A DNA stretch of 64,000 nucleotides from an uncultured Rickettsiales bacterium (GTDB lineage: Bacteria; Pseudomonadota; Alphaproteobacteria; Rickettsiales; SXRF01), in contig CAZNPA010000006.1 in NCBI GenBank assembly GCA_964575095.1, positions 8,361 to 72,360 on the forward strand. The letters are read 5' to 3'. Positions within the stretch are counted from its first letter, which is position 1. Each line of letters starts with the position of its first letter. Both the position numbers and the translations under genes were made by a program. Under the pieces are notes generated by a model, which was given only the letters and a program-made list of their open reading frames with translations, did no database searches and had not been told where the DNA came from. This document shows, one piece after another, positions 1 through 64,000 of this stretch.

Positions 1-378
1 GAGGCTCGATGCGGGCACTATTTGGAAATCATCGCGCACGAAATTGGATTTGAGTTTCTTGGCGTTGATGTCTTTACGGAGCGCACGCAGCGATTCCGCC
101 TGCGCCTTGCCGCGGCCTTCGGCGATGCTTTCGGCGAAGTTGGCAAAGAGCACCGTGATCCACAGCCAGAGCGAAATCCACAGCGTGAACCACGCCGGTT
201 CGCTGCCCAGCCGCTGGCCGGTTTGCATTTCATACAGGGAGAATGCCGTCGTCAGCAGCGCGCCGACATAGACGACGAACATCACCGGGTTTCGCATCTG
301 GTTTTTCGGGCCGAGCTTGCCGAAAGCGCCGATGATGGCCGTCAGGTATTGGATGGAAGGAGATTGTGCCGGCGACAT
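1..378 (-). CDS. kdpB: K+-transporting P-type ATPase subunit B, N-terminal 126 codons (continues beyond window start)
   Basis: Own minus-strand translation from ATG at 378: MSPAQSPSIQYLTAIIGAFGKLGPKNQMRNPVMFVVYVGALLTT...WITVLFANFAESIAEGRGKAQAESLR, a typical KdpB N-terminus. It starts 1 nt after the kdpA stop. It is missing from the ORF track because it has no stop in the window. Confidence 0.85.
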   Translation of the reverse strand, partial: MSPAQSPSIQYLTAIIGAFGKLGPKNQMRNPVMFVVYVGALLTTAFSLYEMQTGQRLGSEPAWFTLWISLWLWITVLFANFAESIAEGRGKAQAESLRALRKDINAKKLKSNFVRDDFQIVPASSL

Positions 379-379
379 A

Positions 380-2083
380 TTATTTGCCCCCGATATGCAT
401 AAGGTGCATATGCTCGGCGATGGGGCCGAGCGCCAGGGCGGGAATGAATGTCAGCACGCCGACGAGCACGATCACGCCAACGAGCATGGAGGTGAAAAGC
501 GGCGTATAGGTGGGTAATGTGCCCGCCGACATCGGCACCGTTTTTTTGGCTGCCAGCGATCCGGCGATGGCCAGCACGGCGATGATCACGCAAAAACGCC
601 CCATGAACATGGCCAGCCCGAGCGCAAGGTTATAAAATGGCGTGTTGGCGGAAAGCCCGGCAAAAGCGCTGCCGTTATTGTTGGTGGCGGAGGAAAACGC
701 GTAGAGTATTTCGGAAAATCCCTGCGCGCCGTCGTTGAGCAATCCCGCCCTACCGGCAACGGTCGCCACCGCCAGCGCCGCGCCCGCCAGCACCGCAATC
801 GCCGGAACCAGCACCGCTATCGACGCCATCTTGATTTCAAACGCGCCCAGTTTCTTTCCCAGATATTCCGGCGTGCGCCCGACCATGAGGCCGCCGATGA
901 ATACGGTGAACAGCACGAATACCAGCATGCCATACATGCCGCAGCCGACGCCGCCGAACACGATTTCGCCGAACTGCATGAGCAGCATCGGCACGAGCCC
1001 GCCGAGCGGCGTGAACGAATCATGCATGGCGTTGACCGAACCGTTGGAGGTCGCCGTCGTAGACACCGCCCATAGGGCAGAGGCGGCGGCGCCGAAGCGC
1101 ACTTCCTTGCCTTCCATATTTCCCGCCGACTGATCGATGGCGGCGCTGAATTTCGGGTTGGGCGATTGCTCGCTGGCGACGGCCATGGCCAGAAGCGGCA
1201 GGAAAATAATCGCCATCGCCGCCAGCACGCTCCAGCCCTGCCTGCGGTCGCCCACCATTTTACCGAAAGTGTAGGTAAACGCGGCCGGTATCAGCAGGAT
1301 GGCTATGATCTGGAATAGGTTGCTGAGCGGCGTTGAATTCTCGAATGGATGTGCGCCGTTGGTGTTGAAGAATCCGCCGCCGTTGCTGCCCAGCATTTTG
1401 ATCGCGATCTGCGACGCCACCGGACCTTGCGCGATCAGCCCTTCCGCGTTGCCTTCGAGCGGGGTATAGGAAGTGTAGGCGCTGAGATTCTGGATCAGCC
1501 CCTGCGATACCAAAAATAACGCGAATACGAACGACAGCGGCAGCAGGATATACAGCAGGCTGCGCGTCATATCGACCCAGAAATTGCCGATGGTGGCAGA
1601 TTCCTTGCGCGCCAGCGCGCGGAACAGCGCCACCGCTACCGCCATGCCGGTTGCCGCCGACAGGAAATTCTGCACGGCGCAGCCGACGGCTTGCGAGAAA
1701 TAACTCAAAGTGGATTCGCCGCCGTAGCTTTGCCAGTTGGTGTTGGTGACGAAACTGATGGCGGCGTTGAAAGCAAGGTCGGGCGCGAGGCCGGCGAAAG
1801 CCTGCGGGTTCAGCGGCAGGTTGGCCTGAAAACTAAAAATCAAGAACAACAGCGTGAATCCCGCCGCGCTGAAAATGAGAACGGCAGCGACGTAGCCGCG
1901 CCAGCCCATTTCCTGTTTTGGATCGATGCCGCATACGGAATAAATGGATTGCTCCAGCCAGCCGAAAGCGCGGTAAAGGCTGGTCTGGCGGCCGCTATAG
2001 ACCGCCGCCATGTAACTTCCCAGCGGCCTGATGCATGCGCCAACGATCGCCAGACAGACTACGATATAAAGGATGGATATCAT
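380..2083 (-). CDS. kdpA: K+-transporting ATPase subunit A
   Basis: 567-aa polytopic protein with a KdpA-like N-terminus (GSYMAAVYSG..., NTNWQSYGGE, NGGGFFNTN selectivity-filter-like motifs). Flanked by kdpF and kdpB. Confidence 0.95.
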   Translation of the reverse strand: MISILYIVVCLAIVGACIRPLGSYMAAVYSGRQTSLYRAFGWLEQSIYSVCGIDPKQEMGWRGYVAAVLIFSAAGFTLLFLIFSFQANLPLNPQAFAGLAPDLAFNAAISFVTNTNWQSYGGESTLSYFSQAVGCAVQNFLSAATGMAVAVALFRALARKESATIGNFWVDMTRSLLYILLPLSFVFALFLVSQGLIQNLSAYTSYTPLEGNAEGLIAQGPVASQIAIKMLGSNGGGFFNTNGAHPFENSTPLSNLFQIIAILLIPAAFTYTFGKMVGDRRQGWSVLAAMAIIFLPLLAMAVASEQSPNPKFSAAIDQSAGNMEGKEVRFGAAASALWAVSTTATSNGSVNAMHDSFTPLGGLVPMLLMQFGEIVFGGVGCGMYGMLVFVLFTVFIGGLMVGRTPEYLGKKLGAFEIKMASIAVLVPAIAVLAGAALAVATVAGRAGLLNDGAQGFSEILYAFSSATNNNGSAFAGLSANTPFYNLALGLAMFMGRFCVIIAVLAIAGSLAAKKTVPMSAGTLPTYTPLFTSMLVGVIVLVGVLTFIPALALGPIAEHMHLMHIGGK

Positions 2084-2092
2084 GAGTTGGTG

Positions 2093-2179
2093 TTATGGAA
2101 ACAGTTCAGGCTTAAGCAATGCGGCAAGGAGATAGATGAACAGAAAAAGGGCAACGACACCGACAACCGCGTAGAGCAT
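2093..2179 (-). CDS. kdpF: K+-transporting ATPase subunit F (28 aa)
   Basis: Own translation: MLYAVVGVVALFLFIYLLAALLKPELFP. One TM helix with the KdpF-type C-terminal KPExF motif. It ends 9 nt before the kdpA start. Not in the ORF track because it is too short. Confidence 0.7.
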   Translation of the reverse strand: MLYAVVGVVALFLFIYLLAALLKPELFP

Positions 2180-2183
2180 ATTT

Positions 2184-2276
2184 TTATTCTTCTTTCAGGG
2201 AATGGCAGAGCCACAGCATCCCTCCAGCGAGGAGGAACAATGCCCAGCCGATCGCGATGTAAGTGGCCGTAGACAT
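2184..2276 (-). CDS. Possible second 30-aa single-TM micropeptide ahead of kdpF
   Basis: Own translation: MSTATYIAIGWALFLLAGGMLWLCHSLKEE. Its stop lies 4 nt before the kdpF start. No recognised family; coding status unproven. Confidence 0.3.
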   Translation of the reverse strand: MSTATYIAIGWALFLLAGGMLWLCHSLKEE

Positions 2277-2363
2277 AATTTCGCGTGCAATATAAGACGA
2301 TGCGCCGCCAAGTCAATACATACCGGTAAGAGGTTATGCTCCCAAGATAAAGAGGCTGGGAAA

Positions 2364-2439
2364 TGGTGATCCGGGCGGGAATCGAACCCACGACAACCTG
2401 ATTAAAAGTCAGGTGCTCTACCGACTGAGCTACCGGATC
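2364..2439 (-). tRNA. tRNA-Lys (anticodon UUU)
   Basis: Minus strand GATCCGGTAGCTCAGTCGGTAGAGCACCTGACTTTTAATCAGGTTGTCGTGGGTTCGATTCCCGCCCGGATCACCA. It folds as a cloverleaf with a 7-bp acceptor stem, anticodon loop CTTTTAA, a GGTTCGATTCC T-arm and an encoded CCA. Confidence 0.9.
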
Positions 2440-2525
2440 ATAGTGCTTAAGTAAGAACTCTCTTTACAGAAAAGAGATTGGGACAATATGATTTTCGGAG
2501 CTTTTGTCAACCGTTTAGGAAAAAA

Positions 2526-2852
2526 TCAGCGTTTCTTCCAGCTACCGTCATTATCCTGATACATGGCGCCTGAGGGAAGTTTGCCAATAATCTGGGCAGC
2601 AGCCAGTTTGGCCACTATATCGACCGGCTGGCCGTTTTGCTTCGAAATACGGGTGTATTCCGTTTTGCGCTTCGCATTGACATCGGATATGAGATTGCCT
2701 ACTTCCGGCGAATTCTGGATGGCCCCTATATAGCCATCTTGCTTCTCGCCCACCGCCCCGGAGGCGCGGGCCGTATGCAGTTCAAGCGCCATGGCCGGAC
2801 AGGCCGACAATACTATACCCATAGCCAGAAAAGATAGGAACGTCGTTTTCAT
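2526..2852 (-). CDS. ydbL: YdbL-like periplasmic protein (DUF1318 family)
   Basis: 108 aa with a signal peptide. The ELHTARASGAVGEKQDGYIG...NAKRKTEY pattern is typical of YdbL. It is the last gene of a ydbH-ynbE-ydbL arrangement. Confidence 0.8.
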   Translation of the reverse strand: MKTTFLSFLAMGIVLSACPAMALELHTARASGAVGEKQDGYIGAIQNSPEVGNLISDVNAKRKTEYTRISKQNGQPVDIVAKLAAAQIIGKLPSGAMYQDNDGSWKKR

Positions 2853-2864
2853 ATATGCCCCGTG

Positions 2865-3050
2865 TTAGAAAATATCCTTGTTTTTTGCAATCGCCTGCTT
2901 GACGTCTTTCTCGATTTCTATTTTTACATGCTGTTCGATATTGACGTTCAGGTTGATTTCGATGGGCTTGTCGGGCGCCTGCAGCTGCACGGTAGGATTA
3001 CAGGCCATAAGCAAAATTATTGGCGCCGGAACAAAGTTATTTTTTAACAT
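2865..3050 (-). CDS. ynbE: YnbE-family small lipoprotein
   Basis: 61 aa with lipobox LLMAC and the repetitive beta-strand core IEINLNVNIEQHVKIEIEKD typical of YnbE. Located between the ydbH-like and ydbL-like genes. Confidence 0.8.
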   Translation of the reverse strand: MLKNNFVPAPIILLMACNPTVQLQAPDKPIEINLNVNIEQHVKIEIEKDVKQAIAKNKDIF

Positions 3051-4158
3051 TCTTATCCTGCTTCCACAGTTGTTTCTGGTCGATCAGCGGCACGATACCC
3101 TGTTGCAATAGATTTAGCAAATCGCCATTCAGGCGTACGTTCAATTTGACTTCCCGCCCATTATATGCATCGGGATTATTACCTAACAATGACAGCAGGA
3201 TGGATAGTTTTTTATCTTTGCCGCTATCGATCGCCATCGAAAACTGGCGGTAATGAAAATTCTTCAGCACCTCGCGCACCAGCTCAACCTGCGGGTTATC
3301 GCCCGGAATGGCGTCAGCCGCCAGTTTGATTGTCCCTGACTCCTCGGCTTTGAGGCTGCCGGCATCGAACATCACGTTACCATTGGCATCGATAACCACC
3401 GGCACCGTGCCGGAGAGAGCGCCGGTCGCCGTTGCGCGCTTATCGGTCAACAACTGCATCAAGGCATCCAGCGATACATGCTTTACCTCCAGTGTCATGT
3501 GCGAAGCCCGTTTGGCCGCAAGCGAGAAACCGGCATTGCGCGTGGAAAGCATCCCCCCGTTCCACGGCAGGGAGGCAGACTCAATCGTGATCATAGACCG
3601 TACGGAATCATCCAAGAAATAATGGAGGTTGAAAGACGCGTTATGGCTGCTATCGGCGCTTTTGAACCGTCCTTGTGCGGCAACAACATTACCCTTCACT
3701 CCCCAGGTACCGGTTCCCGTCAGCAGCGGGAGCAACAACGGCGTATGTTGAGTTTCCACTTCATCAATATTCCATTCGCCTTGCCATGTGTTTCCCTCGA
3801 CCGCAGGCAGAAAATGTACGCCAATTTTCCGGAGGCGTATTTTTATATCGTGCGTTTCCAGCTTGATCTCACCCACGCGCAGATCCCGCAATTGGCCTTG
3901 CAACAATCCCGACAGAAAATAATCCAGCGTAAGCTCGCTGACCCTAAGCGAAACGTCAGGCCCGAAGGAGATATCCTTGAAAGTGATGCCTTCGAAACCA
4001 AGACTGGATACGGAAAACTGGATATTATCCAGGCCACGCGCCGACAGTTCGGTTTTTATCCTGCTTTCAATCCACTGTTTCCATGGAGCAAGCAGCGCCG
4101 CAACCGCAAGCAGCGCCACTACTGAAAGCAAGATAAATGCGATGTTACGTTTTTTCAT
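3037..4158 (-). CDS. ydbH: YdbH-like (AsmA-like superfamily) protein, short form
   Basis: 373 aa with an N-terminal TM anchor and a beta-rich repetitive body. Its position upstream of ynbE-ydbL matches the E. coli ydbH-ynbE-ydbL operon. Confidence 0.6.
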
Positions 4159-5260
4159 GGCGCCGGTATCTTACCAGGAAACGCTCTAAAAACGCGGTTA
4201 GTTTTCTTTCCATAATCGCCGCGCGTATGTCGGTCATCAGCCGCTGGTAAAACGTGAGGTTATGCCAGGTGAGCAGCATCGGCCCCAGCATTTCGTCGGC
4301 CTTGAATAAATGATGCAGGTAGGCGCGGCTGTAATGTGTACACGTTGGGCACGGGCAGCCTTCTTCCATCGGTTTGGGATCCTCGGCGAATTTGGCGTTC
4401 AGGATATTCTTCTCACCCTCATGCGTGTAGGCGCGCGCATTGCGGCCGGAGCGCGTCGGGATCACGCAATCGAACATATCGACGCCGCGCAGCACCGCGC
4501 CGATGATGTCGTCCGGCTTACCGACGCCCATCAAATATCTCGGCTTATCCTGCGGCAGGTGCGGCATAGTGACGTCCAACGTATCGAACATAATCTGCTG
4601 CCCCTCGCCCACTGCCAGCCCGCCGATCGCGTAACCATCAAATCCAATCTGTTTAAGCGCCTCCGCCGATTCCTCGCGCAATGTGGGATAGACGCCGCCC
4701 TGCACGATGCCGAATACGCTATACCCTTCGCGCGCAACAAACGCTTTCTTGCTTCGCTCCGCCCAGCGCATCGAAAGCCGCATCGACGTGGCCGCTTCTT
4801 CTTCCGTCGCCGGAAAGGGCGTGCACTCATCGAGCACCATCGAGATATCGCTGCCCAGTAGATGTTGTATTTCCATCGCGCGTTCGGGCGTCAGTTCATA
4901 CGTCGTGCCGTCCAGATGCGACTGGAACGTCACCGCTTTTTCGGTAATTTCTCGCAGCTTGGAAAGCGACATCACCTGGAACCCGCCGCTGTCCGTCAGT
5001 ATCGGCCCACTCCAGTTCATAAATTTGTGCAAGCCGCCGAGCTTGGCAATGCGCTCGGCCGAAGGTCTCAGCATCAAATGATAGGTATTTCCCAAAATAA
5101 TATCGGCGCCGGTTTCTTTGACCGCTTCCGGCGTCATGGCTTTCACCGTCGCCGCCGTCCCCACCGGCATGAATGCCGGCGTGCGTATATCGCCATGGGC
5201 GGTGTGTAATATCCCCGCGCGCGCGTTGCCGTCTTTAGCCGAAATATCGAATGTTTTCAT
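4145..5260 (-). CDS. tgt: tRNA-guanine(34) transglycosylase
   Basis: 371 aa with [32 protein letters not shown] and the zinc motif [17 protein letters not shown]. Confidence 0.96.
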
Positions 5261-6273
5261 GATTCGTTCTTATACAATAAACACGCATCGCCATACGAAT
5301 AAAATCGGTATTTTCTGGCGATGGCGTGGGCATAGGCGGCCTTCATCGTGTCGGTTCCGGCGAACGCGCAGACCAGCATGAATAGCGTCGAGCATGGCAG
5401 GTGGAAGTTGGTAAGCAGCATATCGACGGCTTTAAACGTATACCCCGGCGTGATAAAAATATCGGTTTCGCCGGAGAACGGCTGCACAACGCCCTTTTCA
5501 TCCGCCGCTGATTCCAGCGTGCGCAGGCTGGTGGTTCCCACCACAATCACCCGCTTTGCCGCATTGATAACGGCCGCTGCATCCGCCGTAATCTCCGCCC
5601 ATTCGCTGTGCATCACATGGTCTTTGGTATCTTCGACTTTCACCGGCAAAAATGTTCCACCGCCGACATGCAGCGTGACATTCACCCGCTTCACGCCCGC
5701 CGCATCGATGGCTTTCAGCAAACTCTCGGTGAAATGCAACCCCGCCGTCGGCGCTGCCACCGAGCCTTCGTGTTTGGCATAGACGGTTTGGTAATGCGCT
5801 TTATCGCTATCGTCGGCGTGGCGTTTCTTCTCGATATACGGCGGCAGCGGCATGTGGCCGTGACGTTCTAATTCCTTGCGCAAATCCGATGTATAAAACT
5901 CCAGCACCACCTGGCCATCGGAGAATTTATCTTTCACCGTTGCGTAAAAATTCTCGGCGAATTCGATGCGATCGCCGGGTTTCAGTTTCTTCCCCGGCTT
6001 GGCGAAACATTGCCAGCCTTTACTGCCGCACTGCTTATGCAAGAGCACCTCAACGCTGGCGGCGTTTCTGCGGCCATAGAGCCGCGCCGGTATGACGCGC
6101 GTATCATTGAACACCATGACATCGCCTGGCTTAAAAAAAGAAAGCAAATCGTGGATCGATTTATCTTGAAGAGGGTTCCCAATCACCAACATCTTGGCGC
6201 TGTCACGCGGGCTGGCCGGCCTGTCCGCGATTAAGGATTCAGGAAGATCAAAATCAAAAAAACTGGTTTTCAA
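5257..6273 (-). CDS. queA: S-adenosylmethionine:tRNA ribosyltransferase-isomerase
   Basis: 338 aa with [28 protein letters not shown] and [10 protein letters not shown]. Overlaps the tgt start by 4 nt. Confidence 0.96.
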
Positions 6274-6279
6274 TGCCGT

Positions 6280-6810
6280 CTATTTTTTATCCGCATCAGC
6301 GGCAACTTGCATCTTCACAATTTTGTCAGGATTAGAGGGCGGCTCGCCACGTTTAATTTTATCGACGAATTCCATGCCGGAGGTCACCCGGCCCCACACC
6401 GTATATTGGTTATCGAGGAACTTGGAATCCTTGAACACGATGAAGAACTGGCTGTCGGCGGAATCGGGGCTTTGGGCGCGTGCCATCGAGAGAATGCCGC
6501 GCACGTGCGGCTCCTTGCTGAACTCGGCCTTGAGCTTTTGGCCGGAGCCGCTGGTGCCGGTGCCGGTGGGATCGCCCGTCTGCGCCATGAAGCCGTCGAT
6601 GACGCGGTGGAAGACGAGGCCGTCATAGAACCCCTTGCGCACGAGTTCCTTGATGCGGCGGACATGGTTGGGCGCGAGGTCGGGCAGCAGTTCGATGACG
6701 ACGCGGCCGTCCTTTAAATCAAGATACAACGTGTTTTCGGGATCGGCGGCGGCAGCGGCGGACGTGCCAAAAAGAAAAGCAAAAAGGGCGATGAATCTAC
6801 GAAATTTCAT
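6280..6810 (-). CDS. ppiB: Periplasmic cyclophilin-type peptidyl-prolyl isomerase
   Basis: Contains FHRVIDGFMAQTGDPTGTGTSG and SMARAQSPDSADSQFFI. I chose the start at MKFRRFIALFAF because an AGGAG lies upstream; the longer track ORF (to 6855) overlaps bfr. Confidence 0.9.
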   Translation of the reverse strand: MKFRRFIALFAFLFGTSAAAAADPENTLYLDLKDGRVVIELLPDLAPNHVRRIKELVRKGFYDGLVFHRVIDGFMAQTGDPTGTGTSGSGQKLKAEFSKEPHVRGILSMARAQSPDSADSQFFIVFKDSKFLDNQYTVWGRVTSGMEFVDKIKRGEPPSNPDKIVKMQVAADADKK

Positions 6811-6832
6811 AACTACTCCTGATTTAAGCGAT

Positions 6833-7270
6833 TTAAGCTGCGTGAGGCTCGGCATCTATTTTCCGGCGGAGATAAACAATGTGTTCTTCGATATTGGCAA
6901 GAATCCTGCCAAGGAGTTGCGCGCTGGCGCCATCGCTATGCCGCTCGCAGGTCTCGATGGCCGTTTTCAATTGGCGGGCGGTGATTTCCTTGAGCTGCAA
7001 GTCATAGGCGACCATGTTGGGATAGGTATCGCCGACCAGAAGCTGGCCCAGCTCCTGCAAATTGGGCAGGCCGCCGACCGACAAGATATGCTCGACCAGC
7101 ATGTCGGAGTGCTTCATGGCGTCGATCGATTCTTTATACTCGGTATCGGCGGATTGGACGTGCCCCTGGTGTTTCAGCATGCGCGCGTGCAGGAAGCACT
7201 GGTTGATGCAGGTCAACTGGTTCTTGAGCGCATCGTTGAGACAGGACAGGATATCGGGGTCAGCGGCCAT
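6833..7270 (-). CDS. bfr: Bacterioferritin-family subunit, haem ligand kept, ferroxidase ligands degenerate
   Basis: 145 aa that aligns without gaps to E. coli Bfr (INQxFLHARM, ESIDxMKH, GLPNLQ). Met52, His54 and His130 are retained; Glu18, Glu51, Glu94 and Glu127 are replaced by Q, A, K and I. Confidence 0.85.
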   Translation of the reverse strand: MAADPDILSCLNDALKNQLTCINQCFLHARMLKHQGHVQSADTEYKESIDAMKHSDMLVEHILSVGGLPNLQELGQLLVGDTYPNMVAYDLQLKEITARQLKTAIETCERHSDGASAQLLGRILANIEEHIVYLRRKIDAEPHAA

Positions 7271-7320
7271 ACATACAGTCGTTCATGTACCATGGTTATT
7301 GCAGGAGCAGATGATAAAAG

Positions 7321-7755
7321 TCAAGCCGTAGCGAAAATGCGCGTCTCGTCCTGGAACGCCTTGAATTCCAGCGCATTGCCGCTGGGGTCGAGGAAGAACA
7401 TCGTCGCCTGTTCGCCGATGTGGCCGCGAAAGCGCGTATGCGGCTCGATGATGAAGCGGATCTTCTGCTGTTTCAGTTTTTCCGCCAGCGCGTGCCAGGC
7501 GTCCCACGCCAATATGGCGCCGAAATGCCGGACCGGCACGTCCTTGCCGTCGACCGGGTTGCTTTGGGCAAGCGCCGCCTCGCCGGGCGCCAGATGCGCG
7601 GATATCTGGTGGCCGAAGAAATCGAAATCGACCCAGGCGTCGGTGGCGCGGCCTTCGGCGCAGCCCAGCACGCCCGTATAAAAAGCGCGGGTTTCGTCCA
7701 GGTCTTTCACCGGAATGGCGAGATGGAAGCGTGGATACTCTGTTTTTGGTTGCAT
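7321..7755 (-). CDS. VOC (glyoxalase/bleomycin-resistance/dioxygenase) family protein
   Basis: 144 aa with FHLAIPVKDLDETRAFYTGVLGC and an overall VOC-fold pattern. Confidence 0.7.
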   Translation of the reverse strand: MQPKTEYPRFHLAIPVKDLDETRAFYTGVLGCAEGRATDAWVDFDFFGHQISAHLAPGEAALAQSNPVDGKDVPVRHFGAILAWDAWHALAEKLKQQKIRFIIEPHTRFRGHIGEQATMFFLDPSGNALEFKAFQDETRIFATA

Positions 7756-7780
7756 TCGTTTACGAGGCAGCTAGTTTTAA

Positions 7781-8122
<342 letters not shown>

Positions 8123-8124
8123 TA

Positions 8125-8772
8125 ATGAAACCATACACCATCAACATTCCCACTATCAAAGAATTGGTAGCCATTCACGATCAGGAGATGGCAACGCCGG
8201 AAGGCCGCAAACGTCTTAATAAGTCTGACCGATATTCCCAATTAGAATATGCTTTAAACACCGAAGGCGCGCCAGCGGCGGATAAACTCATGAGAAAATG
8301 GGGATGGAACGGCAGCACCTCTCCTTATGGCAAGGAAGACTATTTATTAATCTATGATGCCTGTCATAATAACGGCGAATCCCTGAAATACATCAAATTA
8401 TACGATTATTTGACCGCATACGATCCCGATTGTGTATTTTCTAAATCCAACGGCGGAAACATGCTGCATGCTTGGGCATTTTATGGCCACCATATCTCGG
8501 TTCTTGCGGATTTACTGGAGAGGGGTGTCGATCCACTGGAAAAAAACAGTGCCGGAAAAACACCGTTGGAGGTGTACAGAAGCGCACAGAACAGCCGTTA
8601 TAGCCACCAGTTTCCCAGTCCGACCAGCCATCCGGCATTACGCGATATAGAGGACCAAATCGTCGAAGATTTATTTGAGAAGGCAATCGCTGTAAAACAA
8701 GGAACTCCGGAAACGGGTCCCGGCTCAAAAGCATTGGCGCAATCACGCCATAGAGAAGGCAAAACAATTTAG
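8125..8772 (+). CDS. Ankyrin-repeat-containing protein
   Basis: 215 aa. GGNMLHAWAFYGHHISVLADLLERGVDPLEKNSAGKTPLEVY fits the ANK consensus. The region is visibly AT-richer than its flanks. The ATG lies 2 nt after the glnB stop. Confidence 0.6.
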   Translation: MKPYTINIPTIKELVAIHDQEMATPEGRKRLNKSDRYSQLEYALNTEGAPAADKLMRKWGWNGSTSPYGKEDYLLIYDACHNNGESLKYIKLYDYLTAYDPDCVFSKSNGGNMLHAWAFYGHHISVLADLLERGVDPLEKNSAGKTPLEVYRSAQNSRYSHQFPSPTSHPALRDIEDQIVEDLFEKAIAVKQGTPETGPGSKALAQSRHREGKTI

Positions 8773-8903
8773 CTATTTACATTCCGGTTTTATTTTTCTA
8801 TAACACCCGCGACTTCAAAAAATAAAAAAATTCCTTGCAGAACATTCCTTTCGTGAAACCGTCGGTATAACCGCGGCGCTGTCGCATATTTGAAAGGAAG
8901 CCC

Positions 8904-10307
8904 ATGTCCAACGACGTTTTCAAGATGATCAAAGACAACGACATCCAGTTCGTTGATTTCCGTTTCACCGATCCCAAAGGCAAATGGCAGCACACCTGCT
9001 ATATCTCGAGCCAGGTCAACGAGGGCAGCTTCGAAGACGGCATTATGTTCGACGGTTCGTCGATCTCCGGCTGGAAATCGATCAACGAGTCCGACATGAT
9101 TTTGATGCCCGACGCCAAAACCGCATTCGTCGATCCGTTCGCCGCCGCACCGACGTTGGTGCTATTCTGCGACGTCATCGAGCCGTCGACCGGCCAGGCC
9201 TATGGCCGCGATCCGCGCTCCTGCGCCAAGCGCGCCGAGGCGTATCTGCAATATACCGGTCTGGGCGACACCGCTTATTTCGGTCCGGAGCTCGAATTCT
9301 TCGTATTCGACGACGTGCGTTATAAATCTGCCGGTAATTATAGTTTTCACCGCTTAGACAGCGAAGAACTGCCGGTCAACTCCGATAAGGAGTTCCCGGC
9401 CGGCAACATGGGCCACCGTCCCGGCGTCAAAGGCGGCTATTTCCCCGTGCAGCCGATCGATTCCTTGGCCGATCTGCGCTCGGAAATGCTGACGACGCTA
9501 AAAACCGTCGGCGTCGAGCCGGTGCTGCATCACCACGAAGTCGCGCCCGCGCAATGCGAGCTGGGCACGATGTTCTCCACCTTAACCGCCACCGCCGATA
9601 ACGTGCAGAAATACAAATATGTCGTGCACAACGTCGCGCATTCCTACGGCAAGTCGGTAACGTTCATGCCGAAGCCCATTTCCGGCGACAACGGCAGCGG
9701 TATGCACACGCACCAGTCGTTATGGAAAGGCGGCAAGCCGCTTTTCGCCGGCAATGGCTATGCTGACCTCTCCGAAATGTGCCTCTACTACATCGGCGGC
9801 ATCATCAAACACGCGAAATCCATCAACGCCTTCACCAACGCCTCGACCAACAGCTACAAGCGCCTGATCCCCGGTTTCGAAGCGCCGGTGCTGCTCGCTT
9901 ACTCGGCGCGCAACCGTTCGGCGTCGATCCGCATCCCGTATGTCGCCAGCCCCAAAGGCAAGCGCATCGAAGTGCGTTTCCCCGACCCGACCGCGAATCC
10001 GTATCTGGCGTTCGTCGCCATGCTGATGGCGGGTTTGGATGGCATCGAGAACAAAATCCATCCCGGCGACGCGATGGACAAAAACCTCTACGACCTGCCG
10101 CCGGAGGAATTGAAAAACGTTCCGACCGTCTGCGGTTCCTTGCGCGAGGCGCTGGGTGCGCTCGATAAAGACCGCGCCTTCCTCAAGAAAGGCGATGTGA
10201 TGACCGATGACATGATCGACTCCTACATCGACCTCAAAATGCAGGACGTTTATAAGTGGGAGCACACCCCCTGCCCGATCGAATTCGATATGTATTATTC
10301 GGTTTAA
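8904..10307 (+). CDS. glnA: Glutamine synthetase type I
   Basis: 467 aa with [23 protein letters not shown] and the adenylylation-loop-like region [10 protein letters not shown]. Confidence 0.97.
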
Positions 10308-10312
10308 TTTTT

Positions 10313-10458
10313 AGCTCCCCCTTGAGGGGGGAGCGGGCGAGGCGTTAGCCGAGCCGTGGGGGTGAAGGTTTGCAAACAACTTTGTTGTTTGCAATACCCC
10401 TCACGCTTCGAGCAGCGCCTACGGCTTGCTCTCAGCCGCTCTCCCCCAAGGGGAGAGC
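10313..10458. repeat. Nested-palindrome element, copy 1 (intergenic, after glnA)
   Basis: Terminal hairpins GCTCCCCCTTGAGGGGGGAGC and CTCTCCCCCAAGGGGAGAG flank an inner stem GCCGTGGGGGTGA...CCCCTCACGC. Same architecture as the copies at 16045, 44223, 45574, 56813 and 57987. Confidence 0.85.
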
Positions 10459-10465
10459 AATAAAT

Positions 10466-10496
10466 AAAAAAGGGAGCCACCCGGCTCCCTTTTTTG
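10466..10496. terminator. Bidirectional intrinsic terminator (glnA and convergent orphan operon)
   Basis: AAAAAA-GGGAGCC-ACCC-GGCTCCC-TTTTTT: a 7-bp GC stem flanked by an A-run and a T-run. Confidence 0.75.
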
Positions 10497-10510
10497 TTTA
10501 CGCTTATATC

Positions 10511-10903
10511 TCAGCCCAGAATGCGCGGAACTTTCCGGCTGGCTCTCTCTATCTGTTCCTGTTGCATCACCGCCAATTCAGCGCCGACCAACCCGGCGAG
10601 TGCGCCGTCCTGTTCCCCTGCCAAATTGGGATATCTATGTGACGCACGCGCGATGGCGATGGCGATAATCTGTTCTGCCGCGCGCGTAGAATCGATAAGG
10701 TTTGCCAATCCCTCCAGCGCCGGATAATTATGCGTATCGCGCTGCAAGCGCGCTAAAATTGGATCGGAACCCTCCGAGCCATCGAGGTCGATTTCTCCCT
10801 CCGAACCAAGCCATTCGTCCAGCGAACTGGGAACTGGATTCCTTGCCGCATGACGCGCCGAATGCGGCCCGACGATTGGTTTTTCATTGTCGCCTTTTGC
10901 CAT
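10511..10903 (-). CDS. Hypothetical protein (orphan operon, gene 4)
   Basis: 130-aa ORF with AAGGAG 6 nt upstream of the ATG. I recognise no family. Confidence 0.55.
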   Translation of the reverse strand: MAKGDNEKPIVGPHSARHAARNPVPSSLDEWLGSEGEIDLDGSEGSDPILARLQRDTHNYPALEGLANLIDSTRAAEQIIAIAIARASHRYPNLAGEQDGALAGLVGAELAVMQQEQIERASRKVPRILG

Positions 10904-10912
10904 TTTTTCTCC

Positions 10913-11125
10913 TTAACCTCGGCCAGCGCCAGTGGAAGGAGGCGTGCCGCGTTTGGCGTTGTTCGCTTTGGTTCCCATCAGGCTTGGAAGATCGGCGCCC
11001 TTTGTTCCGAGATCATCCGGGATGTGCGTTTCCTTGGGCATATATTGCTCCTGTATATTTCTGATAACTCCACCGCCATTGACATTTTGCGGCCGGTTTA
11101 AATCATGCGGATTATCACTTCCCAT
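10913..11125 (-). CDS. Hypothetical low-complexity protein (orphan operon, gene 3)
   Basis: 70 aa, Gly/Pro/Asn-rich, with AAGGGAG upstream of the ATG. Confidence 0.45.
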   Translation of the reverse strand: MGSDNPHDLNRPQNVNGGGVIRNIQEQYMPKETHIPDDLGTKGADLPSLMGTKANNAKRGTPPSTGAGRG

Positions 11126-11159
11126 ACTGCACTCCCTTTATCTACCGTTTTTCAACAAC

Positions 11160-11537
11160 TCAACAGCCGATGCCGCCGGGGCCGGTTGGGCGCCATACTT
11201 CTGGCGTTCTCTTGTCATTTATTTTTCTGGTCTCTTCGCCTACGACCGGTTTTGTTGCGCCACCATCAGCGCGCCCACCCATCGGCATGTCGAGAAGGCG
11301 CCAATCGGTGTGACGCTCCAACAGATCATCGGCGGCGGCTTGAGGGTTGTCTCGCGACGGCGGGGTACCATGAGGCGGCATATCCGCGGGAAGATCGACC
11401 GTATAGCCTTTTCCCTCGGCCTGCAGCTTCGACATTTCCCCCTGCGCCAGTCTTGCAAGCTCAAGTTGGGTTCGCCTTAGATTGGTGTTATTATCCTCAT
11501 CACCCGGATCATTGTCTTGAATGATGTCTTTGGGCAT
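11160..11537 (-). CDS. Hypothetical acidic, probably disordered protein (orphan operon, gene 2)
   Basis: 125 aa with AAGGGAGGAA upstream of the ATG. No recognised domain. Confidence 0.5.
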   Translation of the reverse strand: MPKDIIQDNDPGDEDNNTNLRRTQLELARLAQGEMSKLQAEGKGYTVDLPADMPPHGTPPSRDNPQAAADDLLERHTDWRLLDMPMGGRADGGATKPVVGEETRKINDKRTPEVWRPTGPGGIGC

Positions 11538-11562
11538 GGAATTCCTCCCTTATGGGTAAGTA

Positions 11563-12084
11563 CTACTGCTGCTGCATCGCGGCGTGGTGCATCATCAGCG
11601 CGATGCGCGCGTCGCGGACTTTGAGGGCTTCAAGCTCGGCCTTGCCCATCAAATTCGCCAGCGAGATTTGTACGAAGTCGAGGAAGATGACCATCACGCG
11701 TTCAATCTGACGCTGGATTTTGGTGACGATGGCGTCGGCGATATTGGCGGCGTTCTTGCCGGCGGCGCGCACCTGTGTACGATATTCATGAATGGCGGTA
11801 TAAATGCGGCGCAGCGCCGCCTCGATGTGCGATTTGCTGGCGCGGTTTTTCGCTTTCGGTTTAGTGCTTTCGGCAATCAATATAAATTCTTCGGTCAGCA
11901 CGTCGGTCGCTTCGCCGATCTCATGGATCAGCGGCTCGACCAATTGCAATTGCAGATCAGGATCGGCGGTCAGCTTGCTTTCCGCAGTGTCAACCAGCTC
12001 GCCGGCAAGATCGTATAGCGCTGCGATCTCGTTGTAGCGCTGCTCCAGTTCTTCGGTGCTGGAATGTTTTTTCTCTACCGTCAT
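11563..12084 (-). CDS. Hypothetical helical protein (orphan operon, gene 1)
   Basis: 173 aa, predicted all-helical with heptad-like E/L/A-rich segments. GAGGGA lies upstream. Confidence 0.55.
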   Translation of the reverse strand: MTVEKKHSSTEELEQRYNEIAALYDLAGELVDTAESKLTADPDLQLQLVEPLIHEIGEATDVLTEEFILIAESTKPKAKNRASKSHIEAALRRIYTAIHEYRTQVRAAGKNAANIADAIVTKIQRQIERVMVIFLDFVQISLANLMGKAELEALKVRDARIALMMHHAAMQQQ

Positions 12085-12620
12085 AATCTTTTTATATCCC
12101 TCGAAATTATTACCGCCGCATGCGGCGTGTTACTATGTTGTTAATTATTGTAACCCAAAGTAATAATTTTTGTATGACAGTTTTATGACATTTGTATGCG
12201 GCATGAATACCGCATTTTCAATGGATTAGCTGACACGTCGCCGCAAAAACAGTCAGAACAGGACTTTCTCCGGCGATTTTCCTTAAGAATGCGGATTAAG
12301 AATGCGGGTGCTGGTGCGATTCCGAATAATCCATCCAGATCACTTTGATGACTTCGAGCAGACTGAACATATGTGAAACTCCTCCATTGTCAGCATTAGC
12401 AGGTAAATATTAAGGGGTGATTAACGCGCAACGCAGCGCGCCAGATACCCCCGATTTGGGCAAAAAATGTGTCATTTTTGCCCACATTTAACCTCGCTTT
12501 TTTGGCATTTAACCCCAGTTTTGCGTCGTTTTGCCACGCCCACTCCGCGCCCCGCCCCGCCTCTATAGAGCGCCGCATTTTTTATTTTACTACAGGGAGA
12601 AATGCCCCGGAAGGGGGAAA

Positions 12621-15168
<2,548 letters not shown>

Positions 15169-15197
15169 TGTCTTAATTATAGCCTTGCGCCGCACCT

Positions 15198-16334
15198 ATG
15201 GCAAAGAACAAAAAACACTACGCTTTCCACCAGCGGCTTGCCCGCTGGTATGAAGCGAACGGCCGCAAGACATTGCCGTGGCGCACGACGCGCGACCCTT
15301 ACGCCATCTATGTCAGCGAAATCATGCTGCAGCAGACGCAGGTCAAGACCGTGCAGGAGCGCTATTATTTCCAATTCCTGAAGCGTTTCCCGACGTTAGA
15401 AGCTCTGGCGGCGGCAAAACGTCAGGATGTGCTCAAAGCCTGGCAGGGGCTGGGGTATTATAACCGCGCCGTGAATTTGCATGAAGCGGCGAAGCAGATA
15501 ACCGGGATTCGGGATTGGGGATTAGGGATTGGGGAAAGGCAGAAGAGGAATATTCTTCAAACCCGAAGCCCGAACCCCGAATCCTTAATCCCGACTTTAA
15601 TGTCCCTGCCCGGTATCGGCCGCAATACCGCCCATGCCGTGGCCGCGTTTGCCTACCACACGCCGGTGGCGGTGATGGAAGCCAACGTCAAGCGCGTGCT
15701 GTCGCGGATATTTGCGCTAGAAAACCCAACCGCGGATGCATTGTGGGAACATGCGACGGCGCTGCTCGATACCAAGAACCCGTTCGATTACAATCAGGCG
15801 ATGATGGATATCGGCGCGATGGTTTGCACCAAGCGCGCGCCAAGATGCAAAGAGTGCCCGGCGAATGCAATCTGTGCGGGCACGGCATCGCCTGAATCTT
15901 ATCCGGCGGCCAAGATCAAAAAAGCAACGCCGGTGCGAAAGAAGTATATTTTCCTGCTGCGCAATAACGCGGGAGAATATTTCGCCGAGCCGCGGAAGGG
16001 GAAATTCTTGAACGGCATGTATGGCTTTGTTGAAAAAAATATCTGCTCCCCCCTTGAGGGGGAGCGGGCGAGGACAAGCGATAGCGATGTTCGAGCCGTG
16101 GGGGGTAAGGTTTGCGCTTCGCGCAACACCCCTCTCCCTAACCATCTCCCTCAAGGGGAGAGGGAATATTTAGGCGCCATCCGTCAGCAATATTCGCATT
16201 TTACGCTGGAGGCGGAGGTGTATCTTCAAAAAGCGCAAGGCAGCGGCAAGGATTGGCACTCCTTTTCAAAGCTAAAAAAGTTTCCATTCTCTATGGCAGA
16301 ATTAAAAATCTTGAAGTTACTGGAAGCGGCATGA
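15198..16334 (+). CDS. mutY: A/G-specific adenine DNA glycosylase carrying two in-frame palindromic insertions
   Basis: Contains LPWRTTRDPYAIYVSEIMLQQTQV, the HhH motif LPGIGRNTAHAV, the FeS cluster motif CTKRAPRCKECPANAIC and a C-terminal NUDIX-like domain. Confidence 0.9.
   Translation: MAKNKKHYAFHQRLARWYEANGRKTLPWRTTRDPYAIYVSEIMLQQTQVKTVQERYYFQFLKRFPTLEALAAAKRQDVLKAWQGLGYYNRAVNLHEAAKQITGIRDWGLGIGERQKRNILQTRSPNPESLIPTLMSLPGIGRNTAHAVAAFAYHTPVAVMEANVKRVLSRIFALENPTADALWEHATALLDTKNPFDYNQAMMDIGAMVCTKRAPRCKECPANAICAGTASPESYPAAKIKKATPVRKKYIFLLRNNAGEYFAEPRKGKFLNGMYGFVEKNICSPLEGERARTSDSDVRAVGGKVCASRNTPLPNHLPQGEREYLGAIRQQYSHFTLEAEVYLQKAQGSGKDWHSFSKLKKFPFSMAELKILKLLEAA
15502..15594. repeat. Imperfect palindrome with GGGATTN heptad periodicity, inside mutY
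   Basis: CCGGGATTCGGGATTGGGGATTAGGGATTGGGG ... CCCGAAGCCCGAACCCCGAATCCTTAATCCCGA. Translated in-frame it gives GIRDWGLGIGERQKRNILQTRSPNPESL. Confidence 0.75.
16045..16163. repeat. Nested-palindrome element, copy 2 (in-frame inside mutY)
   Basis: GCTCCCCCCTTGAGGGGGAGCGGGCGAG ... GAGCCGTGGGGGGTAAGG ... CTCCCTCAAGGGGAGAG. Read in-frame it gives SPLEGERARTSDSDVRAVGGKVCASRNTPLPNHLPQGER. Confidence 0.85.
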
Positions 16335-17392
16335 ACCAAACCGATGTCCTCATCGCTGGCGGTGGATTCGCAGGGCTTATGTGCGCGAAAGCCCTGGCCG
16401 AGCGCGGCGTTTCCGTCATCGTGCTGGAACGCAAGGCGGCGGCAGGCGTCGGGATGCACACCACCGGCATCATCGTCAAGGAATGTGCCGATGAATTCGC
16501 CCTGCCCGACCATTTGGTGCGCAAAGTCACCGACGTGCGACTGTATGCGCCGTCGCTCAAGCATGTGGATTTGAAATCACCGGATTATTTCTTCCTGACC
16601 ACCGATACACCGGCCTTGATGAAGCATCTCTCGGCGCAGGCGGAAGCCGCCGGCGCGAAAATCGTCTATGACACGCCCTATGAATCGGGTGAGCCGATGG
16701 GCGAAGGCTACATTATCAACGGGCTTTACGGCTGCCAGTTTCTAATCGGCGCCGACGGCCCGCGCTCGAAAGTGGCCGACGATTTCAATTTAGGCCAAAA
16801 TAAGGAATTCCTGCTGGGCGCCGAAGCCGAATATGTCAATCTGCCTTTGGATAATAATAATGCGTTTTATTGTTTCCTCGACCAGACCATCGCGCATGGT
16901 TATCTCGGCTGGGTCATCCCCGGCGTCGGCGTGGCGCAGGTGGGGCTGGCGACGCGGATGCCCAAAAAACCGGATATCGACGTTTTTGTGAACCGCATGC
17001 AGGATATTTTCGATTTTTCACACGCCTCGGTTGCGGCGCGGCGCGGCGGGCTGATTCCCTGCGGCGGACTGGTCGAGCCGTTTGCAAAAGATAACGTGAT
17101 TTTGCTGGGCGACGCGGCTGGCATCGTATCGCCGCTCACCGCCGGCGGCATCCACACCGCGCTCCACTACGGAAAAATTCTGGGCGAAACGCTGGCCGCC
17201 CATATAAAAGAAGGCGGCGGGCATCCGGCGGCGGCCATGGCGCGCATCTACCCGCGCTTTCCGTTCAAGCAGATGCTGCGCAAGGCCTATGAACGCACGC
17301 CCAACTGGGCGATTGATGTTGGTCTCACCAACCCTCTTTTTAAAGCGTTTGCCGGCGGCGTATTCTTCATGAAAAAGCGTCTGCCGGAGTAA
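16331..17392 (+). CDS. FAD-dependent oxidoreductase, geranylgeranyl-reductase family
   Basis: Contains DVLIAGGGFAGLMCAKALAERG, GADGPRS and LLGDAAGIVSPLTAGGI. Its ATG overlaps the mutY stop (ATGA). Confidence 0.75.
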   Translation: MNQTDVLIAGGGFAGLMCAKALAERGVSVIVLERKAAAGVGMHTTGIIVKECADEFALPDHLVRKVTDVRLYAPSLKHVDLKSPDYFFLTTDTPALMKHLSAQAEAAGAKIVYDTPYESGEPMGEGYIINGLYGCQFLIGADGPRSKVADDFNLGQNKEFLLGAEAEYVNLPLDNNNAFYCFLDQTIAHGYLGWVIPGVGVAQVGLATRMPKKPDIDVFVNRMQDIFDFSHASVAARRGGLIPCGGLVEPFAKDNVILLGDAAGIVSPLTAGGIHTALHYGKILGETLAAHIKEGGGHPAAAMARIYPRFPFKQMLRKAYERTPNWAIDVGLTNPLFKAFAGGVFFMKKRLPE

Positions 17393-17524
17393 GTTAAAAA
17401 ATCATGAAGATTTTTGTGGCGTAACGAAAATAAATCCGATAGGGTTAGCCCGTATATTGAGTAAACGCCGCTAGGGCGGCGACTCATGGTGTAAAAGATT
17501 CACATCTCTTGAAGGAGAGTTTTT

Positions 17525-18202
17525 ATGTTCCGTCGCAAGGAAGAAGACAACCTGTTCAGCAACAGCGCCGATCCGCATCAGGCCCCGTCCGATGCCGTAG
17601 AACCGGCCGCTGCTCCCGCCCACGCCGCTAACAGCGGCTATGGCAGCAACACTCCCGCCCCGTCGGCCAACGTCTCGACGCGTTTCTCTCCCGAACCGCG
17701 CCCGAGCTCGTTCCGCAACACAGCCGCCCCGCTTCCTTCCGATTTAAGCCGCAGCCGCCTGCCGGATTCCAAGCCGGGCAGCGCCTCCGCTTCCGGCCTC
17801 GCTGAAAAAGGCAGCAAATCACGCCGCGTGCTGACCGTCGGCAACGACATCCTCTTGAAAGGCGAAATCGCCACCTGCGACCGCCTGGTCATCGAAGGCA
17901 AGGTCGACGCCACGCTTAACGACGTGCACACGGTCGAAATCGCTGAAACCGGCTCGTTCAAAGGCTCGGCGCAGATCGAAGATGCCGAGATCAGCGGCCT
18001 GTTCGAAGGTGACCTCGTTGTTCGCGGCCGTTTGGTGATTTACGGCACCGGCAGAGTCCGCGGCAAAATCAGCTACGGCGAAGTCGAGATCGAACGCGGC
18101 GGAGAGCTCTCCGGCGAAATCAAGTGCGGCAACAATGCCCAGAGCGCCAGCGCTCCCCGCGCCGGCCAGCGTCAACCGGCTAAGGATGCCGTCGCCGCTT
18201 AA
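17525..18202 (+). CDS. Bactofilin-family cytoskeletal protein
   Basis: Pro/Ser-rich N-terminus followed by a beta-helix core: LLKGEIATCDRLVIEGKVDATL...GSAQIEDAEISGLFEGDLVVRGRLVIYGTGRVRGKISYGEVEIERGGELSGEI. Confidence 0.85.
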   Translation: MFRRKEEDNLFSNSADPHQAPSDAVEPAAAPAHAANSGYGSNTPAPSANVSTRFSPEPRPSSFRNTAAPLPSDLSRSRLPDSKPGSASASGLAEKGSKSRRVLTVGNDILLKGEIATCDRLVIEGKVDATLNDVHTVEIAETGSFKGSAQIEDAEISGLFEGDLVVRGRLVIYGTGRVRGKISYGEVEIERGGELSGEIKCGNNAQSASAPRAGQRQPAKDAVAA

Positions 18203-18221
18203 TTGTACTTCATACAAAAAG

Positions 18222-18250
18222 AAAAAGCCCGCTTCTAGCGGGCTTTTTTT
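18222..18250. terminator. Bidirectional intrinsic terminator (bactofilin gene / rnhA)
   Basis: AAAAA-GCCCGC-TTCTA-GCGGGC-TTTTTTT. The rnhA stop codon lies in the loop. Confidence 0.75.
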
Positions 18251-18672
18251 ATGGCGTCCGTCGCCAGTATGTCGGCGCGTTCGTTTTCGGGATGGCCATC
18301 ATGTCCGCGCACCCAGTGCCATTTCACCTCATGCTTATCAGCGGCTTCTTCCAAGCGTTGCCATAAATCAGAATTTTTCACTGGTTTTTTATCGGCGGTT
18401 TTCCAGCCGCGCTTTTTCCAGTCCTTGAGCCACTCGGTCATGCCTTGCTTGACGTACTTGCTGTCGGTGGTGAGGTCAACGCGGCAATGTTCCTTCAAGG
18501 ATTCGAGCGCGCGGATAGCCGCCATCATCTCCATGCGGTTGTTGGTGGTGTCGGCTTCGTGCCCCGACAGCTCCTTTTCGGTTTTGCCGTAGACCAATAT
18601 CGCGCCCCAGCCGCCCGGCCCGGGATTTCCCGAACAGGCGCCGTCGGTATAGATGCGGACATGTTTTTTCAT
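18235..18672 (-). CDS. rnhA: Ribonuclease HI
   Basis: 145 aa with [30 protein letters not shown] and [15 protein letters not shown]. Confidence 0.96.
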
Positions 18673-19649
18673 ATGCCGTACCCATGATAGTCTTCCACCT
18701 CGCGGTGAAAACGCAGTTTGGCGATATATTCCTTGGGATCCTTGGGCGTAACCATCGCCGCGGAATCGCGGTGGAGCCAGTCGTGGCTGCGCGTCATGAT
18801 GATGCGCAATGCCGCCGCGCGCGCCAAAACCGGCATGGCGTCGCGCTCGGCATCGGTCAGCGGGCGGCGGCGCTCATAGGCGGCGAAAAACGCCTGCGCA
18901 CGCTCCGGGATAAACATTGCGTCGGCATCGAAGCACCAGGCGTTGACGCAGATCATCAGGTCATAAAGCCAGAAATCGTTGGCGGCGAAATAAAAATCGA
19001 TGACGCCGGAAAGGCGCGGATGCCCCCAAATATCCTCGATGAAAAATACATTGTCGGGAAAAAGGTCGGTATGGACGATACCGCGCGGCAGGCCGGTAGG
19101 CCAGTGCGTGTTCAGGAAATCCAGCTCTTTGGTGAGCTCAGCCTCGCAACCGGGTGTGATTTCGTCGGCGCGGTGGCGAAAGCGGATGAACAGCTGCTGC
19201 CAGCCATCGATGGATAGCGCGTTGCGGCGCGTTTCCAGAAATCCCTCCGCCGCCAGATGCATACGCGCCGCCAGATCGCCGAGCACGGTGAGATGCGCCG
19301 GCGTGATGCGCGGATTGTTCTTTCCTTCGACAAAACTGACAATCGCCGCCGGTTTATTTTTCAACGTATAAAGCACGCCGCCGTCTTTGCCTTTAACCGG
19401 CTTCGGGCACGGAATGCCGCGCTCCGCAAGCCACTCGGTCAGGTGCATGAAAAACGGCAGGTCGCGCCCTTCCGTGCGCCGCTCGAAGACGGTGAGAATG
19501 TATTTTCTCTGCTCCATACCGACGGTAAGCAGGTAATTGCTGTTCTCAACACCCTCGGCGATGCCTTCAGCGGAAACAAGTTTTCCCAGCGGATACTGGG
19601 ACAGGAAGTTTTCGATGTCCTGACGGGAAAGCTGGGTGTAAACGGCCAT
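18669..19649 (-). CDS. thrB: Homoserine kinase (APH-fold ThrB type)
   Basis: 326 aa beginning [19 protein letters not shown], with [10 protein letters not shown] and [13 protein letters not shown]. Confidence 0.88.
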
Positions 19650-19653
19650 AGGT

Positions 19654-20463
19654 TTAGACGGCGCGTTTCACCATCAGCTTCTTGATTTCGGCGATGGCTT
19701 TGCCGGGGTTGAGGCCCTTGGGGCAGGTTTTGGCGCAGTTCATGATGGTGTGGCAGCGGTAGAGCTTGAACGGATCCTCAAGATCGTCCAGACGCTCGCC
19801 GGTCGCCTCGTCGCGGCTGTCGATGATCCAGCGGTAGGCGGCGAGCAGCACGGCGGGGCCGAGATAGCGGTCGGGATTCCACCAATAGCTGGGGCAGCTT
19901 GTGGAGCAGCAGGCGCAGAGGATGCATTCGTAAAGCCCGTCGAGCTTGGCGCGGTCTTCGGGCGATTGCAGACGCTCACGGCCGGCGGGCGGCGCGCTGG
20001 TCGCCTGCAGCCACGGCTTGATCGATTCGTACTGCGCGTAAAAATGCGTCATATCCGGCACTAAATCTTTCACCACCTTCATGTGCGGCAGCGGATAAAT
20101 GTTCACCTCACCATTCACATCCTCGATCGGCTTGGTGCAGGCCAGCGTGTTGGTGCCGTCGATGTTCATGGCGCAGGAGCCGCAGATGCCCTCGCGGCAC
20201 GAGCGGCGAAAGGTGAGCGTCGAATCGGTCTCGTCTTTGATTTTTATCAGCGCATCGAGCACCATCGGCGCGCAGGAATCCATGTCGACTTCGTATTTAT
20301 CGAGGCGCGGGTTTTTCGGGTTGCCCTTATCATCTTGATCTTCCGGGTCGAAGCGGTAGATGTTAAAAATTTTCTTGCGCTTGCTGCCTTCGGGCGCCGC
20401 GTGCGTCTTTCCCTTGCCGACTTTGGAATTGGGGGGAAGCCTGAGTTCTGCCATAGCGTTCAA
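19654..20463 (-). CDS. sdhB: Succinate dehydrogenase iron-sulfur subunit
   Basis: Contains [28 protein letters not shown] and [15 protein letters not shown]. Confidence 0.97.
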
Positions 20464-20483
20464 CCTTATCTGGAATTGGTTAC

Positions 20484-21302
20484 CTATTGCTTAAAATCGG
20501 GTATCAGCGGCACGCGATGTTTGCGTTTGTAATCGATTTCATAAATCGTTTTTTGCAGCGCCACGACGCGCTCGGGATTGGATGGATGCGTAATGCCGCC
20601 GTTCTCGCCGTCAGGTATCGATACCGACATGCGCCGCCAGAAATCGGTGGCGCGGTGGACGTTGTAACCGGCGCGCGCGGTAATATAGGCTCCGACGTAA
20701 TCCGCCTCGCGTTCAAAATCCGATGAATAGCCGAGTACCGCCATATTGGCACCGCTTCTGGCGAAATCGCCGTTGGTATTGCCGCCCCTGCCCGCCGCCA
20801 TGCCATCTATCATCGCACCGGCCAAGGCCCCCATAAGGGCATTATTGGTTTGCGCCTGCGGATGCCGCATCAGATTGTGCGCCAGCTCGTGGCCGACCAC
20901 CGCCGCCAGCTCGTCATCGTTCTGCACAAAATGCATCATGCCGGCATTGACGACCACGTTCCTGCCGTCGGCATGGGCGTTGATGTCGCGCCCGGTGGAC
21001 AGAGCGAAATAAAAGTAACAGGTCTGGCCTTTTTGCGGCAGCCCCATCTCGCGGCAGACATCGGCGCCGGCTTTCTCAAGGCGCTCGGCGACACGCTCGA
21101 ATTGCTTGACCGAGCCCTGCTTGCGTTTCCAGTTGAACGGCACGCCGCCGTTGGCTTTTGTCTGTGCGATCATCCGATCCTGAAGCGCTCGTTCCTCTGC
21201 CAATTCGTTACCGTTCACCTGCGGCGTAAACGTCGTCGGTTGCTGGCAGGCGGAAAGAGTGATGAGCGATGATAAGATGAAAGATGAGAAGATAAGACGC
21301 AT
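20484..21302 (-). CDS. M48-family zinc metallopeptidase lipoprotein
   Basis: Lipobox LITLSAC, the HELAHNL zinc motif and a distal E in FEREADYVG. An alternative start at 21344 adds an AT-rich Lys/Asp extension. Confidence 0.8.
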
Positions 21303-21345
21303 CTTACTTTTCGTTTCATCCTTCATCGTATTATCTTTCATCATA

Positions 21346-23127
21346 CTAATATACGCGCGCCTTGGGCGGAATCGGCTGCACTTCGTTGGAGAGCGTATTC
21401 AGATGCACCGGCCGGTAATCGATTTTCACTTTGCCTTTATCGTCGAGCCAGGCCAGCGTGTGCTTCATCCAGTTTTTGTCATCGCGGTTGGGATAATCTT
21501 CGCGCGCCTGCGCGCCGCGGCTTTCCTTGCGATTCAGCGCGCCGGCGATGGTGATAAGCGCCTGGCTGCGCAGATTATCGAGTTCCAGCGCTTCCACTAA
21601 ATCGCTGTTCCAGACCAACGTGCGGTCGGCGATTTTTAAGCCGTCGAAACTTTTCCAGATATCGGTCATCATTTTGGTGCCGTCGGTCAGCACTTTTTCC
21701 TCGCGGAACACCGCCGCGTGATTTTGCATGCAACGCTGCATGGCTTTCCGGATTTCGGCGGTCGGCGCGGCGCCATTGGCGTTGCGGATGGCATCGAAGC
21801 GCGCCAGCGCTTGATCGGCAGAGACTGGCGGCTTATGCGGCATTCCCGGCTTGATGATTTCAGCGGCGCGGTGCGCCGCGGCGCGGCCAAACACGACTAA
21901 ATCTAAAAGTGAATTGGAGCCCAAACGGTTGGCGCCGTGCACCGATACGCACGCCGCCTCGCCGATCGCCATCAGCCCCGGCACGACGGTGTCGGGATTG
22001 CCGTTCTTGAGCGTCACCACTTCGCCGTGATAGTTGGTGGGGATGCCGCCCATGTTGTAATGCACGGTCGGCAGAATCGGGATGGGCTGACGCGTGACGT
22101 CGACGCCGGCGAAAATCTTGGCGGTCTCCGAAATGCCAGGCAAGCGCTCGTGCAGCACCGCCGGATCGAGATGATCGAGATGCAGATAAATATGGTCCTT
22201 CTCCGGACCGACGCCCCGGCCCTCGCGGATTTCCATGGTGATGGCGCGCGACACGACGTCGCGCGACGCTAAATCCTTGGCGCTCGGCGCATAACGCTCC
22301 ATGAAGCGCTCACCCTCGGAGTTGACGAGGTAGCCGCCTTCGCCGCGCGCGCCTTCGGTAATCAAACAACCGGCGCCGTAAATGCCGGTCGGGTGGAATT
22401 GCACGAACTCCATGTCCTGCAGCGGCACGCCGGCGCGAACGGCCATGCCGCCGCCGTCGCCCGTGCAAGTGTGCGCCGAGGTGCATGAGAAATAGGCGCG
22501 GCCGTAGCCGCCGGTCGCCAGCACCACCATGTGCGCGTTGAAGCGGTGCAATGTGCCGTCGTCCAGATTCCAGGCGACGACGCCGCGGCAGTTGCCGTTA
22601 TCGTCCATCAATAAATCGACGGCGAAATATTCGACGAAGAACTGCGCGTTATGGCGCAGCGCCTGCGTATATAAGGTGTGGAGGATCGCATGCCCCGTGC
22701 GGTCGGCGGCGGCGCAGGTGCGCTGCGCCGTGCCTTTGCCGAAATGCGTCGTCATGCCGCCGAACGGGCGCTGGTAAATTTTTCCATCCGGCGTGCGTGA
22801 GAACGGAACGCCGTAATGTTCGAGTTCAATGATCGCGTCAGCGGCGTTCTTGCACATATATTCGATGGCGTCCTGGTCGCCCAGCCAGTCGGAGCCTTTG
22901 ATGGTGTCGTAAAAATGCCAGCGCCAGTCGTCCTCGCCCATATTGCCGAGCGCTGCCGAAATGCCGCCTTGTGCTGCTACCGTGTGCGAACGCGTCGGAA
23001 ATACTTTGGTGACGCAGGCGGTGGAAAGACCGGCCTGTGCCATGCCGAAGGTAGCGCGAAGACCCGCGCCGCCCGCTCCGACAACGACGACATCATGATA
23101 GTGGTCTATTATTTTGTACGCCGTCAT
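21346..23127 (-). CDS. sdhA: Succinate dehydrogenase flavoprotein subunit
   Basis: 593 aa with [24 protein letters not shown] (FAD-linked His) and [13 protein letters not shown]. Confidence 0.97.
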
Positions 23128-23128
23128 G

Positions 23129-23548
23129 TCACATGCTCGCCGCGGTTAAATCAAGGAAATGCAGCTTAAGCACGGCGATGATGCCGGCGGCGGGGAAGGT
23201 AAAACACACCAGCGTCAAGATCAGCAGCAGCGAATATTTCATGAACGGCGCGTGGATGTAATCCTCGATGACGACCTGAACGCCGAGCTTGGCGTGGGCG
23301 AACGTCGCCACCAGCAGCAGCACGATCATCAGCACGTTGACCGGCGACGACAGCCATTCGGCGATCCTGGTCACTTCCGGCGACAGCATGGCGGTAAGCA
23401 ACGAATAGAGAAACCACACCGTAAGCGGCACCAGCGCCACAGCGGTCAGGCGCTGCCACCACCAATGGCTGACGCCGTGATGCGCCGCACCCAGGCCCTT
23501 GGCCTTGGCGAGTTTGCTGCGGAGATCGGAACCCGTGGGAGCGGACAT
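23129..23548 (-). CDS. sdhD: Succinate dehydrogenase membrane anchor subunit
   Basis: 139 aa with [18 protein letters not shown] and three TM helices. Located between sdhC and sdhA. Confidence 0.85.
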
Positions 23549-23549
23549 A

Positions 23550-23957
23550 TTATCCTACCACCGGCGGCAGCGATTGCACGGACTGGACAAAACCCCAGGT
23601 GACGGCGGTCATGATAAGGGAGAATAAAATCACCAGCCAGCCGGAGCGGTTGACTTGCGCGATGGAAAATCCCATGCCGATGTCCCAGAACAAATGGCGG
23701 ATGCCGTTGGCCAGATGATAATAAAAAGAAAACATCCAGCTTAAGAGAAAAAGCTGGCCGAGCCACGAGGTCATGCAGGCATAAAGCCCGGTATACGACG
23801 CCGGCGCATAGGCGACAATGCACAGCCACGCCACGAGCAACAACGCACCGAAAAAGAGCCAGATACCGGTGGCGCGGTGCGTAATGGAGAGCACCGAGGT
23901 GATCTGCGGGCGGTAGATGGTTAAGTGCGGGGAGAGCGGGCGAGAATCGGAAGTCAT
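23550..23957 (-). CDS. sdhC: Succinate dehydrogenase cytochrome b556 subunit
   Basis: Start chosen at MTSDSRPLSPHLTIYRPQITSVLSITHRATG, the canonical SdhC N-terminus. The track ORF (to 24179) carries an implausible 74-codon extension. Confidence 0.88.
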   Translation of the reverse strand: MTSDSRPLSPHLTIYRPQITSVLSITHRATGIWLFFGALLLVAWLCIVAYAPASYTGLYACMTSWLGQLFLLSWMFSFYYHLANGIRHLFWDIGMGFSIAQVNRSGWLVILFSLIMTAVTWGFVQSVQSLPPVVG

Positions 23958-24080
23958 GGAGTTATCCTTATGAGCACCGAAATTCTTTATAACGCTATCC
24001 CCCAAATAATCCACAAGAATTTGTATGTCGGCCATTAAACAAGTATTAAGGGAGACGGGATAATCTCTAAACATAGTCTT

Positions 24081-25139
24081 ATGACAACCCATATCCTCTC
24101 CAGCGACCTGCTCATTGCCGACGTGATTACGCCGCTTGCCGGCAATGCGGCGCTGGAAACACTGGTCGCGCGTTATCAATTGAAACCGGGCGGCAAGCAG
24201 GCATTGGCACGCGCCGAGTTCGACGAATTCTCGGCGGCGATAGAAGGCCGTCCCATCACCATCGTGCCCGGCGGATCGTCGGCCAATATGCTGACGACGC
24301 TTTCCAAACTGTTAGGCGAAAAAGTGGCGGTGACTTTTTTGGGCATCGTCGGCAAGAGCATGTATAGCAGCATGATCCGGCAATCGCTGGCGGAGGCGCA
24401 CATCGCCCTGCTGCCGGAGATGCCCGCTGGGACGTCGTCGGAGGCGGCGGTGTCGTATATTATTTTGCTGCCCGGTGGCCAACGCACCTCGGCCACCTAT
24501 CCCGGCAATGCGCGGGATATGCTGAAGCCGGAGCTGGTTTCCGACGCGCTGGTAAAAGAGAGCGACGTGCTCTTGGTGCAAGGATCGCTGTGGCGAAAAA
24601 TGGTATGGGAGTTCGCCGACCGGCTGATCGCACTCAGAGAAAAACACGATAAGGAATTGTGGCTGACGCTACCGACGCACACCAAATTCAGCGACGGAAA
24701 ACCCGGCCTGTTCCCGCAATTGATTCCCCTCGCCAATTTGGTGCTCGGCAACGAAGAGGAGTTGCTGCGCATCTATAATACCGGCATCGAGCAGGCATTG
24801 CGGGAATTACAAAAGGAGTTCCGCAAAGACGCGCTCAAAGGAAAGCGCCAGCGCCGCGAGCAGGCGGCATTCATCACGCGCGAGGACAAAGGCGCGGCGG
24901 TTGTAACCAAGGATGACATACGCTACATCGAGGCGCTGCCGCCGCCCACCATCGCCAATACGCTGGGCGCGGGAGATACGGCATTCGCCGGTTTCGCCGC
25001 CGGGCACCTTGCAGGATTGACTCTTGAGGACTCCGCCAACATCGCCATGGCGCTGGCCTGCGAGAAACTCAAATTCAACAGCGCCCGCCTGCATGATCCC
25101 AAGGGTGCGATACCGCAATTCATGCCAGTGCTTAAATAA
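24081..25139 (+). CDS. PfkB-family sugar/nucleoside kinase (adenosine-kinase-like)
   Basis: 352 aa with the GGSSAN motif and a C-terminal NTLGAGDTAFAGF signature. Confidence 0.75.
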   Translation: MTTHILSSDLLIADVITPLAGNAALETLVARYQLKPGGKQALARAEFDEFSAAIEGRPITIVPGGSSANMLTTLSKLLGEKVAVTFLGIVGKSMYSSMIRQSLAEAHIALLPEMPAGTSSEAAVSYIILLPGGQRTSATYPGNARDMLKPELVSDALVKESDVLLVQGSLWRKMVWEFADRLIALREKHDKELWLTLPTHTKFSDGKPGLFPQLIPLANLVLGNEEELLRIYNTGIEQALRELQKEFRKDALKGKRQRREQAAFITREDKGAAVVTKDDIRYIEALPPPTIANTLGAGDTAFAGFAAGHLAGLTLEDSANIAMALACEKLKFNSARLHDPKGAIPQFMPVLK

Positions 25140-25782
25140 GCTTGCCTTCATTGAGGCGCAGCACCGGGTAATCGAAGAGCGAAATCAGATGCTCGTCGTG
25201 CGTGGCGATGACGACGGTGGTGCCGGTTTGATTCAGCGCCTCGAAGAGATACATGAATTTGAGCGAGAGGTCGGCATCCAGATTGCCGGTCGGCTCGTCG
25301 GCCAGCAGCAAATCCGGCTTGGTGACGACGGCACGGGCGATGGCGGCGCGCTGCTGCTGGCCGCCGGAGAGCATATAGGGACGCGTGTCGCGCCATTCGG
25401 TAAGGCCGATCCACTCCAGCAACTCCTCGACCTTATTATCGATTTCCCGCTGCGGCTCACCCGCCACTTTCAGCGGCAGCGCGATATTCTCCTCGACCGT
25501 CAGGTGGTTGAGCAGCCGATAATCCTGCAGCACGATGCCGATGCGGCGGCGAAACTGCGGCAGGCTCTCTCGCGCCATATAGGTCATGTTTTCGCCGAAC
25601 ATATGGACGTTGCCGCGGCTGGCGCGCCGCTGCAGCCACAAAAGCGATAACAACGAGCTTTTTCCGGCACCGCTTGGCCCGGCCAGAAAATGGAACGAGC
25701 CCGGGTGCAGCTGCATCGAGACGTCGTGCAAAATGCCCCGCCCCGGCAGGTATTCCATCGCCACATGTTCAAGTACGATCAT
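25132..25782 (-). CDS. ftsE: Cell-division ABC ATPase FtsE-like
   Basis: Contains [34 protein letters not shown] and [12 protein letters not shown]. The adjacent divergent zinc-ribbon gene is a usual alphaproteobacterial neighbour. No ftsX lies downstream. Confidence 0.7.
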
Positions 25783-25828
25783 ATTTCTCCAAGATGACAA
25801 CGCCTATCTAATATGCTAAATCGCTATC

Positions 25829-26488
25829 ATGCAAATACAATGTACAAAGTGCGAAGCGCGGTACATGGTGCCCGAGCAGTCGATCGGCGCCGCCGGCCGC
25901 ACCGTGCGCTGCGCCAAATGTCAGAACCAGTGGTTCGTGGCGCCTGTGGCCGGACTGGAAAAGCCGCTGGCGGGCCTCGAATCCATCATGGCGCAGGCGG
26001 CAGCGACGAAACCTATTCCACCCGGCTCCAACCTGCCGGTCATCAAATATCCCAGTGCGCCGCCGGGCGTGATGGCCTCGGTTTTCGGCCTGCTGGCTGT
26101 GGCGGTGGCAGTTTTCCTGCTGGCAATGTGGCCGGCGCTTTATGGGTTCCCGCCCAGCAAAGGTCTGGCGCTGGCCGAGGTCAACATGCTGACGCGCTTT
26201 GACGACAAGCACCCGGAAATCAAGCGCCCTATTTATGAAATCAGCGGCAAGATCATCAACAAGACCGATAAAACGCTCGACGTGCCGATCCTGCGCATCA
26301 CGTTGCAGGATAAGGAAGGCCAGCCGCTGCAATATTGGGATTTCAGCGAAAAAGGCCGCACGCTCGACGCCGGAAAGAACATTCCCTTCACCACCGGCCA
26401 GCTCGACATCAAATTCAAGCAGCCGTCGCGCTTCATTGTCGAGTTGGGTAACACGATGGAGCTGGCGCTGCGGAGCAAACCGGAATGA
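25829..26488 (+). CDS. MJ0042-type zinc-ribbon / DUF3426-like membrane protein
   Basis: MQIQCTKCEARYMVPEQSIGAAGRTVRCAKCQNQW (two CxxC pairs), then a TM helix and a beta-rich C-terminal domain. Confidence 0.75.
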   Translation: MQIQCTKCEARYMVPEQSIGAAGRTVRCAKCQNQWFVAPVAGLEKPLAGLESIMAQAAATKPIPPGSNLPVIKYPSAPPGVMASVFGLLAVAVAVFLLAMWPALYGFPPSKGLALAEVNMLTRFDDKHPEIKRPIYEISGKIINKTDKTLDVPILRITLQDKEGQPLQYWDFSEKGRTLDAGKNIPFTTGQLDIKFKQPSRFIVELGNTMELALRSKPE

Positions 26489-27021
26489 CACCGCCCAAAC
26501 ATAAGGTGAGCCCCCTTATCTCCACCGACCAGGTCGCCGTCCGCGTGCTTGAGATGGCCAACGCCATCGCGCGGGTGCTTCCTTCCGACCCTACCGTCGT
26601 GTCGCTCCTGCGCGGCAGCTTCGTGTTCACGTCCGATCTAATCCGCGCGCTGCATGCGGTGGGCGTGCATCCGCAGGTCGATTTCATGACGCTGGCCAGT
26701 TACGGCCGCGGCACGACATCCAGCGGCGAGATCGAGCTGGTGCGCGACCTGACGCAGCCGATAGAAGGCCGCGACGTACTGATCGTCGATGATATTTTGG
26801 AATCCGGCCGCACACTCGATTTTGCGTACCGGCTCATCCGCGAGCGCGGCGCCAAATCGGTCAAAATCGCGGTGCTCTTGGAAAAACCCGGCAAGCGCAA
26901 GGTGGATATCAAGGCTGATTTCGTCGGCTTCACCGTCGAAGATAAATTCGTGGTTGGGTATGGGCTGGATTACGCCAATTATTATCGGGAATTGCCGTAT
27001 ATCGGGGTGATTCAGCTATAA
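26485..27021 (+). CDS. hpt: Hypoxanthine phosphoribosyltransferase
   Basis: 178 aa with the PRPP motif VLIVDDILESGRTL and YGLDYANYYRELPYIG. Confidence 0.92.
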   Translation: MTPPKHKVSPLISTDQVAVRVLEMANAIARVLPSDPTVVSLLRGSFVFTSDLIRALHAVGVHPQVDFMTLASYGRGTTSSGEIELVRDLTQPIEGRDVLIVDDILESGRTLDFAYRLIRERGAKSVKIAVLLEKPGKRKVDIKADFVGFTVEDKFVVGYGLDYANYYRELPYIGVIQL

Positions 27022-28263
27022 CCACTTCGGCAAGCGGTTGACGCCGAGCATTTCCTCGTAGCTTTGGCGCGTGCGGACGACGGCGAATTCTTTGCCATTC
27101 ACCATCACTTCGGCAATCAGCGGGCGCGCATTATACGTCGAGGCCATCGACGCGCCGTACGCGCCCGCCGAGCGAATCGCCAGCAAATCACCGACATTGG
27201 GCAGCGCCATATTTCTCTGCGCGGTGAAAATATCGCTGGTTTCGCACACGGGGCCAACGACATCGACCGGCACGTGCGCGCCTTTGTTTTCCTTGACGGG
27301 AACAATCTCATGATACGCCTCATACAGCGCCGGACGGATCAGGTCGTTCATGCCGGCATCGACGACGACGAAAATGCGCCCTTCGCTTTTTTTGATATAC
27401 AAAACGCGTGTGACTAATATTCCGGCGTTGCCGGCCAGCATGCGCCCCGGTTCAAAAATCAGTTTCGCGCCCATCCCGTGAATCTCGCGCTCGACGATAT
27501 CGGCATAGGCGCGCGGCAGCGGCGGCTGGTTCTGACCGTACGGAATACCAAGCCCACCGCCGAGGTCGATAGTTTGAATCGCGATACCCTGCCCTTTCAG
27601 CTCGCGTACGAATAGCGCGACGTGCGCAAAGGCAGCAGCGAACGGGTCAAGGCTGGTCAGCTGCGAACCGATATGCACCGACACGCCCTGAATCTCGATG
27701 TTGGAAAGTGTTGCTGCTTTCTTATAGAGCGGCAAGGCGTCGGCCATGCTGACGCCGAATTTGGTTTCGCCGCGGCCGGTGGAAATCTTGGCGTGCGTGC
27801 CGGGATCGATGTCGGGATTGATGCGCACGGCAATGAACGCTTTTTTATTTTTCGTCTTGGCAACGTCGTTTAATAATAAAAGTTCCGGCTCGGACTCGAC
27901 GTTGAATTGGAAAATATCCTTGTCGAGTGCGAACGCCATTTCATCGCGCGTTTTGCCGACGCCGGAAAACACGATATCGGCCGGTTTGATACCGGCTGCT
28001 AAGGCTAATCGTATCTCGCCTTCGGAGACGACGTCGGCGCCGCAGCCGAGCTTTGCCAGTGTTTTCAAGACCGCAACGTTGCCATTGGCTTTCACCGCAT
28101 AGCAAATCTTCGCGCCGGGGAAATGCTCGGCGAAGATGTTGTAATGCCGGACTAAGGTCGCCGTCGAATAGCAATAAAACGGCGTCCCGACTTCGCGCGC
28201 CATGGCGTCAATCGAAACGTCTTCGGCATGATAGGCGCCGTTTGTGTAGTGAAAATAATCCAT
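27016..28263 (-). CDS. lysA: Diaminopimelate decarboxylase
   Basis: 415 aa with YAVKANGN (PLP Lys), GGGLGIPY, EPGR and the CETSD motif. Confidence 0.95.
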   Translation of the reverse strand: MDYFHYTNGAYHAEDVSIDAMAREVGTPFYCYSTATLVRHYNIFAEHFPGAKICYAVKANGNVAVLKTLAKLGCGADVVSEGEIRLALAAGIKPADIVFSGVGKTRDEMAFALDKDIFQFNVESEPELLLLNDVAKTKNKKAFIAVRINPDIDPGTHAKISTGRGETKFGVSMADALPLYKKAATLSNIEIQGVSVHIGSQLTSLDPFAAAFAHVALFVRELKGQGIAIQTIDLGGGLGIPYGQNQPPLPRAYADIVEREIHGMGAKLIFEPGRMLAGNAGILVTRVLYIKKSEGRIFVVVDAGMNDLIRPALYEAYHEIVPVKENKGAHVPVDVVGPVCETSDIFTAQRNMALPNVGDLLAIRSAGAYGASMASTYNARPLIAEVMVNGKEFAVVRTRQSYEEMLGVNRLPKWL

Positions 28264-28461
28264 TTATTGCCCTTGCGCGGGTGCGGCCACCGGCGCGGCA
28301 GGATCTTTTTTCTTCTGCTCTTTCTCTTCTTTTTCCTGCTTGTGCGCTTTTTTCTCCGCCTGCGACTTCATCTGCGCCGGGGATTTAAGGTTGCCTTTAT
28401 AACCGCAGGCCGTGACGTTGAAAGCAAATGCGATTAAAATCAGCAGCGATACAATTCTCAT
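28264..28461 (-). CDS. Small lipoprotein (LptM/YifL-like)
   Basis: 65 aa with lipobox [13 protein letters not shown] and a Lys/Glu-rich tail. It sits in the conserved position between argH and lysA. Confidence 0.65.
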
Positions 28462-29876
28462 AACCCAAACCTTTTTTTAGCTTCCGCGATGGATTTCTTA
28501 ACATTGGCCGGCGCCGTGCCGCCATGGCTCGTGCGGCTTTTTACCGAATCGGCCACCGTAAGCACCGAAAGCGCGCCTTGATTGATTTTTGGCTCAACCG
28601 ATTGCAGCTCTTTCAAAGATAAATTTTTGAGCGGTTTCTTTTTCGATTCGGCCAGCGCCACGATTTTCGCCGTGATGTGATGCGCATCGCGGAAGGGCAT
28701 GTTAAGCTCGCGCGCCAGCCAGTCGGCCAGGTCGGTGGCGGTGGAATATGCGGCACCGGCGGCGGCTTCCATGCGTTTTTCGTCGGCGGTGAAATCCCGC
28801 ACCATGCCAGTCATGGCGGAAAGGCAAATCGCCAGGCTATCCGCCGTATCGAAAATCGGCTCCTTATCTTCCTGCATGTCTTTATTATAAGCCAGCGGCA
28901 GCGCCTTCATCACCGTCATCAGCGTAATTAAATTACCAAACATGCGGCCGGATTTGGCGCGCACCAGCTCGGCGGCGTCGGGATTTTTCTTCTGCGGCAT
29001 GATCGAGCTTCCCGTCGACCACGCGTCGGAAAAATGAATGAAGCCAAATTGAGCGCTCGACCACAAAACCATTTCCTCCGCCAAGCGCGAAAGATGCACG
29101 GCAGCGATTGAAGCGACCGAGAGAAACTCAAGCGCGAAATCGCGCGCGCTTACGGCATCGAGCGAGTTGGCCATGGGGCGATCGAAACCCAGCTCCTCGG
29201 CGGTAAAATGCCGGTCGATGGGAAACGACGTTCCGGCAAGCGCTGCCGCACCCAGCGGCGATTCGTTGAGGCGTTTTCTGGCGTCAGCAATGCGCGAGCG
29301 GTCGCGGCCGAACATTTCGACATACGCCATCAGGTGATGCCCCAACGTCACCGGCTGCGCGGTTTGCAGATGCGTGAATCCCGGCATTATGGTGTCGGCG
29401 TGTTCGCCAGCGCGTTTTAGGAGCGCCTGCTGCAGGTCTTTCGTTAATTCGCCCAATACATCGAGCGCATCGCGCACATAAAGCCGAACGTCGGTAGCGA
29501 CTTGATCGTTACGCGAGCGCGCGGTGTGAAGCCTTCCCGCCGCCGCGCCGATTTTATCTTTCAAGGCCGATTCGATATTCATGTGAATATCTTCAAGATT
29601 CGCTTTGAATTGGAACTTGCCGGTTTCGATTTCTTTTAAAATCGCCTGCAGGCCGGAGATGATGGCTTTGGCATCGCTATCCGAAATGATTTTCTGCTTG
29701 GCGAGCATTTTCGCATGCGCGATGGAGCCGCGGATATCCTGCCGGTAAAGCCGCTTGTCAAACGCGATGGATGCGTTAATCTCGGCCAGCGCTTTTGACG
29801 GCGCGCCGCTAAACGCTCCACCCCACATCGGGTTGGCGTTCTTATCGGGATGTTTGGAGCTAGCCATATGAGGCAT
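28458..29876 (-). CDS. argH: Argininosuccinate lyase
   Basis: Contains [27 protein letters not shown] and [12 protein letters not shown]. The exact start is uncertain (29876 or 29867). Confidence 0.95.
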
Positions 29877-30341
29877 ATAAATACATGGATTTGCTGCCTT
29901 TTGGCAAGCACGATGCTGCTGGCGGCACCCGCTGGCGCGCAGGAAAGCGTAAAAATTAAGACGGTCGCCGCCGTCGCCATGCTAAAGACCGCCGGCCATA
30001 AGCTCACCATCCTGCATTTGTGGGCCACCTGGTGCGTGCCGTGCGTCGCCGAACTGCCTGATCTGGATGAATTTGCTAAGGCACATCCCGACCTTGGTTT
30101 CATAGCGCTTTCGGAAGATATGAACTTGGAGAAGGTCAAGGATTTCTTTACCGCGCATAAAATCACCGCTTTAACACCGGCGCTCGACGAGAAGATGACC
30201 ATGTTCCAGAAAGCCAAAGTCGTCGGATTGCCCACCACCCTCTTCATCGATGCCAATGGCCGGATGTTCGCCCGCGCCGACGGCCCGCTCGACTGGAAGA
30301 GTAAAGACGTCGCCGATTTTATTGAGCAGCACCTCAAATGA
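29868..30341 (+). CDS. TlpA-like periplasmic thiol:disulfide oxidoreductase
   Basis: Signal peptide, then WATWCVPC (CxxC) in a thioredoxin fold. Start chosen at MRHINTW. Confidence 0.8.
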
Positions 30342-30994
30342 GCGTGCTCGAAGATATCGAAGTCTGGCCGGCGTCGCAGCGCATCGAAGCGGCGGGCGAC
30401 CCGATGATCGGCCTCACGCGATTCGCTGATGCCGAGTCGTATCAGGCCACGCTGCGTGACACGATTCTGAGATTGGAGCGCAGCTCTTCGTATAAAGAAC
30501 AACTGGCGCGCGGCAGCTGCGGCACCAAGGTGCATCATATCGACACCTGGAAATGCCCGGCGGCGCAGCTCTTAAACCAACGCGCCGTAGCGCTGTTCAA
30601 ACACATGCTCAGAACCGAAAATGCGTTCGTCGATGCCAGCTGGGGCAATATTTACAGGAGCGGCGATTACTGCGTGCCACACAGCCACATCCGAGCACAA
30701 GCCGGCGTTGTTTATTTACTCGATGCCGGCGACGTTGACGAAAAAGATATCTTGGGCGCCAAATTTTATATCGCCGATCCGCGCGTCGCGTATTGCTGCC
30801 AGCACCATCCCGGCCACATGACGCGCCTGCTCATCCCCGATATGAAACCCGGCACGATGATTATTTTTCCGGGACAAGTCATGCACGGCGTCAATCCCTA
30901 TGTCGGCGCAAGGCCGCGTCTCACGCTATCGTGGAATATCGGCAGCGAGGCTATATCTGGCGATCCCCGCGCGACGTTCGACGGGAAGAAATGA
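30338..30994 (+). CDS. Putative 2OG-Fe(II) oxygenase-like protein (TIGR02466-like)
   Basis: 218 aa with PHSH...AGVVYL and FPGQVMHGVNP resembling that family. ATGA overlap with the tlpA-like gene. Confidence 0.5.
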   Translation: MSVLEDIEVWPASQRIEAAGDPMIGLTRFADAESYQATLRDTILRLERSSSYKEQLARGSCGTKVHHIDTWKCPAAQLLNQRAVALFKHMLRTENAFVDASWGNIYRSGDYCVPHSHIRAQAGVVYLLDAGDVDEKDILGAKFYIADPRVAYCCQHHPGHMTRLLIPDMKPGTMIIFPGQVMHGVNPYVGARPRLTLSWNIGSEAISGDPRATFDGKK

Positions 30995-31825
30995 TTACCA
31001 GGCCAGCGCCGGCATCACGTATTTCGGCATGGCGTTTAGTTCTTTGCATAACACCTCGACGGCTGCCGGCGATTCTTTCTTGATGATGCCGCCGGTGACC
31101 AGCACCGCATCCAGCCCAAAACCCACCGCACCGGCAATATCGGTGGCGATGCCGTCGCCGATGGCCAGTACGCGATTTTTTGCTATGGGCTTCAGCGACT
31201 GCAGGCAATATTTATAGGTATCGGCAAACGGCTTGCCGAAATATTTGACCTCGCCGCCCAGGCGCTCGTAATCGGCGGCAATGACGCCGGCGCAGGCAAA
31301 CCGCTCGCCGGAGATTTTTACCACCTCGAAATCGGGATTGAGGCAGAGCATGGGAATCGTTTGCGCTTTCGCCGCGCGCAAGACCGGCTGCCAGTCATCG
31401 GCGGAATCCTGCTCGCTGCCGAAGCCGACATTGAGCAGAAAATCGCATTGCTTGATGTCATCGGTACGTTTGTAATCGAGGCCGTTTAAAATATCGGCGT
31501 CCTTGGAAGGGCCGATGTAAAAATAGCGTTTTCCCCACGGCGCTTTGCCGCTTTCCAGCCACTGATATCCCAACTCGCCGGAGGTCAGCACCTGCTCATA
31601 GAGCGCCGGTTCGATGCCGAGTTGCGTCAGCACTTTGGCCGCTTTCATCGCACGGCGCGGCGCATTGGAGAGCATGATGATTTTCTTTTTCGCCTTCTTT
31701 ACATGCTCCAGCGTTTCACGCACGCCAGGATAAAGTTGCGAGCCGTCATGCACCACGCCCCAGAGATCGAGCAGCAGCGCGTCGTAGTTGGAAATAATGG
31801 TGGAGAGACGAGTGATGGATTTCAT
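30995..31825 (-). CDS. HAD-superfamily hydrolase, subfamily IIA
   Basis: Contains LLLDLWGVVHDG (DxxG nucleophile motif), SNAPR and AIGDGIATDI. Start chosen at MKSITRL because the longer ORF reads into a repeat element. Confidence 0.8.
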   Translation of the reverse strand: MKSITRLSTIISNYDALLLDLWGVVHDGSQLYPGVRETLEHVKKAKKKIIMLSNAPRRAMKAAKVLTQLGIEPALYEQVLTSGELGYQWLESGKAPWGKRYFYIGPSKDADILNGLDYKRTDDIKQCDFLLNVGFGSEQDSADDWQPVLRAAKAQTIPMLCLNPDFEVVKISGERFACAGVIAADYERLGGEVKYFGKPFADTYKYCLQSLKPIAKNRVLAIGDGIATDIAGAVGFGLDAVLVTGGIIKKESPAAVEVLCKELNAMPKYVMPALAW

Positions 31826-31830
31826 GCACA

Positions 31831-31935
31831 TATCATCCTGAGCGGAATAAGCGGCATAGCCGCGAATGAAGTCGAAGGATCTTTTTCGGGGCAATAGCAA
31901 AGATCCTTCGACTCGCTGCGCTCGCTCAGGATAAC
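31831..31935. repeat. Palindromic intergenic element (ATCCTGAGCG...GAAGGATC type)
   Basis: ATCCTGAGCGGAATAAGCGGC...GTCGAAGGATCTTTTTCGGGGCAATAGCAAAGATCCTTCGAC...CGCTCAGGAT. Long imperfect inverted repeat between the HAD-hydrolase gene and the lysK stop. Confidence 0.7.
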
Positions 31936-31940
31936 AGTGC

Positions 31941-33533
31941 TCACGCCGCCAAATTCTCCTTAGCCAATACTCGCCTAATCAGCTTCGCCGTTTCCGCTTT
32001 GCCGTAAAGCGCGACAAACGAGCCCATGCGCGGGCCTTGCGGTTGCCCCAGCAGCGTTTCGTACATTGTCGAAAACCAGCCTTTGAGCTCTTTGAACGGA
32101 TGACGTTTGCCGATTTCGTAGATTTCGGTTTGCAGCGTTTCGGCGGTGACATCGGCCGGCGCTTTTTCGAGATACTCGGCGAGCTCGGCGAGCGCCTTGG
32201 TTTCCATCTCGTCCGGGAAGCGGAATTTTTTGGTCGGCTTCACGAAGTCGATATAATAATTCACTGCGCCGTTCACCAGCTCATCGAGGAACGGGTGCGT
32301 GGCCGGTGAAAACTGCGGTTGGTAGCTGGTGATAAATCCCCACAGCACTTTCGGATCTTCGGTGTTGGCGACACCGGCCAGATTGAGCAGCAGATTGAAT
32401 GACGGAATCCCTTCCGGCTTGGGCGGCTTGCTAGAATGGACATGCCACACGGGATTATTCAGCCGCGCCGCCGCATCTTCCTTCTCGAATTTTTCGAGGA
32501 AGGTTTGGTAATCGTCCGTCGCGCGCGGGATGACGTCGAAATAAAGCCGCTTGGCCGTGCGCGGCTTGTTGTACATGTAATAGGCGAGGCTTTCCTTGGG
32601 CGCATAACGCAGCCACTGCTCGATCGAAATACCGTTGCCTTTCGACTTGGAAATTTTCTTGCCCTCTTCGTCCAAAAACATTTCATAGACGAAACCTTCC
32701 GGCGGCTTGCCACCCAACACTTCGCAAATGCCGTTATAAAGCGGCGCCGAGGGCTGGTGGTCCTTGCCGAACATCTCGTAATCGACGTCGAGCGCCGCCC
32801 AGCGCATGCCGAAATCCGGCTTCCACTGCAGTTTGCAATGACCGCCGGTGACCGGCACGGTGGTTTCCGTTCCGTCTTCGTCTTTAAAAGTAATCGTTCC
32901 CGCTTTGAGATCGCGCGCGGTGACCGGCACCTGCAACACTTTCCCCGTCTTGGGCGAAATCGGAAGGAACGGGCTATAGGTGCTGGCGCGTTCGTCGCCG
33001 AGCGTAGGAATCATCAGCGCCATGATGTCGTCGTATTTTTCAAGACACTTGAGCAGCGTTTTGTCGTAGACGCCTTTTTTATAGTTCTCGGTCGAGCTAT
33101 GGAATTCGTACTCAAAACCATAATGGTCGAGAAAGCCGCAGAGCCGCGCGTTCATGTGCGCGCCGTAGCTTTCGTGCGTGCCGAACGGGTCGGGAATGGC
33201 GGTTAAGGGCTTATCCATGTGCGAGGCCACCATTTCTTTATTCGGAACATTGTCCGGCACTTTGCGCAGGCCGTCCATGTCGTCGGAGATGCAAAACATT
33301 TTGGTGGGAATGTCGGAGAGCGTTTCAAACGCGTGGCGCACCAATGTCGTCCGGAATACTTCCATGAACGTGCCGATGTGCGGCAGGCCCGATGGGCCGT
33401 AGCCGGTCTCGAACAGCGCGTAGCCTTTTTTCGGCGCGCCGCTTTTGAAGCGCTCGACGAGCTTCCGCGCTTCCTCAAACGGCCAGGCGTTGCTTTTTGT
33501 AGCCAATTCTTTGATAGTTTCCATAGGGGCCAT
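31941..33533 (-). CDS. lysK: Lysine--tRNA ligase, class I
   Basis: 530 aa with GYGPSGLPHIGTFMEV (HIGH-like), KISKSKGNG (KMSKS) and the N-terminal WPFEEARKL typical of class I LysRS. Confidence 0.93.
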   Translation of the reverse strand: MAPMETIKELATKSNAWPFEEARKLVERFKSGAPKKGYALFETGYGPSGLPHIGTFMEVFRTTLVRHAFETLSDIPTKMFCISDDMDGLRKVPDNVPNKEMVASHMDKPLTAIPDPFGTHESYGAHMNARLCGFLDHYGFEYEFHSSTENYKKGVYDKTLLKCLEKYDDIMALMIPTLGDERASTYSPFLPISPKTGKVLQVPVTARDLKAGTITFKDEDGTETTVPVTGGHCKLQWKPDFGMRWAALDVDYEMFGKDHQPSAPLYNGICEVLGGKPPEGFVYEMFLDEEGKKISKSKGNGISIEQWLRYAPKESLAYYMYNKPRTAKRLYFDVIPRATDDYQTFLEKFEKEDAAARLNNPVWHVHSSKPPKPEGIPSFNLLLNLAGVANTEDPKVLWGFITSYQPQFSPATHPFLDELVNGAVNYYIDFVKPTKKFRFPDEMETKALAELAEYLEKAPADVTAETLQTEIYEIGKRHPFKELKGWFSTMYETLLGQPQGPRMGSFVALYGKAETAKLIRRVLAKENLAA

Positions 33534-33554
33534 TGGTTACCACGCAGACAACGG

Positions 33555-35732
33555 TTAATCAACCCGCACATGGCGTTTGCGCCATTGTTTGTAGAAGTCG
33601 CGGCTTAGGGTTAAATCGGGGTATTGACGCAGGGTTGGCGTGAAATGATAGGGGTCGGGCTTGCCGTTTTCGGCCAATGTGTGCTGGCGGAAGGCCTCGT
33701 CTTCGGCGCTGTGCAGAAAACAGACCAGTACATAACGCTCGCCTTTGGCGACGGGCAGCGCCTCGTGCAGCGTCGCGCCGGAAAAAGCGATGGCGCCGCC
33801 GGCGGGCGGGCGGTAGATGTCGCGGCCGTATTCGGGGAAGACCAGTCCGCCGCCTTCATAATCATCGTTCAAGTGCACGGTAGCGGCGACGCGGCGGTAA
33901 CCGAGGTTGCTCTCGAAATTATCGCGGTGCTGCCTGAAGAACCCGCCCTTCTCGCCCGAATACATGCCGATTTTATAGGTCTCGCGGTGCGTGACTTCGA
34001 AGCCGAATATTTTCTGCACCTCAGGAAAAAAGCTGCGCGAGAGCTTATCGTCAAGCTCAGCCAATAACTCGCCGCCGACGATATGGTCGGTGCGCACTTT
34101 GTTCTGCGGCTGGTAGGCGATGCCGGAACCAACGCTGCCTTCGAACGTATAACCACCTTTGAATGTTTCGATGCATTTTCTACATTGCTCCGGCGTCAGC
34201 ACGTTGGGAACCATCAGCGCCGGCGCCGTAGAGGTAATGATTTTCGGCCGGGCATGTTCGCGTTGATATTCCACGACAATCACTCGCGTTTCCTCGGCGA
34301 TGTCGCGCGCCAGCTGGATGGCGCCGGGACCGGTGTGACGCCGCACGATGCGAAGATCGGGATCGAGCAGGTAACCCGCCGCCATGCCGGGCATAAGGCC
34401 GAAGGCGCGCGCGATGCGGCGCTCCGGATCCGCCGACAGCAGATGCGGGATGGCATGGATTTTTTTCAGCGCCAATAATTGCTCCATCGTGGCATCGAGA
34501 ATAAATAATTGCCGCGCATCGGTGGGGTGCTGTTGCATCTCGCGGAAAAACGCCAGCAAGAATTCGATATTATAGGCGGGCAGAAAAAACAGCAGAGAGT
34601 GCCGCCCGCCATTAAGCTCGATGCTCTGGCGTTTGCCTTCGGTGTTTTCGGCAATGAAGAGCGGCACGAAATCCCCGGCTTCGAGCATGGCCGGTACGGG
34701 TACGGCCGGCGGCTGGCTATTTAGTTCCGGCGGCTGGATGGGCGTACTGCGGTATTTTTTTAAATCCTTGATGAACCAGCCGCGCAATGCTTTTTCCGAC
34801 GCAATCTTGCGCGTAAAATCGATGCCGCAATACTCTTCGTATTGTTGGAGCGTGCGCGCGATCCCCAACCCGTAGGTTTTCAGTTCGCTGGTGACGGCAA
34901 GATCATCCGACGCACGGTAGCCGGAAAGATGATTGAAGCGCCTAAGGCCGCGGTCGCGCAGGAAATCCACCTTTCGCCGGTCATTCTGGCGCAGGTCCTG
35001 CCAGTGCAGCGGACGGGCGCTTTGTTCGCCGGTATTGTAATAATGATAGAGGAATTGCGTGCGGCTGCTGAAAATATCCCAGCCGTGCGTATAAAGTCGC
35101 ATGGCGTAGCAGATCTCTTCCTGGTCGAAATAAAGATAGGGATCGTACGGCACCTCTTCGATGATGTTCGAGCGCGCGAACACAAATCCACCGGCGATGA
35201 AAGCGCCGTTCAGCGGCTGTTCCGGAATGCGCTCCAGCGCCTCGCCCTGCCCGCGGATGTTGCCGTCGGGCGTGAAGGGCTTGACGCGACGCACGGTCGG
35301 CCACACGGGTTGCTGCAAATTATTAGGCGGCGTGTAGGAGGCAGGGCTGCACGACAAAACCGATTTTTCGGCATCGCATGCCGCAAGCTCGTTGATCATC
35401 TGTGCATCCCAGCCGGGCACGAAGCGCATGTGCGAATCGATCTGCAGTGCATATTCCTCGCCGTCCCAAAGCAACTGAGATTGGCGGCGCGCCCAGCACA
35501 CGCCCTCAGACTCGCGCCAGTCGACGGGAAAGATGCGCACCTGATCCGGCCGGGTCACGATTTCAAAACAGTGCTTATCCAGCTCGTGGTCGAACTGCCA
35601 GCAGATGCCGACCGTGACGAGTTCCGGATGCAGGGCGCGGTCGAATAAATCTTTGACCGTCCACTGGCATTCCGGATCGCGGTAGCTGGCAATGTTGACG
35701 AATATGCGCGGCGCGGCGGCGCTCATATACAT
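33555..35732 (-). CDS. Tri-modular protein: GT60/Gnt1-like GlcNAc-transferase + redoxin-like module + prolyl-4-hydroxylase-type 2OG-Fe(II) oxygenase
   Basis: N-terminus: IFVNIASYRDPECQWT, QIDSHMRFVPGWD, GAFIAGGFVFAR. Middle: GDFVPLF...HSLLFFLPAYN. C-terminus: FFRQHRDN (HxD), ATLHEALPV (distal His), KGERYVLVCFL. Confidence 0.7.
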   Translation of the reverse strand: MYMSAAAPRIFVNIASYRDPECQWTVKDLFDRALHPELVTVGICWQFDHELDKHCFEIVTRPDQVRIFPVDWRESEGVCWARRQSQLLWDGEEYALQIDSHMRFVPGWDAQMINELAACDAEKSVLSCSPASYTPPNNLQQPVWPTVRRVKPFTPDGNIRGQGEALERIPEQPLNGAFIAGGFVFARSNIIEEVPYDPYLYFDQEEICYAMRLYTHGWDIFSSRTQFLYHYYNTGEQSARPLHWQDLRQNDRRKVDFLRDRGLRRFNHLSGYRASDDLAVTSELKTYGLGIARTLQQYEEYCGIDFTRKIASEKALRGWFIKDLKKYRSTPIQPPELNSQPPAVPVPAMLEAGDFVPLFIAENTEGKRQSIELNGGRHSLLFFLPAYNIEFLLAFFREMQQHPTDARQLFILDATMEQLLALKKIHAIPHLLSADPERRIARAFGLMPGMAAGYLLDPDLRIVRRHTGPGAIQLARDIAEETRVIVVEYQREHARPKIITSTAPALMVPNVLTPEQCRKCIETFKGGYTFEGSVGSGIAYQPQNKVRTDHIVGGELLAELDDKLSRSFFPEVQKIFGFEVTHRETYKIGMYSGEKGGFFRQHRDNFESNLGYRRVAATVHLNDDYEGGGLVFPEYGRDIYRPPAGGAIAFSGATLHEALPVAKGERYVLVCFLHSAEDEAFRQHTLAENGKPDPYHFTPTLRQYPDLTLSRDFYKQWRKRHVRVD

Positions 35733-35790
35733 GCATCCTCAGGGTGAAGAGGCAGGTATACACCCGCAAAACGCTGGTAGGAAGGCGTTT

Positions 35791-36660
35791 TTACAGCCCG
35801 GCGACGCTGCGGCTCAGGTATTTATGCGGGTCGATGGCGTCTTTGCCCTCGCGCACGGAGAAGTGCAGCTGCGGCTCCTTGACGTTGCCGGTCGATCCGA
35901 CATAGCCGATGATGTCGCCCTGCTTCACGCGCTCATATTTATCGACGGTGGCGCGTGAGAGGTGCGCGTACGACGTGCTCTTGTCACCGGCGTGTTTTAC
36001 CAGCACCATGTTGCCGTAGCCCTGCAGGTCGTTGCCGGAATAGACGACTTCACCGTCGGCCGCCGCCCATACCGGTTCGCCTTCACCGGCGGCGATGTTG
36101 ATGCCGTCATTGGCCTTGCCGCCGCCCTTGGGCCCGAAACCTGAAATCACTTTGCTGTTGCTGACCGGCCAGATGAAATTATCCGATGGCGCCTGCTGGT
36201 CGCTGGAAAGTTTCACCGGCTTGGTGACGATCTTGGTCGCGCCGTCGTCGCTGACGAATTCCTGACGCGGCCTACCCGTCCACGGGTTGATTTTTTGAAT
36301 ATTGGAAGAGGCCTGCTGGTCTTTTATGCTACCGGCGCTGGGCGATAACGTGCCGGGATTACTATTTACATTGGAAGCTACCACCTGCGGTTTTTGCGCC
36401 TGCGGTTGCGGCGGCGTGTTTAAATCATTGATCGCGATCGGCGCGACGCTGGCATATTCATCGGTCGAAAGTTTCACCGGCTCGGACGGTTGCGCCGTGT
36501 ATTGGAACTGGTTGCTGCTGCCGGAGAAAAACGCGACCTGCGTGGAAGCGCGGCCGTACACATTCTGGCCTTTCATGTCGACATGGGCCGCCGGTTGCGT
36601 GCAGGCGGCGGTCAAAAACAGGGAGACGGTGGCGGTAGCGCGAACGATGGAACGCGGCAT
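35791..36660 (-). CDS. M23 (LytM-domain) peptidase lipoprotein, NlpD-like
   Basis: Lipobox LTAAC, a low-complexity linker, and a C-terminal LytM core with HAGDKSTSYAHLS, GYVGSTGNVKEPQLHFSVREG. Confidence 0.85.
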   Translation of the reverse strand: MPRSIVRATATVSLFLTAACTQPAAHVDMKGQNVYGRASTQVAFFSGSSNQFQYTAQPSEPVKLSTDEYASVAPIAINDLNTPPQPQAQKPQVVASNVNSNPGTLSPSAGSIKDQQASSNIQKINPWTGRPRQEFVSDDGATKIVTKPVKLSSDQQAPSDNFIWPVSNSKVISGFGPKGGGKANDGINIAAGEGEPVWAAADGEVVYSGNDLQGYGNMVLVKHAGDKSTSYAHLSRATVDKYERVKQGDIIGYVGSTGNVKEPQLHFSVREGKDAIDPHKYLSRSVAGL

Positions 36661-36788
36661 AAGAATATCCTCTTGCTCGGGTTATACCCTCTAGGGGTAT
36701 ATCGGGAACGTTAAAAAAACGTAAACGAAACGGCTTAAAATGAGGGTTATGGGCGGTTTGTCCGCAAACGTGGCCGGAAACGCACAGC

Positions 36789-37567
<779 letters not shown>

Positions 37568-37571
<4 letters not shown>

Positions 37572-38209
37572 GGCGTTTTCCGCTCCGGTGCGGGCGCGGG
37601 TGCCGGCGTTTTATTTTCCGGCTCTTTCTTTTTATCGGGAATGAACAGCGCGCGCACGCGTTGCCTACTCTTGTCGCCGGGCTCGGCGGACGGCGCATTG
37701 TCGCTGGTGACCACCGTTTTTCCGGTGGCCATGTTATACGTCAGGTGATCGCCTTTCAGCGTATTCTTTTCCTTAGTCAGCACGACGTTGGTATTGAGCA
37801 CGATCTCGTGGTGCTCGACGTCATAGACGCCGCTCATGCCGCTGGCGGTTTCGGTCGGCGTGGCCAGCAGCACGTTCTGCTCGACCTCGATGCGACGGAT
37901 GGCGCCCTGCGTCATGTCGTCCTCGGTCTTATCTTTTTTATCCCTGGGCTTTTTAGTGACGCCCCCTTCTTCCTGCTTGGTGTAGAACACCATCATCTTA
38001 TCCGCCGTCAGGCGCGTTTCGCCCTGAATGGCGACAACATGGCCGGTGAATACGGCGCGGTTCTCTTCCTGAAACACTTCGAGCTTGTCGGCGGTGATAT
38101 CGATCGGCGCGTTGCTGCGCTGGACGTTGAGCGGCGGTGTGGCGGCGTGCACCGGCGCGGCGAGAAACGCGGCACCGGCGATAACAAATATAAAATTCCT
38201 ATTTCCCAT
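37568..38209 (-). CDS. lptA: LPS transport periplasmic protein LptA (OstA-like)
   Basis: Signal peptide, OstA-fold repeats (IDITADKLEV...AVFTGHVVA...GDHLTYNMATGK) and a Pro/Lys-rich tail. Confidence 0.85.
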
Positions 38210-38816
38210 GGTACAATCTCATTTTTACCGAACCGTCGAAGCGTATGGTACGCCCGTTCTCGGCGACATGGAAACTATCGGCTTCCAACGTGCCGGCCGG
38301 CCCCTGCCCTTCGACATGCGCATCACCGTACGCAGCCCCTGCCGGAATGTCAACATGGGCATGGTCGGTGCGCATTTCATAACCGCCTTCGTAAAATAAA
38401 TCGACGCCGCCGGTCAGGTCCAGTTGTTTCGTCTGCGTATTGAGCACGCCGGCCTTGGCGTTGAGCGCCACCCATTTGCCGTTTTGCTGTGTCATGTCGG
38501 CACGGATATTATCCATCGAAATCGTGTCAGCGTCCACCTGCGTTGCCCGGTCGGCGATCACGGTGTAGGGCTGGTTGTGTGCGTCGAGCCCCTGGTAATG
38601 CGGTTTCAGCATCACGTTCTGCGTGCCGGTGATGGCCTGCTGCGGCAGGTTGGTGAAGACGATGCGCTTGCTGTCGCCGCCGGTATTATCCGCCGCGATC
38701 CAGACGACGATGGCGACAATCGCCGCGATCAACACCCACAAAAAATGTTTGCCGAAAATCACGAACCGCGTGTAGCGGACGACGGGCGTCATTACGCGAT
38801 GCCCGCTCTTAAGCAA
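38199..38816 (-). CDS. lptC: LPS export system protein LptC
   Basis: N-terminal TM anchor plus a beta-jellyroll. Located between kdsD and lptA. Confidence 0.8.
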   Translation of the reverse strand: MLKSGHRVMTPVVRYTRFVIFGKHFLWVLIAAIVAIVVWIAADNTGGDSKRIVFTNLPQQAITGTQNVMLKPHYQGLDAHNQPYTVIADRATQVDADTISMDNIRADMTQQNGKWVALNAKAGVLNTQTKQLDLTGGVDLFYEGGYEMRTDHAHVDIPAGAAYGDAHVEGQGPAGTLEADSFHVAENGRTIRFDGSVKMRLYHGK

Positions 38817-39769
38817 TCATGGATATGTAAAATACCCACCGGCTTTCCGCTCTCTACCGCAAACAGGCTGGTGATCGAATGCTCGTTCATGGTCGCCAGC
38901 GCCTCGACCGCTAGCTGGCGCGCGCGGATGGTCAGCGGTTTCTTGGTCATCACCTGCGACGCTTTTTTCTCCAGCAGCTTGGGATGCATGTGGCGGCGCA
39001 GATCGCCGTCGGTGATGATGCCCAGTAATTTTCCCTTGCCGTCGACGACGCCGGCGCAACCGAAGCGCTTGGCGGTGATGACGAGCAGCACGTCACGCAT
39101 GGCGGCGTTTTCCTTGACCAGCGGCAGCTCTTTGCCGACATGCATCAAATCTTCGACGCGCAGGAACGCCTTGCCCAGCTTGCCGCCGGGATGGAAGACG
39201 GAAAAATCGTCACGCGTGAACCCGCGCCGCTCAACCAGCGCGATGGCAATCGCATCGCCCAAGCCCATCATCATTGTCGTCGAGGTGGTGGGCGCGTCGG
39301 TGGGCGGCGCTTCGGGAATGGCAGGCAGCACCAGTGCGATGTCGGCATCCTTCACCAGCATCGAACCGGCGCGGCGCACGACACCGATCAGCGGGATCGA
39401 AAAGCGTTTGCAGTAGGCGATGATGTCGGAAAGCTCCGCTGTTTCGCCGGAGTTGGAAAGCGCCAGCACTGCATCGTCTTTGGCGATCATGCCAAGGTCG
39501 CCGTGGCTGGCTTCGCCGGGATGCACGAAATGCGACGCTGTGCCGGTTGAGGCAAACGTCGCCGCGATTTTTCGCGCAATATGCCCGGATTTTCCCATGC
39601 CGGTGACGATGACGCGGCCTTTGATATCGGCGATGCACGACACCGCCCGCGCGAAATCCTCGCCCAGCGATTCGGAAAGCGCCTTCAAACCTTTGATTTC
39701 CTGCTCCAGCACCGCCTTACCGCGCGCGATGTCATTGGCAACAGTATTTTGTTTTAGTTTTAATTTCAT
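38792..39769 (-). CDS. kdsD: Arabinose-5-phosphate isomerase (KpsF/GutQ/KdsD family)
   Basis: SIS domain (VTGMGKSGHIARKIAATFASTG, SNSGET) plus tandem CBS domains. Confidence 0.93.
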   Translation of the reverse strand: MKLKLKQNTVANDIARGKAVLEQEIKGLKALSESLGEDFARAVSCIADIKGRVIVTGMGKSGHIARKIAATFASTGTASHFVHPGEASHGDLGMIAKDDAVLALSNSGETAELSDIIAYCKRFSIPLIGVVRRAGSMLVKDADIALVLPAIPEAPPTDAPTTSTTMMMGLGDAIAIALVERRGFTRDDFSVFHPGGKLGKAFLRVEDLMHVGKELPLVKENAAMRDVLLVITAKRFGCAGVVDGKGKLLGIITDGDLRRHMHPKLLEKKASQVMTKKPLTIRARQLAVEALATMNEHSITSLFAVESGKPVGILHIHDCLRAGIA

Positions 39770-39780
39770 AATATTTTTTT

Positions 39781-39827
39781 GTCATCCCTGCGCAAGCGAG
39801 AGTCCAGACCCCGCAACAAGTGCGGGG
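39781..39827. repeat. GTCATCCCTGCG-type repeat fused to a CCCCGC...GCGGGG hairpin
   Basis: GTCATCCCTGCGCAAGCGAG...CCCCGCAACAAGTGCGGGG. The first half belongs to the 24-nt hairpin family. The second hairpin resembles the one at 55357-55375 after lpdA. Confidence 0.65.
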
Positions 39828-39829
39828 AG

Positions 39830-40495
39830 TTAAGTGTGGGCAAAAATATCCTGATCCGCCCAGCCTGCTAAATCTAACTCTGCACGGTAGGGTAAAAATC
39901 CGCAGCAGGCGGCGAGCAATTCTTCGCGGCCTTCGCGGGCGATCATGGTGTCAAGTTTCGCTTTGAGCTTGTGCAGGTGCAGCACGTCGGCAGCGGCGTA
40001 ATCGATCTGGTCCTGCGACAGCGATTGAGCGCCCCAGTCCGAGGTTTGCTGCTGTTTGGAGATATCGACGCCCAGAAGTTCCTTGCAGATTTCCTTGTAG
40101 CCGTGCTTGTCGGTGTAAGTGCGGCAGAGACGCGATGCCGTGCGGGTGCAATAGACAGGCGCGACGCGGATGCCGAGATATTCGCGGATGATGGCAAGAT
40201 CGAAGCGCGCGAAATGGAAAATTTTAGTGCGCTTGGCGTCGGTGAGCAACTTTACCAGATTGGGCGCTTTATATACGCCCTTCTCGAACTGCACCAGATG
40301 CGCGTCGCCGTTGCCGTCGGACAATTGGACGAGGCATAGCCGGTCGCGCTTGTTGTTAAGCCCCATCGCTTCGGTATCGACGGCGATGTCGCCTTTCAGG
40401 ATCACGCTCGCGGGCAAATCGCCTTTATGCAGATGATTGGTGATGGTACTTCTCCTTTGATAAAAAAAACAAATGATGGAACGTTTGTAACTCAT
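39830..40495 (-). CDS. rnd: 3'-5' exonuclease, small RNase D-like (DEDD family)
   Basis: Contains IAVDTEAMGL (exo I), HFARFDL (exo II) and YAAADVLHL (exo III). The start is uncertain: ATG at 40495, or ATC at 40444 preceded by AAGGAG. Confidence 0.8.
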   Translation of the reverse strand: MSYKRSIICFFYQRRSTITNHLHKGDLPASVILKGDIAVDTEAMGLNNKRDRLCLVQLSDGNGDAHLVQFEKGVYKAPNLVKLLTDAKRTKIFHFARFDLAIIREYLGIRVAPVYCTRTASRLCRTYTDKHGYKEICKELLGVDISKQQQTSDWGAQSLSQDQIDYAAADVLHLHKLKAKLDTMIAREGREELLAACCGFLPYRAELDLAGWADQDIFAHT

Positions 40496-40713
40496 TAAGA
40501 AGGCACGGCAAGTCAAATTCTATATGTTACAATTATGCCGCAAAAAGGCTGATTCGTGGCCGTTTTTAATGGTTTATTAAGGCCGGATATGCTAACCTGC
40601 TGTTTATAAAATATTATATAAACTTTACCGATGCAACGGCTGATTTTAATCCTAACAAAAATTTAAGAGTATTTTCTTAGACTTAGTAACGTAAAATCAC
40701 TCTGTATCGGCGC

Positions 40714-42336
40714 ATGACGGCAATGGTTTTCTGGCAACGCAATGTTTTTCGCATCACGGCTTTGGCGCTTACGCTAAGCGCGCTGACGCCTTTCGCGCGC
40801 GCGGCCATGCTGCCCGATCTTTCCGACCCGCTGAATACCGAGAAAGATATCGCACCTTATATCGGAAAAGGAAAACTTACTCCTATCACCTGCCCCAGCG
40901 TGCCGGATAATACGCAGCGCAAATTCAGCATGGGCGAAGTGGTAGCGCTGTCGCTGTGCAACAACCCCGATACGCGCTCGGCTTATCTCTCGCTGGTATC
41001 GTCGGCCGCCAGTTACGGCACCAGCTTCGCCGGTTATTTTCCTACCATCGATGCTTCCGCTGGTTTTAGTCACACGCGGATGATCTCGCCCAACAGCAAA
41101 AGCATATCGCGCTCCTCCGGCATTTCCGCGGCGTGGACGTTGTTCGATTTCGGACAGCGCGAGCTCGGCGTCGAAATCGCCGATCTGGCGTTGGCCTCTG
41201 CCGGGCATTCGTACGATTCAACGCTGCAAGGCTCCATCGCCGCCGCGCTCAACGGCTATTACAAACTGCTGACCTCGCAGAACAACCTGACGGTCACCAA
41301 GGAATCGGAAAAATTCGCCGAAGCCAGCTTTGAGGCCGCCAAGCTGAAGCATGAAATCGGCCAGGTGGCGCTGGCGGACGAACTGCAGGCCAAAAGCGCT
41401 TATTCGCAAGCACTGCTGGCGACGCAATCGGCCACGAACCAACTTTCCATCAATAAAGCGTCGCTGGCGCGGCTGATGGGGCTTGCACCCGACGAGGCCC
41501 TGGAAGTCGAAGAACTTGACGACCATTCGCTGACGCTGGAGCCGTTCGGCGGCCATCTGCCGGAACTGCTGGAAAAAGCCAAAGCCGAACGCCTCGATCT
41601 CAGAAACAAACGCATAGCGCTGGAAAGCGCCAAAACGTCGTTGCGCAAAACTGAACGCAGCAATCTGGCAACCGTCACCGCCAGCGTCAATGCCGGCGTC
41701 GACGAAGCCGGCATCCTGCGCGGCGGCAATTCGCGCTCGCAGGGCATCGGTGTCAATGTCAGCATTCCGATTTTTTCCGGCTTCTCACATACCTATAACG
41801 AACGAAAAGACCAGCTGTCGGTGGAATCGGCCAAGGAAAGCCTGACCGCTACCGAACTGAATGTGACGCAGGACGTATGGAATTCCTGGCACAATTACCA
41901 GACATCAAAGCAATCCTGGGATACCAGCCTCGACCAGCTTGACAGCGCCACCCAACTTAAAGACGTGGCGCTCGGCCGCTACAAGGAAGGCATCGGCACC
42001 ATTCTCGATGTCTTGAGCGCGCAATCAGCCTACCGCACCGCACTGCAAAGCCAGCTCACCGCGCGCTATAACCTGCTGACCACGCGCATCGACCTCGTTC
42101 GCGCCGTCGGCGTGCTCGACCTTAACACCATGCGCCCGGAAGCGACGGTGCCACTGCCGGCGGCGACCGCGCCGGAAACGGTTCCGGAAACGACGCCCGC
42201 CCCGCCCCCTGCCGCCGATGCCTTACCCGTCGGTGTGCCGCTGCCGGCCTTGCTTGCCTTGCCTTCGCACAACGGGCCGATGCTCGATGACGTTCCCGTG
42301 GTTGACAACGCCCCCGTATCACCTGTTACACCGTAA
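40714..42336 (+). CDS. tolC: TolC-family outer-membrane efflux protein with Pro-rich C-terminal tail
   Basis: Signal peptide and two OEP repeats. First gene of a tolC-macA-macB arrangement. Confidence 0.88.
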   Translation: MTAMVFWQRNVFRITALALTLSALTPFARAAMLPDLSDPLNTEKDIAPYIGKGKLTPITCPSVPDNTQRKFSMGEVVALSLCNNPDTRSAYLSLVSSAASYGTSFAGYFPTIDASAGFSHTRMISPNSKSISRSSGISAAWTLFDFGQRELGVEIADLALASAGHSYDSTLQGSIAAALNGYYKLLTSQNNLTVTKESEKFAEASFEAAKLKHEIGQVALADELQAKSAYSQALLATQSATNQLSINKASLARLMGLAPDEALEVEELDDHSLTLEPFGGHLPELLEKAKAERLDLRNKRIALESAKTSLRKTERSNLATVTASVNAGVDEAGILRGGNSRSQGIGVNVSIPIFSGFSHTYNERKDQLSVESAKESLTATELNVTQDVWNSWHNYQTSKQSWDTSLDQLDSATQLKDVALGRYKEGIGTILDVLSAQSAYRTALQSQLTARYNLLTTRIDLVRAVGVLDLNTMRPEATVPLPAATAPETVPETTPAPPPAADALPVGVPLPALLALPSHNGPMLDDVPVVDNAPVSPVTP

Positions 42337-42341
42337 GCATC

Positions 42342-43517
42342 ATGAAAAAAATCCTGAAACGTCTGTTCGCGCTGCTGGTAGTGTTCGCCGTCGTCGTCAT
42401 CGGCTGGAGCTCGCTGGAGAATAGCATCGAAGCAATCAAGTATCGCACCGCCACCGTTTCTTTAGGCAGTATCACCGAAGTCGTCACCGCCGACGGCACG
42501 CTGAACCCGATACAGCTCGTCAATGTCGGCACGCAGACGTCGGGACAGATCAGCAAAATTTATGTGCAGGTCAACGATCAGGTGACGCAGGGGCAATTGC
42601 TGGCGGAGATCGACCCGGCGCTGCTCGAGGCTGCGCTCAGACAAAGCAAATCGAGTATGGACAGCGCCCGCGTCGCCTACGAGCAGGCCGAGCGCGATCT
42701 GAACCGCACGCGCCAGTTGGTGGAAAAAGATTATCTGCCGAAAGTCGATCTGGAAAAAGCGCAACAGGCGGAGCTCTCAGCCAAGAATAGTTACGATTCC
42801 GCTAAGTCGCAGGTCGAGCGCGCGCAGATCGATCTTAACTACGCCAAAATTTTCTCGCCCATCGACGGCGTGGTGATTTCGCAGGACGTGACGCTGGGGC
42901 AGACCGTCGCCGCCCAATACCAGACGCCCAACATGTTCAAGATCGCCGGCGACCTGACGCAGATGAAGATCGACGTCAACTTCTCCGAAGCCGATATCAG
43001 CAAGATCAAAGCCGGCATGCCGGTGACGTTTACCGTCGACGCCTTCCCCGATCGCGTGTTCGCGGGCACGGTGCAGATGGTCAATTTCAATCCCACCAAC
43101 ACGTCAGGCGTGGTGACCTACAGCGCCACCGTCACCGTCAAGAACGAGGACAAGGCGCTGCTGCCGGGCATGACCGCCTATGTCAAAGTCACGCTCTCGG
43201 AAGTGAAAGACGTGCTGCGCGTGCCACTATCTGCGCTGCGCTTCACGCCGCCGCCGCAGGAAGTCAGCGGCCTGCAGCGCCTGTTCCAACCGTCGCTGCG
43301 CGGATCGCGCGGCGGCATGCGTATGCCCCCCATGTTCACCGTTGGCACCACCGGCAACGACAATAAAGGTACGATCTACCTGCTGAAGAATGACCAACTG
43401 ACATCGGTGGACGTCACCATCGGCAAATCGGACGACACCAACGTCGCCGTATCCGGCGAAGGCCTGGCCGACGGCGATACGGTGGTGACCGGACTGATGC
43501 CGCAAAGCAAACGGTAG
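42342..43517 (+). CDS. macA: Efflux periplasmic adaptor (MacA/HlyD family)
   Basis: N-terminal TM anchor, a lipoyl/coiled-coil hairpin (LLAEIDP...AQIDLNYAKIFSPIDGVV) and a beta-barrel domain. Confidence 0.9.
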   Translation: MKKILKRLFALLVVFAVVVIGWSSLENSIEAIKYRTATVSLGSITEVVTADGTLNPIQLVNVGTQTSGQISKIYVQVNDQVTQGQLLAEIDPALLEAALRQSKSSMDSARVAYEQAERDLNRTRQLVEKDYLPKVDLEKAQQAELSAKNSYDSAKSQVERAQIDLNYAKIFSPIDGVVISQDVTLGQTVAAQYQTPNMFKIAGDLTQMKIDVNFSEADISKIKAGMPVTFTVDAFPDRVFAGTVQMVNFNPTNTSGVVTYSATVTVKNEDKALLPGMTAYVKVTLSEVKDVLRVPLSALRFTPPPQEVSGLQRLFQPSLRGSRGGMRMPPMFTVGTTGNDNKGTIYLLKNDQLTSVDVTIGKSDDTNVAVSGEGLADGDTVVTGLMPQSKR

Positions 43518-43525
43518 GCCTCGCC

Positions 43526-44218
43526 ATGGTGTACCATGTCATCGCGATGGACAACATAGCGAAGCATTACGAGCCCAGCCCGGGCATCGTAACGCCGGTG
43601 CTGAAATCCATTGACCTCACCATCGAGCCCGGCGAATTCGTGGCGATCATGGGGCCAAGCGGCTCCGGCAAAAGCACGCTGATGAACCTGCTCGGCACGC
43701 TCGACCGGCCGACACACGGTGTATATTTCTTAGACGGCGAGGACACAAAAAATCTTGATGACGAAGCGCTGGCTAAAATCCGCAACCGCGCCATCGGTTT
43801 CATTTTTCAGGGATTCAACCTGCTGCCGCGACGCACGGTGGTCGACAACATCGCCCTGCCCCTCTTTTACGGCGGCGAGAGCAAGGAAGAACGCATCCGC
43901 CGCGCCGAGCATTATCTCAACGTCGTCGGCCTCAGCTCGCACCGCGATTATTACCCGACGCAGCTTTCCGGCGGCCAGCAGCAGCGCATCGCCATCGCGC
44001 GCGCGCTGTGCGGCGAACCGAAACTGCTGCTCGCCGACGAACCGACCGGTAATCTGGACAGCGTCACCGGCAAGGAGATCATGGAACTTTTCGTCGCGCT
44101 GAATAAAGAAGGCATTACCATCGTGCTGGTCACGCATGACATGGACATCGCGAAATACGCAAAGCGGCTGGTGCAACTCAAGGACGGCGAGATTATTTAT
44201 GACGGACCGACCTACTGA
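43526..44218 (+). CDS. macB: MacB/LolD-type ABC ATP-binding protein
   Basis: Contains [38 protein letters not shown] and [12 protein letters not shown]. Confidence 0.92.
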
Positions 44219-44222
44219 TTAT

Positions 44223-44330
44223 AGCTCCCCCTTGAGGGGGGAGCAGCTGAGCGCAAGCGTTAGCGCCGCGCGAAGCGTGGGGGTGTTACCCCTCACGGCT
44301 CGCTCTCGCCCGCTCTCCCCCAAGGGGAGA
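44223..44330. repeat. Nested-palindrome element, copy 3 (between macB ATPase and permease ORFs)
   Basis: AGCTCCCCCTTGAGGGGGGAGC ... GCGTGGGGGTGTTACCCCTCACGGC ... CTCTCCCCCAAGGGGAGA. Confidence 0.85.
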
Positions 44331-44338
44331 ACCAAATT

Positions 44339-45568
44339 ATGATTATTGGATTGCTCCGCGAAGCCTGGCTCTCGATCGGCGCGCACCCGCTGCGCACGTT
44401 TCTGGCCATGCTCGGCATCGTCATCGGTGTGGCGTCGGTGGTGCTGATGCTGGCGATCGGCGCCGGATCACAGCGCGCGGTCGAGGAATCGATCGAAAAG
44501 CTGGGCACCAACCTCCTCATCGTCACCCCGGGCAACTTCAGCAACAAGGGCGTGGTGACCATCAATGCCAACAGCCTGACGCCGCAATACGTCGATGCCA
44601 TCGCGCAGCTGCCGTCGGTCGTCGCCGCCGCCGCGACCACGTCGGGCAGCAGCCTGCAGATCACGACCGGCAAGACCAACTGGAATACGCGCGTCACCGG
44701 CACCAACCCTTCTTATTTTTCTATCCGCAATTGGGATTTCGCCGAGGGCGAGAGCTTCACCGCCGACGACGTTGCCGGCAGCCGCCGCGTGGCGGTGATT
44801 GGCTCAACGGTGGCCGATAAGCTGTTTCCGGAAGGCGATGCTTTCGGCCAGACCGTGCGCCTGAACAACACCTCGTTTCTGATCGTCGGCATACTGGCGC
44901 CCAAAGGCCAGGATTTCTCCGGCCGCGACCAGGACGACAGCGTGTTCGTCCCCTTCACCACCGCCGAGAAAAAATTATTCGGGAAAGACAACGTTATCGG
45001 CTCGATGGTGCAGTCCATCTATGTGCAGGCGGCGTCGAAGGAAGACATCGAGCCGGCGACGGAGGAGATCACCGACTATATCCGCCAGCGCCATCGCCTG
45101 CGCGAAACGGACGAGAACGATTTCACCGTCCGCAACATGGCGTCGATCACGCAGGTGGCCAGCGACACGTCGCAGGCGCTGTCGATGCTCCTGGGCGCCA
45201 TCGCCTCGATCTCGCTCATCGTCGGCGGCATCGGCATCATGAACATCATGCTGGTCAACGTCACCGAGCGCACGCGCGAAATCGGCATCCGTAAAGCCAT
45301 CGGCGCCAGCCAGCGGCAGATATTGCTGCAGTTCCTGTTCGAGTCGATGCTGATCGCCGCCGGCGGCAGCCTGTTCGGGTTGCTGGCCGGCATCGGCGGC
45401 GGCATGGGCGTTAAGCACTGGCTGGCTATCCCGGTCGAAAGCACGTTGTGGCCGGTGCTGCTTTCGATGGCGGTCGCCATCGTCGTCGGCGTGGCCAGCG
45501 GCATCTACCCCGCGCACAAAGCCGCCAATCTCGAGCCCATTGAGGCGCTGCGCGCCGTGGGCGGATAA
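44339..45568 (+). CDS. macB: MacB-type ABC permease (MacB periplasmic core + FtsX domains)
   Basis: 409 aa with LREAWLSIGAHPLRTFLAMLGIVIGVASVV, TERTREIGIRKAIGA and four TM helices. Confidence 0.9.
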   Translation: MIIGLLREAWLSIGAHPLRTFLAMLGIVIGVASVVLMLAIGAGSQRAVEESIEKLGTNLLIVTPGNFSNKGVVTINANSLTPQYVDAIAQLPSVVAAAATTSGSSLQITTGKTNWNTRVTGTNPSYFSIRNWDFAEGESFTADDVAGSRRVAVIGSTVADKLFPEGDAFGQTVRLNNTSFLIVGILAPKGQDFSGRDQDDSVFVPFTTAEKKLFGKDNVIGSMVQSIYVQAASKEDIEPATEEITDYIRQRHRLRETDENDFTVRNMASITQVASDTSQALSMLLGAIASISLIVGGIGIMNIMLVNVTERTREIGIRKAIGASQRQILLQFLFESMLIAAGGSLFGLLAGIGGGMGVKHWLAIPVESTLWPVLLSMAVAIVVGVASGIYPAHKAANLEPIEALRAVGG

Positions 45569-45573
45569 AATTG

Positions 45574-45732
45574 GCTCCCCCTTGAGGGGGGAGCGGGCGA
45601 AAGCAAGCATTGGCGAAGCTTGAGCCGTGGGGGTGTCTCATCGCATAAATAGCCGGGATTTATCACCCCCACCGGATCGTCCGCCTTCGTATAACTCAGG
45701 CATACTCTCCGACTCCCCCCTCAAGGGGGAGT
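45574..45732. repeat. Nested-palindrome element, copy 4 (after permease gene)
   Basis: GCTCCCCCTTGAGGGGGGAGCGGGCGA ... GAGCCGTGGGGGTG ... CACCCCCACCGG ... GACTCCCCCCTCAAGGGGGAGT. Confidence 0.8.
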
Positions 45733-46022
45733 TAAAGCAAATCGTCACAATCAATTCATAAACCTGTCATCAAACTGTCATATTGCCTTGCTATAGTGGG
45801 AATCAGATAGGCGGGCATGGGAAAAATTACCACGTCACACCTCAGGAAGAAAGTGGCTGAAAGATGGCCTGCCATCCGAAGCCTCTTGCGAAGGATGGTT
45901 AAAATTGTCACAAATGATTCACACAATTTTAACTAATAATTAACTAAAATACTGTTAAAATTGAATCAGGTTAGAGATTACTAGTTGATATAAAACGATT
46001 TTTTAAACAAAAGGAGAAAGTT

Positions 46023-46298
46023 ATGAAAACTAATACATTAAAGAAAACCACCCTCCTCGCCGCCGTAGCGGTGATGGGTATGGCAGCGATGCCGGTGGCG
46101 GATGCAAGTGCTGCAATCCAAGCCATCGCAAGTACTAATATCAAGCAGTTCTGTAAGAATCTTGGTGACGGAATTGCAGGTGATTTTGGCGCGGCAGGAA
46201 CCAATCATAGTGGTGGCGGCGGCGGCACTATCACCTTAGTAAACGGTGTCTGGACCTTTACTCCGACTCCCGGACCGCATCCTTGCCCGTTCAAATAA
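46023..46298 (+). CDS. Small secreted protein (about 60-aa mature part, 2 Cys, Gly5 tract)
   Basis: AAGGAGAAAG SD and a Sec signal MKTNTLKKTTLLAAVAVMGMAAMPVADASA. AT-rich context. No recognised family. Confidence 0.6.
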   Translation: MKTNTLKKTTLLAAVAVMGMAAMPVADASAAIQAIASTNIKQFCKNLGDGIAGDFGAAGTNHSGGGGGTITLVNGVWTFTPTPGPHPCPFK

Positions 46299-46329
46299 AG
46301 AAATTGAAAAACTTGGAAAGGTATTTTTT

Positions 46330-46593
46330 ATGAATAAAATTGGAAAACATAGTGTAGGTCGCTATAAAAGAGCTTTTTTGGCTGCTGTTGCTGTCATGGG
46401 AATGTCTCTTATACCTTTAACTGATGGGCATGCAGCGAGAATCTATGTATCAAATCCAAATTTCTTGGATTTTTGTCGCGTCGGTTATAATGCGATTGTG
46501 GAGTGCGCAACCCATATAAACCCCGCGGCGGGAGGCACATGTTCTTGGGGGTGGAATGAGAAAGAGGGTTATTGGATAATGCTGTGCTATTAA
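46330..46593 (+). CDS. Small secreted protein (about 52-aa mature part, 4 Cys, Trp-rich)
   Basis: Its signal peptide shares LAAVAVMGM with the previous ORF. Start chosen at MNKIGKH. Followed by an intrinsic terminator. Confidence 0.55.
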   Translation: MNKIGKHSVGRYKRAFLAAVAVMGMSLIPLTDGHAARIYVSNPNFLDFCRVGYNAIVECATHINPAAGGTCSWGWNEKEGYWIMLCY

Positions 46594-46615
46594 GTTTTAT
46601 TAAATAAACCTCCAA

Positions 46616-46641
46616 CCCCCGCCTATTAGCGGGGGTTTTTT
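46616..46641 (+). terminator. Intrinsic terminator after the small-peptide genes
   Basis: CCCCCGC-CTATTA-GCGGGGG-TTTTTT. Confidence 0.8.
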
Positions 46642-46653
46642 AACCAATCGCTA

Positions 46654-47721
46654 TCAGGGAAATGAAGAAAATCTTTCTTCCGAACGAGTGATTTTCTGTA
46701 CTGATCCAAGCCTACGAAAATAAACACGTACCTTCTTTACTGGAATTTCCACCAGAAATACGATGGGGGTCGCTACCACTAATGTAAAAGCAAGAGCCGC
46801 AAAAAATAATTCGTGTCCCTGTTTTTGTTCTATCTGCAAAATATATTTTGCCAATGCCCCTACGGGCCAATGAATTAAAAACATTGGGTAGGCAATATCG
46901 GCACAGAATTGCTCGATCTTCGACATCGCCTTAGCTTTATTACACTCGTAAATGCGCATCACCGTCAAGGCAAAGAACACTACCGAAAAATGCACGATGG
47001 GTGCTTGCCATTCAGGGTGCCGCCTAACAGTGTCAAGCATATTGGGCACATACACAACAACATTAGCCAAACACAATAAAAATAATGTACCGAAAGGAAA
47101 ATAATTTTTCCATGTATGACGATAATGATAAGCGACGCTGCCAAGAAAAAAAGCAGGCGCGGTACCATAAATAGTGTAATAAAACTTATAAAATGTAGCT
47201 CCCTGCAAATAAAGTATTGCTGTCATGATTATTGAAATGACAAGACCAGCTAAACTTAACCGCCGACTGTAGCCTGTCAATAATCCAATGGTGAGGTAAT
47301 AAACGATTTCTGTGCTTAAGCTCCATGCTGTCGGAAGCAAAGCGAGTTTTGGCACTTTTGATGCAAATGAACTTAAGCCGAGAATGGTAAACTGTGGCAA
47401 CCATATTTGCCAAGTAGATGGCATAACCATTGATGGCCAAAGTTGTTTTGTTGTTTCAGGAATCCATTCAATAATCAGAACGCAAATGAGCAAGCACACC
47501 CAATAGGTTGGATATACGCGTACAAAACGATTGATAAGAAAATACGCTTTTCCACGGGCACTATTCTCGTACACTTCGCACATCATACGAGTGATCAAAA
47601 AACCGGAAAGCGTAAATAAACCAATAACCGCTGTATAATGCTGCCAGAAACTTCTGATCCCCGTGAAATGGCCTTGTATTACCGCCACGACGAGAAAAAA
47701 ACGTAAATAACCGAGTCCCAT
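46654..47721 (-). CDS. Acyltransferase family 3 (OafA/YrhL-like) membrane protein
   Basis: 355 aa, about 10 TM helices, with an N-terminal LRFFLVVAVIQGHF segment typical of acyltransferase_3. AT-rich. Confidence 0.65.
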   Translation of the reverse strand: MGLGYLRFFLVVAVIQGHFTGIRSFWQHYTAVIGLFTLSGFLITRMMCEVYENSARGKAYFLINRFVRVYPTYWVCLLICVLIIEWIPETTKQLWPSMVMPSTWQIWLPQFTILGLSSFASKVPKLALLPTAWSLSTEIVYYLTIGLLTGYSRRLSLAGLVISIIMTAILYLQGATFYKFYYTIYGTAPAFFLGSVAYHYRHTWKNYFPFGTLFLLCLANVVVYVPNMLDTVRRHPEWQAPIVHFSVVFFALTVMRIYECNKAKAMSKIEQFCADIAYPMFLIHWPVGALAKYILQIEQKQGHELFFAALAFTLVVATPIVFLVEIPVKKVRVYFRRLGSVQKITRSEERFSSFP

Positions 47722-47752
47722 TTTCTAAACATGCGAGAAACGGATAGCGCTG

Positions 47753-49183
47753 TCAAGCTCGGGGCTTGCCGCTCCGGAAATGCGATACCCGCCGCATCGC
47801 ATCCTCCAGCAGCATGGCAAAGAAGATAAGGTAAAAAGGTTCGGTGCCCCAGCGCATTCTTTCCTGTTCGCCTTTATTGAAAGCGCAAGAGGCAACAAAC
47901 ATCGCCGCAGCAACAAACACGGTTATCATAATGAACGGCCGGCGTTCCCTCGCATACCCGCGCGGCAACCATGCCAGCAAAAACACCAGCAACGGGATCG
48001 CCGCATATAACATGATGCTCCCCCTGCCCATCCAGATTTTCACCGTGCGCGGCAAGTCCCGGTATTCGGTGTCAAAAGCGCGCAACTTGCGCAGCGAGAA
48101 CCGGCAACACACATGCGCGATGGAAGGATACGCCGCCTTATCCATCATTTTACCGAATATTTTCTGTGCGTATGACCACGGATAATGACGCATCACGGTG
48201 AGTGAATCCGCCATATCCTGTTTGCCGCTTTCGATCAGCGCCTGGTAATTAAAATTGTTGCGCCCGTCCGGCTTGAAGCGCCCAAGCGACGGGTGGCCGT
48301 AATCCGGGCTTTGTTTCCCGACCTGCGTCCACTCTTCGCGCACGCGCATGGCTTTATCAAAATTAAAAATAACAGGAAAATAGGCCGATACTTCGCCTTG
48401 TGCCTGTAATATTTTGATGTCTGAAGGCGGCGCTGCCGCCACCGCTACCCCGGCAAGATTGGCGCCCATCCACGATGTCGCACCCAGAAAACCGTAAAGC
48501 GCCAAGTTTTTAAGGTAGATTATCGCTATGGGAGACAGTGCAGCCACCATGGCGGTGGTATGCCTTATGTTCCATGAGCGCCGATAAAACATCCATAACA
48601 CGCCTCCCATTCCCATAAAAAGTGTCAGATGCCAATGCGGACGCAGAAGCCCAAGCAGGCAGCAGGAAATAAATATTCCCACCAAGGTGCCTGACGTGAT
48701 GCGCGAATCCCGCTGCAGTCTGGCCAGATAGTACGCCATCATGCAGCATAGTGAGAATTCAAGATGAGTCGTATAGGCCCAGTTCATGTAAAGATTGAAT
48801 GTGGGAAACAAGCATAGCCATACACAAACGAATAGGCGTAAACCCAACCGCACCCCGATCAGGCGCAAGGCCGCATTCAAACTGACGACCGCCGCCAGGC
48901 CGACCCCGAAATATATCCACTCCAATATCAAACGATAATTTTCCGGCGACGCTTTAAAGACGACGCCTATCAGCAGATTCATCAGCGGCGGCTGGGAATG
49001 CTGATAAAAAAGAGAGGAGAACAGATCGGTCGTCAGCCATTGCGGGCTCAAATATTGCCAGAAAGTGAACACCGGCATGGCGGTAAACCGGGAATCTATC
49101 CCATATTTATACGCAAGCTGTGAACAAAGGTAGAGCGCCACCAACCATATATTTTCGCTATGCCGTCTGTACCACGCCTGCAT
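47753..49183 (-). CDS. Large polytopic membrane protein, possible GT-C-fold glycosyltransferase (ArnT/PMT-like)
   Basis: 476 aa with many N-terminal TM helices, a roughly 130-aa soluble loop, then two or three C-terminal TM helices. The family call rests on topology only. Confidence 0.35.
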   Translation of the reverse strand: MQAWYRRHSENIWLVALYLCSQLAYKYGIDSRFTAMPVFTFWQYLSPQWLTTDLFSSLFYQHSQPPLMNLLIGVVFKASPENYRLILEWIYFGVGLAAVVSLNAALRLIGVRLGLRLFVCVWLCLFPTFNLYMNWAYTTHLEFSLCCMMAYYLARLQRDSRITSGTLVGIFISCCLLGLLRPHWHLTLFMGMGGVLWMFYRRSWNIRHTTAMVAALSPIAIIYLKNLALYGFLGATSWMGANLAGVAVAAAPPSDIKILQAQGEVSAYFPVIFNFDKAMRVREEWTQVGKQSPDYGHPSLGRFKPDGRNNFNYQALIESGKQDMADSLTVMRHYPWSYAQKIFGKMMDKAAYPSIAHVCCRFSLRKLRAFDTEYRDLPRTVKIWMGRGSIMLYAAIPLLVFLLAWLPRGYARERRPFIMITVFVAAAMFVASCAFNKGEQERMRWGTEPFYLIFFAMLLEDAMRRVSHFRSGKPRA

Positions 49184-49267
49184 TATAACATCTCATTCTT
49201 GATGTCCCGGAGAATACCCCGGATTGACAAGCCGGGCAAACCGTTTATAACGCTGATTCTCCTGAAA

Positions 49268-49352
49268 GCCCAGGTGGCGGAATTGGTAGACGCACTAGCT
49301 TCAGGTGCTAGCGCCGCGAGGTGTAAGAGTTCGAGTCTCTTCCTGGGCACCA
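49268..49352 (+). tRNA. tRNA-Leu (anticodon CAG)
   Basis: GCCCAGGTGGCGGAATTGGTAGACGCACTAGCTTCAGGTGCTAGCGCCGCGAGGTGTAAGAGTTCGAGTCTCTTCCTGGGCACCA. It has a long variable arm and an encoded CCA. Confidence 0.9.
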
Positions 49353-49397
49353 TTAAACTAGCTTGAGTTTTTACCGCTTTAGGTCTTAACTCACGGC

Positions 49398-50336
49398 ATG
49401 GATGCAAAAATCATCACCATTATCGGCGGCACCGGGTTTTTGGGACGTTATGTCGTCCGCAGGCTGGCCAGGGCCGGGTATGTGCTGCGCGTGATCGCGC
49501 GGCGGCCGGACGCGGCGCTCTACCTTAAAACCGCGGGCGACGTCGGCCAGGTCGTGCTCACCTACGGCGACCTGACCGCGCCGGAGACGCTTTCGGGCAA
49601 GCTCGACAACTCCTACGCCGTCATCAACCTCGCCGGCATCATGTTCGAATCCGGGCGGCAGAAATTCACCGCCGTGCACAACGAAGGCATCGACAAGCTG
49701 GCACAGATGGCCAAGGCGGCGCGCGTGCCGCGCTTCATCCACCTCTCGGCGCTGGGCATCGACAAAACGATGGGCTCGCGTTACGCCCGCTCGAAGGTGC
49801 TGGGCGAGAACGCCGTGCTGGGAACGCTGCCCGATGCCACCATCCTGCGCCCCAGCGTCATGTTCGGGCCTGAGGACAATTTCTTCAACCAGTTCGCGCG
49901 CCTGGCGGCGCTCTCCCCCGCCCTGCCCTTAATCGGCGGCGGCCACACGCGCTTCCAGCCGGTCTATGTCGACGATGTCGCCAAGGCGGTCGAGGTCGCT
50001 TTACAGCGCGCCGACAGCAAAGGCCACATCTACGAGCTGGGCGGCCCGCGCACCTATAGCTTCAAGCAGTTGCTGGAATATATCCTGCGCATCACCGGTG
50101 CGCATTGCCGCCTGATGAGCCTGCCGTTCGGCATGGCGTCATTCATCGGCGCGCTTGGTGAATTCCTGCCGCGCCCGCCGCTCACGCGCGACCAGGTGAT
50201 TTTGCTCAGGCACGATAACGTCGTCACCCCCAACGCGCGCACGTTCGCCAATCTCGGCATCCAGCCGCTGCCGCTCGAAGACATCGTGCCGCAGTATCTT
50301 TCACGCTTTTATAAAGACATTCCGCTGGCGGCGTGA
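49398..50336 (+). CDS. NAD(P)-binding SDR, complex I NDUFA9-like
   Basis: 312 aa with IIGGTGFLGRYVVRRL and the pattern typical of alphaproteobacterial NDUFA9 homologues. Confidence 0.8.
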   Translation: MDAKIITIIGGTGFLGRYVVRRLARAGYVLRVIARRPDAALYLKTAGDVGQVVLTYGDLTAPETLSGKLDNSYAVINLAGIMFESGRQKFTAVHNEGIDKLAQMAKAARVPRFIHLSALGIDKTMGSRYARSKVLGENAVLGTLPDATILRPSVMFGPEDNFFNQFARLAALSPALPLIGGGHTRFQPVYVDDVAKAVEVALQRADSKGHIYELGGPRTYSFKQLLEYILRITGAHCRLMSLPFGMASFIGALGEFLPRPPLTRDQVILLRHDNVVTPNARTFANLGIQPLPLEDIVPQYLSRFYKDIPLAA

Positions 50337-50364
50337 CGCGCGGCGGGGCGCTGAAGACAACCGC

Positions 50365-51090
50365 TTATATTCCGCGATCGGCGTCCCGTCCGGTCCTGTT
50401 GATACGGTCTGCGGGATTTGTGCGTCTGGATTCGCGAGACAGATTGATCAAGTGATCCGAGATCCGGGTCAGGATATCATCGCCGGCGGCAGTATCTATT
50501 TCAAAAGCGTATCTCTCGCTTTTTACTCCAGATTTTGAGATATGTTGCAGGGCGCTTCTTTTATTGCTGATATCAAGCTCGTCCCTTAATCGATGACCGA
50601 ACAGGCTGTACGCGGTGCTTAGCGCCTCGATAGGGAACGATACTCTGAATACATTGCCGCCGCTTTCGCTGAAGCGTATCTCCGGCGTTGCCTTCAAAGG
50701 CGCCATGAATGCCTGCGCATAATCACAGAAGCCGCCGATGTCGCACTGCCTTGAGGCGTCATGAATGGGGCCGTTCATGACATTCTTCCATCGCGCAAGC
50801 ATGTTCTCGAATTCCGCTGATTTCATGCCTTCCACGGAAATATAACTCTGTTCGTTCGCATGTTTGGCGTCCGAACTATCAGACAATCCCAATCGCTTCG
50901 GATCGATACCTTGCAACAACAACGCGGCTCTGGCGTGACGGGCGTTCTTTAGATTCTCATCGTCAATCTTTTTTCTTTCTTCCTCGGGTTTGCCTGCATA
51001 TTGATCGTCTCTGTCTTTATTAAACGAGATCCTCACGCCGAATTTGGTTTCTTCGATTGTATAATCTTTGCCGGTCATTATATTCCCCAC
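50365..51090 (-). CDS. Hypothetical protein
   Basis: 241-aa ORF with no signal peptide and no motif I recognise. Followed upstream by an AT-rich spacer. Confidence 0.45.
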   Translation of the reverse strand: MGNIMTGKDYTIEETKFGVRISFNKDRDDQYAGKPEEERKKIDDENLKNARHARAALLLQGIDPKRLGLSDSSDAKHANEQSYISVEGMKSAEFENMLARWKNVMNGPIHDASRQCDIGGFCDYAQAFMAPLKATPEIRFSESGGNVFRVSFPIEALSTAYSLFGHRLRDELDISNKRSALQHISKSGVKSERYAFEIDTAAGDDILTRISDHLINLSRESRRTNPADRINRTGRDADRGI

Positions 51091-51214
51091 TGAGAAATTA
51101 TCTCATCCCGATTATAGCTGGCACAAGTTCAGCGTGTGTGAAATATTTGTTAAGGTTATATTAACAAATATATAGTACTGATATTCCATTATTATTAGCG
51201 TTCCAATCAAAATT

Positions 51215-51883
51215 ATGCGCAAGTTATACCATACCCCGCTGTCTCCGTTCTGCCGTAAAATACGGATGAGCCTCAAGGAAAAAGGCCTCGATTTTGAGCT
51301 GGTGCAGGAGAACCCGTGGGACAGCAAACTCGACGTGTTCGCGCTCAATCCTGCCGGCGAGATTCCGGTTTTGATCGAGCCGCATGGCTTTTCCGTCTCC
51401 GGCGCCTACGCCATCGACGAATACCTCGAAGAGGCTTATCCGCAATTAAGCCTGATCGGGAAATCGCCCGGCGAGCGCGCCGAGGTGAGGCGTCTGGCCG
51501 GCTGGTTCGACCACAAATTCGATTACGAAGTGACGCAAAATATTTTGTTCGAAAAAGTGTTCAAGCATTACCTGCACGGCGGCGAACCCAACTCGGCGGC
51601 CATCCGCTACGGCAAGCAGCTGATGCTCTATCACCTCGATTACATCGGCCACCTGTCCAGCGAGCGTTATTTTCTGGCCGGTGACACGATTACGCTGGCT
51701 GACATCGCGGCGGCGGCGCATCTTTCGGCGCTCGACTGTCTGGGCGACGTGCCGTGGGAATATAATAAAGCGGCACGCAACTGGTACGCGCTGATGAAAT
51801 CGCGCCCGTCGATGCGCTGCATCCTCGGCGAGCGCGTCCGCGGCGTCAAGCCGCCGGTCTACTACGCCAACCCGGATTTCTAA
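51215..51883 (+). CDS. Glutathione S-transferase
   Basis: 222 aa. N-terminal thioredoxin-like domain (LYHTPLSPFCRKIRM, EIPVL) plus a helical C-terminal domain. Confidence 0.85.
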   Translation: MRKLYHTPLSPFCRKIRMSLKEKGLDFELVQENPWDSKLDVFALNPAGEIPVLIEPHGFSVSGAYAIDEYLEEAYPQLSLIGKSPGERAEVRRLAGWFDHKFDYEVTQNILFEKVFKHYLHGGEPNSAAIRYGKQLMLYHLDYIGHLSSERYFLAGDTITLADIAAAAHLSALDCLGDVPWEYNKAARNWYALMKSRPSMRCILGERVRGVKPPVYYANPDF

Positions 51884-52917
51884 TGAACGCCCAATCGCGA
51901 ATAACCGCCAAAGCCAAAGCCATAGGCTTTGATGCGGTAGGTTTCACTGCGCCGGAAATTTCCGCCGATGCGCAAGCGGGTTTGCAGGAATTCCTCATCA
52001 ACGACCATCACGGCGATATGGCGTGGATGATGGAGAAGGCCGACCGCCGCGGCGATCCGAAGGCGCTGTGGCCGGAGACGAAATCGGTCATCGTCGTCGG
52101 CCATAATTACGGGCCGGATTTCGATCCGATGGAAAAACTGGCAGCGCGGAGTACGGGGAACATTTCCTGCTACGCGCTGAACGAAGATTATCACGACGTC
52201 ATCAAGAAAAAACTGAAAGAGCTGGCGCGCTGGGTGGCAGAAGAATTTGCCTGCGAGGTGAAAGTGTTTGTGGATACAGCGCCGGTAATGGAAAAGACGC
52301 TCGCGGCGGAGGCTGGCCTTGGTTGGCAGGGAAAACACACCTGTTTGGTTTCGAAAGAATTCGGCAGCTGGCTTTTTCTAGGCAGTATATTCACAACCCT
52401 GCCGCTGACTGCTGCCGCACCGGAAACGGATCACTGCGGCACCTGCCGGAAATGCCTCGACATCTGCCCGACCAACGCCTTTACCGCTGAAAGAAAGCTC
52501 GATGCGCGCAAATGCATTTCCTATCTCACCATCGAGCACAAGGGACAAATTCCGCTCGAATTCAGGAAGGCCATCGGCAACCGCATCTATGGCTGCGACG
52601 ATTGTCTGGCCGTGTGCCCGTGGAATAAATTTGCGCAAATTTCTGGCGAGATTTCTTACCATTCGCGTCGGGAATTGCAAAGCCCGCTGCTGCAAGAATT
52701 AGCGCAACTCGACGACACCGCTTTCCGCGCCTTGTTCAGGAAATCGCCGGTCAAGCGCATCGGCCGTGATCGCTTCGTACGCAACGTGCTCATCGCCATC
52801 GGCAACAGCGGTAACGCCTCTTTGCAAGAAACCATTGCACCGCTTGTACGCGATGCTTCGCCGCTGGTGGCCGAGATGGCGACATGGGCGCTGGAGGAGT
52901 TAGTGGCGAGTGGTTAG
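51883..52917 (+). CDS. queG: Epoxyqueuosine reductase
   Basis: Contains CGTCRKCLDICPTNA and GCDDCLAVCPWNKF ferredoxin motifs plus C-terminal HEAT-like repeats. The last 6 codons and the stop lie inside a palindrome. Confidence 0.92.
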   Translation: MNAQSRITAKAKAIGFDAVGFTAPEISADAQAGLQEFLINDHHGDMAWMMEKADRRGDPKALWPETKSVIVVGHNYGPDFDPMEKLAARSTGNISCYALNEDYHDVIKKKLKELARWVAEEFACEVKVFVDTAPVMEKTLAAEAGLGWQGKHTCLVSKEFGSWLFLGSIFTTLPLTAAAPETDHCGTCRKCLDICPTNAFTAERKLDARKCISYLTIEHKGQIPLEFRKAIGNRIYGCDDCLAVCPWNKFAQISGEISYHSRRELQSPLLQELAQLDDTAFRALFRKSPVKRIGRDRFVRNVLIAIGNSGNASLQETIAPLVRDASPLVAEMATWALEELVASG

Positions 52918-52983
52918 TGGTGAGTGACGAGGAAGTATGCTATCTTTCTGACTCATCACTAACCACTCGCCACTATCCACTAA
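52899..52983. repeat. Palindrome with GTGGNGA periodicity bridging queG and grxC
   Basis: GTTAGTGGCGAGTGGTTAGTGGTGAGTGACG ... CTGACTCATCACTAACCACTCGCCACTATCCACTAA. It ends 1 nt before the grxC ATG. Confidence 0.75.
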
Positions 52984-53241
52984 ATGCCCAACATCATCAT
53001 CTACACCAAAGACTACTGCCCCTACTGCGTGAAGGCGAAAAAGCTGCTGGAAAAAAAGCGCGTCGCGTTCACTGAAATCGACATCACGCGCGACGAGCAT
53101 CTGCAAAAAGAGATGGTCGAGAAATCCGGCGGCAGGCGCAGCGTTCCGCAGATTATTATCGGCGGAAAACCCGTCGGCGGCGCCGACGATTTATACGCGC
53201 TGGATGCGGCAGGAAAATTGGATGCGCTGCTGATACAATAA
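52984..53241 (+). CDS. grxC: Glutaredoxin 3
   Basis: 85 aa with YTKDYCPYCVKAK (CPYC), SVPQIIIGG and GGADDL. Confidence 0.95.
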   Translation: MPNIIIYTKDYCPYCVKAKKLLEKKRVAFTEIDITRDEHLQKEMVEKSGGRRSVPQIIIGGKPVGGADDLYALDAAGKLDALLIQ

Positions 53242-53407
53242 TTTCAGAAATTCGATCTTTGATTTTCCCTGTTTGTTGCTTTCATGCAACAACGCTAGAT
53301 TTTATGTTATCCACAGATGTAGATACTACATATAGTTAGTGCGCTAATCATAAACAATGTGTAAACAATATATAAAATTTTAGACAAATTTTATTGGATA
53401 CTCCTAA

Positions 53408-53830
53408 GTGCTGTATTGGCAAATTTGGTCATCGTTTTGGAAAAGCTGGGCGGACGCCATGGGCGAGGATAACGATACGAAAAAAGATGCCGGTTACGGC
53501 CGCCGCCAGAGCGATGCACTGAAAGATTTTCTGCACAATACCCATGGCGAACCCTGCCCCAAGCAGGAATTTCTGGCCACCATCAATCACGATCTGCGCA
53601 CACCGCTCAATGCCGTCATCGGCTTCGCGCAGGTGATTGAAAATCAGCTTCACGGCGAGTTGCAACAGCAATACGTCGAATACGCCAAGCACATTCAGGA
53701 AAGCGGCTACGATTTGCTGTCCAAGATCGAAAGCCTGCTCGATGCGCCGGCGCCGGAAGGCCCGCGTCGCGCAATAGCCGGCGCGCCTGTCCGCAAAACC
53801 AAAGCGAAAAAGCTGGCCGAAGTAGACTAG
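53408..53830 (+). CDS. Stand-alone HisKA (DHp) domain protein lacking an ATPase domain
   Basis: H-box FLATINHDLRTPLNAVIGFAQVI. The ORF ends about 70 aa later with no N/G1/F/G2 boxes. An alternative start lies at 53459. Confidence 0.6.
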   Translation: MLYWQIWSSFWKSWADAMGEDNDTKKDAGYGRRQSDALKDFLHNTHGEPCPKQEFLATINHDLRTPLNAVIGFAQVIENQLHGELQQQYVEYAKHIQESGYDLLSKIESLLDAPAPEGPRRAIAGAPVRKTKAKKLAEVD

Positions 53831-53858
53831 ACGCCCTTGGCGTCCTATAATTCCCGTC

Positions 53859-54449
53859 ATGAACAAGCAACACGCTGCCGCCGAGATCATCGCGCATGCC
53901 TTACCCATCGCACCGTTCGAGGGGTGGACTGTTTCCGCTTTGCAGCAGGCGGCGGAAAACGCCGGCTATAAAAAAACCGATGTCATCCGCGTATTTCCCG
54001 GCGGCGCCATCGAAGCGGCGGATATGTTTTCGCATTTAGGCGATGAAAAAATGCTGGAGGCATTGCAGAATTATTCCCTAGACGCCATGAAAATCCGCGA
54101 TCGTATCGCCACCGCCGTACGTGTGCGTCTAAGCGCGCATGAAACGCATCGCGAAGCGCTGCGTAAAATCGCGGCGCTGCACGCCATGCCTTTTTACGCC
54201 GGGCACGGGCTGCGTTGCCTATACGATACGGTCGACGCCATCTGGCGGGCGGCGGGCGACACTTCCACCGACTTTAATTTCTACACCAAACGTCTGCTCC
54301 TGGCCGGCGTCTATAGCTCCACGTTGCTTTATTGGCTCAATGATAAAAGCGCCGGACATGCGGCCAGCTGGGCGTTTTTAGGCCGCCGCATTGAGAACGT
54401 GATGCAGATTCAGAAGATAAAAGGGAAACTATTCAATCGCCGAGCGTAG
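53859..54449 (+). CDS. COQ9-family protein (rpsU-divergently-transcribed protein family)
   Basis: 196 aa. TetR-like N-terminus plus a lipid-binding helical domain, with the pattern IRDRIATAVRVRL...TDFNFYTKRLLLAGVYSSTLLYWL. Confidence 0.75.
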   Translation: MNKQHAAAEIIAHALPIAPFEGWTVSALQQAAENAGYKKTDVIRVFPGGAIEAADMFSHLGDEKMLEALQNYSLDAMKIRDRIATAVRVRLSAHETHREALRKIAALHAMPFYAGHGLRCLYDTVDAIWRAAGDTSTDFNFYTKRLLLAGVYSSTLLYWLNDKSAGHAASWAFLGRRIENVMQIQKIKGKLFNRRA

Positions 54450-55364
54450 GGTGGCGCGCGTGGCGTAAACCACCACGTCGTCGAAATTATTGGTTGCGTT
54501 GCTGGTATCTATGATCGGCGATCCCTGATAGAAAATATTATCGAAGCTGGTATCATCACCATCGGTATCGCAGTGGCAGTTTTTAAGTTCAAAAACGTTC
54601 GTTGAGGTAACGGCGATACGGTCCTGCGATAATCTGCCATAGGCGCCATGCCCGTTAGGGCCGAAACTGACCAACACGTATGCCGTCAGCGAGCTGACGG
54701 CTGCATGGTTACCCAAGGTATCCAGCGGCCTGCGTATAGTGATTCTCGTCGGAGCATTGGTCACATCATAGGTGATGCTGGAGGTGGTAGTGCCGGTCGT
54801 GAACGCATCGACGATGGTGAACTGACCATCCAGCGCGTAGAAAATGCGGCGCCCCCAGCCGTCGAACGCATAATCGTCAGGCAGCCTGAGCGTCTTGGTT
54901 GGCACCATGCCGCCGTAAATGCAGTGATCGTCGGCAGTGAAGCAATCGGTGCCGCTGATTTCGTAATAATAGTTTGCCGCCGGCGTCCCCCCCAGGCAGG
55001 TGGCGGTGACGGTGTTATCCGCTCCGGCAATAGCTGCGATACCGAAATACTGGCTGGAAGTGCTGTAGGCGCTGATATTGGCCGGACATGGCAGACGGCC
55101 AAAGGCACGGCGGTAATCAAGAAGCGCCACCTGAATCGCTGCCAGTCTCATCTTGGTGGTTTCCGCCTGCTGCTTCTGTAACGATGAAGAAAGTAGCAAT
55201 GCACCGCCTGCCAGAACGATGGAAATAATCACCAGCACGACGCTCATTTCGAGCAAGGTGAAGGCTTTTACCCCGCACTGGGTACGCGAGGGTCTGATAG
55301 CTTTACAAGTGATTTGTGCATTATGCATTATGTGCATTATACCACCAAGAACCGAACCCCGCAA
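54429..55364 (-). CDS. Prepilin-type N-terminal methylation-domain protein (pilin/pseudopilin-like)
   Basis: AFTLLEMSVVLVIISIVLAGG class III signal core. The start is uncertain. The body is large (about 270 aa) and Thr/Gly-rich. Confidence 0.65.
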   Translation of the reverse strand: MRGSVLGGIMHIMHNAQITCKAIRPSRTQCGVKAFTLLEMSVVLVIISIVLAGGALLLSSSLQKQQAETTKMRLAAIQVALLDYRRAFGRLPCPANISAYSTSSQYFGIAAIAGADNTVTATCLGGTPAANYYYEISGTDCFTADDHCIYGGMVPTKTLRLPDDYAFDGWGRRIFYALDGQFTIVDAFTTGTTTSSITYDVTNAPTRITIRRPLDTLGNHAAVSSLTAYVLVSFGPNGHGAYGRLSQDRIAVTSTNVFELKNCHCDTDGDDTSFDNIFYQGSPIIDTSNATNNFDDVVVYATRATLRSAIE

Positions 55365-55377
55365 TAAATGCGGGGTT

Positions 55378-56793
55378 TTACATATGTATCACGCGGCCGT
55401 AGGCGTCTAACACCGATTCATGCATCATTTCCGATAGAGTCGGGTGCGGGAAGACGGTGTGCATCAGTTCGCCTTCGGTCAGCTCGCCGGTTTTAGCGAT
55501 GGCGTAGCCCTGGATCATTTCGGTGACTTCGGCGCCGATCATATGCGCGCCCAAAAGCTCGCCGGTCTTGGCGTCGAAGATGGTTTTCACCAAGCCTTCC
55601 GGTTCGCCGAGCGCGATGGCCTTGCCGTTGCCGATGAAGGAGAAGCGGCCGACCTTGACGTTGAGTCCCTTCTCTTTCGCCGCTTTTTCGGTAAGGCCGA
55701 CGCTGGCGATCTGCGGCCAGCAATAGGTGCAGCCGGGGATGTTGGTCGTTTTGATGGGATGCACGCCCTTGACGCCGGCAATTTTCTCGACGCAGACGAC
55801 GCCCTCGTGGGAGGCCTTGTGCGCAAGCCATGGTGCGCCGGTCAAATCGCCGATGGCATAAACGCCCGGTTCGGCGGTGGCGCCATAGCCGTCGGTGACG
55901 ACGTGCGTCTTCTCGACTTTGACCTTGGTGCCTTCCAGCCCCAGATTCTCGACATTGCCGACGATGCCGATCGCGAGAATCACTCTATCGACCGTAACAT
56001 CGCTCGACTTGCCGCCCGCTTCCAGCGTTACCGTTACATTATCTTTGCCGCGCTTGAGCGCTTTTACTGTTGTACCGACATGAATCTTCATGCCCTGCTT
56101 CTCGAAGGCCTTATGCGCGAATTTGGAAATCTCCTCGTCCTCGACGGGCAGGATGCGATCCATGACTTCGACCACCGTCACTTCAGCGCCCAGCGTGCGG
56201 TAGAAGCTGGCGAACTCGATGCCGATGGCGCCTGAGCCTACGACCAATAAGGATTTCGGCATGACGTCGGGCACCATCGCCTCGCGGTAGGTCCACACCA
56301 GCTTGTTCATCACCAGCGGGCCGTCGGGCTCCAGCCCCGGCAGCGTACGCGCCCGCGCGCCGGTCGCCAGAATAATATGCTTGGCCGTCAGCTCGGAGAT
56401 TTTCTTGCCGTCTTTCTCGACGCTGACTTTTCCCTTGCCCGCCAGCTTGCCGTGGCCGTCGATGACGGTGATTTTGTTCTTCTTCATGAGGCCGGAAACG
56501 CCTTTGGACAATTGCCCCGCTACCGTGCGTGAGCGCTGCACGATTTTTGACAAATCGAATTTTATATCTTTTGCGCTCAAGCCAAATTTATCGGCGTTCT
56601 GCATCAGGTGATAAATCTCGGAGGTGCGCAGCAGCGCCTTGGTCGGGATGCAGCCCCAGTTCAAGCAAATGCCGCCCATGTGCGCACCCTCGACGACGGC
56701 CGTTTTCATGCCCAGCTGCGCGGCGCGTATCGCCGCCACATAGCCGCCCGGCCCGCCGCCGATGATAACGATGTCAAAGTTCTGGTCAGTCAT
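55378..56793 (-). CDS. lpdA: Dihydrolipoyl dehydrogenase (E3)
   Basis: 471 aa with IIGGGPGGYVAAIRAAQLG, the redox centre GGICLNWGCIPTK and the HPTLSE motif. Confidence 0.96.
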   Translation of the reverse strand: MTDQNFDIVIIGGGPGGYVAAIRAAQLGMKTAVVEGAHMGGICLNWGCIPTKALLRTSEIYHLMQNADKFGLSAKDIKFDLSKIVQRSRTVAGQLSKGVSGLMKKNKITVIDGHGKLAGKGKVSVEKDGKKISELTAKHIILATGARARTLPGLEPDGPLVMNKLVWTYREAMVPDVMPKSLLVVGSGAIGIEFASFYRTLGAEVTVVEVMDRILPVEDEEISKFAHKAFEKQGMKIHVGTTVKALKRGKDNVTVTLEAGGKSSDVTVDRVILAIGIVGNVENLGLEGTKVKVEKTHVVTDGYGATAEPGVYAIGDLTGAPWLAHKASHEGVVCVEKIAGVKGVHPIKTTNIPGCTYCWPQIASVGLTEKAAKEKGLNVKVGRFSFIGNGKAIALGEPEGLVKTIFDAKTGELLGAHMIGAEVTEMIQGYAIAKTGELTEGELMHTVFPHPTLSEMMHESVLDAYGRVIHM

Positions 56794-56812
56794 TAGTAAT
56801 ATTTCTCCTTTT

Positions 56813-56963
56813 AATTCCCCTCTCCCTTTGAAGGGAGAGGGCAGCGAGACTTGGACAATCGAAGATTGTCCTTAGTCGAGCAGGGTGAGGGTTGCACTCT
56901 CTCATTGGCGATGAAGCACAACCCTCTCCCCTGCCCCTCTCCCTTCAAAGGGAGAGGGGAATT
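56813..56963. repeat. Nested-palindrome element, copy 5 (variant, upstream of lpdA)
   Basis: AATTCCCCTCTCCCTTTGAAGGGAGAGGG ... CAGGGTGAGGGTTGC ... CCCTCTCCCTTCAAAGGGAGAGGGGAATT. Confidence 0.8.
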
Positions 56964-57008
56964 TTAAGAACAGCCGATGATGACGATATCGAAATTAGTG
57001 TCGGTCAT
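56964..57008 (-). pseudogene. Orphaned duplicate of the lpdA 5' end (14 codons + stop)
   Basis: Minus strand AAGGAAAGAAAA-ATGACCGACACTAATTTCGATATCGTCATCATCGGCTGTTCTTAA encodes MTDTNFDIVIIGCS*. The real start is ATGACTGACCAGAACTTTGACATCGTTATCATCGGCGGC, encoding MTDQNFDIVIIGG. Confidence 0.7.
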
Positions 57009-57023
57009 TTTTCTTTCCTTTTT

Positions 57024-57047
57024 GTCATCCCGGCGAAGGCCGGGATC
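57024..57047. repeat. 24-nt hairpin repeat (GTCATCCC-GGC-GAAG-GCC-GGGATC)
   Basis: GTCATCCCGGCGAAGGCCGGGATC. Same family as the copies at 59410-59467, 59784-59807 and 60483-60506. Confidence 0.75.
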
Positions 57048-57104
57048 CATGTCTTTCCTATTTCTTATATGGCCTGGCCTGGATACCGGCCTACGCCGGT
57101 ATGA

Positions 57105-58406
57105 CTAAATCAACAACAAACTCGGATTCTCGACGTAATGCTTGAAGGCCGCGAGGAACTCCGCGCCGACGGCGCCGTCCACCACGCGGTGGTCGACGGA
57201 GAGCGTCACTTCCATGATATTGCGGATTTCCATTTTGCCGTGGCGCACCACTACTCTCTCACCGCCAGCGCCTACCGCCAAGATGCAGCCCTGCGGCGGG
57301 TTGACGATGGCGCCGAAATGCTTGATGCCGTACATGCCGAGATTCGAGATCGAGAACGTGCCGCCCTGGAATTCTTCCGGCATGAGTTTGTTGGCGCGGG
57401 CGCGCGCCGCCAGGTCTTTCATTTCGTTCGATACCTGTATCACCGTTTTCTGGTCGGCGTTCTTGACGATGGGCGTGATGAGGCCGCCGTCGATGGCAAC
57501 CGCCACCGAAATATCGACGTTGTTATATTGCAAAATCGCTTCGTCGCTCCACGACGCGTTGGCGGCGGGGATTTTCTTCAAAGCCAGCGCCGATGCTTTA
57601 ATAATAAAATCATTCACTGAAAGTTTATAGGCCGGTTTTTTGTCTTTCCCGGCACGCGCTTCGGCGTCGAAATTGATTTCCTTCCTGACGTCGAGCAGCC
57701 TATCCAATTCGCATTCAATGGTCAGGTAAAAATGCGGCACCTGCTGCTTCGATTCGGTCAAGCGCTTGGCGACGATTTTCCTTATATTGCTATTGGGAAT
57801 TTTGGTGAACTCGGTGGGATTCCTGCTCACCTGCCCGCGCCCTGTGCCGCCGGATGCCAGCGCCTTCAGCACGTCGTCTTTCACGATGCGCCCGTGCGGG
57901 CCGCTGCCCTGCACCATGCCAAGCTGCACGCCTTCGCTGGCGGCAACGCGCTTGGCGAGAGGGCTCGCGAAGATGCGCGAACTTACGCTCCCCCCTTGGG
58001 GGGGAGCAGCTGAGAGCAAGTGCTCTTGCGCGCCGCTCGAAGCGTGGGGGGTAGGCTTTGCAACTTTACCCCCCACGGCTTGACCTTCGCTTACGCTTGG
58101 TCTCGCCTGCTCCCCCCCAAGGGGGGAGCGGGGTTTATAACTCGCCAGCGCGCCCTTATCCTCACCCTCTTCGAGAAGCAGCGCGATGACCTCGTTGACC
58201 TTGACGTTCTGTGTTCCCGCCGGGACCATGATCTTGCCGATGGTGCCTTCATCGACCGCTTCGACTTCCATCGTCGCCTTGTCGGTCTCTATTTCGGCGA
58301 TGACCTTGCCGGACTTGATCTGGTCGCCCTCTTTGACATGCCACTTGGCAAGGTTGCCCTCGGTCATGGTCGGTGACAGCGCAGGCATCAGGATTTCAAT
58401 CGGCAT
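57105..58406 (-). CDS. pdhC: Pyruvate dehydrogenase E2 dihydrolipoamide acetyltransferase with an in-frame palindromic insertion in the linker
   Basis: Lipoyl domain (AEIETDKATMEVEA), PSBD (ASPLAKRVAASEGVQLGMVQGSGPHGRIVK) and catalytic domain (DHRVVDGA). Confidence 0.95.
   Translation of the reverse strand: MPIEILMPALSPTMTEGNLAKWHVKEGDQIKSGKVIAEIETDKATMEVEAVDEGTIGKIMVPAGTQNVKVNEVIALLLEEGEDKGALASYKPRSPLGGEQARPSVSEGQAVGGKVAKPTPHASSGAQEHLLSAAPPQGGSVSSRIFASPLAKRVAASEGVQLGMVQGSGPHGRIVKDDVLKALASGGTGRGQVSRNPTEFTKIPNSNIRKIVAKRLTESKQQVPHFYLTIECELDRLLDVRKEINFDAEARAGKDKKPAYKLSVNDFIIKASALALKKIPAANASWSDEAILQYNNVDISVAVAIDGGLITPIVKNADQKTVIQVSNEMKDLAARARANKLMPEEFQGGTFSISNLGMYGIKHFGAIVNPPQGCILAVGAGGERVVVRHGKMEIRNIMEVTLSVDHRVVDGAVGAEFLAAFKHYVENPSLLLI
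57987..58130. repeat. Nested-palindrome element, copy 6 (in-frame inside pdhC)
   Basis: GCTCCCCCCTTGGGGGGGAGC ... GCGTGGGGGGTAGGC ... CCCCCCACGGC ... GCTCCCCCCCAAGGGGGGAGC. On the coding strand it reads SPLGGEQARPSVSEGQAVGGKVAKPTPHASSGAQEHLLSAAPPQGGS. Confidence 0.85.
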
Positions 58407-58418
58407 CTATTCAGGCTC

Positions 58419-59396
58419 CTATTTGTAACAAACGCTTTTGACCGCATCGATGATGTGGCTTGCCTGCGGCAGCGCCAGCTTCTCGAGGTTAGCGGCGTAG
58501 GGCAGCGGCACGTCGAGCCCCGCCACGCGTGCGACCGGCGCGTCGAGGTAATCGAAGGCGTGCTCCATAATCTGCGAAGAAATTTCCGCGCCGATGCCCA
58601 TGGGCGCCCAGCCCTCTTCCACCGACACGCAGCGGTTGGTTTTCTTGACCGACTCGACGATGGTTTCAGTATCGAGCGGGCGCAGCGTGCGCAGGTTTAT
58701 CACTTCGGCGCTAATCCCTTCTTGCGCTAACTGTTCCGCTGCTTGCAACGCTTTACCGACCATGATCGAAAAGGCGACAATGGTGACGTCGGTGCCCTCG
58801 CGTTCGATATGCGCCTTGCCGATGGGCAAAATGAAATCGCTGTCGTCCGGCACGTCAAAACTTGTTCCGTACATGAGTTCGTTTTCGAGGAATACAATCG
58901 GATTCGGGTCGCGGATGGCGGCTTTCAATAATCCTTTTGCGTCCGCCGACGAATAGGGCGCGACGACTTTGAGGCCCGGCACGTGCGCATACCAGCTGCC
59001 GTAGCACTGCGAGTGCTGCGCCGCGACGCGCGACGCCGCGCCGTTGGGGCCGCGAAATACAATCGGGCAGCCGATCTGACCGCCGGACATGTAGCGCTGT
59101 TTGGCGCTGGTCACGATATGGTCGAGCGCCTGCATGGCGAAGTTCCAGGTCATGAATTCGACGATGGGCTTCAAGCCCATCATCGACGCGCCTACCCCTA
59201 AGCCGCAGAAACCATATTCCGTGATCGGCGTATCGACAACGCGCTTGGGCCCGAACTCCTGCAACAGCCCTTGCGTCACCTTGTACGCGCCCTGGTATTC
59301 GGCGACTTCCTCGCCCATGACGAAGACCTCGCCGTCGCGGCGCATCTCCTCGGCCATGGCGTCTCTTAGGGCGTCTCTTACGGTTAGTGTAGCCAC
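58419..59396 (-). CDS. pdhB: Pyruvate dehydrogenase E1 beta subunit
   Basis: 325 aa with [24 protein letters not shown] and PVVFLENE-like [11 protein letters not shown]. Confidence 0.95.
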
Positions 59397-59409
59397 AAAC
59401 TATCCTTTT

Positions 59410-59467
59410 CTTGTCACCCCTGCGAAAGCAGGGGTCTTAAGATTCCTGCTTACGCAGGAATGACAAG
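59410..59467. repeat. Composite two-hairpin cruciform of the 24-nt repeat family
   Basis: CTTGTCA-CCCCTGC-GAAA-GCAGGGG-TCTTAAGA-TTCCTGC-TTAC-GCAGGAA-TGACAAG, with perfect two-fold symmetry. Confidence 0.85.
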
Positions 59468-59472
59468 TAAAA

Positions 59473-59775
59473 TTACATCCAGTTATGTATATCTTCATAT
59501 AAATCTTTCCATTCCGGGTTCACTTTCTCGATCAATTCAATTTTCCAATCCCGTTTCCAACGCTTCAGGCATTTTTCTCTGTGGATGGCTTGGTCAATGT
59601 AATCAAATGCTTCTACATAAACCAACCGTTTAACGTGATATGTCTTACTGAATCCCTCTATCAATCCTTCTTTATGTTCTACGGCTCTTCTCGGTAAATC
59701 GTTAGTCACTCCAATATAAAGCACCCCGTATTTTTTACTTGCGATAATATAAACATAATATCTGTGTTTTCTCAT
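59473..59775 (-). CDS. GIY-YIG nuclease family protein (small URI-domain type)
   Basis: 100 aa with YYVYIIASKKYGVLYIGVTNDLPRRAVEH and REKCLKRWKR. AT-rich. Flanked by hairpin repeats on both sides. Confidence 0.85.
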   Translation of the reverse strand: MRKHRYYVYIIASKKYGVLYIGVTNDLPRRAVEHKEGLIEGFSKTYHVKRLVYVEAFDYIDQAIHREKCLKRWKRDWKIELIEKVNPEWKDLYEDIHNWM

Positions 59776-59783
59776 GGTTTTTT

Positions 59784-59807
59784 GTCATTCCTGCGAAAGC
59801 AGGAATC
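59784..59807. repeat. 24-nt hairpin repeat
   Basis: GTCATTCCTGCGAAAGCAGGAATC. Confidence 0.8.
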
Positions 59808-59822
59808 TAGTTTCTATCATAC

Positions 59823-60104
59823 TTATGGTAAGCACCTAATTACCCATGTATGTACCTGCCGGTAGGAACTATCGGGAAGCAAGGTGGTATGCTCAGATAT
59901 TTTCTTGAATCCATTATGACACCGTTCTAAAGCATCAGTACTCATCGCATTAAGCGCTATGTTTGGGTTATTATTTACCGTATTATCCGTAGCACTGATG
60001 GTGTAAGTATTATTGCTGGTCTTTTCACCAGTAACGATAGGGTCACACCCAGTGACAATGCCAGCCAATATCATTAGCAATGAGATTTTAGTAAAAATTT
60101 TCAT
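59823..60104 (-). CDS. Small lipoprotein, unknown function
   Basis: 93 aa with lipobox AGIVTGC and an Asn/Thr-rich mature part containing 2 Cys. AT-rich. Confidence 0.55.
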   Translation of the reverse strand: MKIFTKISLLMILAGIVTGCDPIVTGEKTSNNTYTISATDNTVNNNPNIALNAMSTDALERCHNGFKKISEHTTLLPDSSYRQVHTWVIRCLP

Positions 60105-60125
60105 GATGTTTCCGTTGTACTCGAT

Positions 60126-60455
60126 TTAGATGTTTAGCTCTAATGTTACTCTCGGATGTTCTCTATCTTTCGGTGCCCAATAATTTTTAACTTTGGCATC
60201 AATTTTTTCGCCAGCATCTAAACGCTTTGACAGGTTTTTAGCGGTACTGGCCTTAATAAAACCTATTTGTTTTCTGCCTATTCCAAGCAATCCAAAAAAT
60301 ACGGGAATGGCAAGATAAACCTCGATGGCATTCTCATCAAATTTATTATTCGGATTACGCTCAAGAAATACAGTCATTCCTTCACGGCAGTATCGCTTGA
60401 TAATTTCTGCCCGGTGCTCAAATCCAGTACCTGCAACAATAGCGCTTCGTGACAT
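60126..60455 (-). CDS. Stand-alone HIRAN-domain protein
   Basis: 109 aa. IVAGTGFEHRAEIIKRYCREGMTVFLERNPNNKFDENAIEVY...IGFIKASTAKNLSKRLDAG fits the HIRAN pattern (G..y......l..G..v.L.RePdN.yD.nAi.V....g..iGyi). Confidence 0.7.
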   Translation of the reverse strand: MSRSAIVAGTGFEHRAEIIKRYCREGMTVFLERNPNNKFDENAIEVYLAIPVFFGLLGIGRKQIGFIKASTAKNLSKRLDAGEKIDAKVKNYWAPKDREHPRVTLELNI

Positions 60456-60482
60456 TAAAAAATCTTTCTTTCTCTAAGTCTA

Positions 60483-60506
60483 GATCCCTGCTTTCGCAGG
60501 GATGAC
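60483..60506. repeat. 24-nt hairpin repeat, inverted orientation
   Basis: GATCCCTGCTTTCGCAGGGATGAC, the reverse complement of the GTCATCCCTGCGAAAGCAGGGATC consensus. It lies 4 nt from the pdhA stop. Confidence 0.8.
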
Positions 60507-60510
60507 AAAT

Positions 60511-61515
60511 TTAAATAGTCACATCCGTCCACAGCTCGGACTCCGGCGGTTCGGGAGATTGTTGCGCAAACTCCGCCGAGTCGTTGACGATGGTTTTGGT
60601 TTCCTTGTCGATGGCCTTGAAATCTTCCTCGCTGACCATGCCGTCTTTGATCAATTTATTTTTCAGGCTGTCGATGGGGTCGTGCTGGTCCTTGTATTTG
60701 TCGACCTCCTCCTTGCTGCGGTACTTCGCCGGGTCGGACATCGAGTGGCCGCGGTAGCGGTAGGTTTTCATCTCAAGCAGGATCGGGCCGTGACCGGCGC
60801 GGACATAGGCTACCGCTTCCTCGGCCGCCTGATGCACCGTCAACACGTCCATGCCGTCGACCTGCCTGCCGGGAATGCCGAAGCCTTCGCCGCGGCGGTA
60901 AAGCTCCGTCGTCGCCGAGCCGCGCTTGATCGAGGTACCCATGGCATATTCGTTGTTCTCGATGACGTAGATGATGGGGAGCTTCCATAGCGACGCCATG
61001 TTGAATGCTTCGTACACCTGTCCCTGGTTGGCGGCACCGTCGCCGAAATAGCAGACGCACAGGCGGCCGTTGCCGCGGTATTTGTGGGCGAAGGCGATGC
61101 CGGTGCCGAGCGGCACCTGCGCGCCGACGATACCGTGGCCGCCGTAGAAATGTTTTTCGCGCGAGAACATGTGCATCGAGCCGCTCTTGCCCTTAGCGAT
61201 GCCGCCGACGCGCCCCGTCAGCTCGGCCATAATTTCGTTGGGCGTCATGCCGCAGGCCAGCATGTGGCCGTGGTCGCGGTAGCCGCTGATGACGGCGTCG
61301 TCGGGCGTGAGGCAATCCTGGATGCCGACCACCACCGCTTCCTGCCCGATATAAAGATGGCAGAAGCCGCCGATCAGCCCCATGCCGTAAAGCTGCCCGG
61401 CCTTCTCCTCGAAGCGGCGGATCAGCAGCATGTCGCGGTAGAACTGCAGCAGTTTTTCTTTGGGCAGCGGCGCAGGGGTTGCGGCGGCAAGTTTTGGATT
61501 GAGGGTTTTAGACAT
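60511..61515 (-). CDS. pdhA: Pyruvate dehydrogenase E1 alpha subunit
   Basis: 334 aa with the TPP motif YFGDGAANQGQVYEAFNMA, plus YRYRGHSMSDP. Confidence 0.95.
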   Translation of the reverse strand: MSKTLNPKLAAATPAPLPKEKLLQFYRDMLLIRRFEEKAGQLYGMGLIGGFCHLYIGQEAVVVGIQDCLTPDDAVISGYRDHGHMLACGMTPNEIMAELTGRVGGIAKGKSGSMHMFSREKHFYGGHGIVGAQVPLGTGIAFAHKYRGNGRLCVCYFGDGAANQGQVYEAFNMASLWKLPIIYVIENNEYAMGTSIKRGSATTELYRRGEGFGIPGRQVDGMDVLTVHQAAEEAVAYVRAGHGPILLEMKTYRYRGHSMSDPAKYRSKEEVDKYKDQHDPIDSLKNKLIKDGMVSEEDFKAIDKETKTIVNDSAEFAQQSPEPPESELWTDVTI

Positions 61516-61589
61516 AGACCGGAAATATCACCAGAATATGCGACTTATGCAAGCGTTTAGTGGCAAAGATTTTGTGCAACGCACCAATG

Positions 61590-61928
61590 TTATGAATGCG
61601 GCGAGGTAAATACTACAACTTCGTTCTTACCGGCCAACCCCAGCACGCGCCGCGCCTGTTCGTCCAGAAGGTCAAGATCGAGCGAATTGCTGCTCAATCT
61701 CCTGACTTTTTTATCCAGCGTTTCGCGCGCGGCCCTCACTTGCACCAGTTCTAGTTTGATCTGTTCGAGCTTGCGCGTTTCCTTGAACATGGCGACGACG
61801 CCGCGCTCGCCGGAGACCGCATGAAAGGCGAGATAAAACAGCACCAGCACGCATGCCAGCGGACCAGCGGCGCGCTTGGAAAACGGCAGGCGGATCAGGG
61901 TGAATAATTGTTTTTTACGCATGGCCAA
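61590..61928 (-). CDS. ftsB: Septum formation initiator (FtsB/DivIC family)
   Basis: 112 aa with a TM helix and a coiled coil (KLEQIKLELVQVRAARETLDKKVRRL). It sits in the conserved slot between eno and pdhA. Confidence 0.85.
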   Translation of the reverse strand: MAMRKKQLFTLIRLPFSKRAAGPLACVLVLFYLAFHAVSGERGVVAMFKETRKLEQIKLELVQVRAARETLDKKVRRLSSNSLDLDLLDEQARRVLGLAGKNEVVVFTSPHS

Positions 61929-61959
61929 AGATTATAGCGCAGGAAACCTTAAAATATCG

Positions 61960-63562
<1,603 letters not shown>

Positions 63563-63613
63563 GCTGGCAACTGGATGCATCCTACGCTATAATGACTCTC
63601 AAAGGATCGCGAT

Positions 63614-64000
63614 ATGACCACTTCTGTTGGCACGAAAGCGCGAAAAAAGCAACCGCCTTTATCATCCTCGCAGGCGGCGGATAGCTCTCCATTGTTCGAA
63701 CAAGCATTATTAACGCTGGAAAGCGTGTCGATGCGCATTCTGGAAAGCCGCTTTGCCGGCGCGCGCGACGACGTGGATATGCTCTACTGGCAGCAGCGCT
63801 TCAAGAATATTGCCACACCCGTGTCACTGGCGCTGCGCGAATGCCGCGGCCCACGCCGTTTCCACAATCACTACCGCCACCGCGCCGACGATGATTCGGT
63901 GCTGCATCCGGTACTCGAGGACCCGCTCGACCGGCTGGCGCAGGTTTCTGAAAGGGCGCTTGCCGCCTGCCAGAACGAACTGGTCGGCATCTATGACGGT
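63614..64000 (+). CDS. Hypothetical protein, N-terminal 129 codons (runs off window end)
   Basis: Own translation: MTTSVGTKARKKQPPLSSSQAADSSPLFEQALLTLESVSMRILESRF... It stays open to the window edge. No family recognised. Confidence 0.4.
   Translation, partial: MTTSVGTKARKKQPPLSSSQAADSSPLFEQALLTLESVSMRILESRFAGARDDVDMLYWQQRFKNIATPVSLALRECRGPRRFHNHYRHRADDDSVLHPVLEDPLDRLAQVSERALAACQNELVGIYDG

Follow-up and report, generated by a model that had tools for sequence, protein, structure and literature searches.

The window analysed here, a 64-kb stretch of DNA with a GC content of about 56%, contains six copies of a palindromic element, five of them canonical and one diverged. Its nearest protein relatives are found in MAGs labelled Alphaproteobacteria or 'Rickettsiales bacterium', at identities of 79% or less. 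The copies are 110-161 nt long, have terminal inverted repeats of 20-25 nt, and lie in AT-rich flanks. The copies and the two genes that host in-frame copies are as follows.

10313..10459, no strand assigned: copy 1 (147 nt), in the 3' untranslated region of glnA; folding z -8.5; profile E 1.8e-31
15198..16334, plus strand: mutY, A/G-specific adenine glycosylase, 378 aa; host of copy 2
16044..16164, plus strand: copy 2 (about 120 nt), in frame in mutY (ORF 15198-16334); profile E 4.8e-27
44223..44333, no strand assigned: copy 3 (about 110 nt, shortest loop); profile E 1.4e-23
45573..45733, no strand assigned: copy 4 (161 nt), starting 5 nt past the stop of the MacB permease gene (45568); profile E 5.9e-30
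56810..56966, no strand assigned: copy 5 (diverged subfamily); folding z -11.2; missed by the family profile
57105..58406, minus strand: PDH E2 component gene, 433 aa; host of copy 6
57986..58131, minus strand: copy 6 (146 nt), in frame in the PDH E2 gene; profile E 3.1e-34

Copy 1 is bounded by the stop of glnA (10307), a gene identified by its Gln-synt Pfam match, and by a bidirectional intrinsic terminator at 10466-10495. The neighbours of copy 3 are the gene for a MacB-type ABC ATPase (43526-44218) and the permease gene (44339-45568). Copy 5 is within the pdh operon, between the E2 gene (which ends at 57105) and lpdA (which starts at 56793 on the minus strand). All four intergenic copies are at transcribed positions, either inside operons or in a 3' untranslated region. 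Of the two coding copies, copy 2 supplies CSPLEGERARTSDSDVRAVGGKVCASRNTPLPNHLPQGERE to a loop in the NUDIX-like domain at the C-terminus of MutY, and copy 6 accounts for almost all of the linker that joins the lipoyl and E3-binding domains of E2 (RSPLGGEQARPS...AAPPQGGS). The copies survive in transcribed but tolerant places, i.e. 3' untranslated regions, gaps between cistrons, and in-frame protein loops or linkers.

The five canonical copies and the diverged copy are built alike: a self-complementary hairpin at the terminus (GCTCCCCC-TTGA-GGGGGAGC) is combined with an arm hairpin, a stem at the centre (GTGGGGGG/CCCCCCAC), and a loop that varies. Each copy can be described as a half-unit of about 65 nt that is duplicated in inverted orientation around a variable centre. 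The half-unit consists of the self-complementary terminal hairpin, the motif RGSYGAR, the arm hairpin, and the G-run GTGGGGGG, which pairs with the C-run CCCCCCAC of the other half. The shortest centre among the window copies is 5 nt (the copy at 44223), and others reach tens of nt. In the predicted fold, three hairpins are enclosed by an outer stem of about 20 bp. Element ends start with (A/T/C/G)GCTCCCCC, and there is no GTAG or CGTC tag beside the hairpin. Copy 5 has ends of the form CCCTCTCCC-TTTGAA-GGGAGAGGG, with 34-nt arms that are 94% complementary. Because it has the same layout but goes undetected by the family profile at E<1e-3, it is assigned to a diverged subfamily, and its tie to the family is a loose one.

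Both the ends and the fold are distinct from chance expectation. The terminal motif GCTCCCCCNTNNNGGGGGAGC, allowing 3 mismatches or fewer, has 17 matches in the window, all at element ends, against 0.18 expected by shuffling (0/100 shuffles reach 17), and an nhmmer profile made from five copies finds those five again with E-values of 1e-23 to 1e-34. All six copies fold well below their own shuffles (z -4.2 to -11.2). Across 18 copies from several genomes the fold is kept, with 95.8% of cells pairing versus 88.3% in shuffles (0/500 reach the observed level), and a slid-partner control gives pairing of only about 60%. Changes on both sides of the pair are seen at 12 pairs of this alignment, including 6/6 pairs of the main left-arm helix. 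The fold of the element is maintained by compensatory changes. In an Rfam scan of the window, two tRNAs were the sole matches above the gathering threshold; the element remains below it, its best match of 36 bits (137 needed) being long-hairpin noise. A tRNA-like reading of the cloverleaf fold was considered and rejected, since no tRNA or tmRNA model matches at the element.

Several claims of the initial annotation, made from sequence alone, bear on this layout. It had reported six copies, all of which are present to within 1-3 nt, in both intergenic and coding positions, which also holds (the copy at 16045 is read in frame with mutY, that at 57987 in frame with the E2 gene). Its assignment of all six to one family holds only in part, as five are canonical and the copy at 56813-56963 is missed by the profile. 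The list of shared motifs proves to be a composite: CTCGCCC is confined to two copies, those at 44223 and 57987, and some copies lack the CACGGC half of the proposed inner stem. The single long hairpin with a sub-hairpin at each end does not stand as described, the fold being an outer stem with three inner hairpins, and the orientation of the copy at 57987 is amended, as the minus strand reads best.

The proteins bearing copies 2 and 6 appear to accommodate them. An AlphaFold model of MutY has a mean pLDDT of 86.8, with low confidence only at residues 108-120 and 288-313, which correspond to two inserts. At residues 288-313, the insert made by copy 2, pLDDT is below 50 and the remaining fold is confident; the model thus predicts a disordered loop in a MutY whose fold is kept. 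mutY also holds a second palindromic insert at 15503-15597 that is unrelated to the family. In E2 with copy 6, all three domains are intact by Pfam, and the linkers of E2 homologues are unrelated in sequence and similar in length. The in-frame inserts are accordingly read as tolerated in the MutY loop and the E2 linker, on the assumption that the element is retained in both mRNA and protein.

Comparison with orthologous sites shows that the copies in MutY and in the MacB operon were inserted. Among 40 aligned MutY orthologues, most have a loop of 6-10 aa at the position where the window protein has a 40-aa insert. The same loop is filled by this family in two orthologues, P0122 (72% identical) and P0126 (60%), and is empty in orthologues both closer and more distant than these two. 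Three further orthologues (P0129, P0130, and P0133) carry other palindromic-looking inserts at the same place. Because two orthologues share the family and three bear different palindromic-looking inserts, the loop can be regarded as an insertion hot spot. For the MacB operon, comparison loci were taken from a metagenome scan with the permease, whose relatives there are 51% identical or less, and these loci serve for gap statistics and as element-free controls. The ATPase and permease genes are mostly spaced by -4 to +40 nt in the 65 related operons compared, versus 120 nt in the window, and the element is absent from 80/80 distant MacB loci. An all-against-all comparison of the retrieved loci gave no informative pair of filled and empty sites.

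It could be argued that there has been no insertion, i.e. that the shared peptide represents a linker or loop of low complexity that is ancestral, the likeness in DNA being due to convergence or gene conversion. In support, the E2 linker of homologues is about equally long, so that no net gain is visible there. Against this, the same 110-160 nt of DNA occurs in non-coding positions and in eight unrelated proteins, MutY orthologues lack the insert, and the palindromy at the nucleotide level has no protein rationale. This explanation is very nearly ruled out.

A second possibility is that the element is an RNA or DNA signal serving the host, e.g. an mRNA stabiliser, an attenuator or terminator, or a protein-binding site, and is kept by the need of the cell. 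The transcribed positions of all four intergenic copies and the conserved structure with its compensatory changes would be consistent with this. However, unrelated enzymes carry the same sequence in their coding regions, orthologues and related operons have empty sites, copy 1 has a distinct canonical terminator just beyond it, and no Rfam family matches. A host-serving role for the family is improbable, although secondary co-option of single copies as host signals remains possible.

Evidence for duplication of the target is weak at most. The longest repeat common to both flanks has a mean of 3.46 nt versus 3.17 nt in re-paired controls (P about 0.04), and flank repeats of 5 nt or more are found at 19% of copies versus 7% of re-paired controls. 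Individual flanking repeats include TGATTAT on either side of copy 3 at 44223, AATAT at 16045, and about 24 bp at locus L023 of a related genome, where the start of the host gene is duplicated on both sides of the unit. No target duplication of regular or fixed length is seen across copies.

The family extends well beyond the window. A distribution scan with an exact pattern, using one genome per species, gave 54 loci, nearly all in uncultured alphaproteobacterial MAGs, some of which are labelled Rickettsiales. About 75 copies are detectable within the 54 loci, and some dozen genomes of uncultured Alphaproteobacteria carry the family. In one MAG that is fragmented, copies are often at contig ends, as is typical of a repeat that breaks assemblies. 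In one genome of about 30% GC the outer modules are still GC-rich and the loop is a 270-nt AT-rich palindrome; it can be argued from this that the modules are under constraint. A nucleotide search of a plasmid collection with the element gave no match. Two lake MAGs among the matches are labelled 'Rickettsia typhi', and these labels look wrong. A contig labelled Desulfococcaceae (33% GC) contains a strong match and is possibly mis-binned. Two matches in Dehalococcoidia do not match the family profile and were set aside as probably due to chance.

In-frame copies recur in other enzymes. ORFs spanning copies revealed them in GlyS (twice), ThiE, and a SerB-like protein, and an exhaustive peptide-profile search, with 16 matches, gave three clear in-frame enzyme insertions, in UbiH-like, FolC-like, and ThiD proteins. 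Together with MutY and E2, at least eight unrelated enzymes bear in-frame copies. A word-indexed protein search with the peptide profile of the element returned two spurious mini-ORFs and nothing else. All coding copies are read in one frame, SPLEGE(Q/R/S)...VGG...TPH...APPQGGS, which is open end to end, and another frame is interrupted by the TGA of the TTGA loop. Either orientation gives nearly the same peptide because the ends are palindromic.

Further information about the origin of the element can be garnered from longer relatives that hold a gene between the two end modules. At three loci in three related genomes (L023, L035, and L038) a DUF559 coding sequence has a left module before it and a right module after it, and lies precisely between GTGGGGGG and CCCCCCAC. 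L038 has a degenerate right module, and L035 is on a 2.09-Mb MAG chromosome. The nuclease ORF crosses the left module in the SPLEGE frame, passes the right module as ...TPH...APPQGGS, and then stops. Its assignment rests on Pfam (DUF559, PF04480, E 6e-38) and on a match to PDB entry 3hrl (E 1.9e-21). The flanks of nuclease ORFs resemble the peptides of short elements, with identities of 73% over 22 aa (L067) and 49% over 53 aa (L057). The nucleases of L023, L035, and L038 are 42-47% identical to one another, so the association of modules and nuclease is old. At L035 the unit overlaps its neighbours via ATGA and TAATG, which indicates translational coupling.

The tandem array at L156 contains two full units beside two copies from which precisely 240 bp of the nuclease core is missing. 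The full and deleted copies show only a few differences outside the deletion, and still shorter forms are also included. At this locus, nuclease-less palindromes have arisen by internal deletion. The genome of L023 has short copies as well (L042, L045, and L065). By inference, the short copies in general are likely to be internal-deletion derivatives of a nuclease-carrying parent. Such a parent is not shown for the genome of the window, because tblastn finds no DUF559 gene in the 64 kb and the rest of the genome is unexamined. Outside L156 the reverse direction, in which a DUF559 gene landed in the loop of an existing palindrome, remains possible.

The genes around copies also bear on two explanations that invoke transposases. 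Pfam scans of about 69 ORFs found no transposase domain in the window. Among 108 ORFs within 1.2 kb of copies, DUF559 occurs twice, and no transposase recurs among the families listed (the 25 best represented of 131).

If the element were a classical MITE, it would have arisen by deletion from an insertion sequence that encodes a DDE transposase and has the same ends, and would be moved in trans by the transposase of that sequence. Its 20-25-nt terminal inverted repeats, small size, high number of copies, and AT-rich flanks agree with this, as do the direct repeats of 5-7 nt that flank a minority of copies. However, no insertion sequence or transposase with these ends is found in the window or in about 350 kb of related loci, no target duplication of fixed length is seen, and the longer forms found carry only the DUF559 nuclease or AT-rich palindromic filler. 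Of the characters expected of a MITE, terminal inverted repeats, small size, and lack of an own transposase are met, and a longer form encoding a transposase is not. We regard this origin as unlikely.

Alternatively, the terminal mini-hairpins could be REPs and the whole unit a REP doublet (REPIN), moved by a single-copy RAYT, an IS200/IS605-like Y1 transposase, encoded elsewhere. The family shares with REPINs a pair of inverted hairpins that builds a larger hairpin, an apparent lack of regular target duplication, a high copy number, and conservation based on structure. Locus L004 also contains units of 55-60 nt that stand alone and share the first hairpin. In contrast, REPs are extragenic by definition, carry a GTAG/CGTC tag (PMC3733652), and have a RAYT as partner, whereas the present family also lies in frame inside genes, lacks the tag beside its hairpin, and encloses DUF559 rather than a RAYT. 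No Y1 transposase was found in the window, nor among the families listed for the 108 ORFs near copies, the latter being a weak point since only 25 of 131 families were listed. The REPIN explanation is unlikely.

ERIC/IRU, Correia/NEMIS, and YPAL elements, bacterial MITEs that contain open reading frames, are likewise small and non-autonomous, have inverted ends, and fold stably as RNA, and they are sometimes co-transcribed with or fused to host ORFs (PMC2229807). They differ from the present family in being mostly AT-rich, with TA ends and target duplications, and in being linked, or presumed to be linked, to a transposase; in-frame insertion into conserved enzymes is rare among them.

The enclosed nuclease invites comparison with Vsr-like (EDxHD / PD-(D/E)XK) homing endonucleases, e.g. 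I-Bth0305I and the 'fractured gene' endonucleases (PMC3239194, PMC2677866). A proven homing endonuclease belongs to the same clade as the Vsr-like and DUF559 nucleases (PMC3424549), free-standing homing endonucleases of the Vsr-like type occur within protein genes (PMC2677866), and hairpins have been noted upstream of endonuclease ORFs (PMC2677866). Common to both systems are a small nuclease of the Vsr/DUF559 clade on a selfish insert (in the long relatives only, as the window copies are nuclease-less) and an insert within or between host coding regions that depends on host expression signals. The homing endonucleases, however, sit in introns or between the halves of an intein-split gene and have one specific target, whereas the nuclease of this family is enclosed by inverted hairpin modules and the family occupies many unrelated sites, mostly with nuclease-less copies.

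The reading that we prefer is that the copies are likely to be a non-autonomous, selfish 'protein-coding palindrome' that is functionally like the Rickettsia palindromic elements (RPEs) and derives from a nuclease-carrying form. The mechanism of its mobility is inferred, and recent movement is not shown. The long form would consist of two end modules around a DUF559 gene for a Vsr-like PD-(D/E)XK endonuclease, translated in one frame across both modules and often coupled to neighbouring host genes. Internal deletion of the nuclease core would then yield the short copies. One frame would be open end to end because, under this inferred origin, the nuclease gene was read through the modules in that frame. 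As to spread, it may be speculated that the nuclease acts in trans to nick or cut the folded ends or target sites, and that repair or copying then installs the element at new sites without regular target duplication. A PD-(D/E)XK nuclease alone is incapable of strand transfer, and for this reason the chemistry of insertion is not explained by the nuclease by itself.

The features of RPEs used for comparison are from earlier descriptions (PMC2229807, PMC10969869, PMC1166351). RPE-1 and related families were reportedly described by Ogata et al. in 2000 and 2002, and the protein-coding palindromic repeats of Wolbachia by Ogata et al. in 2005. Likeness to RPEs includes a length of 105-150 nt, a long stem-loop with inverted ends, many dispersed copies, and positions both between genes and in frame in conserved housekeeping proteins, with a recurrent peptide at tolerated surface positions. 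No transposase is known for either, and target duplication is not clear. The present family differs in its host, an uncultured alphaproteobacterium of about 56% GC that is neither Rickettsia nor Wolbachia; in its GC-rich sequence with C-run/G-run hairpins, each end being itself a hairpin; in its centre, where the cargo loop varies from 5 to about 330 nt; and in its longer relatives, which bear a DUF559 endonuclease gene, none being reported for RPEs in the literature searched. Size and stem-loop, intergenic together with in-frame copies, and tolerated positions all meet the description of an RPE, and only the host genus fails it. Homology in sequence to RPE families is nevertheless unlikely, an inference that rests on the GC-rich sequence with its runs of C and G.

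These results settle further points of the initial annotation. Its statement that no transposase is present in the window holds, and its preference for an RPE/MITE-like over a REP-like family is supported by the repeat family, the empty sites, the in-frame copies, and the absence of a GTAG/CGTC tag. The RPE-like reading itself is amended to that of a new GC-rich family, as membership in the Rickettsia RPE families cannot be demonstrated. It had attributed the variable loop to decay, which is only part of the matter, because the loops of related genomes house a DUF559 endonuclease gene. It had also suggested a search of other genomes with an HMM and a comparison with empty sites, and would have been refuted by copies confined to the six or by an ancestral origin of the shared sequence. 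The search, run on related genomes, finds that the conserved ends recur in about 75 copies, and the MutY and MacB comparisons indicate insertion.

In-frame palindromic elements in essential genes have been treated as near-unique to Rickettsia, with Wolbachia as a second case. RPE-like behaviour is now seen in a different, GC-rich, uncultured alphaproteobacterial lineage and in a family of unrelated-looking sequence, so the phenomenon is wider than thought. The mobilising enzyme and the target duplication of RPEs are still listed as unknown in reviews (PMC2229807, PMC10969869). The longer members of the present family hold an endonuclease gene at the position and in the frame that the short copies have lost, which provides a testable candidate for origin and mobility. 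What is described here is a new GC-rich family showing a known, RPE-type behaviour, and the link to the nuclease is the part most worth pursuing. In practical terms, such repeats interrupt MAG assemblies, give rise to spurious small ORFs, and make annotated enzymes longer.

Nuclease genes bounded by hairpins are also found elsewhere. Six DUF559 genes from the plasmid collection were inspected, and three of the six are flanked by inverted C-run/G-run hairpins 370-450 bp apart. These are in a cultured Sphingomonas, inside the pntA operon (hairpins of 27 nt, 93% complementary), in Azospirillum (24 nt, 100% complementary), and in the cyanobacterium Pseudanabaena (35 nt, 97% complementary). A fourth of the six, in Sinorhizobium, adjoins a complete short palindrome.

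A bolder reading may be drawn from this, in which short protein-coding palindromes are nuclease-less derivatives of a class of compact mobile units of about 430-530 bp, each a DUF559 gene between inverted C-run/G-run hairpin modules, translated through them and expressed via host operons or ORFs. We lean slightly against it on present evidence. No such class of compact unit was seen in the literature searched, which also gave no sign of a link between DUF559 and palindromic repeats, as judged mostly from titles. If the bolder reading were true, REP-, RPE-, and MITE-like palindromes would have a general source in mini-genes that are bounded by hairpins and whose spread is driven by a nuclease, and RPE-type elements would gain a testable origin and a mobilising enzyme. 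A parallel is seen in the window, where a different 24-nt hairpin family brackets a GIY-YIG nuclease ORF and a HIRAN ORF between pdhA and pdhB, in the pdh operon.

Within the pdh operon small cargo ORFs are bracketed by copies of a 24-nt hairpin family (GTCATYCCNGCGNAAGCNGGRATC), for which 7 matches were found against 0.03 expected. The members and their cargo, by window position, are as follows.

59413-60509, minus strand: hairpin-bracketed region of the pdh operon, between pdhA (60511-61515) and pdhB (58419-59396)
59473-59775: GIY-YIG nuclease ORF, enclosed by arms 59440-59466 and 59782-59808 (96% complementary)
60126-60455: HIRAN-domain ORF, enclosed by arms 59781-59810 and 60480-60509 (93% complementary)
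59823-60104: small ORF, within the same arm pair as the HIRAN-domain ORF
39781, 57024 and 57082: solo hairpins of the family

This layout of hairpins and cargo is the same as that of the DUF559 units, which are bounded by hairpin inverted repeats. Loci from other genomes and contigs bear on both the hairpin-flanked genes and the element family itself.

L159, Sphingomonas parapaucimobilis plasmid: hairpin-flanked DUF559 gene
L160, Azospirillum lipoferum 4B: the same
L161, Pseudanabaena sp. ABRG5-3: the same
L156 3049-5250, ENA ERZ26051043 contig_38 (41% GC): tandem array of the window-element family
L004 2220-6880, IMG/VR contig IMGVR_UViG_3300032167_001425: five stand-alone 55-60 nt units of the form GCTCCCCCCTTGAGGGGGAGC-TGTCAGCCGAAGGCTGAC-TGAGGGGG

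In the first three, inverted C-run/G-run hairpins of 24-35 nt, 93-100% complementary, flank genes annotated as DUF559 or 'endonuclease domain-containing'. The Sphingomonas gene is located between pntAA and pntAB, its stop lying 1 nt ahead of the next start codon. The L156 array comprises two full DUF559 units, two copies from which exactly the same internal 240 bp are deleted, and also shorter forms retaining the left module only; units are spaced by a repeated spacer of ~55 nt, within which the ORF start lies. The L004 units resemble one half-unit of the window element, sharing its first hairpin, which is followed by an arm hairpin and G-run. Two lake MAGs titled 'Rickettsia typhi' (contigs CAMCSJ01... 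and CAMDCJ01..., GC ~30-34%) both carry a version of ~430 bp with an AT-rich, palindromic interior, and many of their contigs terminate within it. The species label on these two MAGs is very likely wrong.

A palindromic element unrelated to the window element lies in frame within mutY at 15503-15597. One arm carries GGGATT-type heptamers and the other their complement, and the encoded peptide reads GIRDWGLGIGE...SPNPESLIP. The insert is absent from most MutY orthologues and present in four (P0122, P0124, P0127 and P0128); AlphaFold confidence is low at the region it encodes. Separately, the E2 linker of several homologues is filled by peptides resembling this product, e.g. GLGIGDSG...SPIPNPQS and DSGFRIQDSG...ESRILNPES.

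Other stretches of note in the window include a palindrome of GTTAGTG-type heptamers at 52897-52983, with 52-nt arms (73% complementary), which runs across the queG stop (52917) and up to the glutaredoxin gene start (52984). ThiC (12621-14567) is 648 aa long, and its Pfam core (residues 163-610) places 448 residues on a 420-position profile, which suggests that the protein may contain one further in-frame insert. GC content falls to 0.44 at 46000-48000 vs ~0.56 elsewhere; this stretch, which could be an acquired island, holds an Acyl_transf_3 ORF (46654-47721) and ORFs without a Pfam match, and a tRNA gene lies nearby at 49268-49349.

Follow-up and report, generated by a model that had tools for sequence, protein, structure and literature searches.

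The mutY gene in the window, that is, the whole 64-kb stretch of DNA that was analysed, carries two different palindromic repeats inside its reading frame, and this raises the question of whether a DNA-repair gene with two such inserts still encodes a functional MutY or whether its host could be a mutator. The coordinates of the gene, of its catalytic and structural residues and of both inserts are collected in Table 1.

Table 1. Features of mutY and its two inserts (positions are those of the window; residue numbers are those of the mutY product).
Feature	Position	Strand	Remark
mutY coding sequence	15198..16334	+	378 codons and TGA, open throughout
Catalytic Glu codon (E41 = Gs MutY E43)	15318..15320	+	by alignment to Gs MutY
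Insert 1, left G-rich arm (units GGGATTC, GGGATTG, GGGATTA, GGGATTG, then GGG)	15504..15534	+	reads G-I-R-D-W-G-L-G-I-G
Insert 1, loop (AAAGGCAGAAGAGGAATATTCTTCAAA)	15535..15561	+	reads ERQKRNILQ; low-confidence helix in model
Insert 1, right C-rich arm, decayed NAATCCC units	15562..15593	+	reads T-R-S-P-N-P-E-S-L-I-P
HhH motif LPGIGRNTAHAV (L137-V148)	15606..15641	+	intact
E161-A162-N163, at the canonical catalytic D-G-N position	15678..15686	+	by alignment
Fe-S cysteines C210, C217, C220, C226 (Cx6Cx2Cx5C)	15825..15875	+	invariant
Insert 2, nested GC-rich palindrome including AT-rich ends	16037..16171	+	translated core 16047-16163 (S284-R322, 39 codons)
Insert 2, left terminal mini-hairpin GCTCCCCCCTTGAGGGGGAGC	16045..16065	+	reads S-P-L-E-G-E
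Insert 2, right terminal mini-hairpin TCTCCCTCAAGGGGAGA	16145..16161	+	reads L-P-Q-G-E
Y332-S333-H334, equivalent to the F-S-H loop that recognises 8-oxoG	16191..16199	+	invariant in 120 orthologues

The product was identified as MutY by TIGR01084 (E 1e-80) and by Pfam HhH-GPD (E 8e-19), together with a weak match to NUDIX_4 (score 27.3 vs. 35). The frame is open from end to end with both inserts in place, as the preliminary description had reported. The mutY stop codon overlaps the ATG of a downstream gene encoding an FAD-dependent oxidoreductase (ATGA, 16331-16334), and the gene order GDSL lipase, mutY, FAD oxidoreductase was also found in L120 and L122.

The first insert is an inverted repeat whose two arms (15503-15534 and 15562-15593), composed of GGGATTN and NAATCCC heptads, are 78% complementary. 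The pattern GGGATTNGGGATTNGGGATT gave 4 matches in the window vs. 0 in shuffles, and the RNA fold of the insert has an energy of -43.6 kcal/mol (z -4.2 vs. shuffles). The preliminary description had placed a palindrome of GGGATTN heptads in frame ahead of the HhH motif, and both arms and frame were recovered here: the translated part (15504-15593) covers 30 codons, G103-P132 (GIRDWGLGIGERQKRNILQTRSPNPESLIP), and LPGIGRNTAHAV follows directly. Compared with the DNA of the nearest orthologue with an empty site, P0003, 102 nt stand where 36 nt (R-C-A-G-S-L-P-D-S-V-E-E) were, and since this ancestral 36-nt loop is no longer present, the net gain is only 22 codons. The native segment is regarded as ancestral because its length and pattern match those of Geobacillus MutY (G-G-K-V-P-D-D-P-D-E). 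In the model of P0003, a coil at 100-107 occupies the place of insert 1 and is followed by a five-residue HhH helix 1 at 108-112, and in the model of the window MutY, the element-coded P-E-S-L-I-P starts HhH helix 1 (H127-135) as an N-terminal extension.

The second insert, with arms at 16037-16063 and 16145-16171, is a repeat of the nested GC-rich family inside the NUDIX-like domain, in agreement with the preliminary description, which had estimated about 40 added codons. It is a hybrid copy, combining an A-type left half with a B-type (GGTTAGGGAG) right half. Its family motif had 14 matches in the window vs. 0.04 expected and gave 21 BLAST hits in the genome, and its RNA fold reaches -71.2 kcal/mol (z -5.9 vs. 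shuffles). On the minus strand the left terminal mini-hairpin is followed by a T-run and is terminator-like there; a search of the mutY hairpins for a sense-strand intrinsic terminator found none. Relative to P0003, the 135-nt palindrome stands in place of 30 nt, so that with the loss of this ancestral sequence the net gain is 35 codons. The Y-S-H loop begins 10 residues beyond the end of the insert.

To place both inserts in their genomic context, the two repeat families were followed through the host genome (1.80 Mb, 10 contigs, 100% complete, 56% GC, metagenome-type assembly). The heptad family comprises about 18 paired copies of the form (GGGATTN)3-5, a loop of 20-100 nt and (NAATCCC)3-5, in addition to about 8 solo arrays; the nested family comprises about 14 full copies and is modular, with half-elements A, A' and B in combination. 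Long ORFs cross many copies, and Pfam confirmed the hosts as real genes. In-frame hosts of the heptad family are nadC, uvrA, sucA, purL, murD, ybeY, alaS and an exonuclease-III-like (xth-like) gene, and those of the nested family are dsbD, lipB and genes encoding a class-III aminotransferase and a 2-oxoacid dehydrogenase E2; for hemB and ETF-QO, the heptad element may lie only upstream of the true start. At least 9 of the about 18 heptad pairs are in frame within Pfam-supported genes; in ybeY and murD, native codons are enclosed between the two arms of the pair. About 15 genes, mutY among them, have in-frame elements, and since both families are read in frame in many other genes, mutY is no exception.

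The encoded peptides are uniform, G-I-R-D-W-G-L-G...S-P-I-P-N-P for the heptad family and S-P-L-G-G-E...P-Q-G-G for the nested family. For the heptads this uniformity follows from the unit length, since 7 = 1 mod 3 and an array therefore reads the same in any phase. The idea that the repeats are "frame-proof" was rejected, as a whole element has on average 1.5 of its 6 frames open, about as many as expected by chance. Heptad arrays were present in 17 of the 26 genomes of the family, with the largest balanced load in the host genome. A search for a Y1/RAYT transposase (PF01797) gave no match in this 100%-complete genome, while control genomes responded, and a search of the elements against Rfam returned nothing near any gathering score.

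To determine whether the two segments belong to MutY itself, as they would if relatives without the repeats conserved them, the 120 nearest MutY orthologues were aligned, and most of them lack both; neither segment is conserved MutY sequence. Site 1, from GYYxRA to G-I-G, measures 25 residues in 111 of the 120 orthologues, and site 2, from the strand ending at F277 to Y-S-H, measures 17-32 residues in almost all of them. At site 1, P0001, P0002, P0004, P0007, P0008 and P0056 carry a heptad palindrome, and these bearers are scattered on the tree. In the five bearers whose DNA was read, the 3' junction is identical, with CTAATCCC(G/T) and a single codon ahead of Leu-x-x-LPGIG, and none of the five retains the ancestral segment. 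A single ancestral heptad insertion was considered and discarded, because one clade of bearers is rejected (AU test, p-AU 8e-66) and the native segment is ancestral; at least five lineages, which cannot be joined in a single clade, thus share a mutY junction occupied by heptad palindromes. P0004 and P0022, for example, are 86% identical, and P0022 has a native site 1. Hairpins unrelated to the heptads were found at site 1 in G034 (z -10.3), G012 (z -3.4) and G030 (z -2.8), while a native site is unstructured (z +0.6). At site 2, at least four peptide types occur across the relatives, and about seven changes are needed on the tree. Both mutY sites are therefore insertion hot spots for hairpin repeats. 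The replacement of ancestral codons, the recurrent hot spots and the about 15 invaded genes are points beyond the preliminary description.

The explanation that we favour, and hold to be likely, is that passenger hairpin repeats were fixed in permissive loops of mutY and are translated there while MutY stays active. Two non-autonomous hairpin repeats from two dispersed families would have been fixed in frame in insertion-tolerant loops. At site 1, opposed (GGGATTN)4 arrays with a short loop would have replaced the surface coil before HhH helix 1, with PESLIP of the right arm supplying a substitute start for this helix; at site 2, the modular nested palindrome would have replaced the short linker that joins two strands in the 8-oxoG-recognition domain. 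Both elements would be transcribed and translated as floppy excursions. Insertion would take place genome-wide, with selection retaining only the frame-keeping copies in permissive loops, and this filter is proposed as the reason why the same two mutY loops gather hairpins in many lineages; selection, rather than targeting, would then account for the recurrence.

Comparison of P0001 with P0002 gives a result that does not follow directly from passenger repeats. P0002 shares 74% identity and has both inserts at identical junctions, and a clade of P0001 and P0002 is not rejected (p-AU 0.63), so that their divergence post-dates both insertions. Between the two, the gene core has a dN of 0.18, a dS of 1.0 and a dN/dS of 0.18, vs. 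a dS of 0.14 and a dN/dS of 1.4 for element 2. Third positions are identical in 87% of cases in element 2 vs. 60% in the core (Fisher p 0.0007), and fourfold sites in 17 of 19 vs. 70 of 108 (p 0.03). Judged from these substitution patterns, the low dS of element 2 would not be predicted by a pure passenger model, and its conservation could reflect selection that acts on the hairpin or, alternatively, gene conversion from other copies in the genome.

One reading that draws on this result, which we regard as rather unlikely, is that the repeats are directed to particular places by templated, homing-like or conversion-type copying, with the hairpin itself under constraint. Neither repeat family was seen at both mutY sites, the heptads with at least five entries at one junction of site 1 and never at site 2 and the nested repeats at site 2 only, and such family-specific use hints at targeting, since a simple permissiveness filter does not predict it. 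The overwriting of ancestral codons, the bracketing of native codons in ybeY and murD and the dS contrast of element 2 point in the same direction. With respect to microhomology as a cause of the recurrence, only 1 of 15 native site-1 sequences is within one mismatch of CTAATCCC; CCGGATTCGG, which agrees with the array at 9/10 positions, is present at the empty site of P0003 but absent from the sister of P0004. Sliding identity of the P0004 gene against its sister and the other bearers showed raised divergence beside the junction and no clear donor of an insert-bearing patch. If directed copying were true, its mechanism would be one that is undescribed for bacterial protein-coding palindromes.

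It is improbable that selection maintains the hairpins in a co-opted role, whether this role is played by the nucleic acid (through mRNA stability, pausing of translation, an antisense transcription block or a G-quadruplex/hairpin switch) or by new protein loops. The conservation of element 2 above the core at third positions and fourfold sites, with a dN/dS of 1.4, is what such selection could leave, but gene conversion by other genomic copies could explain it equally, and the element 2 peptide is unconstrained. In the same way, the arms of the L122 insert have their own unit variant (GGCATT/AATGCC) and are still complementary (z -7.7), which would be consistent with a maintained structure, whereas the right arm of insert 1 has decayed to the partial complementarity given above. 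The terminator-like hairpin on the minus strand and the formation of a G4 by (GGGATTG)3GGG in vitro (PMC4692102) would offer possible functions; against these stand the absence of any insert from most orthologues, the presence of unrelated hairpins at the same sites and the low confidence of the encoded peptides in the model.

Returning to passenger repeats in permissive loops, the activity of the enzyme is the remaining point. The preliminary description had suggested that MutY might be impaired and the organism a mutator, and this suggestion finds no support in the residues, fold, substitution rates and genome composition. All residues invariant in the clade are kept in the window MutY (E41, N163, D204, the four Cys, L137-G141 and Y332-S333-H334); E41, N163 and LPGIG align to Gs MutY (Gs E43, N146) and are invariant in the 120 orthologues. 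The GPD motif has a Glu (E161, in E-A-N) where Gs MutY has its catalytic Asp D144 and Ec MutY D138, and this Glu is present in 120 of 120 nearest orthologues, vs. D-G-N in 63 of 70 distant MutYs; E161 keeps the carboxylate and is a trait of the clade that is unrelated to the inserts. The AlphaFold model of the window MutY keeps the MutY fold (mean pLDDT 88.2, pTM 0.83), and the only blocks of low pLDDT, 101-130 (62, 53, 75) and 281-320 (67, 49, 43, 57), are the two inserts; for P0003, with empty sites, the mean pLDDT was 95.8. Foldseek matched the window model to two-domain Geobacillus MutY-DNA complexes with a target-normalised TM of 0.81, and both insert excursions are predicted to point away from the DNA. 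A dN/dS of 0.18 at a dS of about 1 indicates strong purifying selection on the insert-bearing mutY, and fpg is intact in the host genome. On this basis of residues, substitution rates and structural models, MutY with both inserts is likely to be functional and would retain its enzymatic activity.

That the inserts cripple MutY, by disturbing DNA binding at the HhH, 8-oxoG recognition or both, and give rise to a G:C to T:A mutator is accordingly very improbable, even if several points speak for it. Insert 1 stands where the coil and the first residues ahead of HhH helix 1 were, and the Y-S-H loop lies very close behind insert 2, but the frame is open, every invariant residue is present and the fold is preserved in the AlphaFold model. 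The window MutY, with 270.9 bits, misses the TIGR01084 equivalog cut-off of 286.5 bits. This shortfall tracks the inserts, since the insert-free P0003 (305.5) and P0022 (302) pass and the insert-bearing P0002 (276.9) and P0004 (283.1) fail, the exception being P0005 (274.8), which is below the cut-off without inserts. mutY is also dispensable in the family, as it is absent from G011, G024 and G022, and a mobile element in the mutY of Elizabethkingia does give a mutator (PMC5458099). On the other side, the core of the gene has evolved under low dN/dS since both inserts were acquired, and the same families lie in alaS, murD, sucA and purL, genes that must work. The GC content of 0.561 falls in the upper half of the range of the relatives (0.43-0.61), where the three relatives without mutY are lowest (0.43-0.47), a comparison of 20-kb samples that is crude, non-independent and suggestive.

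That the inserts arose as artefacts of assembly or binning, through repeat-induced chimeras of a gene that lacks them, is hardly credible even for a metagenome-type assembly of 10 contigs in which both inserts are repeats, since both keep the frame, the same two are found in frame at the same junctions in the independently assembled P0002 (74% identity, two other sequencing runs), and four more orthologues from other samples have heptad inserts at site 1.

Taken as passenger repeats, the two inserts have consequences beyond this gene. A DNA-repair gene that looks invaded is, according to its residues and model, very probably functional, which would remove the mutator alarm, and automated annotation may miss mutY only because the inserts push its score under the family cut-off. 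The mechanism is ordinary for the host genome, and the interest lies in two MutY loops being colonised repeatedly and in a family-specific manner, with native codons overwritten. mutY is also a natural experiment, in which two loops were hit independently by several hairpin families and close relatives with empty sites exist, and its comparison bears on targeted vs. filtered insertion and on the tolerance of a glycosylase beside its DNA-binding motif. With these elements, translated selfish palindromes of the Rickettsia type are known from a further alphaproteobacterial lineage and also among repeats built as heptad arrays.

Among known systems, the mutY elements behave like the Rickettsia palindromic elements RPE-1 to RPE-10 (Ogata et al. 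2000 Science 290:347; 2002 Genome Res 12:808), a likeness of behaviour that does not place them in RPE families. As far as the summary in PMC10969869 describes them, RPEs are likewise dispersed palindromic repeats of about 100-150 bp in an alphaproteobacterium with a small genome, with many copies in frame in unrelated housekeeping genes, no obvious transposase, and translation as a conserved peptide at fold-compatible places. The differences are that the host is not Rickettsia and has 56% GC, that the sequences are presumably different, that one family of the mutY genome consists of heptad arrays whose arms can bracket native codons (ybeY, murD), and that the mutY inserts overwrite ancestral loop codons and hit the same codon positions repeatedly in separate lineages.

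G-rich heptameric repeats have been described as GGGNATC in Xanthomonas and GGGGA(T/C)T in Nostoc PCC 7120 (Rehm et al. 2015, PMC4692102), the former with 70-75 convergent pairs forming inverted repeats, and both under-represented in coding regions and mostly near gene ends. The unit in the mutY genome is identical to that of Nostoc, as (GGGATTG)n = (GGGGATT)n, and the preference for about four units, the frequent convergent pairs and the capacity for G-quadruplexes are shared with both systems, whereas at least 9 of the about 18 heptad pairs of this alphaproteobacterial host are in frame within genes. Like REP/BIME (PMC3733652), the repeats are short, GC-rich, multicopy palindromes, and the mini-hairpins at the ends of the nested elements are REP-like; unlike the extragenic, RAYT-mobilised REPs, many of the repeats lie within genes of a genome in which the Y1 transposase gene was not found. 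In Elizabethkingia anophelis, the 63-kb ICEEa1 in mutY truncates the protein and shifts the mutation spectrum, yielding a mutator (PMC5458099). Both cases have mobile DNA inside mutY, but here it consists of two small in-frame repeats in a gene whose protein is whole and which is under purifying selection.

Both loops of mutY that carry repeats in the window, the one before the helix-hairpin-helix motif (site 1) and the one in the C-terminal domain (site 2), hold other inserts in relatives. At site 1, unrelated hairpin-forming inserts were found in three relatives (loci L107, L106 and L101 in genomes G034, G012 and G030, respectively), of which that of G034 forms an almost perfect palindrome of 80 nt (folding z-score against shuffled sequence, -10.3). 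At site 2, the inserts of the orthologues P0017 and P0031 terminate in W-I-P-A-x-x-G-M-T, a separate repeat-encoded peptide type, and a further type, GGRxGGG...PLxGE, is common to P0009, P0010 and P0013.

The positions of heptad palindromes in the same genome (G000) and of the other features are listed in the table. In ybeY (L006) and murD (L005), about 30 codons of conserved native protein sequence lie between the two arms of the heptad "palindrome", and each arm replaces a variable loop, indicating that one arm can be inserted at a distance from the other. DNA-repair genes (uvrA, an xth-like gene and mutY) make up 3 of the 9-11 genes hosting a heptad palindrome in frame, a post hoc comparison on small numbers. 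In another lineage, a solo C-rich heptad array was also observed in thiC, beside a mutY that itself bears heptads (P0008).

Coordinates of heptad repeats and of features in and around mutY
Feature	Gene	Location
In-frame heptad palindrome	uvrA	G000 C1:365430-365517
In-frame heptad palindrome	xth-like gene	G000 C9:44573-44652
In-frame heptad palindrome	mutY	window 15504-15593
Heptad palindrome	ybeY	G000 C3:147059-147210
Heptad palindrome	murD	G000 C2:302832-302977
Solo C-rich heptad array	thiC	L171:7904-7923
Glu-Ala-Asn codons	mutY	window 15678-15686
Terminator pattern match	antisense to mutY	window 16045-16065, minus strand
ATGA overlap	mutY/oxidoreductase	window 16331-16334

Antisense to mutY, a terminal mini-hairpin of the site 2 nested element, together with the AGATATTTTT that follows it, matches the intrinsic-terminator pattern. 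Downstream, the start of an FAD-dependent oxidoreductase gene overlaps the mutY stop, as it also does at two relatives' mutY loci (L120 and L122), suggesting that the two genes are co-translated.

In the family members G011, G024, G022 and G020, mutY was not found and only Nth-like matches were obtained. In 20-kb samples, GC was lower in the first three (0.465, 0.431 and 0.432, respectively) than in any other family member sampled, with G020 an exception (GC 0.572, genome 92% complete); G009, which shares its genus with G022, does carry mutY, and its GC is 0.523.

In the alignment, Glu-Ala-Asn (E161-A162-N163) occupies the position of the catalytic Asp-Gly-Asn of canonical MutY, as throughout this MutY clade (all 120 nearest orthologues, and also two Sulfurovum MAGs); Asp-Gly-Asn is retained in 63 of 70 more distant MutYs.

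Follow-up and report, generated by a model that had tools for sequence, protein, structure and literature searches.

A bacterial fusion of a GT60 glycosyltransferase, a cysteine-free peroxiredoxin-like domain and a 2OG/Fe(II) oxygenase as a candidate modifier of proline-rich exported proteins

Human LH3 (PLOD3) and mimivirus L230 are collagen lysyl hydroxylase/glycosyltransferases whose single chain starts with a GT-A glycosyltransferase and ends with a PF13640-type oxygenase, with a non-catalytic domain between the two; a residue of a repeat protein is hydroxylated and then itself glycosylated, in the case of LH3 a Lys inside the ER lumen. In Dictyostelium and Toxoplasma, one proline of Skp1 is modified by two separate proteins, the cytoplasmic 2OG-dependent prolyl hydroxylase PhyA (P4H1) and then the GT60 alpha-GlcNAc transferase Gnt1 (PMC6939170). 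The GT60 family also includes polypeptide alpha-GlcNAc transferases directed to Thr, such as that of Trypanosoma cruzi (PMC6939170). This trypanosome enzyme is a Golgi type II membrane protein that primes Thr-rich mucin repeats and has no oxygenase partner. Pseudomonas PPHD and the Bacillus anthracis P4H are bacterial peptidyl-prolyl 4-hydroxylases of the PF13640 type that stand alone and act without a glycosylation step. To our knowledge, hydroxyproline-linked glycans are regarded as eukaryotic (plant and algal cell-wall proteins, protist Skp1), prolyl hydroxylation in bacteria has been described for EF-Tu and collagen-like proteins alone, in both cases without sugars, and we know of no bacterial Skp1. 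A bacterial precedent for glycosylation ahead of export is HMW1C of Haemophilus influenzae, a cytoplasmic glycosyltransferase (a GT41 enzyme that N-glycosylates Asn, without hydroxylation) that is encoded beside the TpsA-TpsB pair HMW1A-HMW1B and modifies the exoprotein before secretion.

The protein described here combines elements of these systems in one polypeptide. It is encoded in a 64-kb stretch of DNA from an uncultured Rickettsiales bacterium (the window), with the following features:

33555..35732, minus strand: the whole ORF, stop included, 725 aa; the second ATG, at 35726, is the likely true start and gives 723 aa
34728..35711, minus strand: GT60 (PF11397) GT-A glycosyltransferase domain, residues ~8-335 (Pfam E 1.2e-68)
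35430..35438, minus strand: DxH metal/UDP-sugar motif D99-S-H101 (translates to DSH)
34248..34685, minus strand: Cys-free BCP/PrxQ-type peroxiredoxin-like domain, residues ~350-495 (profile against PDB entry 3drn, E 8.4e-11)
33663..34235, minus strand: 2OG/Fe(II) oxygenase (PF13640) double-stranded beta-helix, residues ~500-690 (Pfam E 3.8e-11)
33921..33929, minus strand: H602-R-D604, iron ligands 1 and 2 (translates to HRD)
33735..33767, minus strand: H656 (iron ligand 3) to R666 (H+10, predicted 2OG C5-carboxylate binder; translates to HEALPVAKGER)

The start at the second ATG is favored because a GAGGA box lies 9 nt upstream of it, a spacing that agrees with the public gene call of 723 aa, which begins two codons downstream of the first ATG of the ORF. 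The 725-aa protein has no signal peptide and no TM helix (maximum 19-aa hydropathy of 1.43) and is therefore predicted to be cytoplasmic. The ORF is exactly as described in an earlier, sequence-only reading of this DNA, and each motif quoted there occurs at its place in the protein: IFVNIASYRDPEC (residues 10-22), QIDSHMRF (97-104) and GAFIAGGFVFAR (176-187) in the GT60 part, GDFVPLF (353-359) and LLFFLPAYN (380-388) in the middle domain, and QHRDN (601-605), LHEALPV (655-661) and KGERYVLV (663-670) in the oxygenase. That reading has each of the three domains and the catalytic residues right, as detailed below.

The N-terminal domain scores 232.7 bits with the PF11397 GlcNAc profile (cut-off 21), which bears out its proposed placement in GT60. 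In the AlphaFold model, this domain (pLDDT >90) matches the catalytic domains of GT27 ppGalNAc-Ts, which have the GT-A fold, and also matches phage and giant-virus proteins annotated as ‘Glycosyltransferase, GlcNAc’. The GT-A fold is accompanied by the DxH/DxD motif characteristic of the family; the block QIDSHMRF, taken earlier to resemble a metal site, contains this DxH, and D99 and H101 are invariant in all 28 homologues examined, as is H230. The domain would transfer a HexNAc, most likely from UDP-GlcNAc and in alpha linkage, to which the GT7-type neighbors of P0045, described below, give the one indirect hint.

The middle domain is less evident from the single window sequence, for which the PF00578 AhpC-TSA match (E 0.12) falls under the cut-off. 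The domain is nevertheless real, since a profile built from 28 homologues matches BCP peroxiredoxins, including 3drn, and since orthologues pass the Pfam cut-off for AhpC-TSA (28-31 bits); the fold matches of the modeled domain are likewise peroxiredoxins. Although it resembles BCP/PrxQ peroxiredoxins in fold and sequence profile, it cannot be a thiol peroxidase. There is no cysteine in residues 303-516 and no conserved Cys among the homologues, and, in place of the PxxxTxxC motif, the sequence reads P385-AYN-I389-EF-L392, such that alignment to peroxiredoxins puts Ile389 at the Thr position and Leu392 at that of the peroxidatic Cys. A redoxin fold lacking the catalytic Cys, as had been suggested, is thus what we find; a peroxidase or redox role is ruled out, and the domain is predicted to be non-catalytic. 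The Cys-less module occurs with GT60 alone, with the oxygenase alone and with both, and is an unexplained adaptor that merits structural study.

The C-terminal domain has a complete predicted catalytic site, with the features of the PF13640 group: the double-stranded beta-helix, an HxD...H triad and a basic residue ~10 positions beyond the distal His. H602 and D604 are each kept in 25 of the 28 homologues and H656 in 26, and an R or K is found at position 666 in 26; the triad and the 2OG-binding residue named by the earlier reading are intact. The assignment to the P4H type made there stands for the fold, which matches PHD2, PPHD in complex with EF-Tu (4iw3), vCPH and the B. anthracis P4H (BaP4H; 5hv0), but does not hold for a particular relationship to PhyA, as the nearest sequences are PiuC/PKHD-type (YbiX-like) enzymes and BaP4H (E ~1e-5). 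Matches in the PDB by sequence are PiuC, BaP4H and LH3. With PPHD and BaP4H the domain shares a fold and a weak sequence match, at ~19-22% identity. Nor is it an equivalog of the PKHD-type YbiX/PiuC family, scoring 37.7 bits against the cut-off of 143 for the NCBIfam model PRK05467; we found no description in the literature of the substrates of PKHD/YbiX/PiuC-type enzymes. From the proline-rich neighbors of its relatives, described below, we infer that its target residue would be a proline in a peptide.

The nearest architectural precedent for the whole chain, absent from the sequence-only reading, is LH3 and mimivirus L230. The AlphaFold model of the 725-aa protein has a pLDDT of 89.1 and a pTM of 0.52, and the packing of the domains in it is uncertain. 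The fold comparison that had been proposed as a check gave the GT27, peroxiredoxin and PHD2/PPHD/P4H matches above, domain by domain; over the full length, the best Foldseek matches are human LH3 (6te3; E 1.9e-12, alignment of 705 columns) and the L230-like megavirus protein K7YEL3. The order of a GT-A domain, an accessory domain and a C-terminal oxygenase in one chain is that of LH3 and L230. Common descent is not indicated, however, as it is only in the oxygenase domain that LH3 is matched by sequence; identity is 12%, and the glycosyltransferase of LH3 is from another family and its middle domain is GT-like rather than peroxiredoxin-like. Because its glycosyltransferase is a GT60 and its middle domain is Prx-like, the window protein is an analogue of LH3 and L230, not a member of their group. 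It shares with PhyA and Gnt1 the pairing of a 2OG-dependent oxygenase with a GT60 transferase, but differs in joining the two in one polypeptide with a pseudo-peroxiredoxin domain, in an oxygenase of the PKHD/YbiX-like branch and in its likely targets, which would be long repeat tracts of exported proteins.

The three-domain architecture recurs in tens of clusters at 50% identity, and homologues of the same size are found at 54-58% identity in several other genomes (P0006, P0007, P0009 and P0010). The closest MAG orthologues, from related alphaproteobacteria, are far larger (1,700-2,450 aa) and have GT60 four times and an oxygenase twice; the part of them that the window protein represents is the fourth GT60 domain, the Prx-like domain and the first of the oxygenases. 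We considered whether these giants arose by fusion of a two-domain with a three-domain gene and rejected this, as BLAST shows no similarity between their extra C-terminal PF13661 domain and the P4H domain of the TPS-linked enzyme. Fusions of GT60 with a methyltransferase or with the Prx-like module also exist without an oxygenase. Stand-alone Prx-like+2OG homologues exist with neither GT60 nor Pro-rich neighbors, and no conserved neighbor was found for these genes in Emcibacter, Dongia and Thalassobaculum. The earlier reading knew of no characterized bacterial example, and a full-text search of the literature for a bacterial GT60-oxygenase fusion also returned none, an empty result that is not proof of absence.

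The new observation is that members of this family lie beside genes for exported (X-Pro)n or Pro-Thr repeat proteins. Of 78 genomic loci, at least 17 show this association, with the repeat protein the immediate neighbor of the GT60 gene at 11 of the 17, and it was seen again in four of five further contexts, from relatives at ~40% identity. The tracts are carried by TpsA, RTX-like, TadE-like and CsgG-associated proteins. The cases that follow are from relatives with 40-50% identity in the GT60 domain. GT60 genes directly follow those of RTX-like proteins of mucin type, whose repeats are TTEPPV, APVTTTE or APTDTP, which recalls the Thr-rich mucin repeats primed by the T. cruzi enzyme, and TadE-like proteins with TPAPTP tracts are encoded near GT60-Prx genes. 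The three-domain genes P0042 and P0051, and loci L027 and L063, are divergent from an operon encoding GT60-P4H, TpsB and a TpsA with PTPEPTPAPT tracts, an arrangement that follows the logic of HMW1C. Collagen, Bacillus and Chlamydomonas P4Hs are the nearest to the oxygenase of this TPS-linked enzyme with two domains. In a CsgG-like operon, the three-domain gene P0038 and locus L017 directly follow the gene of a protein that has a signal peptide and DPTPDPDPVP repeats. P0028, also three-domain, directly precedes an ORF whose first ~390 aa are PEPAPEPHPEP repeats nearly free of Ser and Thr. Around P0045 are three GT7-type (beta4GalT-like) glycosyltransferase genes, which fit with a GlcNAc primer.

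These neighbors lend independent support to the supposition of the sequence-only reading that the target is a protein and not a small molecule. We think the chances are about even that the window protein is a cytoplasmic bifunctional enzyme that hydroxylates Pro-rich tracts and transfers HexNAc to them before export. The oxygenase would hydroxylate residues, most likely prolines, of (X-Pro)n or Pro-Thr tracts in export-bound proteins, and the GT60 domain would add HexNAc to the same tracts. The sugar is most likely alpha-GlcNAc, with UDP-GlcNAc as donor, and would be attached either to the new hydroxyproline, as for Gnt1, or to an adjacent Thr or Ser, as for the trypanosome enzyme. The Prx-like domain may be a non-catalytic spacer or substrate holder, like the accessory domain of LH3, and modification would precede secretion, as with HMW1C acting on the TpsA adhesin HMW1. 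The family thus probably forms a system, unstudied in bacteria, that decorates Pro-repeat proteins before export. If so, this would add a new type of post-translational modification to those of bacterial surface and adhesin proteins, for which the loci offer concrete, testable enzyme-substrate pairs, such as GT60-P4H with the PTPEPTPA tract of TpsA. The single-site O2-sensing switch of Skp1, to which the earlier reading had likened it, is an unlikely model, given that the probable targets are long repeat tracts and that orthologues have four GT60 domains.

The repeat-protein context backs a protein-modifying role, while for Hyp-O-GlcNAc itself it is suggestive but no proof. A fuller version, which we hold only tentatively, is that this is the first bacterial machinery for Hyp-O-glycosylation, converting the (X-Pro)n tracts of adhesin-like exports into extensin/AGP-like (X-Hyp-O-GlcNAc)n rods before TPS, T1SS, Tad or CsgG-like secretion, and that the PhyA/Gnt1 pathway by which eukaryotes modify Skp1 came from fused P4H-GT60 enzymes of prokaryotes; the system bears on the origin of those enzymes. 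Set against this is parallel modification, in which the GT60 domain would make mucin-type Thr/Ser-O-alpha-GlcNAc, the oxygenase, acting separately on the same tract, would hydroxylate Pro or a different residue, and no Hyp-O-GlcNAc would form. We regard it as rather doubtful overall, although Thr-O-GlcNAc with separate Pro hydroxylation is an equally live model, because GT60 includes Thr-directed enzymes such as that of T. cruzi (PMC6939170) and because GT60-methyltransferase and GT60-Prx fusions without an oxygenase still adjoin Thr/Pro repeat proteins; the closest fold matches, to the Thr/Ser GalNAc-transferases of GT27, point the same way. However, the tract beside P0028, with almost no Ser or Thr, favors Hyp as the acceptor, and the repeated fusion of GT60 to oxygenases, including in the giants, suggests coupled chemistry as in LH3.

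The window itself encodes no such repeat protein, and the flanking genes are a class I LysRS and an M23 peptidase, as had been named:

31941..33533, minus strand: class I lysyl-tRNA synthetase gene (PF01921), 21 nt downstream of the fusion gene, with linkage conserved in the clade
35791..36660, minus strand: M23 (NlpD-like) lipoprotein peptidase gene (PF01551), 58 nt upstream, with adjacency not conserved in relatives

No Pro/Thr-rich repeat ORF was found in any frame of the 64-kb window, nor any second GT60, second P4H or sulfotransferase remnant; the substrate of the window copy is not encoded there. The RNA genes of the window are two tRNAs only, and marker identities of 70-77% to ‘Rickettsiales’/Alphaproteobacteria MAGs give the organism no more than a rough placement. 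In the clade of the window, the fusion gene sits among housekeeping genes, and the substrate assignment therefore rests on relatives at ~40% identity. A scan around the fusion gene gave 1 promoter-like site (2.9 expected from shuffled sequence) and 12 terminator-like sites (10.6 expected), counts not beyond those of shuffled sequence. There is no terminator-like site between the fusion gene and lysS, and the two genes are probably co-transcribed. This context raises the possibility, in our view improbable, of a housekeeping target (a translation factor, a ribosomal protein or LysRS), with the enzyme an O2/2OG-responsive regulator like PPHD/EF-Tu or PhyA/Gnt1/Skp1. The lysS linkage is tight (a 4-nt overlap in the P0006 locus) and is kept in ~21 loci while the upstream genes differ; the fold matches include PHD2 and the PPHD-EF-Tu complex, and the stand-alone Prx-like+2OG homologues lack repeat-protein neighbors. 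But the linkage is limited to one clade and may be mere inherited gene order, since the whole block is syntenic there (HAD, TlpA-like, argininosuccinate lyase, LysA, HPRT). Moreover, four tandem GT60 domains are easier to reconcile with a target that is repetitive and heavily glycosylated than with a single-site switch, and the more distant three-domain homologues adjoin exported repeat proteins.

Even less probable is a non-protein substrate, whether LPS or polysaccharide, a small molecule, or a nucleic acid hydroxylated and then glycosylated as in base J or phage DNA. At 1-4 kb upstream are lptB, lptA, lptC and a KpsF-like gene, but relatives have surE-pcm-nlpD or other genes in that position; GT60-like proteins are carried by tailed phages and giant viruses, and a sulfotransferase-like gene is adjacent in ~20 relatives, but both PF13640 and the closest structures are those of peptidyl hydroxylases, the GT domain has its fold matches among polypeptide transferases and the association with Pro-rich exported proteins recurs over six kinds of carrier protein or secretion route. 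That the window gene is a decaying, functionless remnant of a giant multi-domain orthologue, of which it matches only a part and whose sulfotransferase-like neighbor it lacks, is very unlikely, as the ORF is intact, its catalytic residues are all kept and homologues of its own size persist in several genomes.

The three-domain architecture proposed in the sequence-only reading is confirmed in a single ORF:

33555..35732, minus strand, fusion ORF of 725 aa with GT60, peroxiredoxin (Prx)-like and 2OG-Fe(II) oxygenase domains

An identical protein in the public gene call starts at the second Met (723 aa), a start that agrees with the position of a GAGGA box 9 nt upstream of this codon. All of the motifs quoted in that reading are found at the residues it had assigned, and the Pfam matches are significant for PF11397 'GlcNAc' (CAZy GT60; E 1.2e-68) and PF13640 2OG-FeII_Oxy_3 (E 3.8e-11), but sub-threshold for PF00578 AhpC-TSA (E 0.12). 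NCBIfam matches are sub-threshold only (YbiX/PiuC 'PKHD' equivalogs, 37.7 bits; cut-off 143). The window protein is predicted to be cytoplasmic, because neither a signal peptide nor a hydrophobic stretch of membrane-helix length was found in it.

We aligned the window protein with 27 full-length homologues (35-58% identity). All 28 sequences share D99 and H101 (DSH motif) and H230 in the GT domain. The oxygenase residues H602, D604, H656 and R666 (His+10) are conserved in 25-26 of the 28, and the triad is degenerate in three divergent members. Judged by these residues, the GT60 catalytic site and the 2OG-oxygenase site of the window protein are both complete. The family profile of the middle domain matches BCP-type peroxiredoxins at E 8.4e-11, the orthologues' middle domain scores above the Pfam cut-off, and this domain is a genuine peroxiredoxin fold. 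Because Ile389 and Leu392 replace the Prx Thr and peroxidatic Cys to which they respectively align, and no cysteine occurs between residues 303 and 516, we expect it to be a catalytically dead pseudo-peroxiredoxin. Our best guess is that it serves as a non-catalytic adaptor or substrate-binding module; depending on the architecture, the Prx-like domain accompanies GT60, the oxygenase or both.

The AlphaFold2 model built on this alignment has a mean pLDDT of 89.1, with uncertain domain packing (pTM 0.52). In Foldseek comparisons with the PDB, the N-terminal domain matches GT27 polypeptide GalNAc-transferases, the middle domain matches peroxiredoxins, and the C-terminal domain matches PHD2, EF-Tu-bound Pseudomonas PPHD, PiuC, the chlorella-virus collagen P4H and the Bacillus anthracis P4H. 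Full-length human LH3 matches the whole chain (E 1.9e-12, 705 aligned columns), and the overall layout of the window protein parallels that of LH3. Among viral models, phage and giant-virus 'Glycosyltransferase, GlcNAc' proteins match best, and Megavirus L230-like lysyl hydroxylase/glycosyltransferases align full length to the model. The window protein is best regarded as a variant of the hydroxylase-plus-glycosyltransferase theme known from PhyA/Gnt1 and LH3/L230. GT60-like proteins with that viral annotation are found in BFVD in uncultured tailed phages, Megaviridae and Pandoravirus (matches include A0A6J5NK11, A0A6J5R1Z4 and S4W0H0; TM-scores against the GT domain up to 0.85).

The fusion gene encodes a real, recurrent, uncharacterised bifunctional enzyme. 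A word-indexed search returned 711 relatives, and when 1.84 billion cluster representatives (50% identity) were scanned exhaustively with HMMER, 6,655 passed E<=1e-3 and 1,268 passed E<=1e-30, the majority through the GT60 domain. The three-domain architecture recurs across these representatives, with all three domains matched as a single stretch in about two dozen of the best 150. Related architectures are GT60+Prx-like (~480 aa), GT60+P4H (~600 aa), Prx-like+2OG alone (320-380 aa), GT60+methyltransferase, to which an APH kinase domain is added in some, and forms with additional GT2 domains. The database names of relatives are automatic labels only (e.g. 'GlcNAc-transferase family protein', 'YbiX/peroxiredoxin'), and a literature search found no characterised bacterial member of the GT60-oxygenase family. 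In a single observation, a stand-alone Prx-like+2OG homologue of Dongia sp. (354 aa; L082:585-2113) is separated by 36 nt from a downstream gene for hemerythrin, an O2/iron-binding protein.

The main new result is an association, across the family, with exported (X-Pro)n proteins; it yields directly testable enzyme-substrate pairs. We clustered the ORFs of 78 loci and searched their six-frame translations for stretches rich in Pro. In at least 17 of the 78 loci, a GT60-family gene adjoins a gene for an exported protein that bears long (X-Pro)n or Pro/Thr repeats, and in 11 of these 17 the repeat protein is the immediate neighbour; the 17 loci are not phylogenetically independent. Six kinds of protein carry the repeats. 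First, RTX-like mucin-type proteins with tens to hundreds of TTEPPV, APVTTTE or APTDTP repeats, which also bear GG-repeats and a ...DKIEW C-terminus, have genes that immediately precede a GT60-methyltransferase gene in Azospirillum, Novispirillum, Rhodospirillaceae, Duganella and other Oxalobacteraceae. Second, a two-partner secretion (TPS) operon encoding GT60-P4H (605-627 aa), TpsB (ShlB/POTRA) and a TpsA bearing PTPEPTPAPT tracts is divergent from the three-domain homologue at loci L022, L027, L063, P0042/L087 and P0051/L091. Third, TadE-like proteins with TPAPTP tracts are encoded close to GT60-Prx genes. Fourth, a protein that bears a signal peptide together with DPSSDPDT and DPTPDPDPVP repeats, in a CsgG/TPR/Slam-like operon, is encoded directly upstream of the three-domain homologue at L017 and P0038/L086. 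Fifth, the ORF directly downstream of the gene for three-domain P0028 starts with ~390 aa of PEPAPEPHPEP repeats, and sixth, partial PEPTPEPT and PPPSTTTVV tracts occur at contig ends. Four of the five independently looked-up (near) three-domain homologues (P0038, P0042, P0028 and P0051) have a repeat-protein neighbour; the fifth, P0045, clusters with three GT7 (beta4GalT-like) genes, a GT2 and a methyltransferase, a setting that would be compatible with lengthening of a GlcNAc primer. Across all of these proteins, the GT60 domain is 40-50% identical to the window's.

At L088:~12003-15500 (plus strand), the PEPAPEPHPEP repeat is uninterrupted and in frame with the downstream 749-aa gene. The public gene call there (392 aa, 'RLRLRF...', minus strand) is likely on the wrong strand, masking a Pro-rich repeat protein of >1,100 aa. 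In TPS-type loci, the three-domain gene is flanked by genes for a LapG-like Peptidase_C93, a bacterial transglutaminase-like cysteine protease (L087:9092-9721, L091:8356-8814), and a PAS/HD-GYP protein, an arrangement that hints at LapG/LapD-style control of adhesin release.

From this family context, we infer that the substrates of the GT60-oxygenase family would be Pro-rich repeat tracts of later-exported proteins, with modification preceding secretion. HMW1C modifies HMW1 before secretion, and the order proposed here would be analogous. The HexNAc acceptor may be hydroxyproline, as for Gnt1 and in the sequence-only reading, or Thr/Ser, as for the T. cruzi GT60 enzyme (PMC6939170). Hydroxyproline is favoured because the PEP repeat beside P0028 is poor in Ser/Thr and because GT60 and oxygenase are repeatedly fused, yet Thr/Ser must be the acceptor for at least some bacterial GT60s, since oxygenase-free GT60 fusions adjoin Thr-rich repeats. 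The oxygenase of the window protein is of the PKHD/YbiX-like branch, whereas that of the TPS-linked two-domain enzyme is nearest to collagen, Bacillus and Chlamydomonas P4Hs; because their nearest relatives differ, the two enzymes, which occur together, may differ in the positions or residues that they hydroxylate. The proposal of a Hyp-O-GlcNAc modification system is supported in part: its domain assignments hold, and the exported (X-Pro)n neighbours in relatives speak for a protein substrate.

Scanning a single genome for each GTDB species identified 314 relatives, the closest (52-57% identity) in uncultured 'Rickettsiales'/Alphaproteobacteria MAGs whose LysRS, argininosuccinate lyase and LysA share 70-77% identity with those of the window. 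About 20 MAG loci share the order fusion, class I lysS, HAD hydrolase, TlpA-like thioredoxin, argininosuccinate lyase, lysA, HPRT; the upstream side is variable (M23/NlpD, photolyase, sulfotransferase-like and GGDEF genes among those seen). The fusion-lysS gap in the window is 21 nt, with no terminator between the two genes, and the gene for P0006, the nearest same-size homologue, overlaps lysS by 4 nt. In most MAGs of the clade, one ORF of 1,700-2,450 aa encodes the orthologue:

L005:5997-12092, giant orthologue
L013:3954-11312, giant orthologue
L002-L004, L008-L010, L014, L015 and L021, giant orthologues

In these giants, four GT60 domains in tandem are accompanied by the Prx-like domain and two oxygenases, one orthologous to the window's (58% identical) and a second of PF13661; the window protein corresponds to their fourth GT60 (67-68% identical), Prx-like domain and first oxygenase. 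The first oxygenase is PF13640, and weak GT2 or GT1-like matches also occur in the giants.

The conserved operon with lysS, together with stand-alone Prx-2OG homologues that lack repeat-protein neighbours, keeps alive the alternative that the enzyme is a regulatory modifier of a housekeeping protein, although the lysS linkage falls within an inherited synteny block and giants with four GT60 domains are unlike single-site switches. A non-protein substrate (LPS, glycan or nucleic acid) has in its favour only an lptCAB/kpsF adjacency, which is not conserved. Decay of the window's fusion gene is contradicted by its intact catalytic residues and by homologues of the same size in other genomes.

No obvious substrate gene was found in the window or in the loci of its clade. 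The sole Pro-rich candidate observed in this clade, in one MAG, is a 496-aa protein with C-terminal EF-hand motifs (L003:3475-4965, minus strand), whose gene is flanked by the M23 and sulfotransferase-like genes and adjoins the giant fusion. The sulfotransferase-like gene (PF13469 at E 6e-5, below cut-off; GMHRSGTS P-loop) is divergent from and adjoins the giant fusion at L073:4853-5665 and at the equivalent position in ~20 MAG loci, and is not present in the window or the P0006 locus.

Other features of the window are as follows:

29850-30994, plus strand, TlpA-like thioredoxin/redoxin (163 aa; PF13905/PF08534/PF00578) and PF13759 oxygenase
46000-48000, low-GC island
49268-49352, tRNA-Leu
58419-61515, minus strand, pyruvate dehydrogenase E1 alpha (PF00676) and E1 beta (PF02779/PF02780)

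The TlpA-like protein has an intact WCVPC motif, and its gene is overlapped by 4 nt by a 218-aa PF13759 'putative 2OG-Fe(II) oxygenase' gene, a second redoxin+oxygenase pairing 2.6 kb from the fusion gene; the TlpA-like gene has the same position in relatives, which apparently lack the PF13759 gene there. The E1 genes are split by three small ORFs (a HIRAN-domain protein of 109 aa, a lipoprotein-like protein of 93 aa and a GIY-YIG nuclease-domain protein of 100 aa), which look like a small mobile insertion within the pdh operon. The low-GC island (0.44 versus ~0.56 elsewhere), which bears an Acyl_transf_3 membrane acyltransferase and two small ORFs without Pfam matches, one with a signal-peptide-like N-terminus, may be horizontally acquired DNA.

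Follow-up and report, generated by a model that had tools for sequence, protein, structure and literature searches.

A dispersed palindromic repeat probably forms the lipoyl-to-PSBD linker of dihydrolipoamide acetyltransferase in an uncultured alphaproteobacterium

The pdhC gene of an uncultured alphaproteobacterium, encoding dihydrolipoamide acetyltransferase (E2), contains a palindromic repeat that is read in frame and makes up the whole linker joining the lipoyl domain to the peripheral-subunit-binding domain (PSBD). (Ala+Pro)-rich inter-domain linkers are the native swinging-arm tethers of 2-oxo acid dehydrogenase E2 chains. We think it likely that a palindromic repeat colonised this linker segment of pdhC, that the native linker was lost, and that the repeat itself is now the swinging-arm linker of the enzyme. 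The whole 64-kb stretch of DNA that was analysed, with a GC content of 55.9%, is referred to below as the window.

Results

A palindromic element encodes the entire E2 linker

The 433-aa E2 ORF continues through the palindrome without interruption, and its translation contains exactly the peptide that had been quoted from it, ...YKPRSPLGGEQARPSVSEGQAVGGKVAKPTPHASSGAQEHLLSAAPPQGGSVSSRIFASPLAKR... The element, whose position and arms are given in Table 1, encodes RSPLGGEQARPSVSEGQAVGGKVAKPTPHASSGAQEHLLSAAPPQGGS; this peptide is the entire lipoyl-to-PSBD linker and lies between the Pfam boundaries of the flanking domains, at residues 76 and 145. The tryptic peptides encoded across the element are SPLGGEQAR, PSVSEGQAVGGK and PTPHASSGAQEHLLSAAPPQGGSVSSR. 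Elsewhere in the protein, both ETDKA, which holds the lipoyl-lysine, and the catalytic motif DHRVVDG are intact, and the gene stands in a conserved operon order, eno-ftsB-pdhA-pdhB-pdhC-lpd.

With 67% GC, the element begins and ends in G5/C5 hairpin termini (GCTCCCCC...GGGGGAGC). When the 171-nt segment 57975-58145, which contains the element, was folded as RNA, it reached -112.3 kcal/mol, as against -67.6 +/- 4.4 for dinucleotide shuffles (z = -10.2), and none of the 200 shuffles was as stable. Three claims of the original prediction are thus upheld: that the E2 ORF passes through the palindrome without a stop, that the element sits in the flexible linker between the lipoyl domain and the PSBD, and that it is one copy of a dispersed palindromic repeat, as seen from its paired arms, its fold and its five copies in the window. 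An intrinsic terminator inside pdhC was also considered and rejected, there being no T-tract and no match on the coding strand.

Disorder is predicted for the peptide that the element encodes. Gly, Ser, Ala or Pro account for 58% of its 48 residues, and Ala and Pro together for about 25%. In an AlphaFold model based on a 119-sequence alignment, E2 residues 93-142 had pLDDT values of 36-44 and no secondary structure, whereas the PSBD reached 69-86 and the catalytic core up to 93. The overall mean pLDDT of this model was only 65.6, so the disorder that AlphaFold reports is supporting evidence and not proof. A run with a 20-sequence alignment had given an unusable model (mean pLDDT 53.6), and the 119-sequence run was used instead.

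Table 1. Features of pdhC, of the palindromic element within it and of other members of the repeat family. Positions are those of the window; loci outside the window are given by their label.
Feature	Position	Strand or orientation	Remarks
pdhC, dihydrolipoamide acetyltransferase (E2) ORF	57105..58406	-	433 aa, uninterrupted
Lipoyl domain, E2 residues 4-76	58179..58397	-	Pfam PF00364 (Biotin_lipoyl), E = 3.5e-19
Peripheral-subunit-binding domain (PSBD, E3_binding), residues 145-180	57867..57974	-	Pfam PF02817, E = 4.8e-14
Catalytic acyltransferase domain, E2 residues 199-432	57111..57812	-	Pfam PF00198, E = 1.6e-86
Palindromic repeat copy, codons 93-140 of E2	57987..58130	-	144 nt, exactly 48 codons
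Outer arm, gene-distal end in + coordinates	57986..58020	.	35 nt; includes self-complementary terminal hairpin GCTCCCCCCTTGGGGGGGAGC
Outer arm, partner of 57986-58020	58096..58130	.	91% complementary over 35 nt
Inner arm pair GCGTGGGGGGTA / TACCCCCCACGG and central loop	58030..58090	.	arms 58030-58053 and 58067-58090
Family copy in frame in mutY (ORF 15198..16334)	16045..16165	+	right end diverged or hybrid
Family copy, intergenic	10314..10458	+	between glnA-like ORF stop and terminator-like hairpin
Family copy, short form, intergenic	44224..44332	-	between ABC ATPase and permease genes
Family copy immediately past permease stop codon	45574..45732	+	profile match
Family copy, IspD-IspF inter-domain linker	L126	forward element orientation	in frame
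Family copy, class III aminotransferase	L132	forward element orientation	in frame
Family copy, type III pantothenate kinase	L142	reverse element orientation	in frame
Family copy, class I aminoacyl-tRNA synthetase	L096	reverse element orientation	in frame

The element stands in place of the native linker

The closest E2 proteins, among the best 120 homologues in a set of 5.8 billion proteins, were 79-80% identical overall at most. Searching genome contigs with the E2 protein returned as best matches MAGs labelled 'Rickettsiales bacterium', at 71-74% identity; most of the 80 E2 loci from this contig search belonged to distant alphaproteobacteria and served as controls. The E2 relatives derive from uncultured MAGs labelled Rickettsiales, Alphaproteobacteria or Pseudomonadota, and no named Rickettsia species occurs among the listed relatives for which a source name is given.

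The original prediction had counted about 48 extra codons in E2. This part of it did not hold, because the orthologues are of comparable length in total and in the linker. The best 120 are 416-444 aa long (one has 581), and the window E2 has 433. From the GED motif to ASPLA, the window protein spans 63 aa and 119 orthologues span about 47-71 aa, with a median of 53 and with 18% at 63 aa or more (five values of 23-34 aa were regex mis-cuts and are left out of this range). The match in both protein and linker length suggests that the element took the place of the native linker and did not lengthen the protein. A linker equivalent to the element in orthologues that are free of the repeat had been named as an argument against an insertion; such orthologues proved equivalent in length but not in sequence.

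In the alignment, conservation extends up to ...EEGEDKxxLxxYKP(K) and starts again from (G)R[VI]FASPLAKR. Between YKP and (V)SSRIF, the window E2 has the element sequence alone, and the native Ala/Pro linker is absent. The two nearest E2s (P0001 and P0002), which are 88% and 86% identical to the window protein outside the linker, have ordinary Ala/Pro linkers of 66 and 59 aa, and the linker DNA of P0002 (locus L082) contains no palindrome (z = -1.3 and -0.6). We infer that the element replaced a native Ala/Pro linker in E2; since the closest E2 is just 79-80% identical and offers no empty site, it is from the alignment that we read both the insertion and the disappearance of the native linker.

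Two other orthologues, P0017 and P0020, are about 98% identical to each other outside the linker. Where P0020 (L179) has an Ala/Pro linker of about 66 nt, a palindrome of 93 nt, ACGTCATCCTG...CAGGATGACGT, stands in P0017 (L178). By analogy, this before-and-after pair illustrates the mode of replacement.

The element belongs to a dispersed family

The terminal 20-mer of the element occurs 13 times in the window, where 0.01 occurrences are expected. Including the one in E2, the 64 kb hold five copies of the family with arms 73-91% identical, two of them inside genes (E2 and mutY). A pattern and a profile retrieve the window copies against a chance expectation of none, and of all copies the one in E2 matches the family profile best (120 bits).

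Beyond the window, a pattern scan of metagenomes yielded 88 loci, and an nhmmer profile of the five copies confirmed six of them as full-length members of the family (L094, L142, L096, L126, L091 and L132); their contigs have 52-56% GC. AT-rich metagenome contigs carry the terminal module of the family, 70-90 nt long, on either side of an AT-rich centre of 280-370 nt, and no transposase was seen in these contigs. The flanks of the copies, inspected by eye for a target-site duplication, are AT-rich with TAA, TTA or ATAT motifs and show no consistent direct repeat.

The family appears to be undescribed. The element matches no Rfam family, either at the gathering score or at E <= 1, and a BLAST search with it found nothing among the PLSDB plasmids. 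A word-indexed protein search with the 49-aa insert peptide returned no candidate. When 1.84 billion representatives were searched exhaustively with HMMER for the 50-aa insert, there was a single weak match, to a repeat protein (E = 2.9e-5), which is uninformative, probably because the cluster representatives do not carry the insert.

In-frame palindromes of any type are not confined to E2 in these genomes: there are two in MutY and three in one aminoacyl-tRNA synthetase, and others in pantothenate kinase, aminotransferase and IspDF. The second one in the window mutY (15503-15594) is of a GGGATTN-heptamer type.

The E2 and mutY copies are read in the same orientation

The original prediction held that one frame of the palindrome stays open in both orientations, arguing from the mutY copy, which is read from the genomic strand opposite to that of E2. 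This argument fails, because genes on opposite strands carry copies on opposite strands and the element orientation is identical. Indeed, 16045-16112 in mutY is the reverse complement of 58062-58129 in E2 (85%), and each copy aligns to family profile positions 1-139 in the direction of its gene. Since both profile matches run along the gene, mutY and E2 share one element orientation and one frame, and the peptides compared, SPLEGERAR...AVGGKV in mutY and SPLGGEQAR...AVGGKV in E2, are a single reading met with twice. Coding in both orientations is nonetheless true of the family, in which the L142 and L096 copies are read in reverse, but not of the E2 copy, where each of the three opposite-orientation frames contains at least one stop and a single one of the six readings is open.

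All six in-gene copies, namely those in E2, MutY, IspD-IspF (L126), the aminotransferase (L132), pantothenate kinase (L142) and the class I aminoacyl-tRNA synthetase (L096), use the S-P-L-x-G-E frame, four of them in the forward and two in the reverse orientation. Across 11 full copies this S-P-L frame is open in six forward and in six reverse, with about 3.5 of 11 expected from shuffles, and intergenic copies mostly have one stop in it. Because an open frame of 48 codons arises in such GC-rich DNA with a chance of about 0.3, we read the open frames as survivorship of tolerable insertions together with a preference for the least harmful frame, and not as a conserved ORF.

Palindromes recur in the E2 linkers of relatives

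For each E2 linker we scored the best ungapped inverted repeat against 200 codon shuffles, separating a close clade of loci with E2 at least 70% identical (n = 13) from distant alphaproteobacterial loci (n = 74). Scores that none of the 200 shuffles equalled were seen in the window (26), L081 (21), L172 (19), L174 (19), L177 (17), L003 (15), L175 (13) and L004 (12); for L001 and L176, one shuffle in 200 attained the score. Palindromes thus span the linker in nine of the 13 close loci (L081, L003, L004, L001, L172, L174, L175, L176 and L177); at least seven sequence types are represented, and the length of the linker hardly varies. L002 represents a weaker relative of L004, and the inverted repeats in the linkers of L082, L173 and L083 are at or near chance. 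Most orthologue linkers of the Ala/Pro type likewise have no palindrome (z about -1).

Each of the orthologue palindromes fills the linker, starting at YKPK and ending immediately ahead of R-[VIL]-F. Many are built as a heptamer array, a purine-rich centre encoding KKEEKK and an inverted heptamer array, with heptamers that are specific to the locus. Judged by their peptides, 37 of 118 orthologues have a palindromic linker; seven types can be told apart, each verified on the DNA of at least one locus.

Among the 74 distant linkers, three are palindromic: L062 (Parvibaculum), L027 (Devosia geojensis) and L073. The last of these, from an E2 that is 49% identical, folds with z = -5.8 and starts CGCTCCCCCCTTGAGGGGGAGC, sharing both the terminal hairpin and the frame (R-S-P-L-E-G-E) of the window family, and it matches the family copies weakly (E about 0.006).

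We found no second copies of the orthologue linker arms within their own 8-21-kb loci. Mobility is therefore unproven for the orthologue palindromes, except for the GGGATTN and CCCTCTCCCC types. The window mutY palindrome at 15503-15594 is homologous to the GGGATTN palindromes that L081 and L003 have in their E2 linkers (nhmmer E = 2.5e-7), from which it follows that this type is dispersed too.

Discussion

Origin of the E2 linker

In the reading that we favour, a non-coding, MITE-like or RPE-like repeat of about 145 bp would have landed in the flexible-tether segment of pdhC, presumably by transposition. Only a stop-free reading of the six could survive there, and that reading is present. The insertion would have been tolerated because the linker needs length and flexibility rather than a particular sequence, and the native linker would have been removed by a later or concomitant deletion under a length constraint. 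The E2 protein would be made and active, and the mRNA hairpin of -112 kcal/mol would simply be unwound by ribosomes. The total loss of the native linker next to a fully intact element is contrary to what random deletion predicts.

The recurrence of palindromes in E2 bears on another explanation, in which the hairpin itself is selected at the lipoyl/PSBD boundary and is recruited repeatedly, the peptide being secondary. Such a hairpin might slow the ribosome during folding or lipoylation of the lipoyl domain, or it might act as an RNase III or structural control point in the pdhA-pdhB-pdhC-lpd operon. Palindromes in nine of 13 close linkers, equalled by at most one in 200 codon shuffles, would agree with this, as would the presence of at least seven sequence types at the same linker, the three palindromic linkers among the 74 distant alphaproteobacterial ones, the filling of the interval from YKPK to R-[VIL]-F in each case, and the lack of a second arm copy within the 8-21 kb flanking the orthologue genes. 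We nevertheless consider it unlikely. The closest relatives, P0001 and P0002 (L082), and also L173, do without a palindrome; the window copy belongs to a dispersed family that is also found in intergenic DNA; and in-frame palindromes are tolerated in many unrelated proteins of the same genomes, so that general permissiveness and an unconstrained linker are sufficient. A wider proposition concerns the clade as a whole, namely that its E2 linkers are turned over by palindromes while their length stays constant, whether maintained through insertion and deletion of selfish DNA or through selection of the hairpin as a pause or processing site; this we hold to be rather doubtful.

That the segment is excised in the manner of an intron or intein, or that pdhC is decaying while another E2 gene does its work, seems very unlikely to us. 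There is no match to group I or group II introns or to any other Rfam family, 48 residues are far too few for an intein, and the junctions R-S-P ... G-G-S have neither the nucleophile nor the His-Asn signature; on these grounds an intein or self-splicing intron was rejected. Nor does the gene look decayed, with its ORF, ETDKA and DHRVVDG intact, 86-88% identity to relatives outside the linker, and eno-ftsB-pdhA-pdhB-pdhC-lpd in conserved order. Growth of the palindrome in place, by short-repeat slippage and by template switching that perfects quasi-palindromes, would need no mobile element and would suit the heptamer arrays of the orthologues, in which the heptamers differ from locus to locus and are not found a second time nearby. 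For the window element it is ruled out by the four other copies, with arms 75-91% identical, at unrelated sites in the 64 kb; family copies also lie in other genes and in other samples, and the GGGATTN type is itself dispersed (in the L081 and L003 E2 linkers and in the window mutY). As the origin of the window copy it is thus highly improbable; for the orthologue cases, a contribution of in-situ perfection of quasi-palindromes is a less likely reading. We give least credence to a chimeric inverted duplication made in assembly or amplification. Some amplification chemistries are known to yield palindromes, but the window alone contains this structured element five times, metagenomes that were assembled independently contain it as well, and in pdhC it forms exactly 48 stop-free codons within a conserved gene.

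Relation to known repeats and linkers

In describing the element as RPE-type, the original prediction was right as to kind: this is an in-frame dispersed palindromic repeat outside folded cores, as are RPE-1 to RPE-10 (Ogata et al. 2000 Science 290:347; 2002 Genome Res 12:808), which the MITE review PMC10969869 summarises. Both are palindromic repeats of about 100-150 bp that are scattered in many copies, with a high proportion of these lying in frame in unrelated housekeeping genes; in both, the encoded peptide falls outside folded cores and is hence tolerated, and both element orientations are translated within the family. RPEs are AT-rich, and the window element, with its 67% GC and G5/C5 termini, looks unrelated to them in sequence. 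They differ further in that the host is probably not a Rickettsia and has a genome of 56% GC, and in that the window element substitutes a whole inter-domain linker at unchanged length, whereas an RPE adds a surface loop. The open frame, moreover, is statistically unremarkable in GC-rich DNA (about 0.3 by chance). Homology of the window element to the RPE consensus, together with a Rickettsia host, is unlikely.

Bacterial MITEs inside genes include ERIC/IRU, Correia/NEMIS, BOX, QMITE1 and the Anabaena MITEb and MITEe (PMC10969869). Like these, the window element is short, has no coding capacity of its own and no transposase ORF, possesses terminal inverted repeats, folds into a long hairpin, and exists in multiple copies that now and then make in-frame fusions. 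Unlike theirs, each of its termini forms a perfect small hairpin of its own. As the flanks show no consistent direct repeat, 'MITE-like' serves to describe the element and does not stand for a demonstrated membership.

REP/BIME elements are mobilised by RAYT transposases, their REPs being tagged with GTAG or CGTC (PMC3733652). They resemble the window element as GC-rich hairpin units in inverted pairs with intergenic copies at gene ends. In contrast to them, the window element has no GTAG or CGTC tag at its termini, it is paired along its whole length of about 145 nt where a REP has 20-40 nt, and two of its five window copies are intragenic; membership of the REP/BIME class was rejected for these reasons.

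Set beside a native Ala/Pro linker of E2, the encoded peptide shares the position, the length class, the predicted disorder, and the small residues with proline. It differs in having only about 25% Ala+Pro, in its origin from a selfish repeat, and in being encoded by a near-perfect palindrome.

Significance

The original observation is confirmed, and its interpretation is supported in part. In kind the element is familiar, resembling the palindromic repeats of RPE or MITE type that lie in frame, with the twist that a functional linker was replaced at constant length. In-frame 'protein-coding palindromes' were earlier described as a peculiarity of Rickettsia. The presence of an unrelated-looking, GC-rich family in an uncultured alphaproteobacterium of 56% GC, and in its relatives, suggests that the phenomenon is wider than Rickettsia. 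In metagenome-assembled genomes, inserts of this sort can cause errors when housekeeping genes, E2 among them, are annotated or aligned. In the case of E2, the repeat would constitute a functional part of the enzyme, the swinging-arm tether of an essential complex, and not a decoration, and the same linker seems to have been taken over by different palindromes across many related lineages. The E2 linker may thus be viewed as a natural experiment, both on how little sequence a flexible linker needs and on selfish DNA as raw material for segments of proteins.

Palindromic inserts in MutY and in the E2 linker

Besides the copy at 16045-16165 that belongs to the same dispersed family as the E2-linker repeat, mutY carries a second in-frame palindrome, which encodes the peptide ...GIRDWGLGIGERQKRNILQTRSPNPESLIPT... 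and is homologous to the palindromes in the E2 (pdhC product) linkers of two orthologous loci, L081 and L003 (nhmmer E = 2.5e-7). MutY thus contains two different palindromic inserts. Independent cases in the same E2 linker occur in cultured genera, namely in a Parvibaculum and in Devosia geojensis, where the hairpins encode PSPRRGEG and SPPKGEG. These two palindromes are related to each other and to non-E2 sequences in a Maricaulis locus (L066 11368-12002).

Palindromic and repeat features of the window and of other loci
Feature	Position	Location	Structure or sequence
Second mutY palindrome	15503-15594	mutY ORF 15198..16334 (+), in frame	GGGATTN heptamer arrays plus their inverse
Heptamer palindrome	52874-53002		GTTAGTG/GCGAGTG-type heptamers; arms 52 nt, 73% complementary
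Palindrome of another family, 161 nt	56808-56968	lpdA-pdhC spacer	arms 34 nt, 94% complementarity
Short hairpin repeat (n=7)	39781, 57024, 57082, 59413, 59441, 59784, 60483	window	GTCATYCCNGCGAAAGCNGGRATC
GIY-YIG nuclease gene, two small ORFs	59473..59775, 59823..60104, 60126..60455	between pdhA and pdhB	
Parvibaculum palindrome	L062 7181-7345	E2 linker	CCCTCTCCCC...GGGGAGAGGG hairpins
Devosia geojensis palindrome	L027 10277-10426	E2 linker	CCCTCTCCCC...GGGGAGAGGG hairpins
Three palindrome-derived segments	L096	one synthetase ORF	FPLGGEQMSASPK... / GDRESGISSGADTRYPIPDS / SSPLEGGGKEGG...LTLPLKGEG

Repeats around the pdh operon

The palindrome in the lpdA-pdhC spacer has the termini CCCCTCTCCCTTTGAAGGGAGAGGG, and the mutY copy at 16045-16165 is weakly related to it at its right end (E = 5e-5). 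At the heptamer palindrome, the left arm supplies the final ~14 codons and the stop of a queG-like ORF (51883..52917). One frame of the short hairpin repeat reads 'VIPAKAGI'. The copies flank the GIY-YIG nuclease gene and both small ORFs lying between pdhA and pdhB, and one of them overlaps the stop codon of pdhC. In relatives (L081, L172-L178) other genes also break up the pdh operon: toxin-antitoxin modules of the HepT/MNT, PIN/Phd and HicAB types, together with SnoaL-like genes.

Related elements in metagenome contigs

Nine AT-rich metagenome contigs of 30-38% GC (L084, L111, L114, L115, L128, L141, L146, L154, L160) carry the same terminal module, which is GC-rich and 70-90 nt long. Its order is GCTCCCCCCTTGAGGGGGAGCGGGCGA, a variable hairpin with the apex AACGGTAGTT, and GAGCCGTGGGGGGT; the sequence of the hairpin differs but its pairing is kept, even when the two ends of a single element are compared, as in L115. 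Two of the contigs, L115 and L154, have the module as an inverted pair, with 280-370 nt of AT-rich sequence in the centre. The terminal module of these contigs had no Rfam match.

A further metagenome locus (L096) encodes a fragment of a class I aminoacyl-tRNA synthetase, whose single ORF runs uninterrupted through three segments of palindromic origin, all different. This suggests heavy colonisation of these genomes by in-frame repeats.
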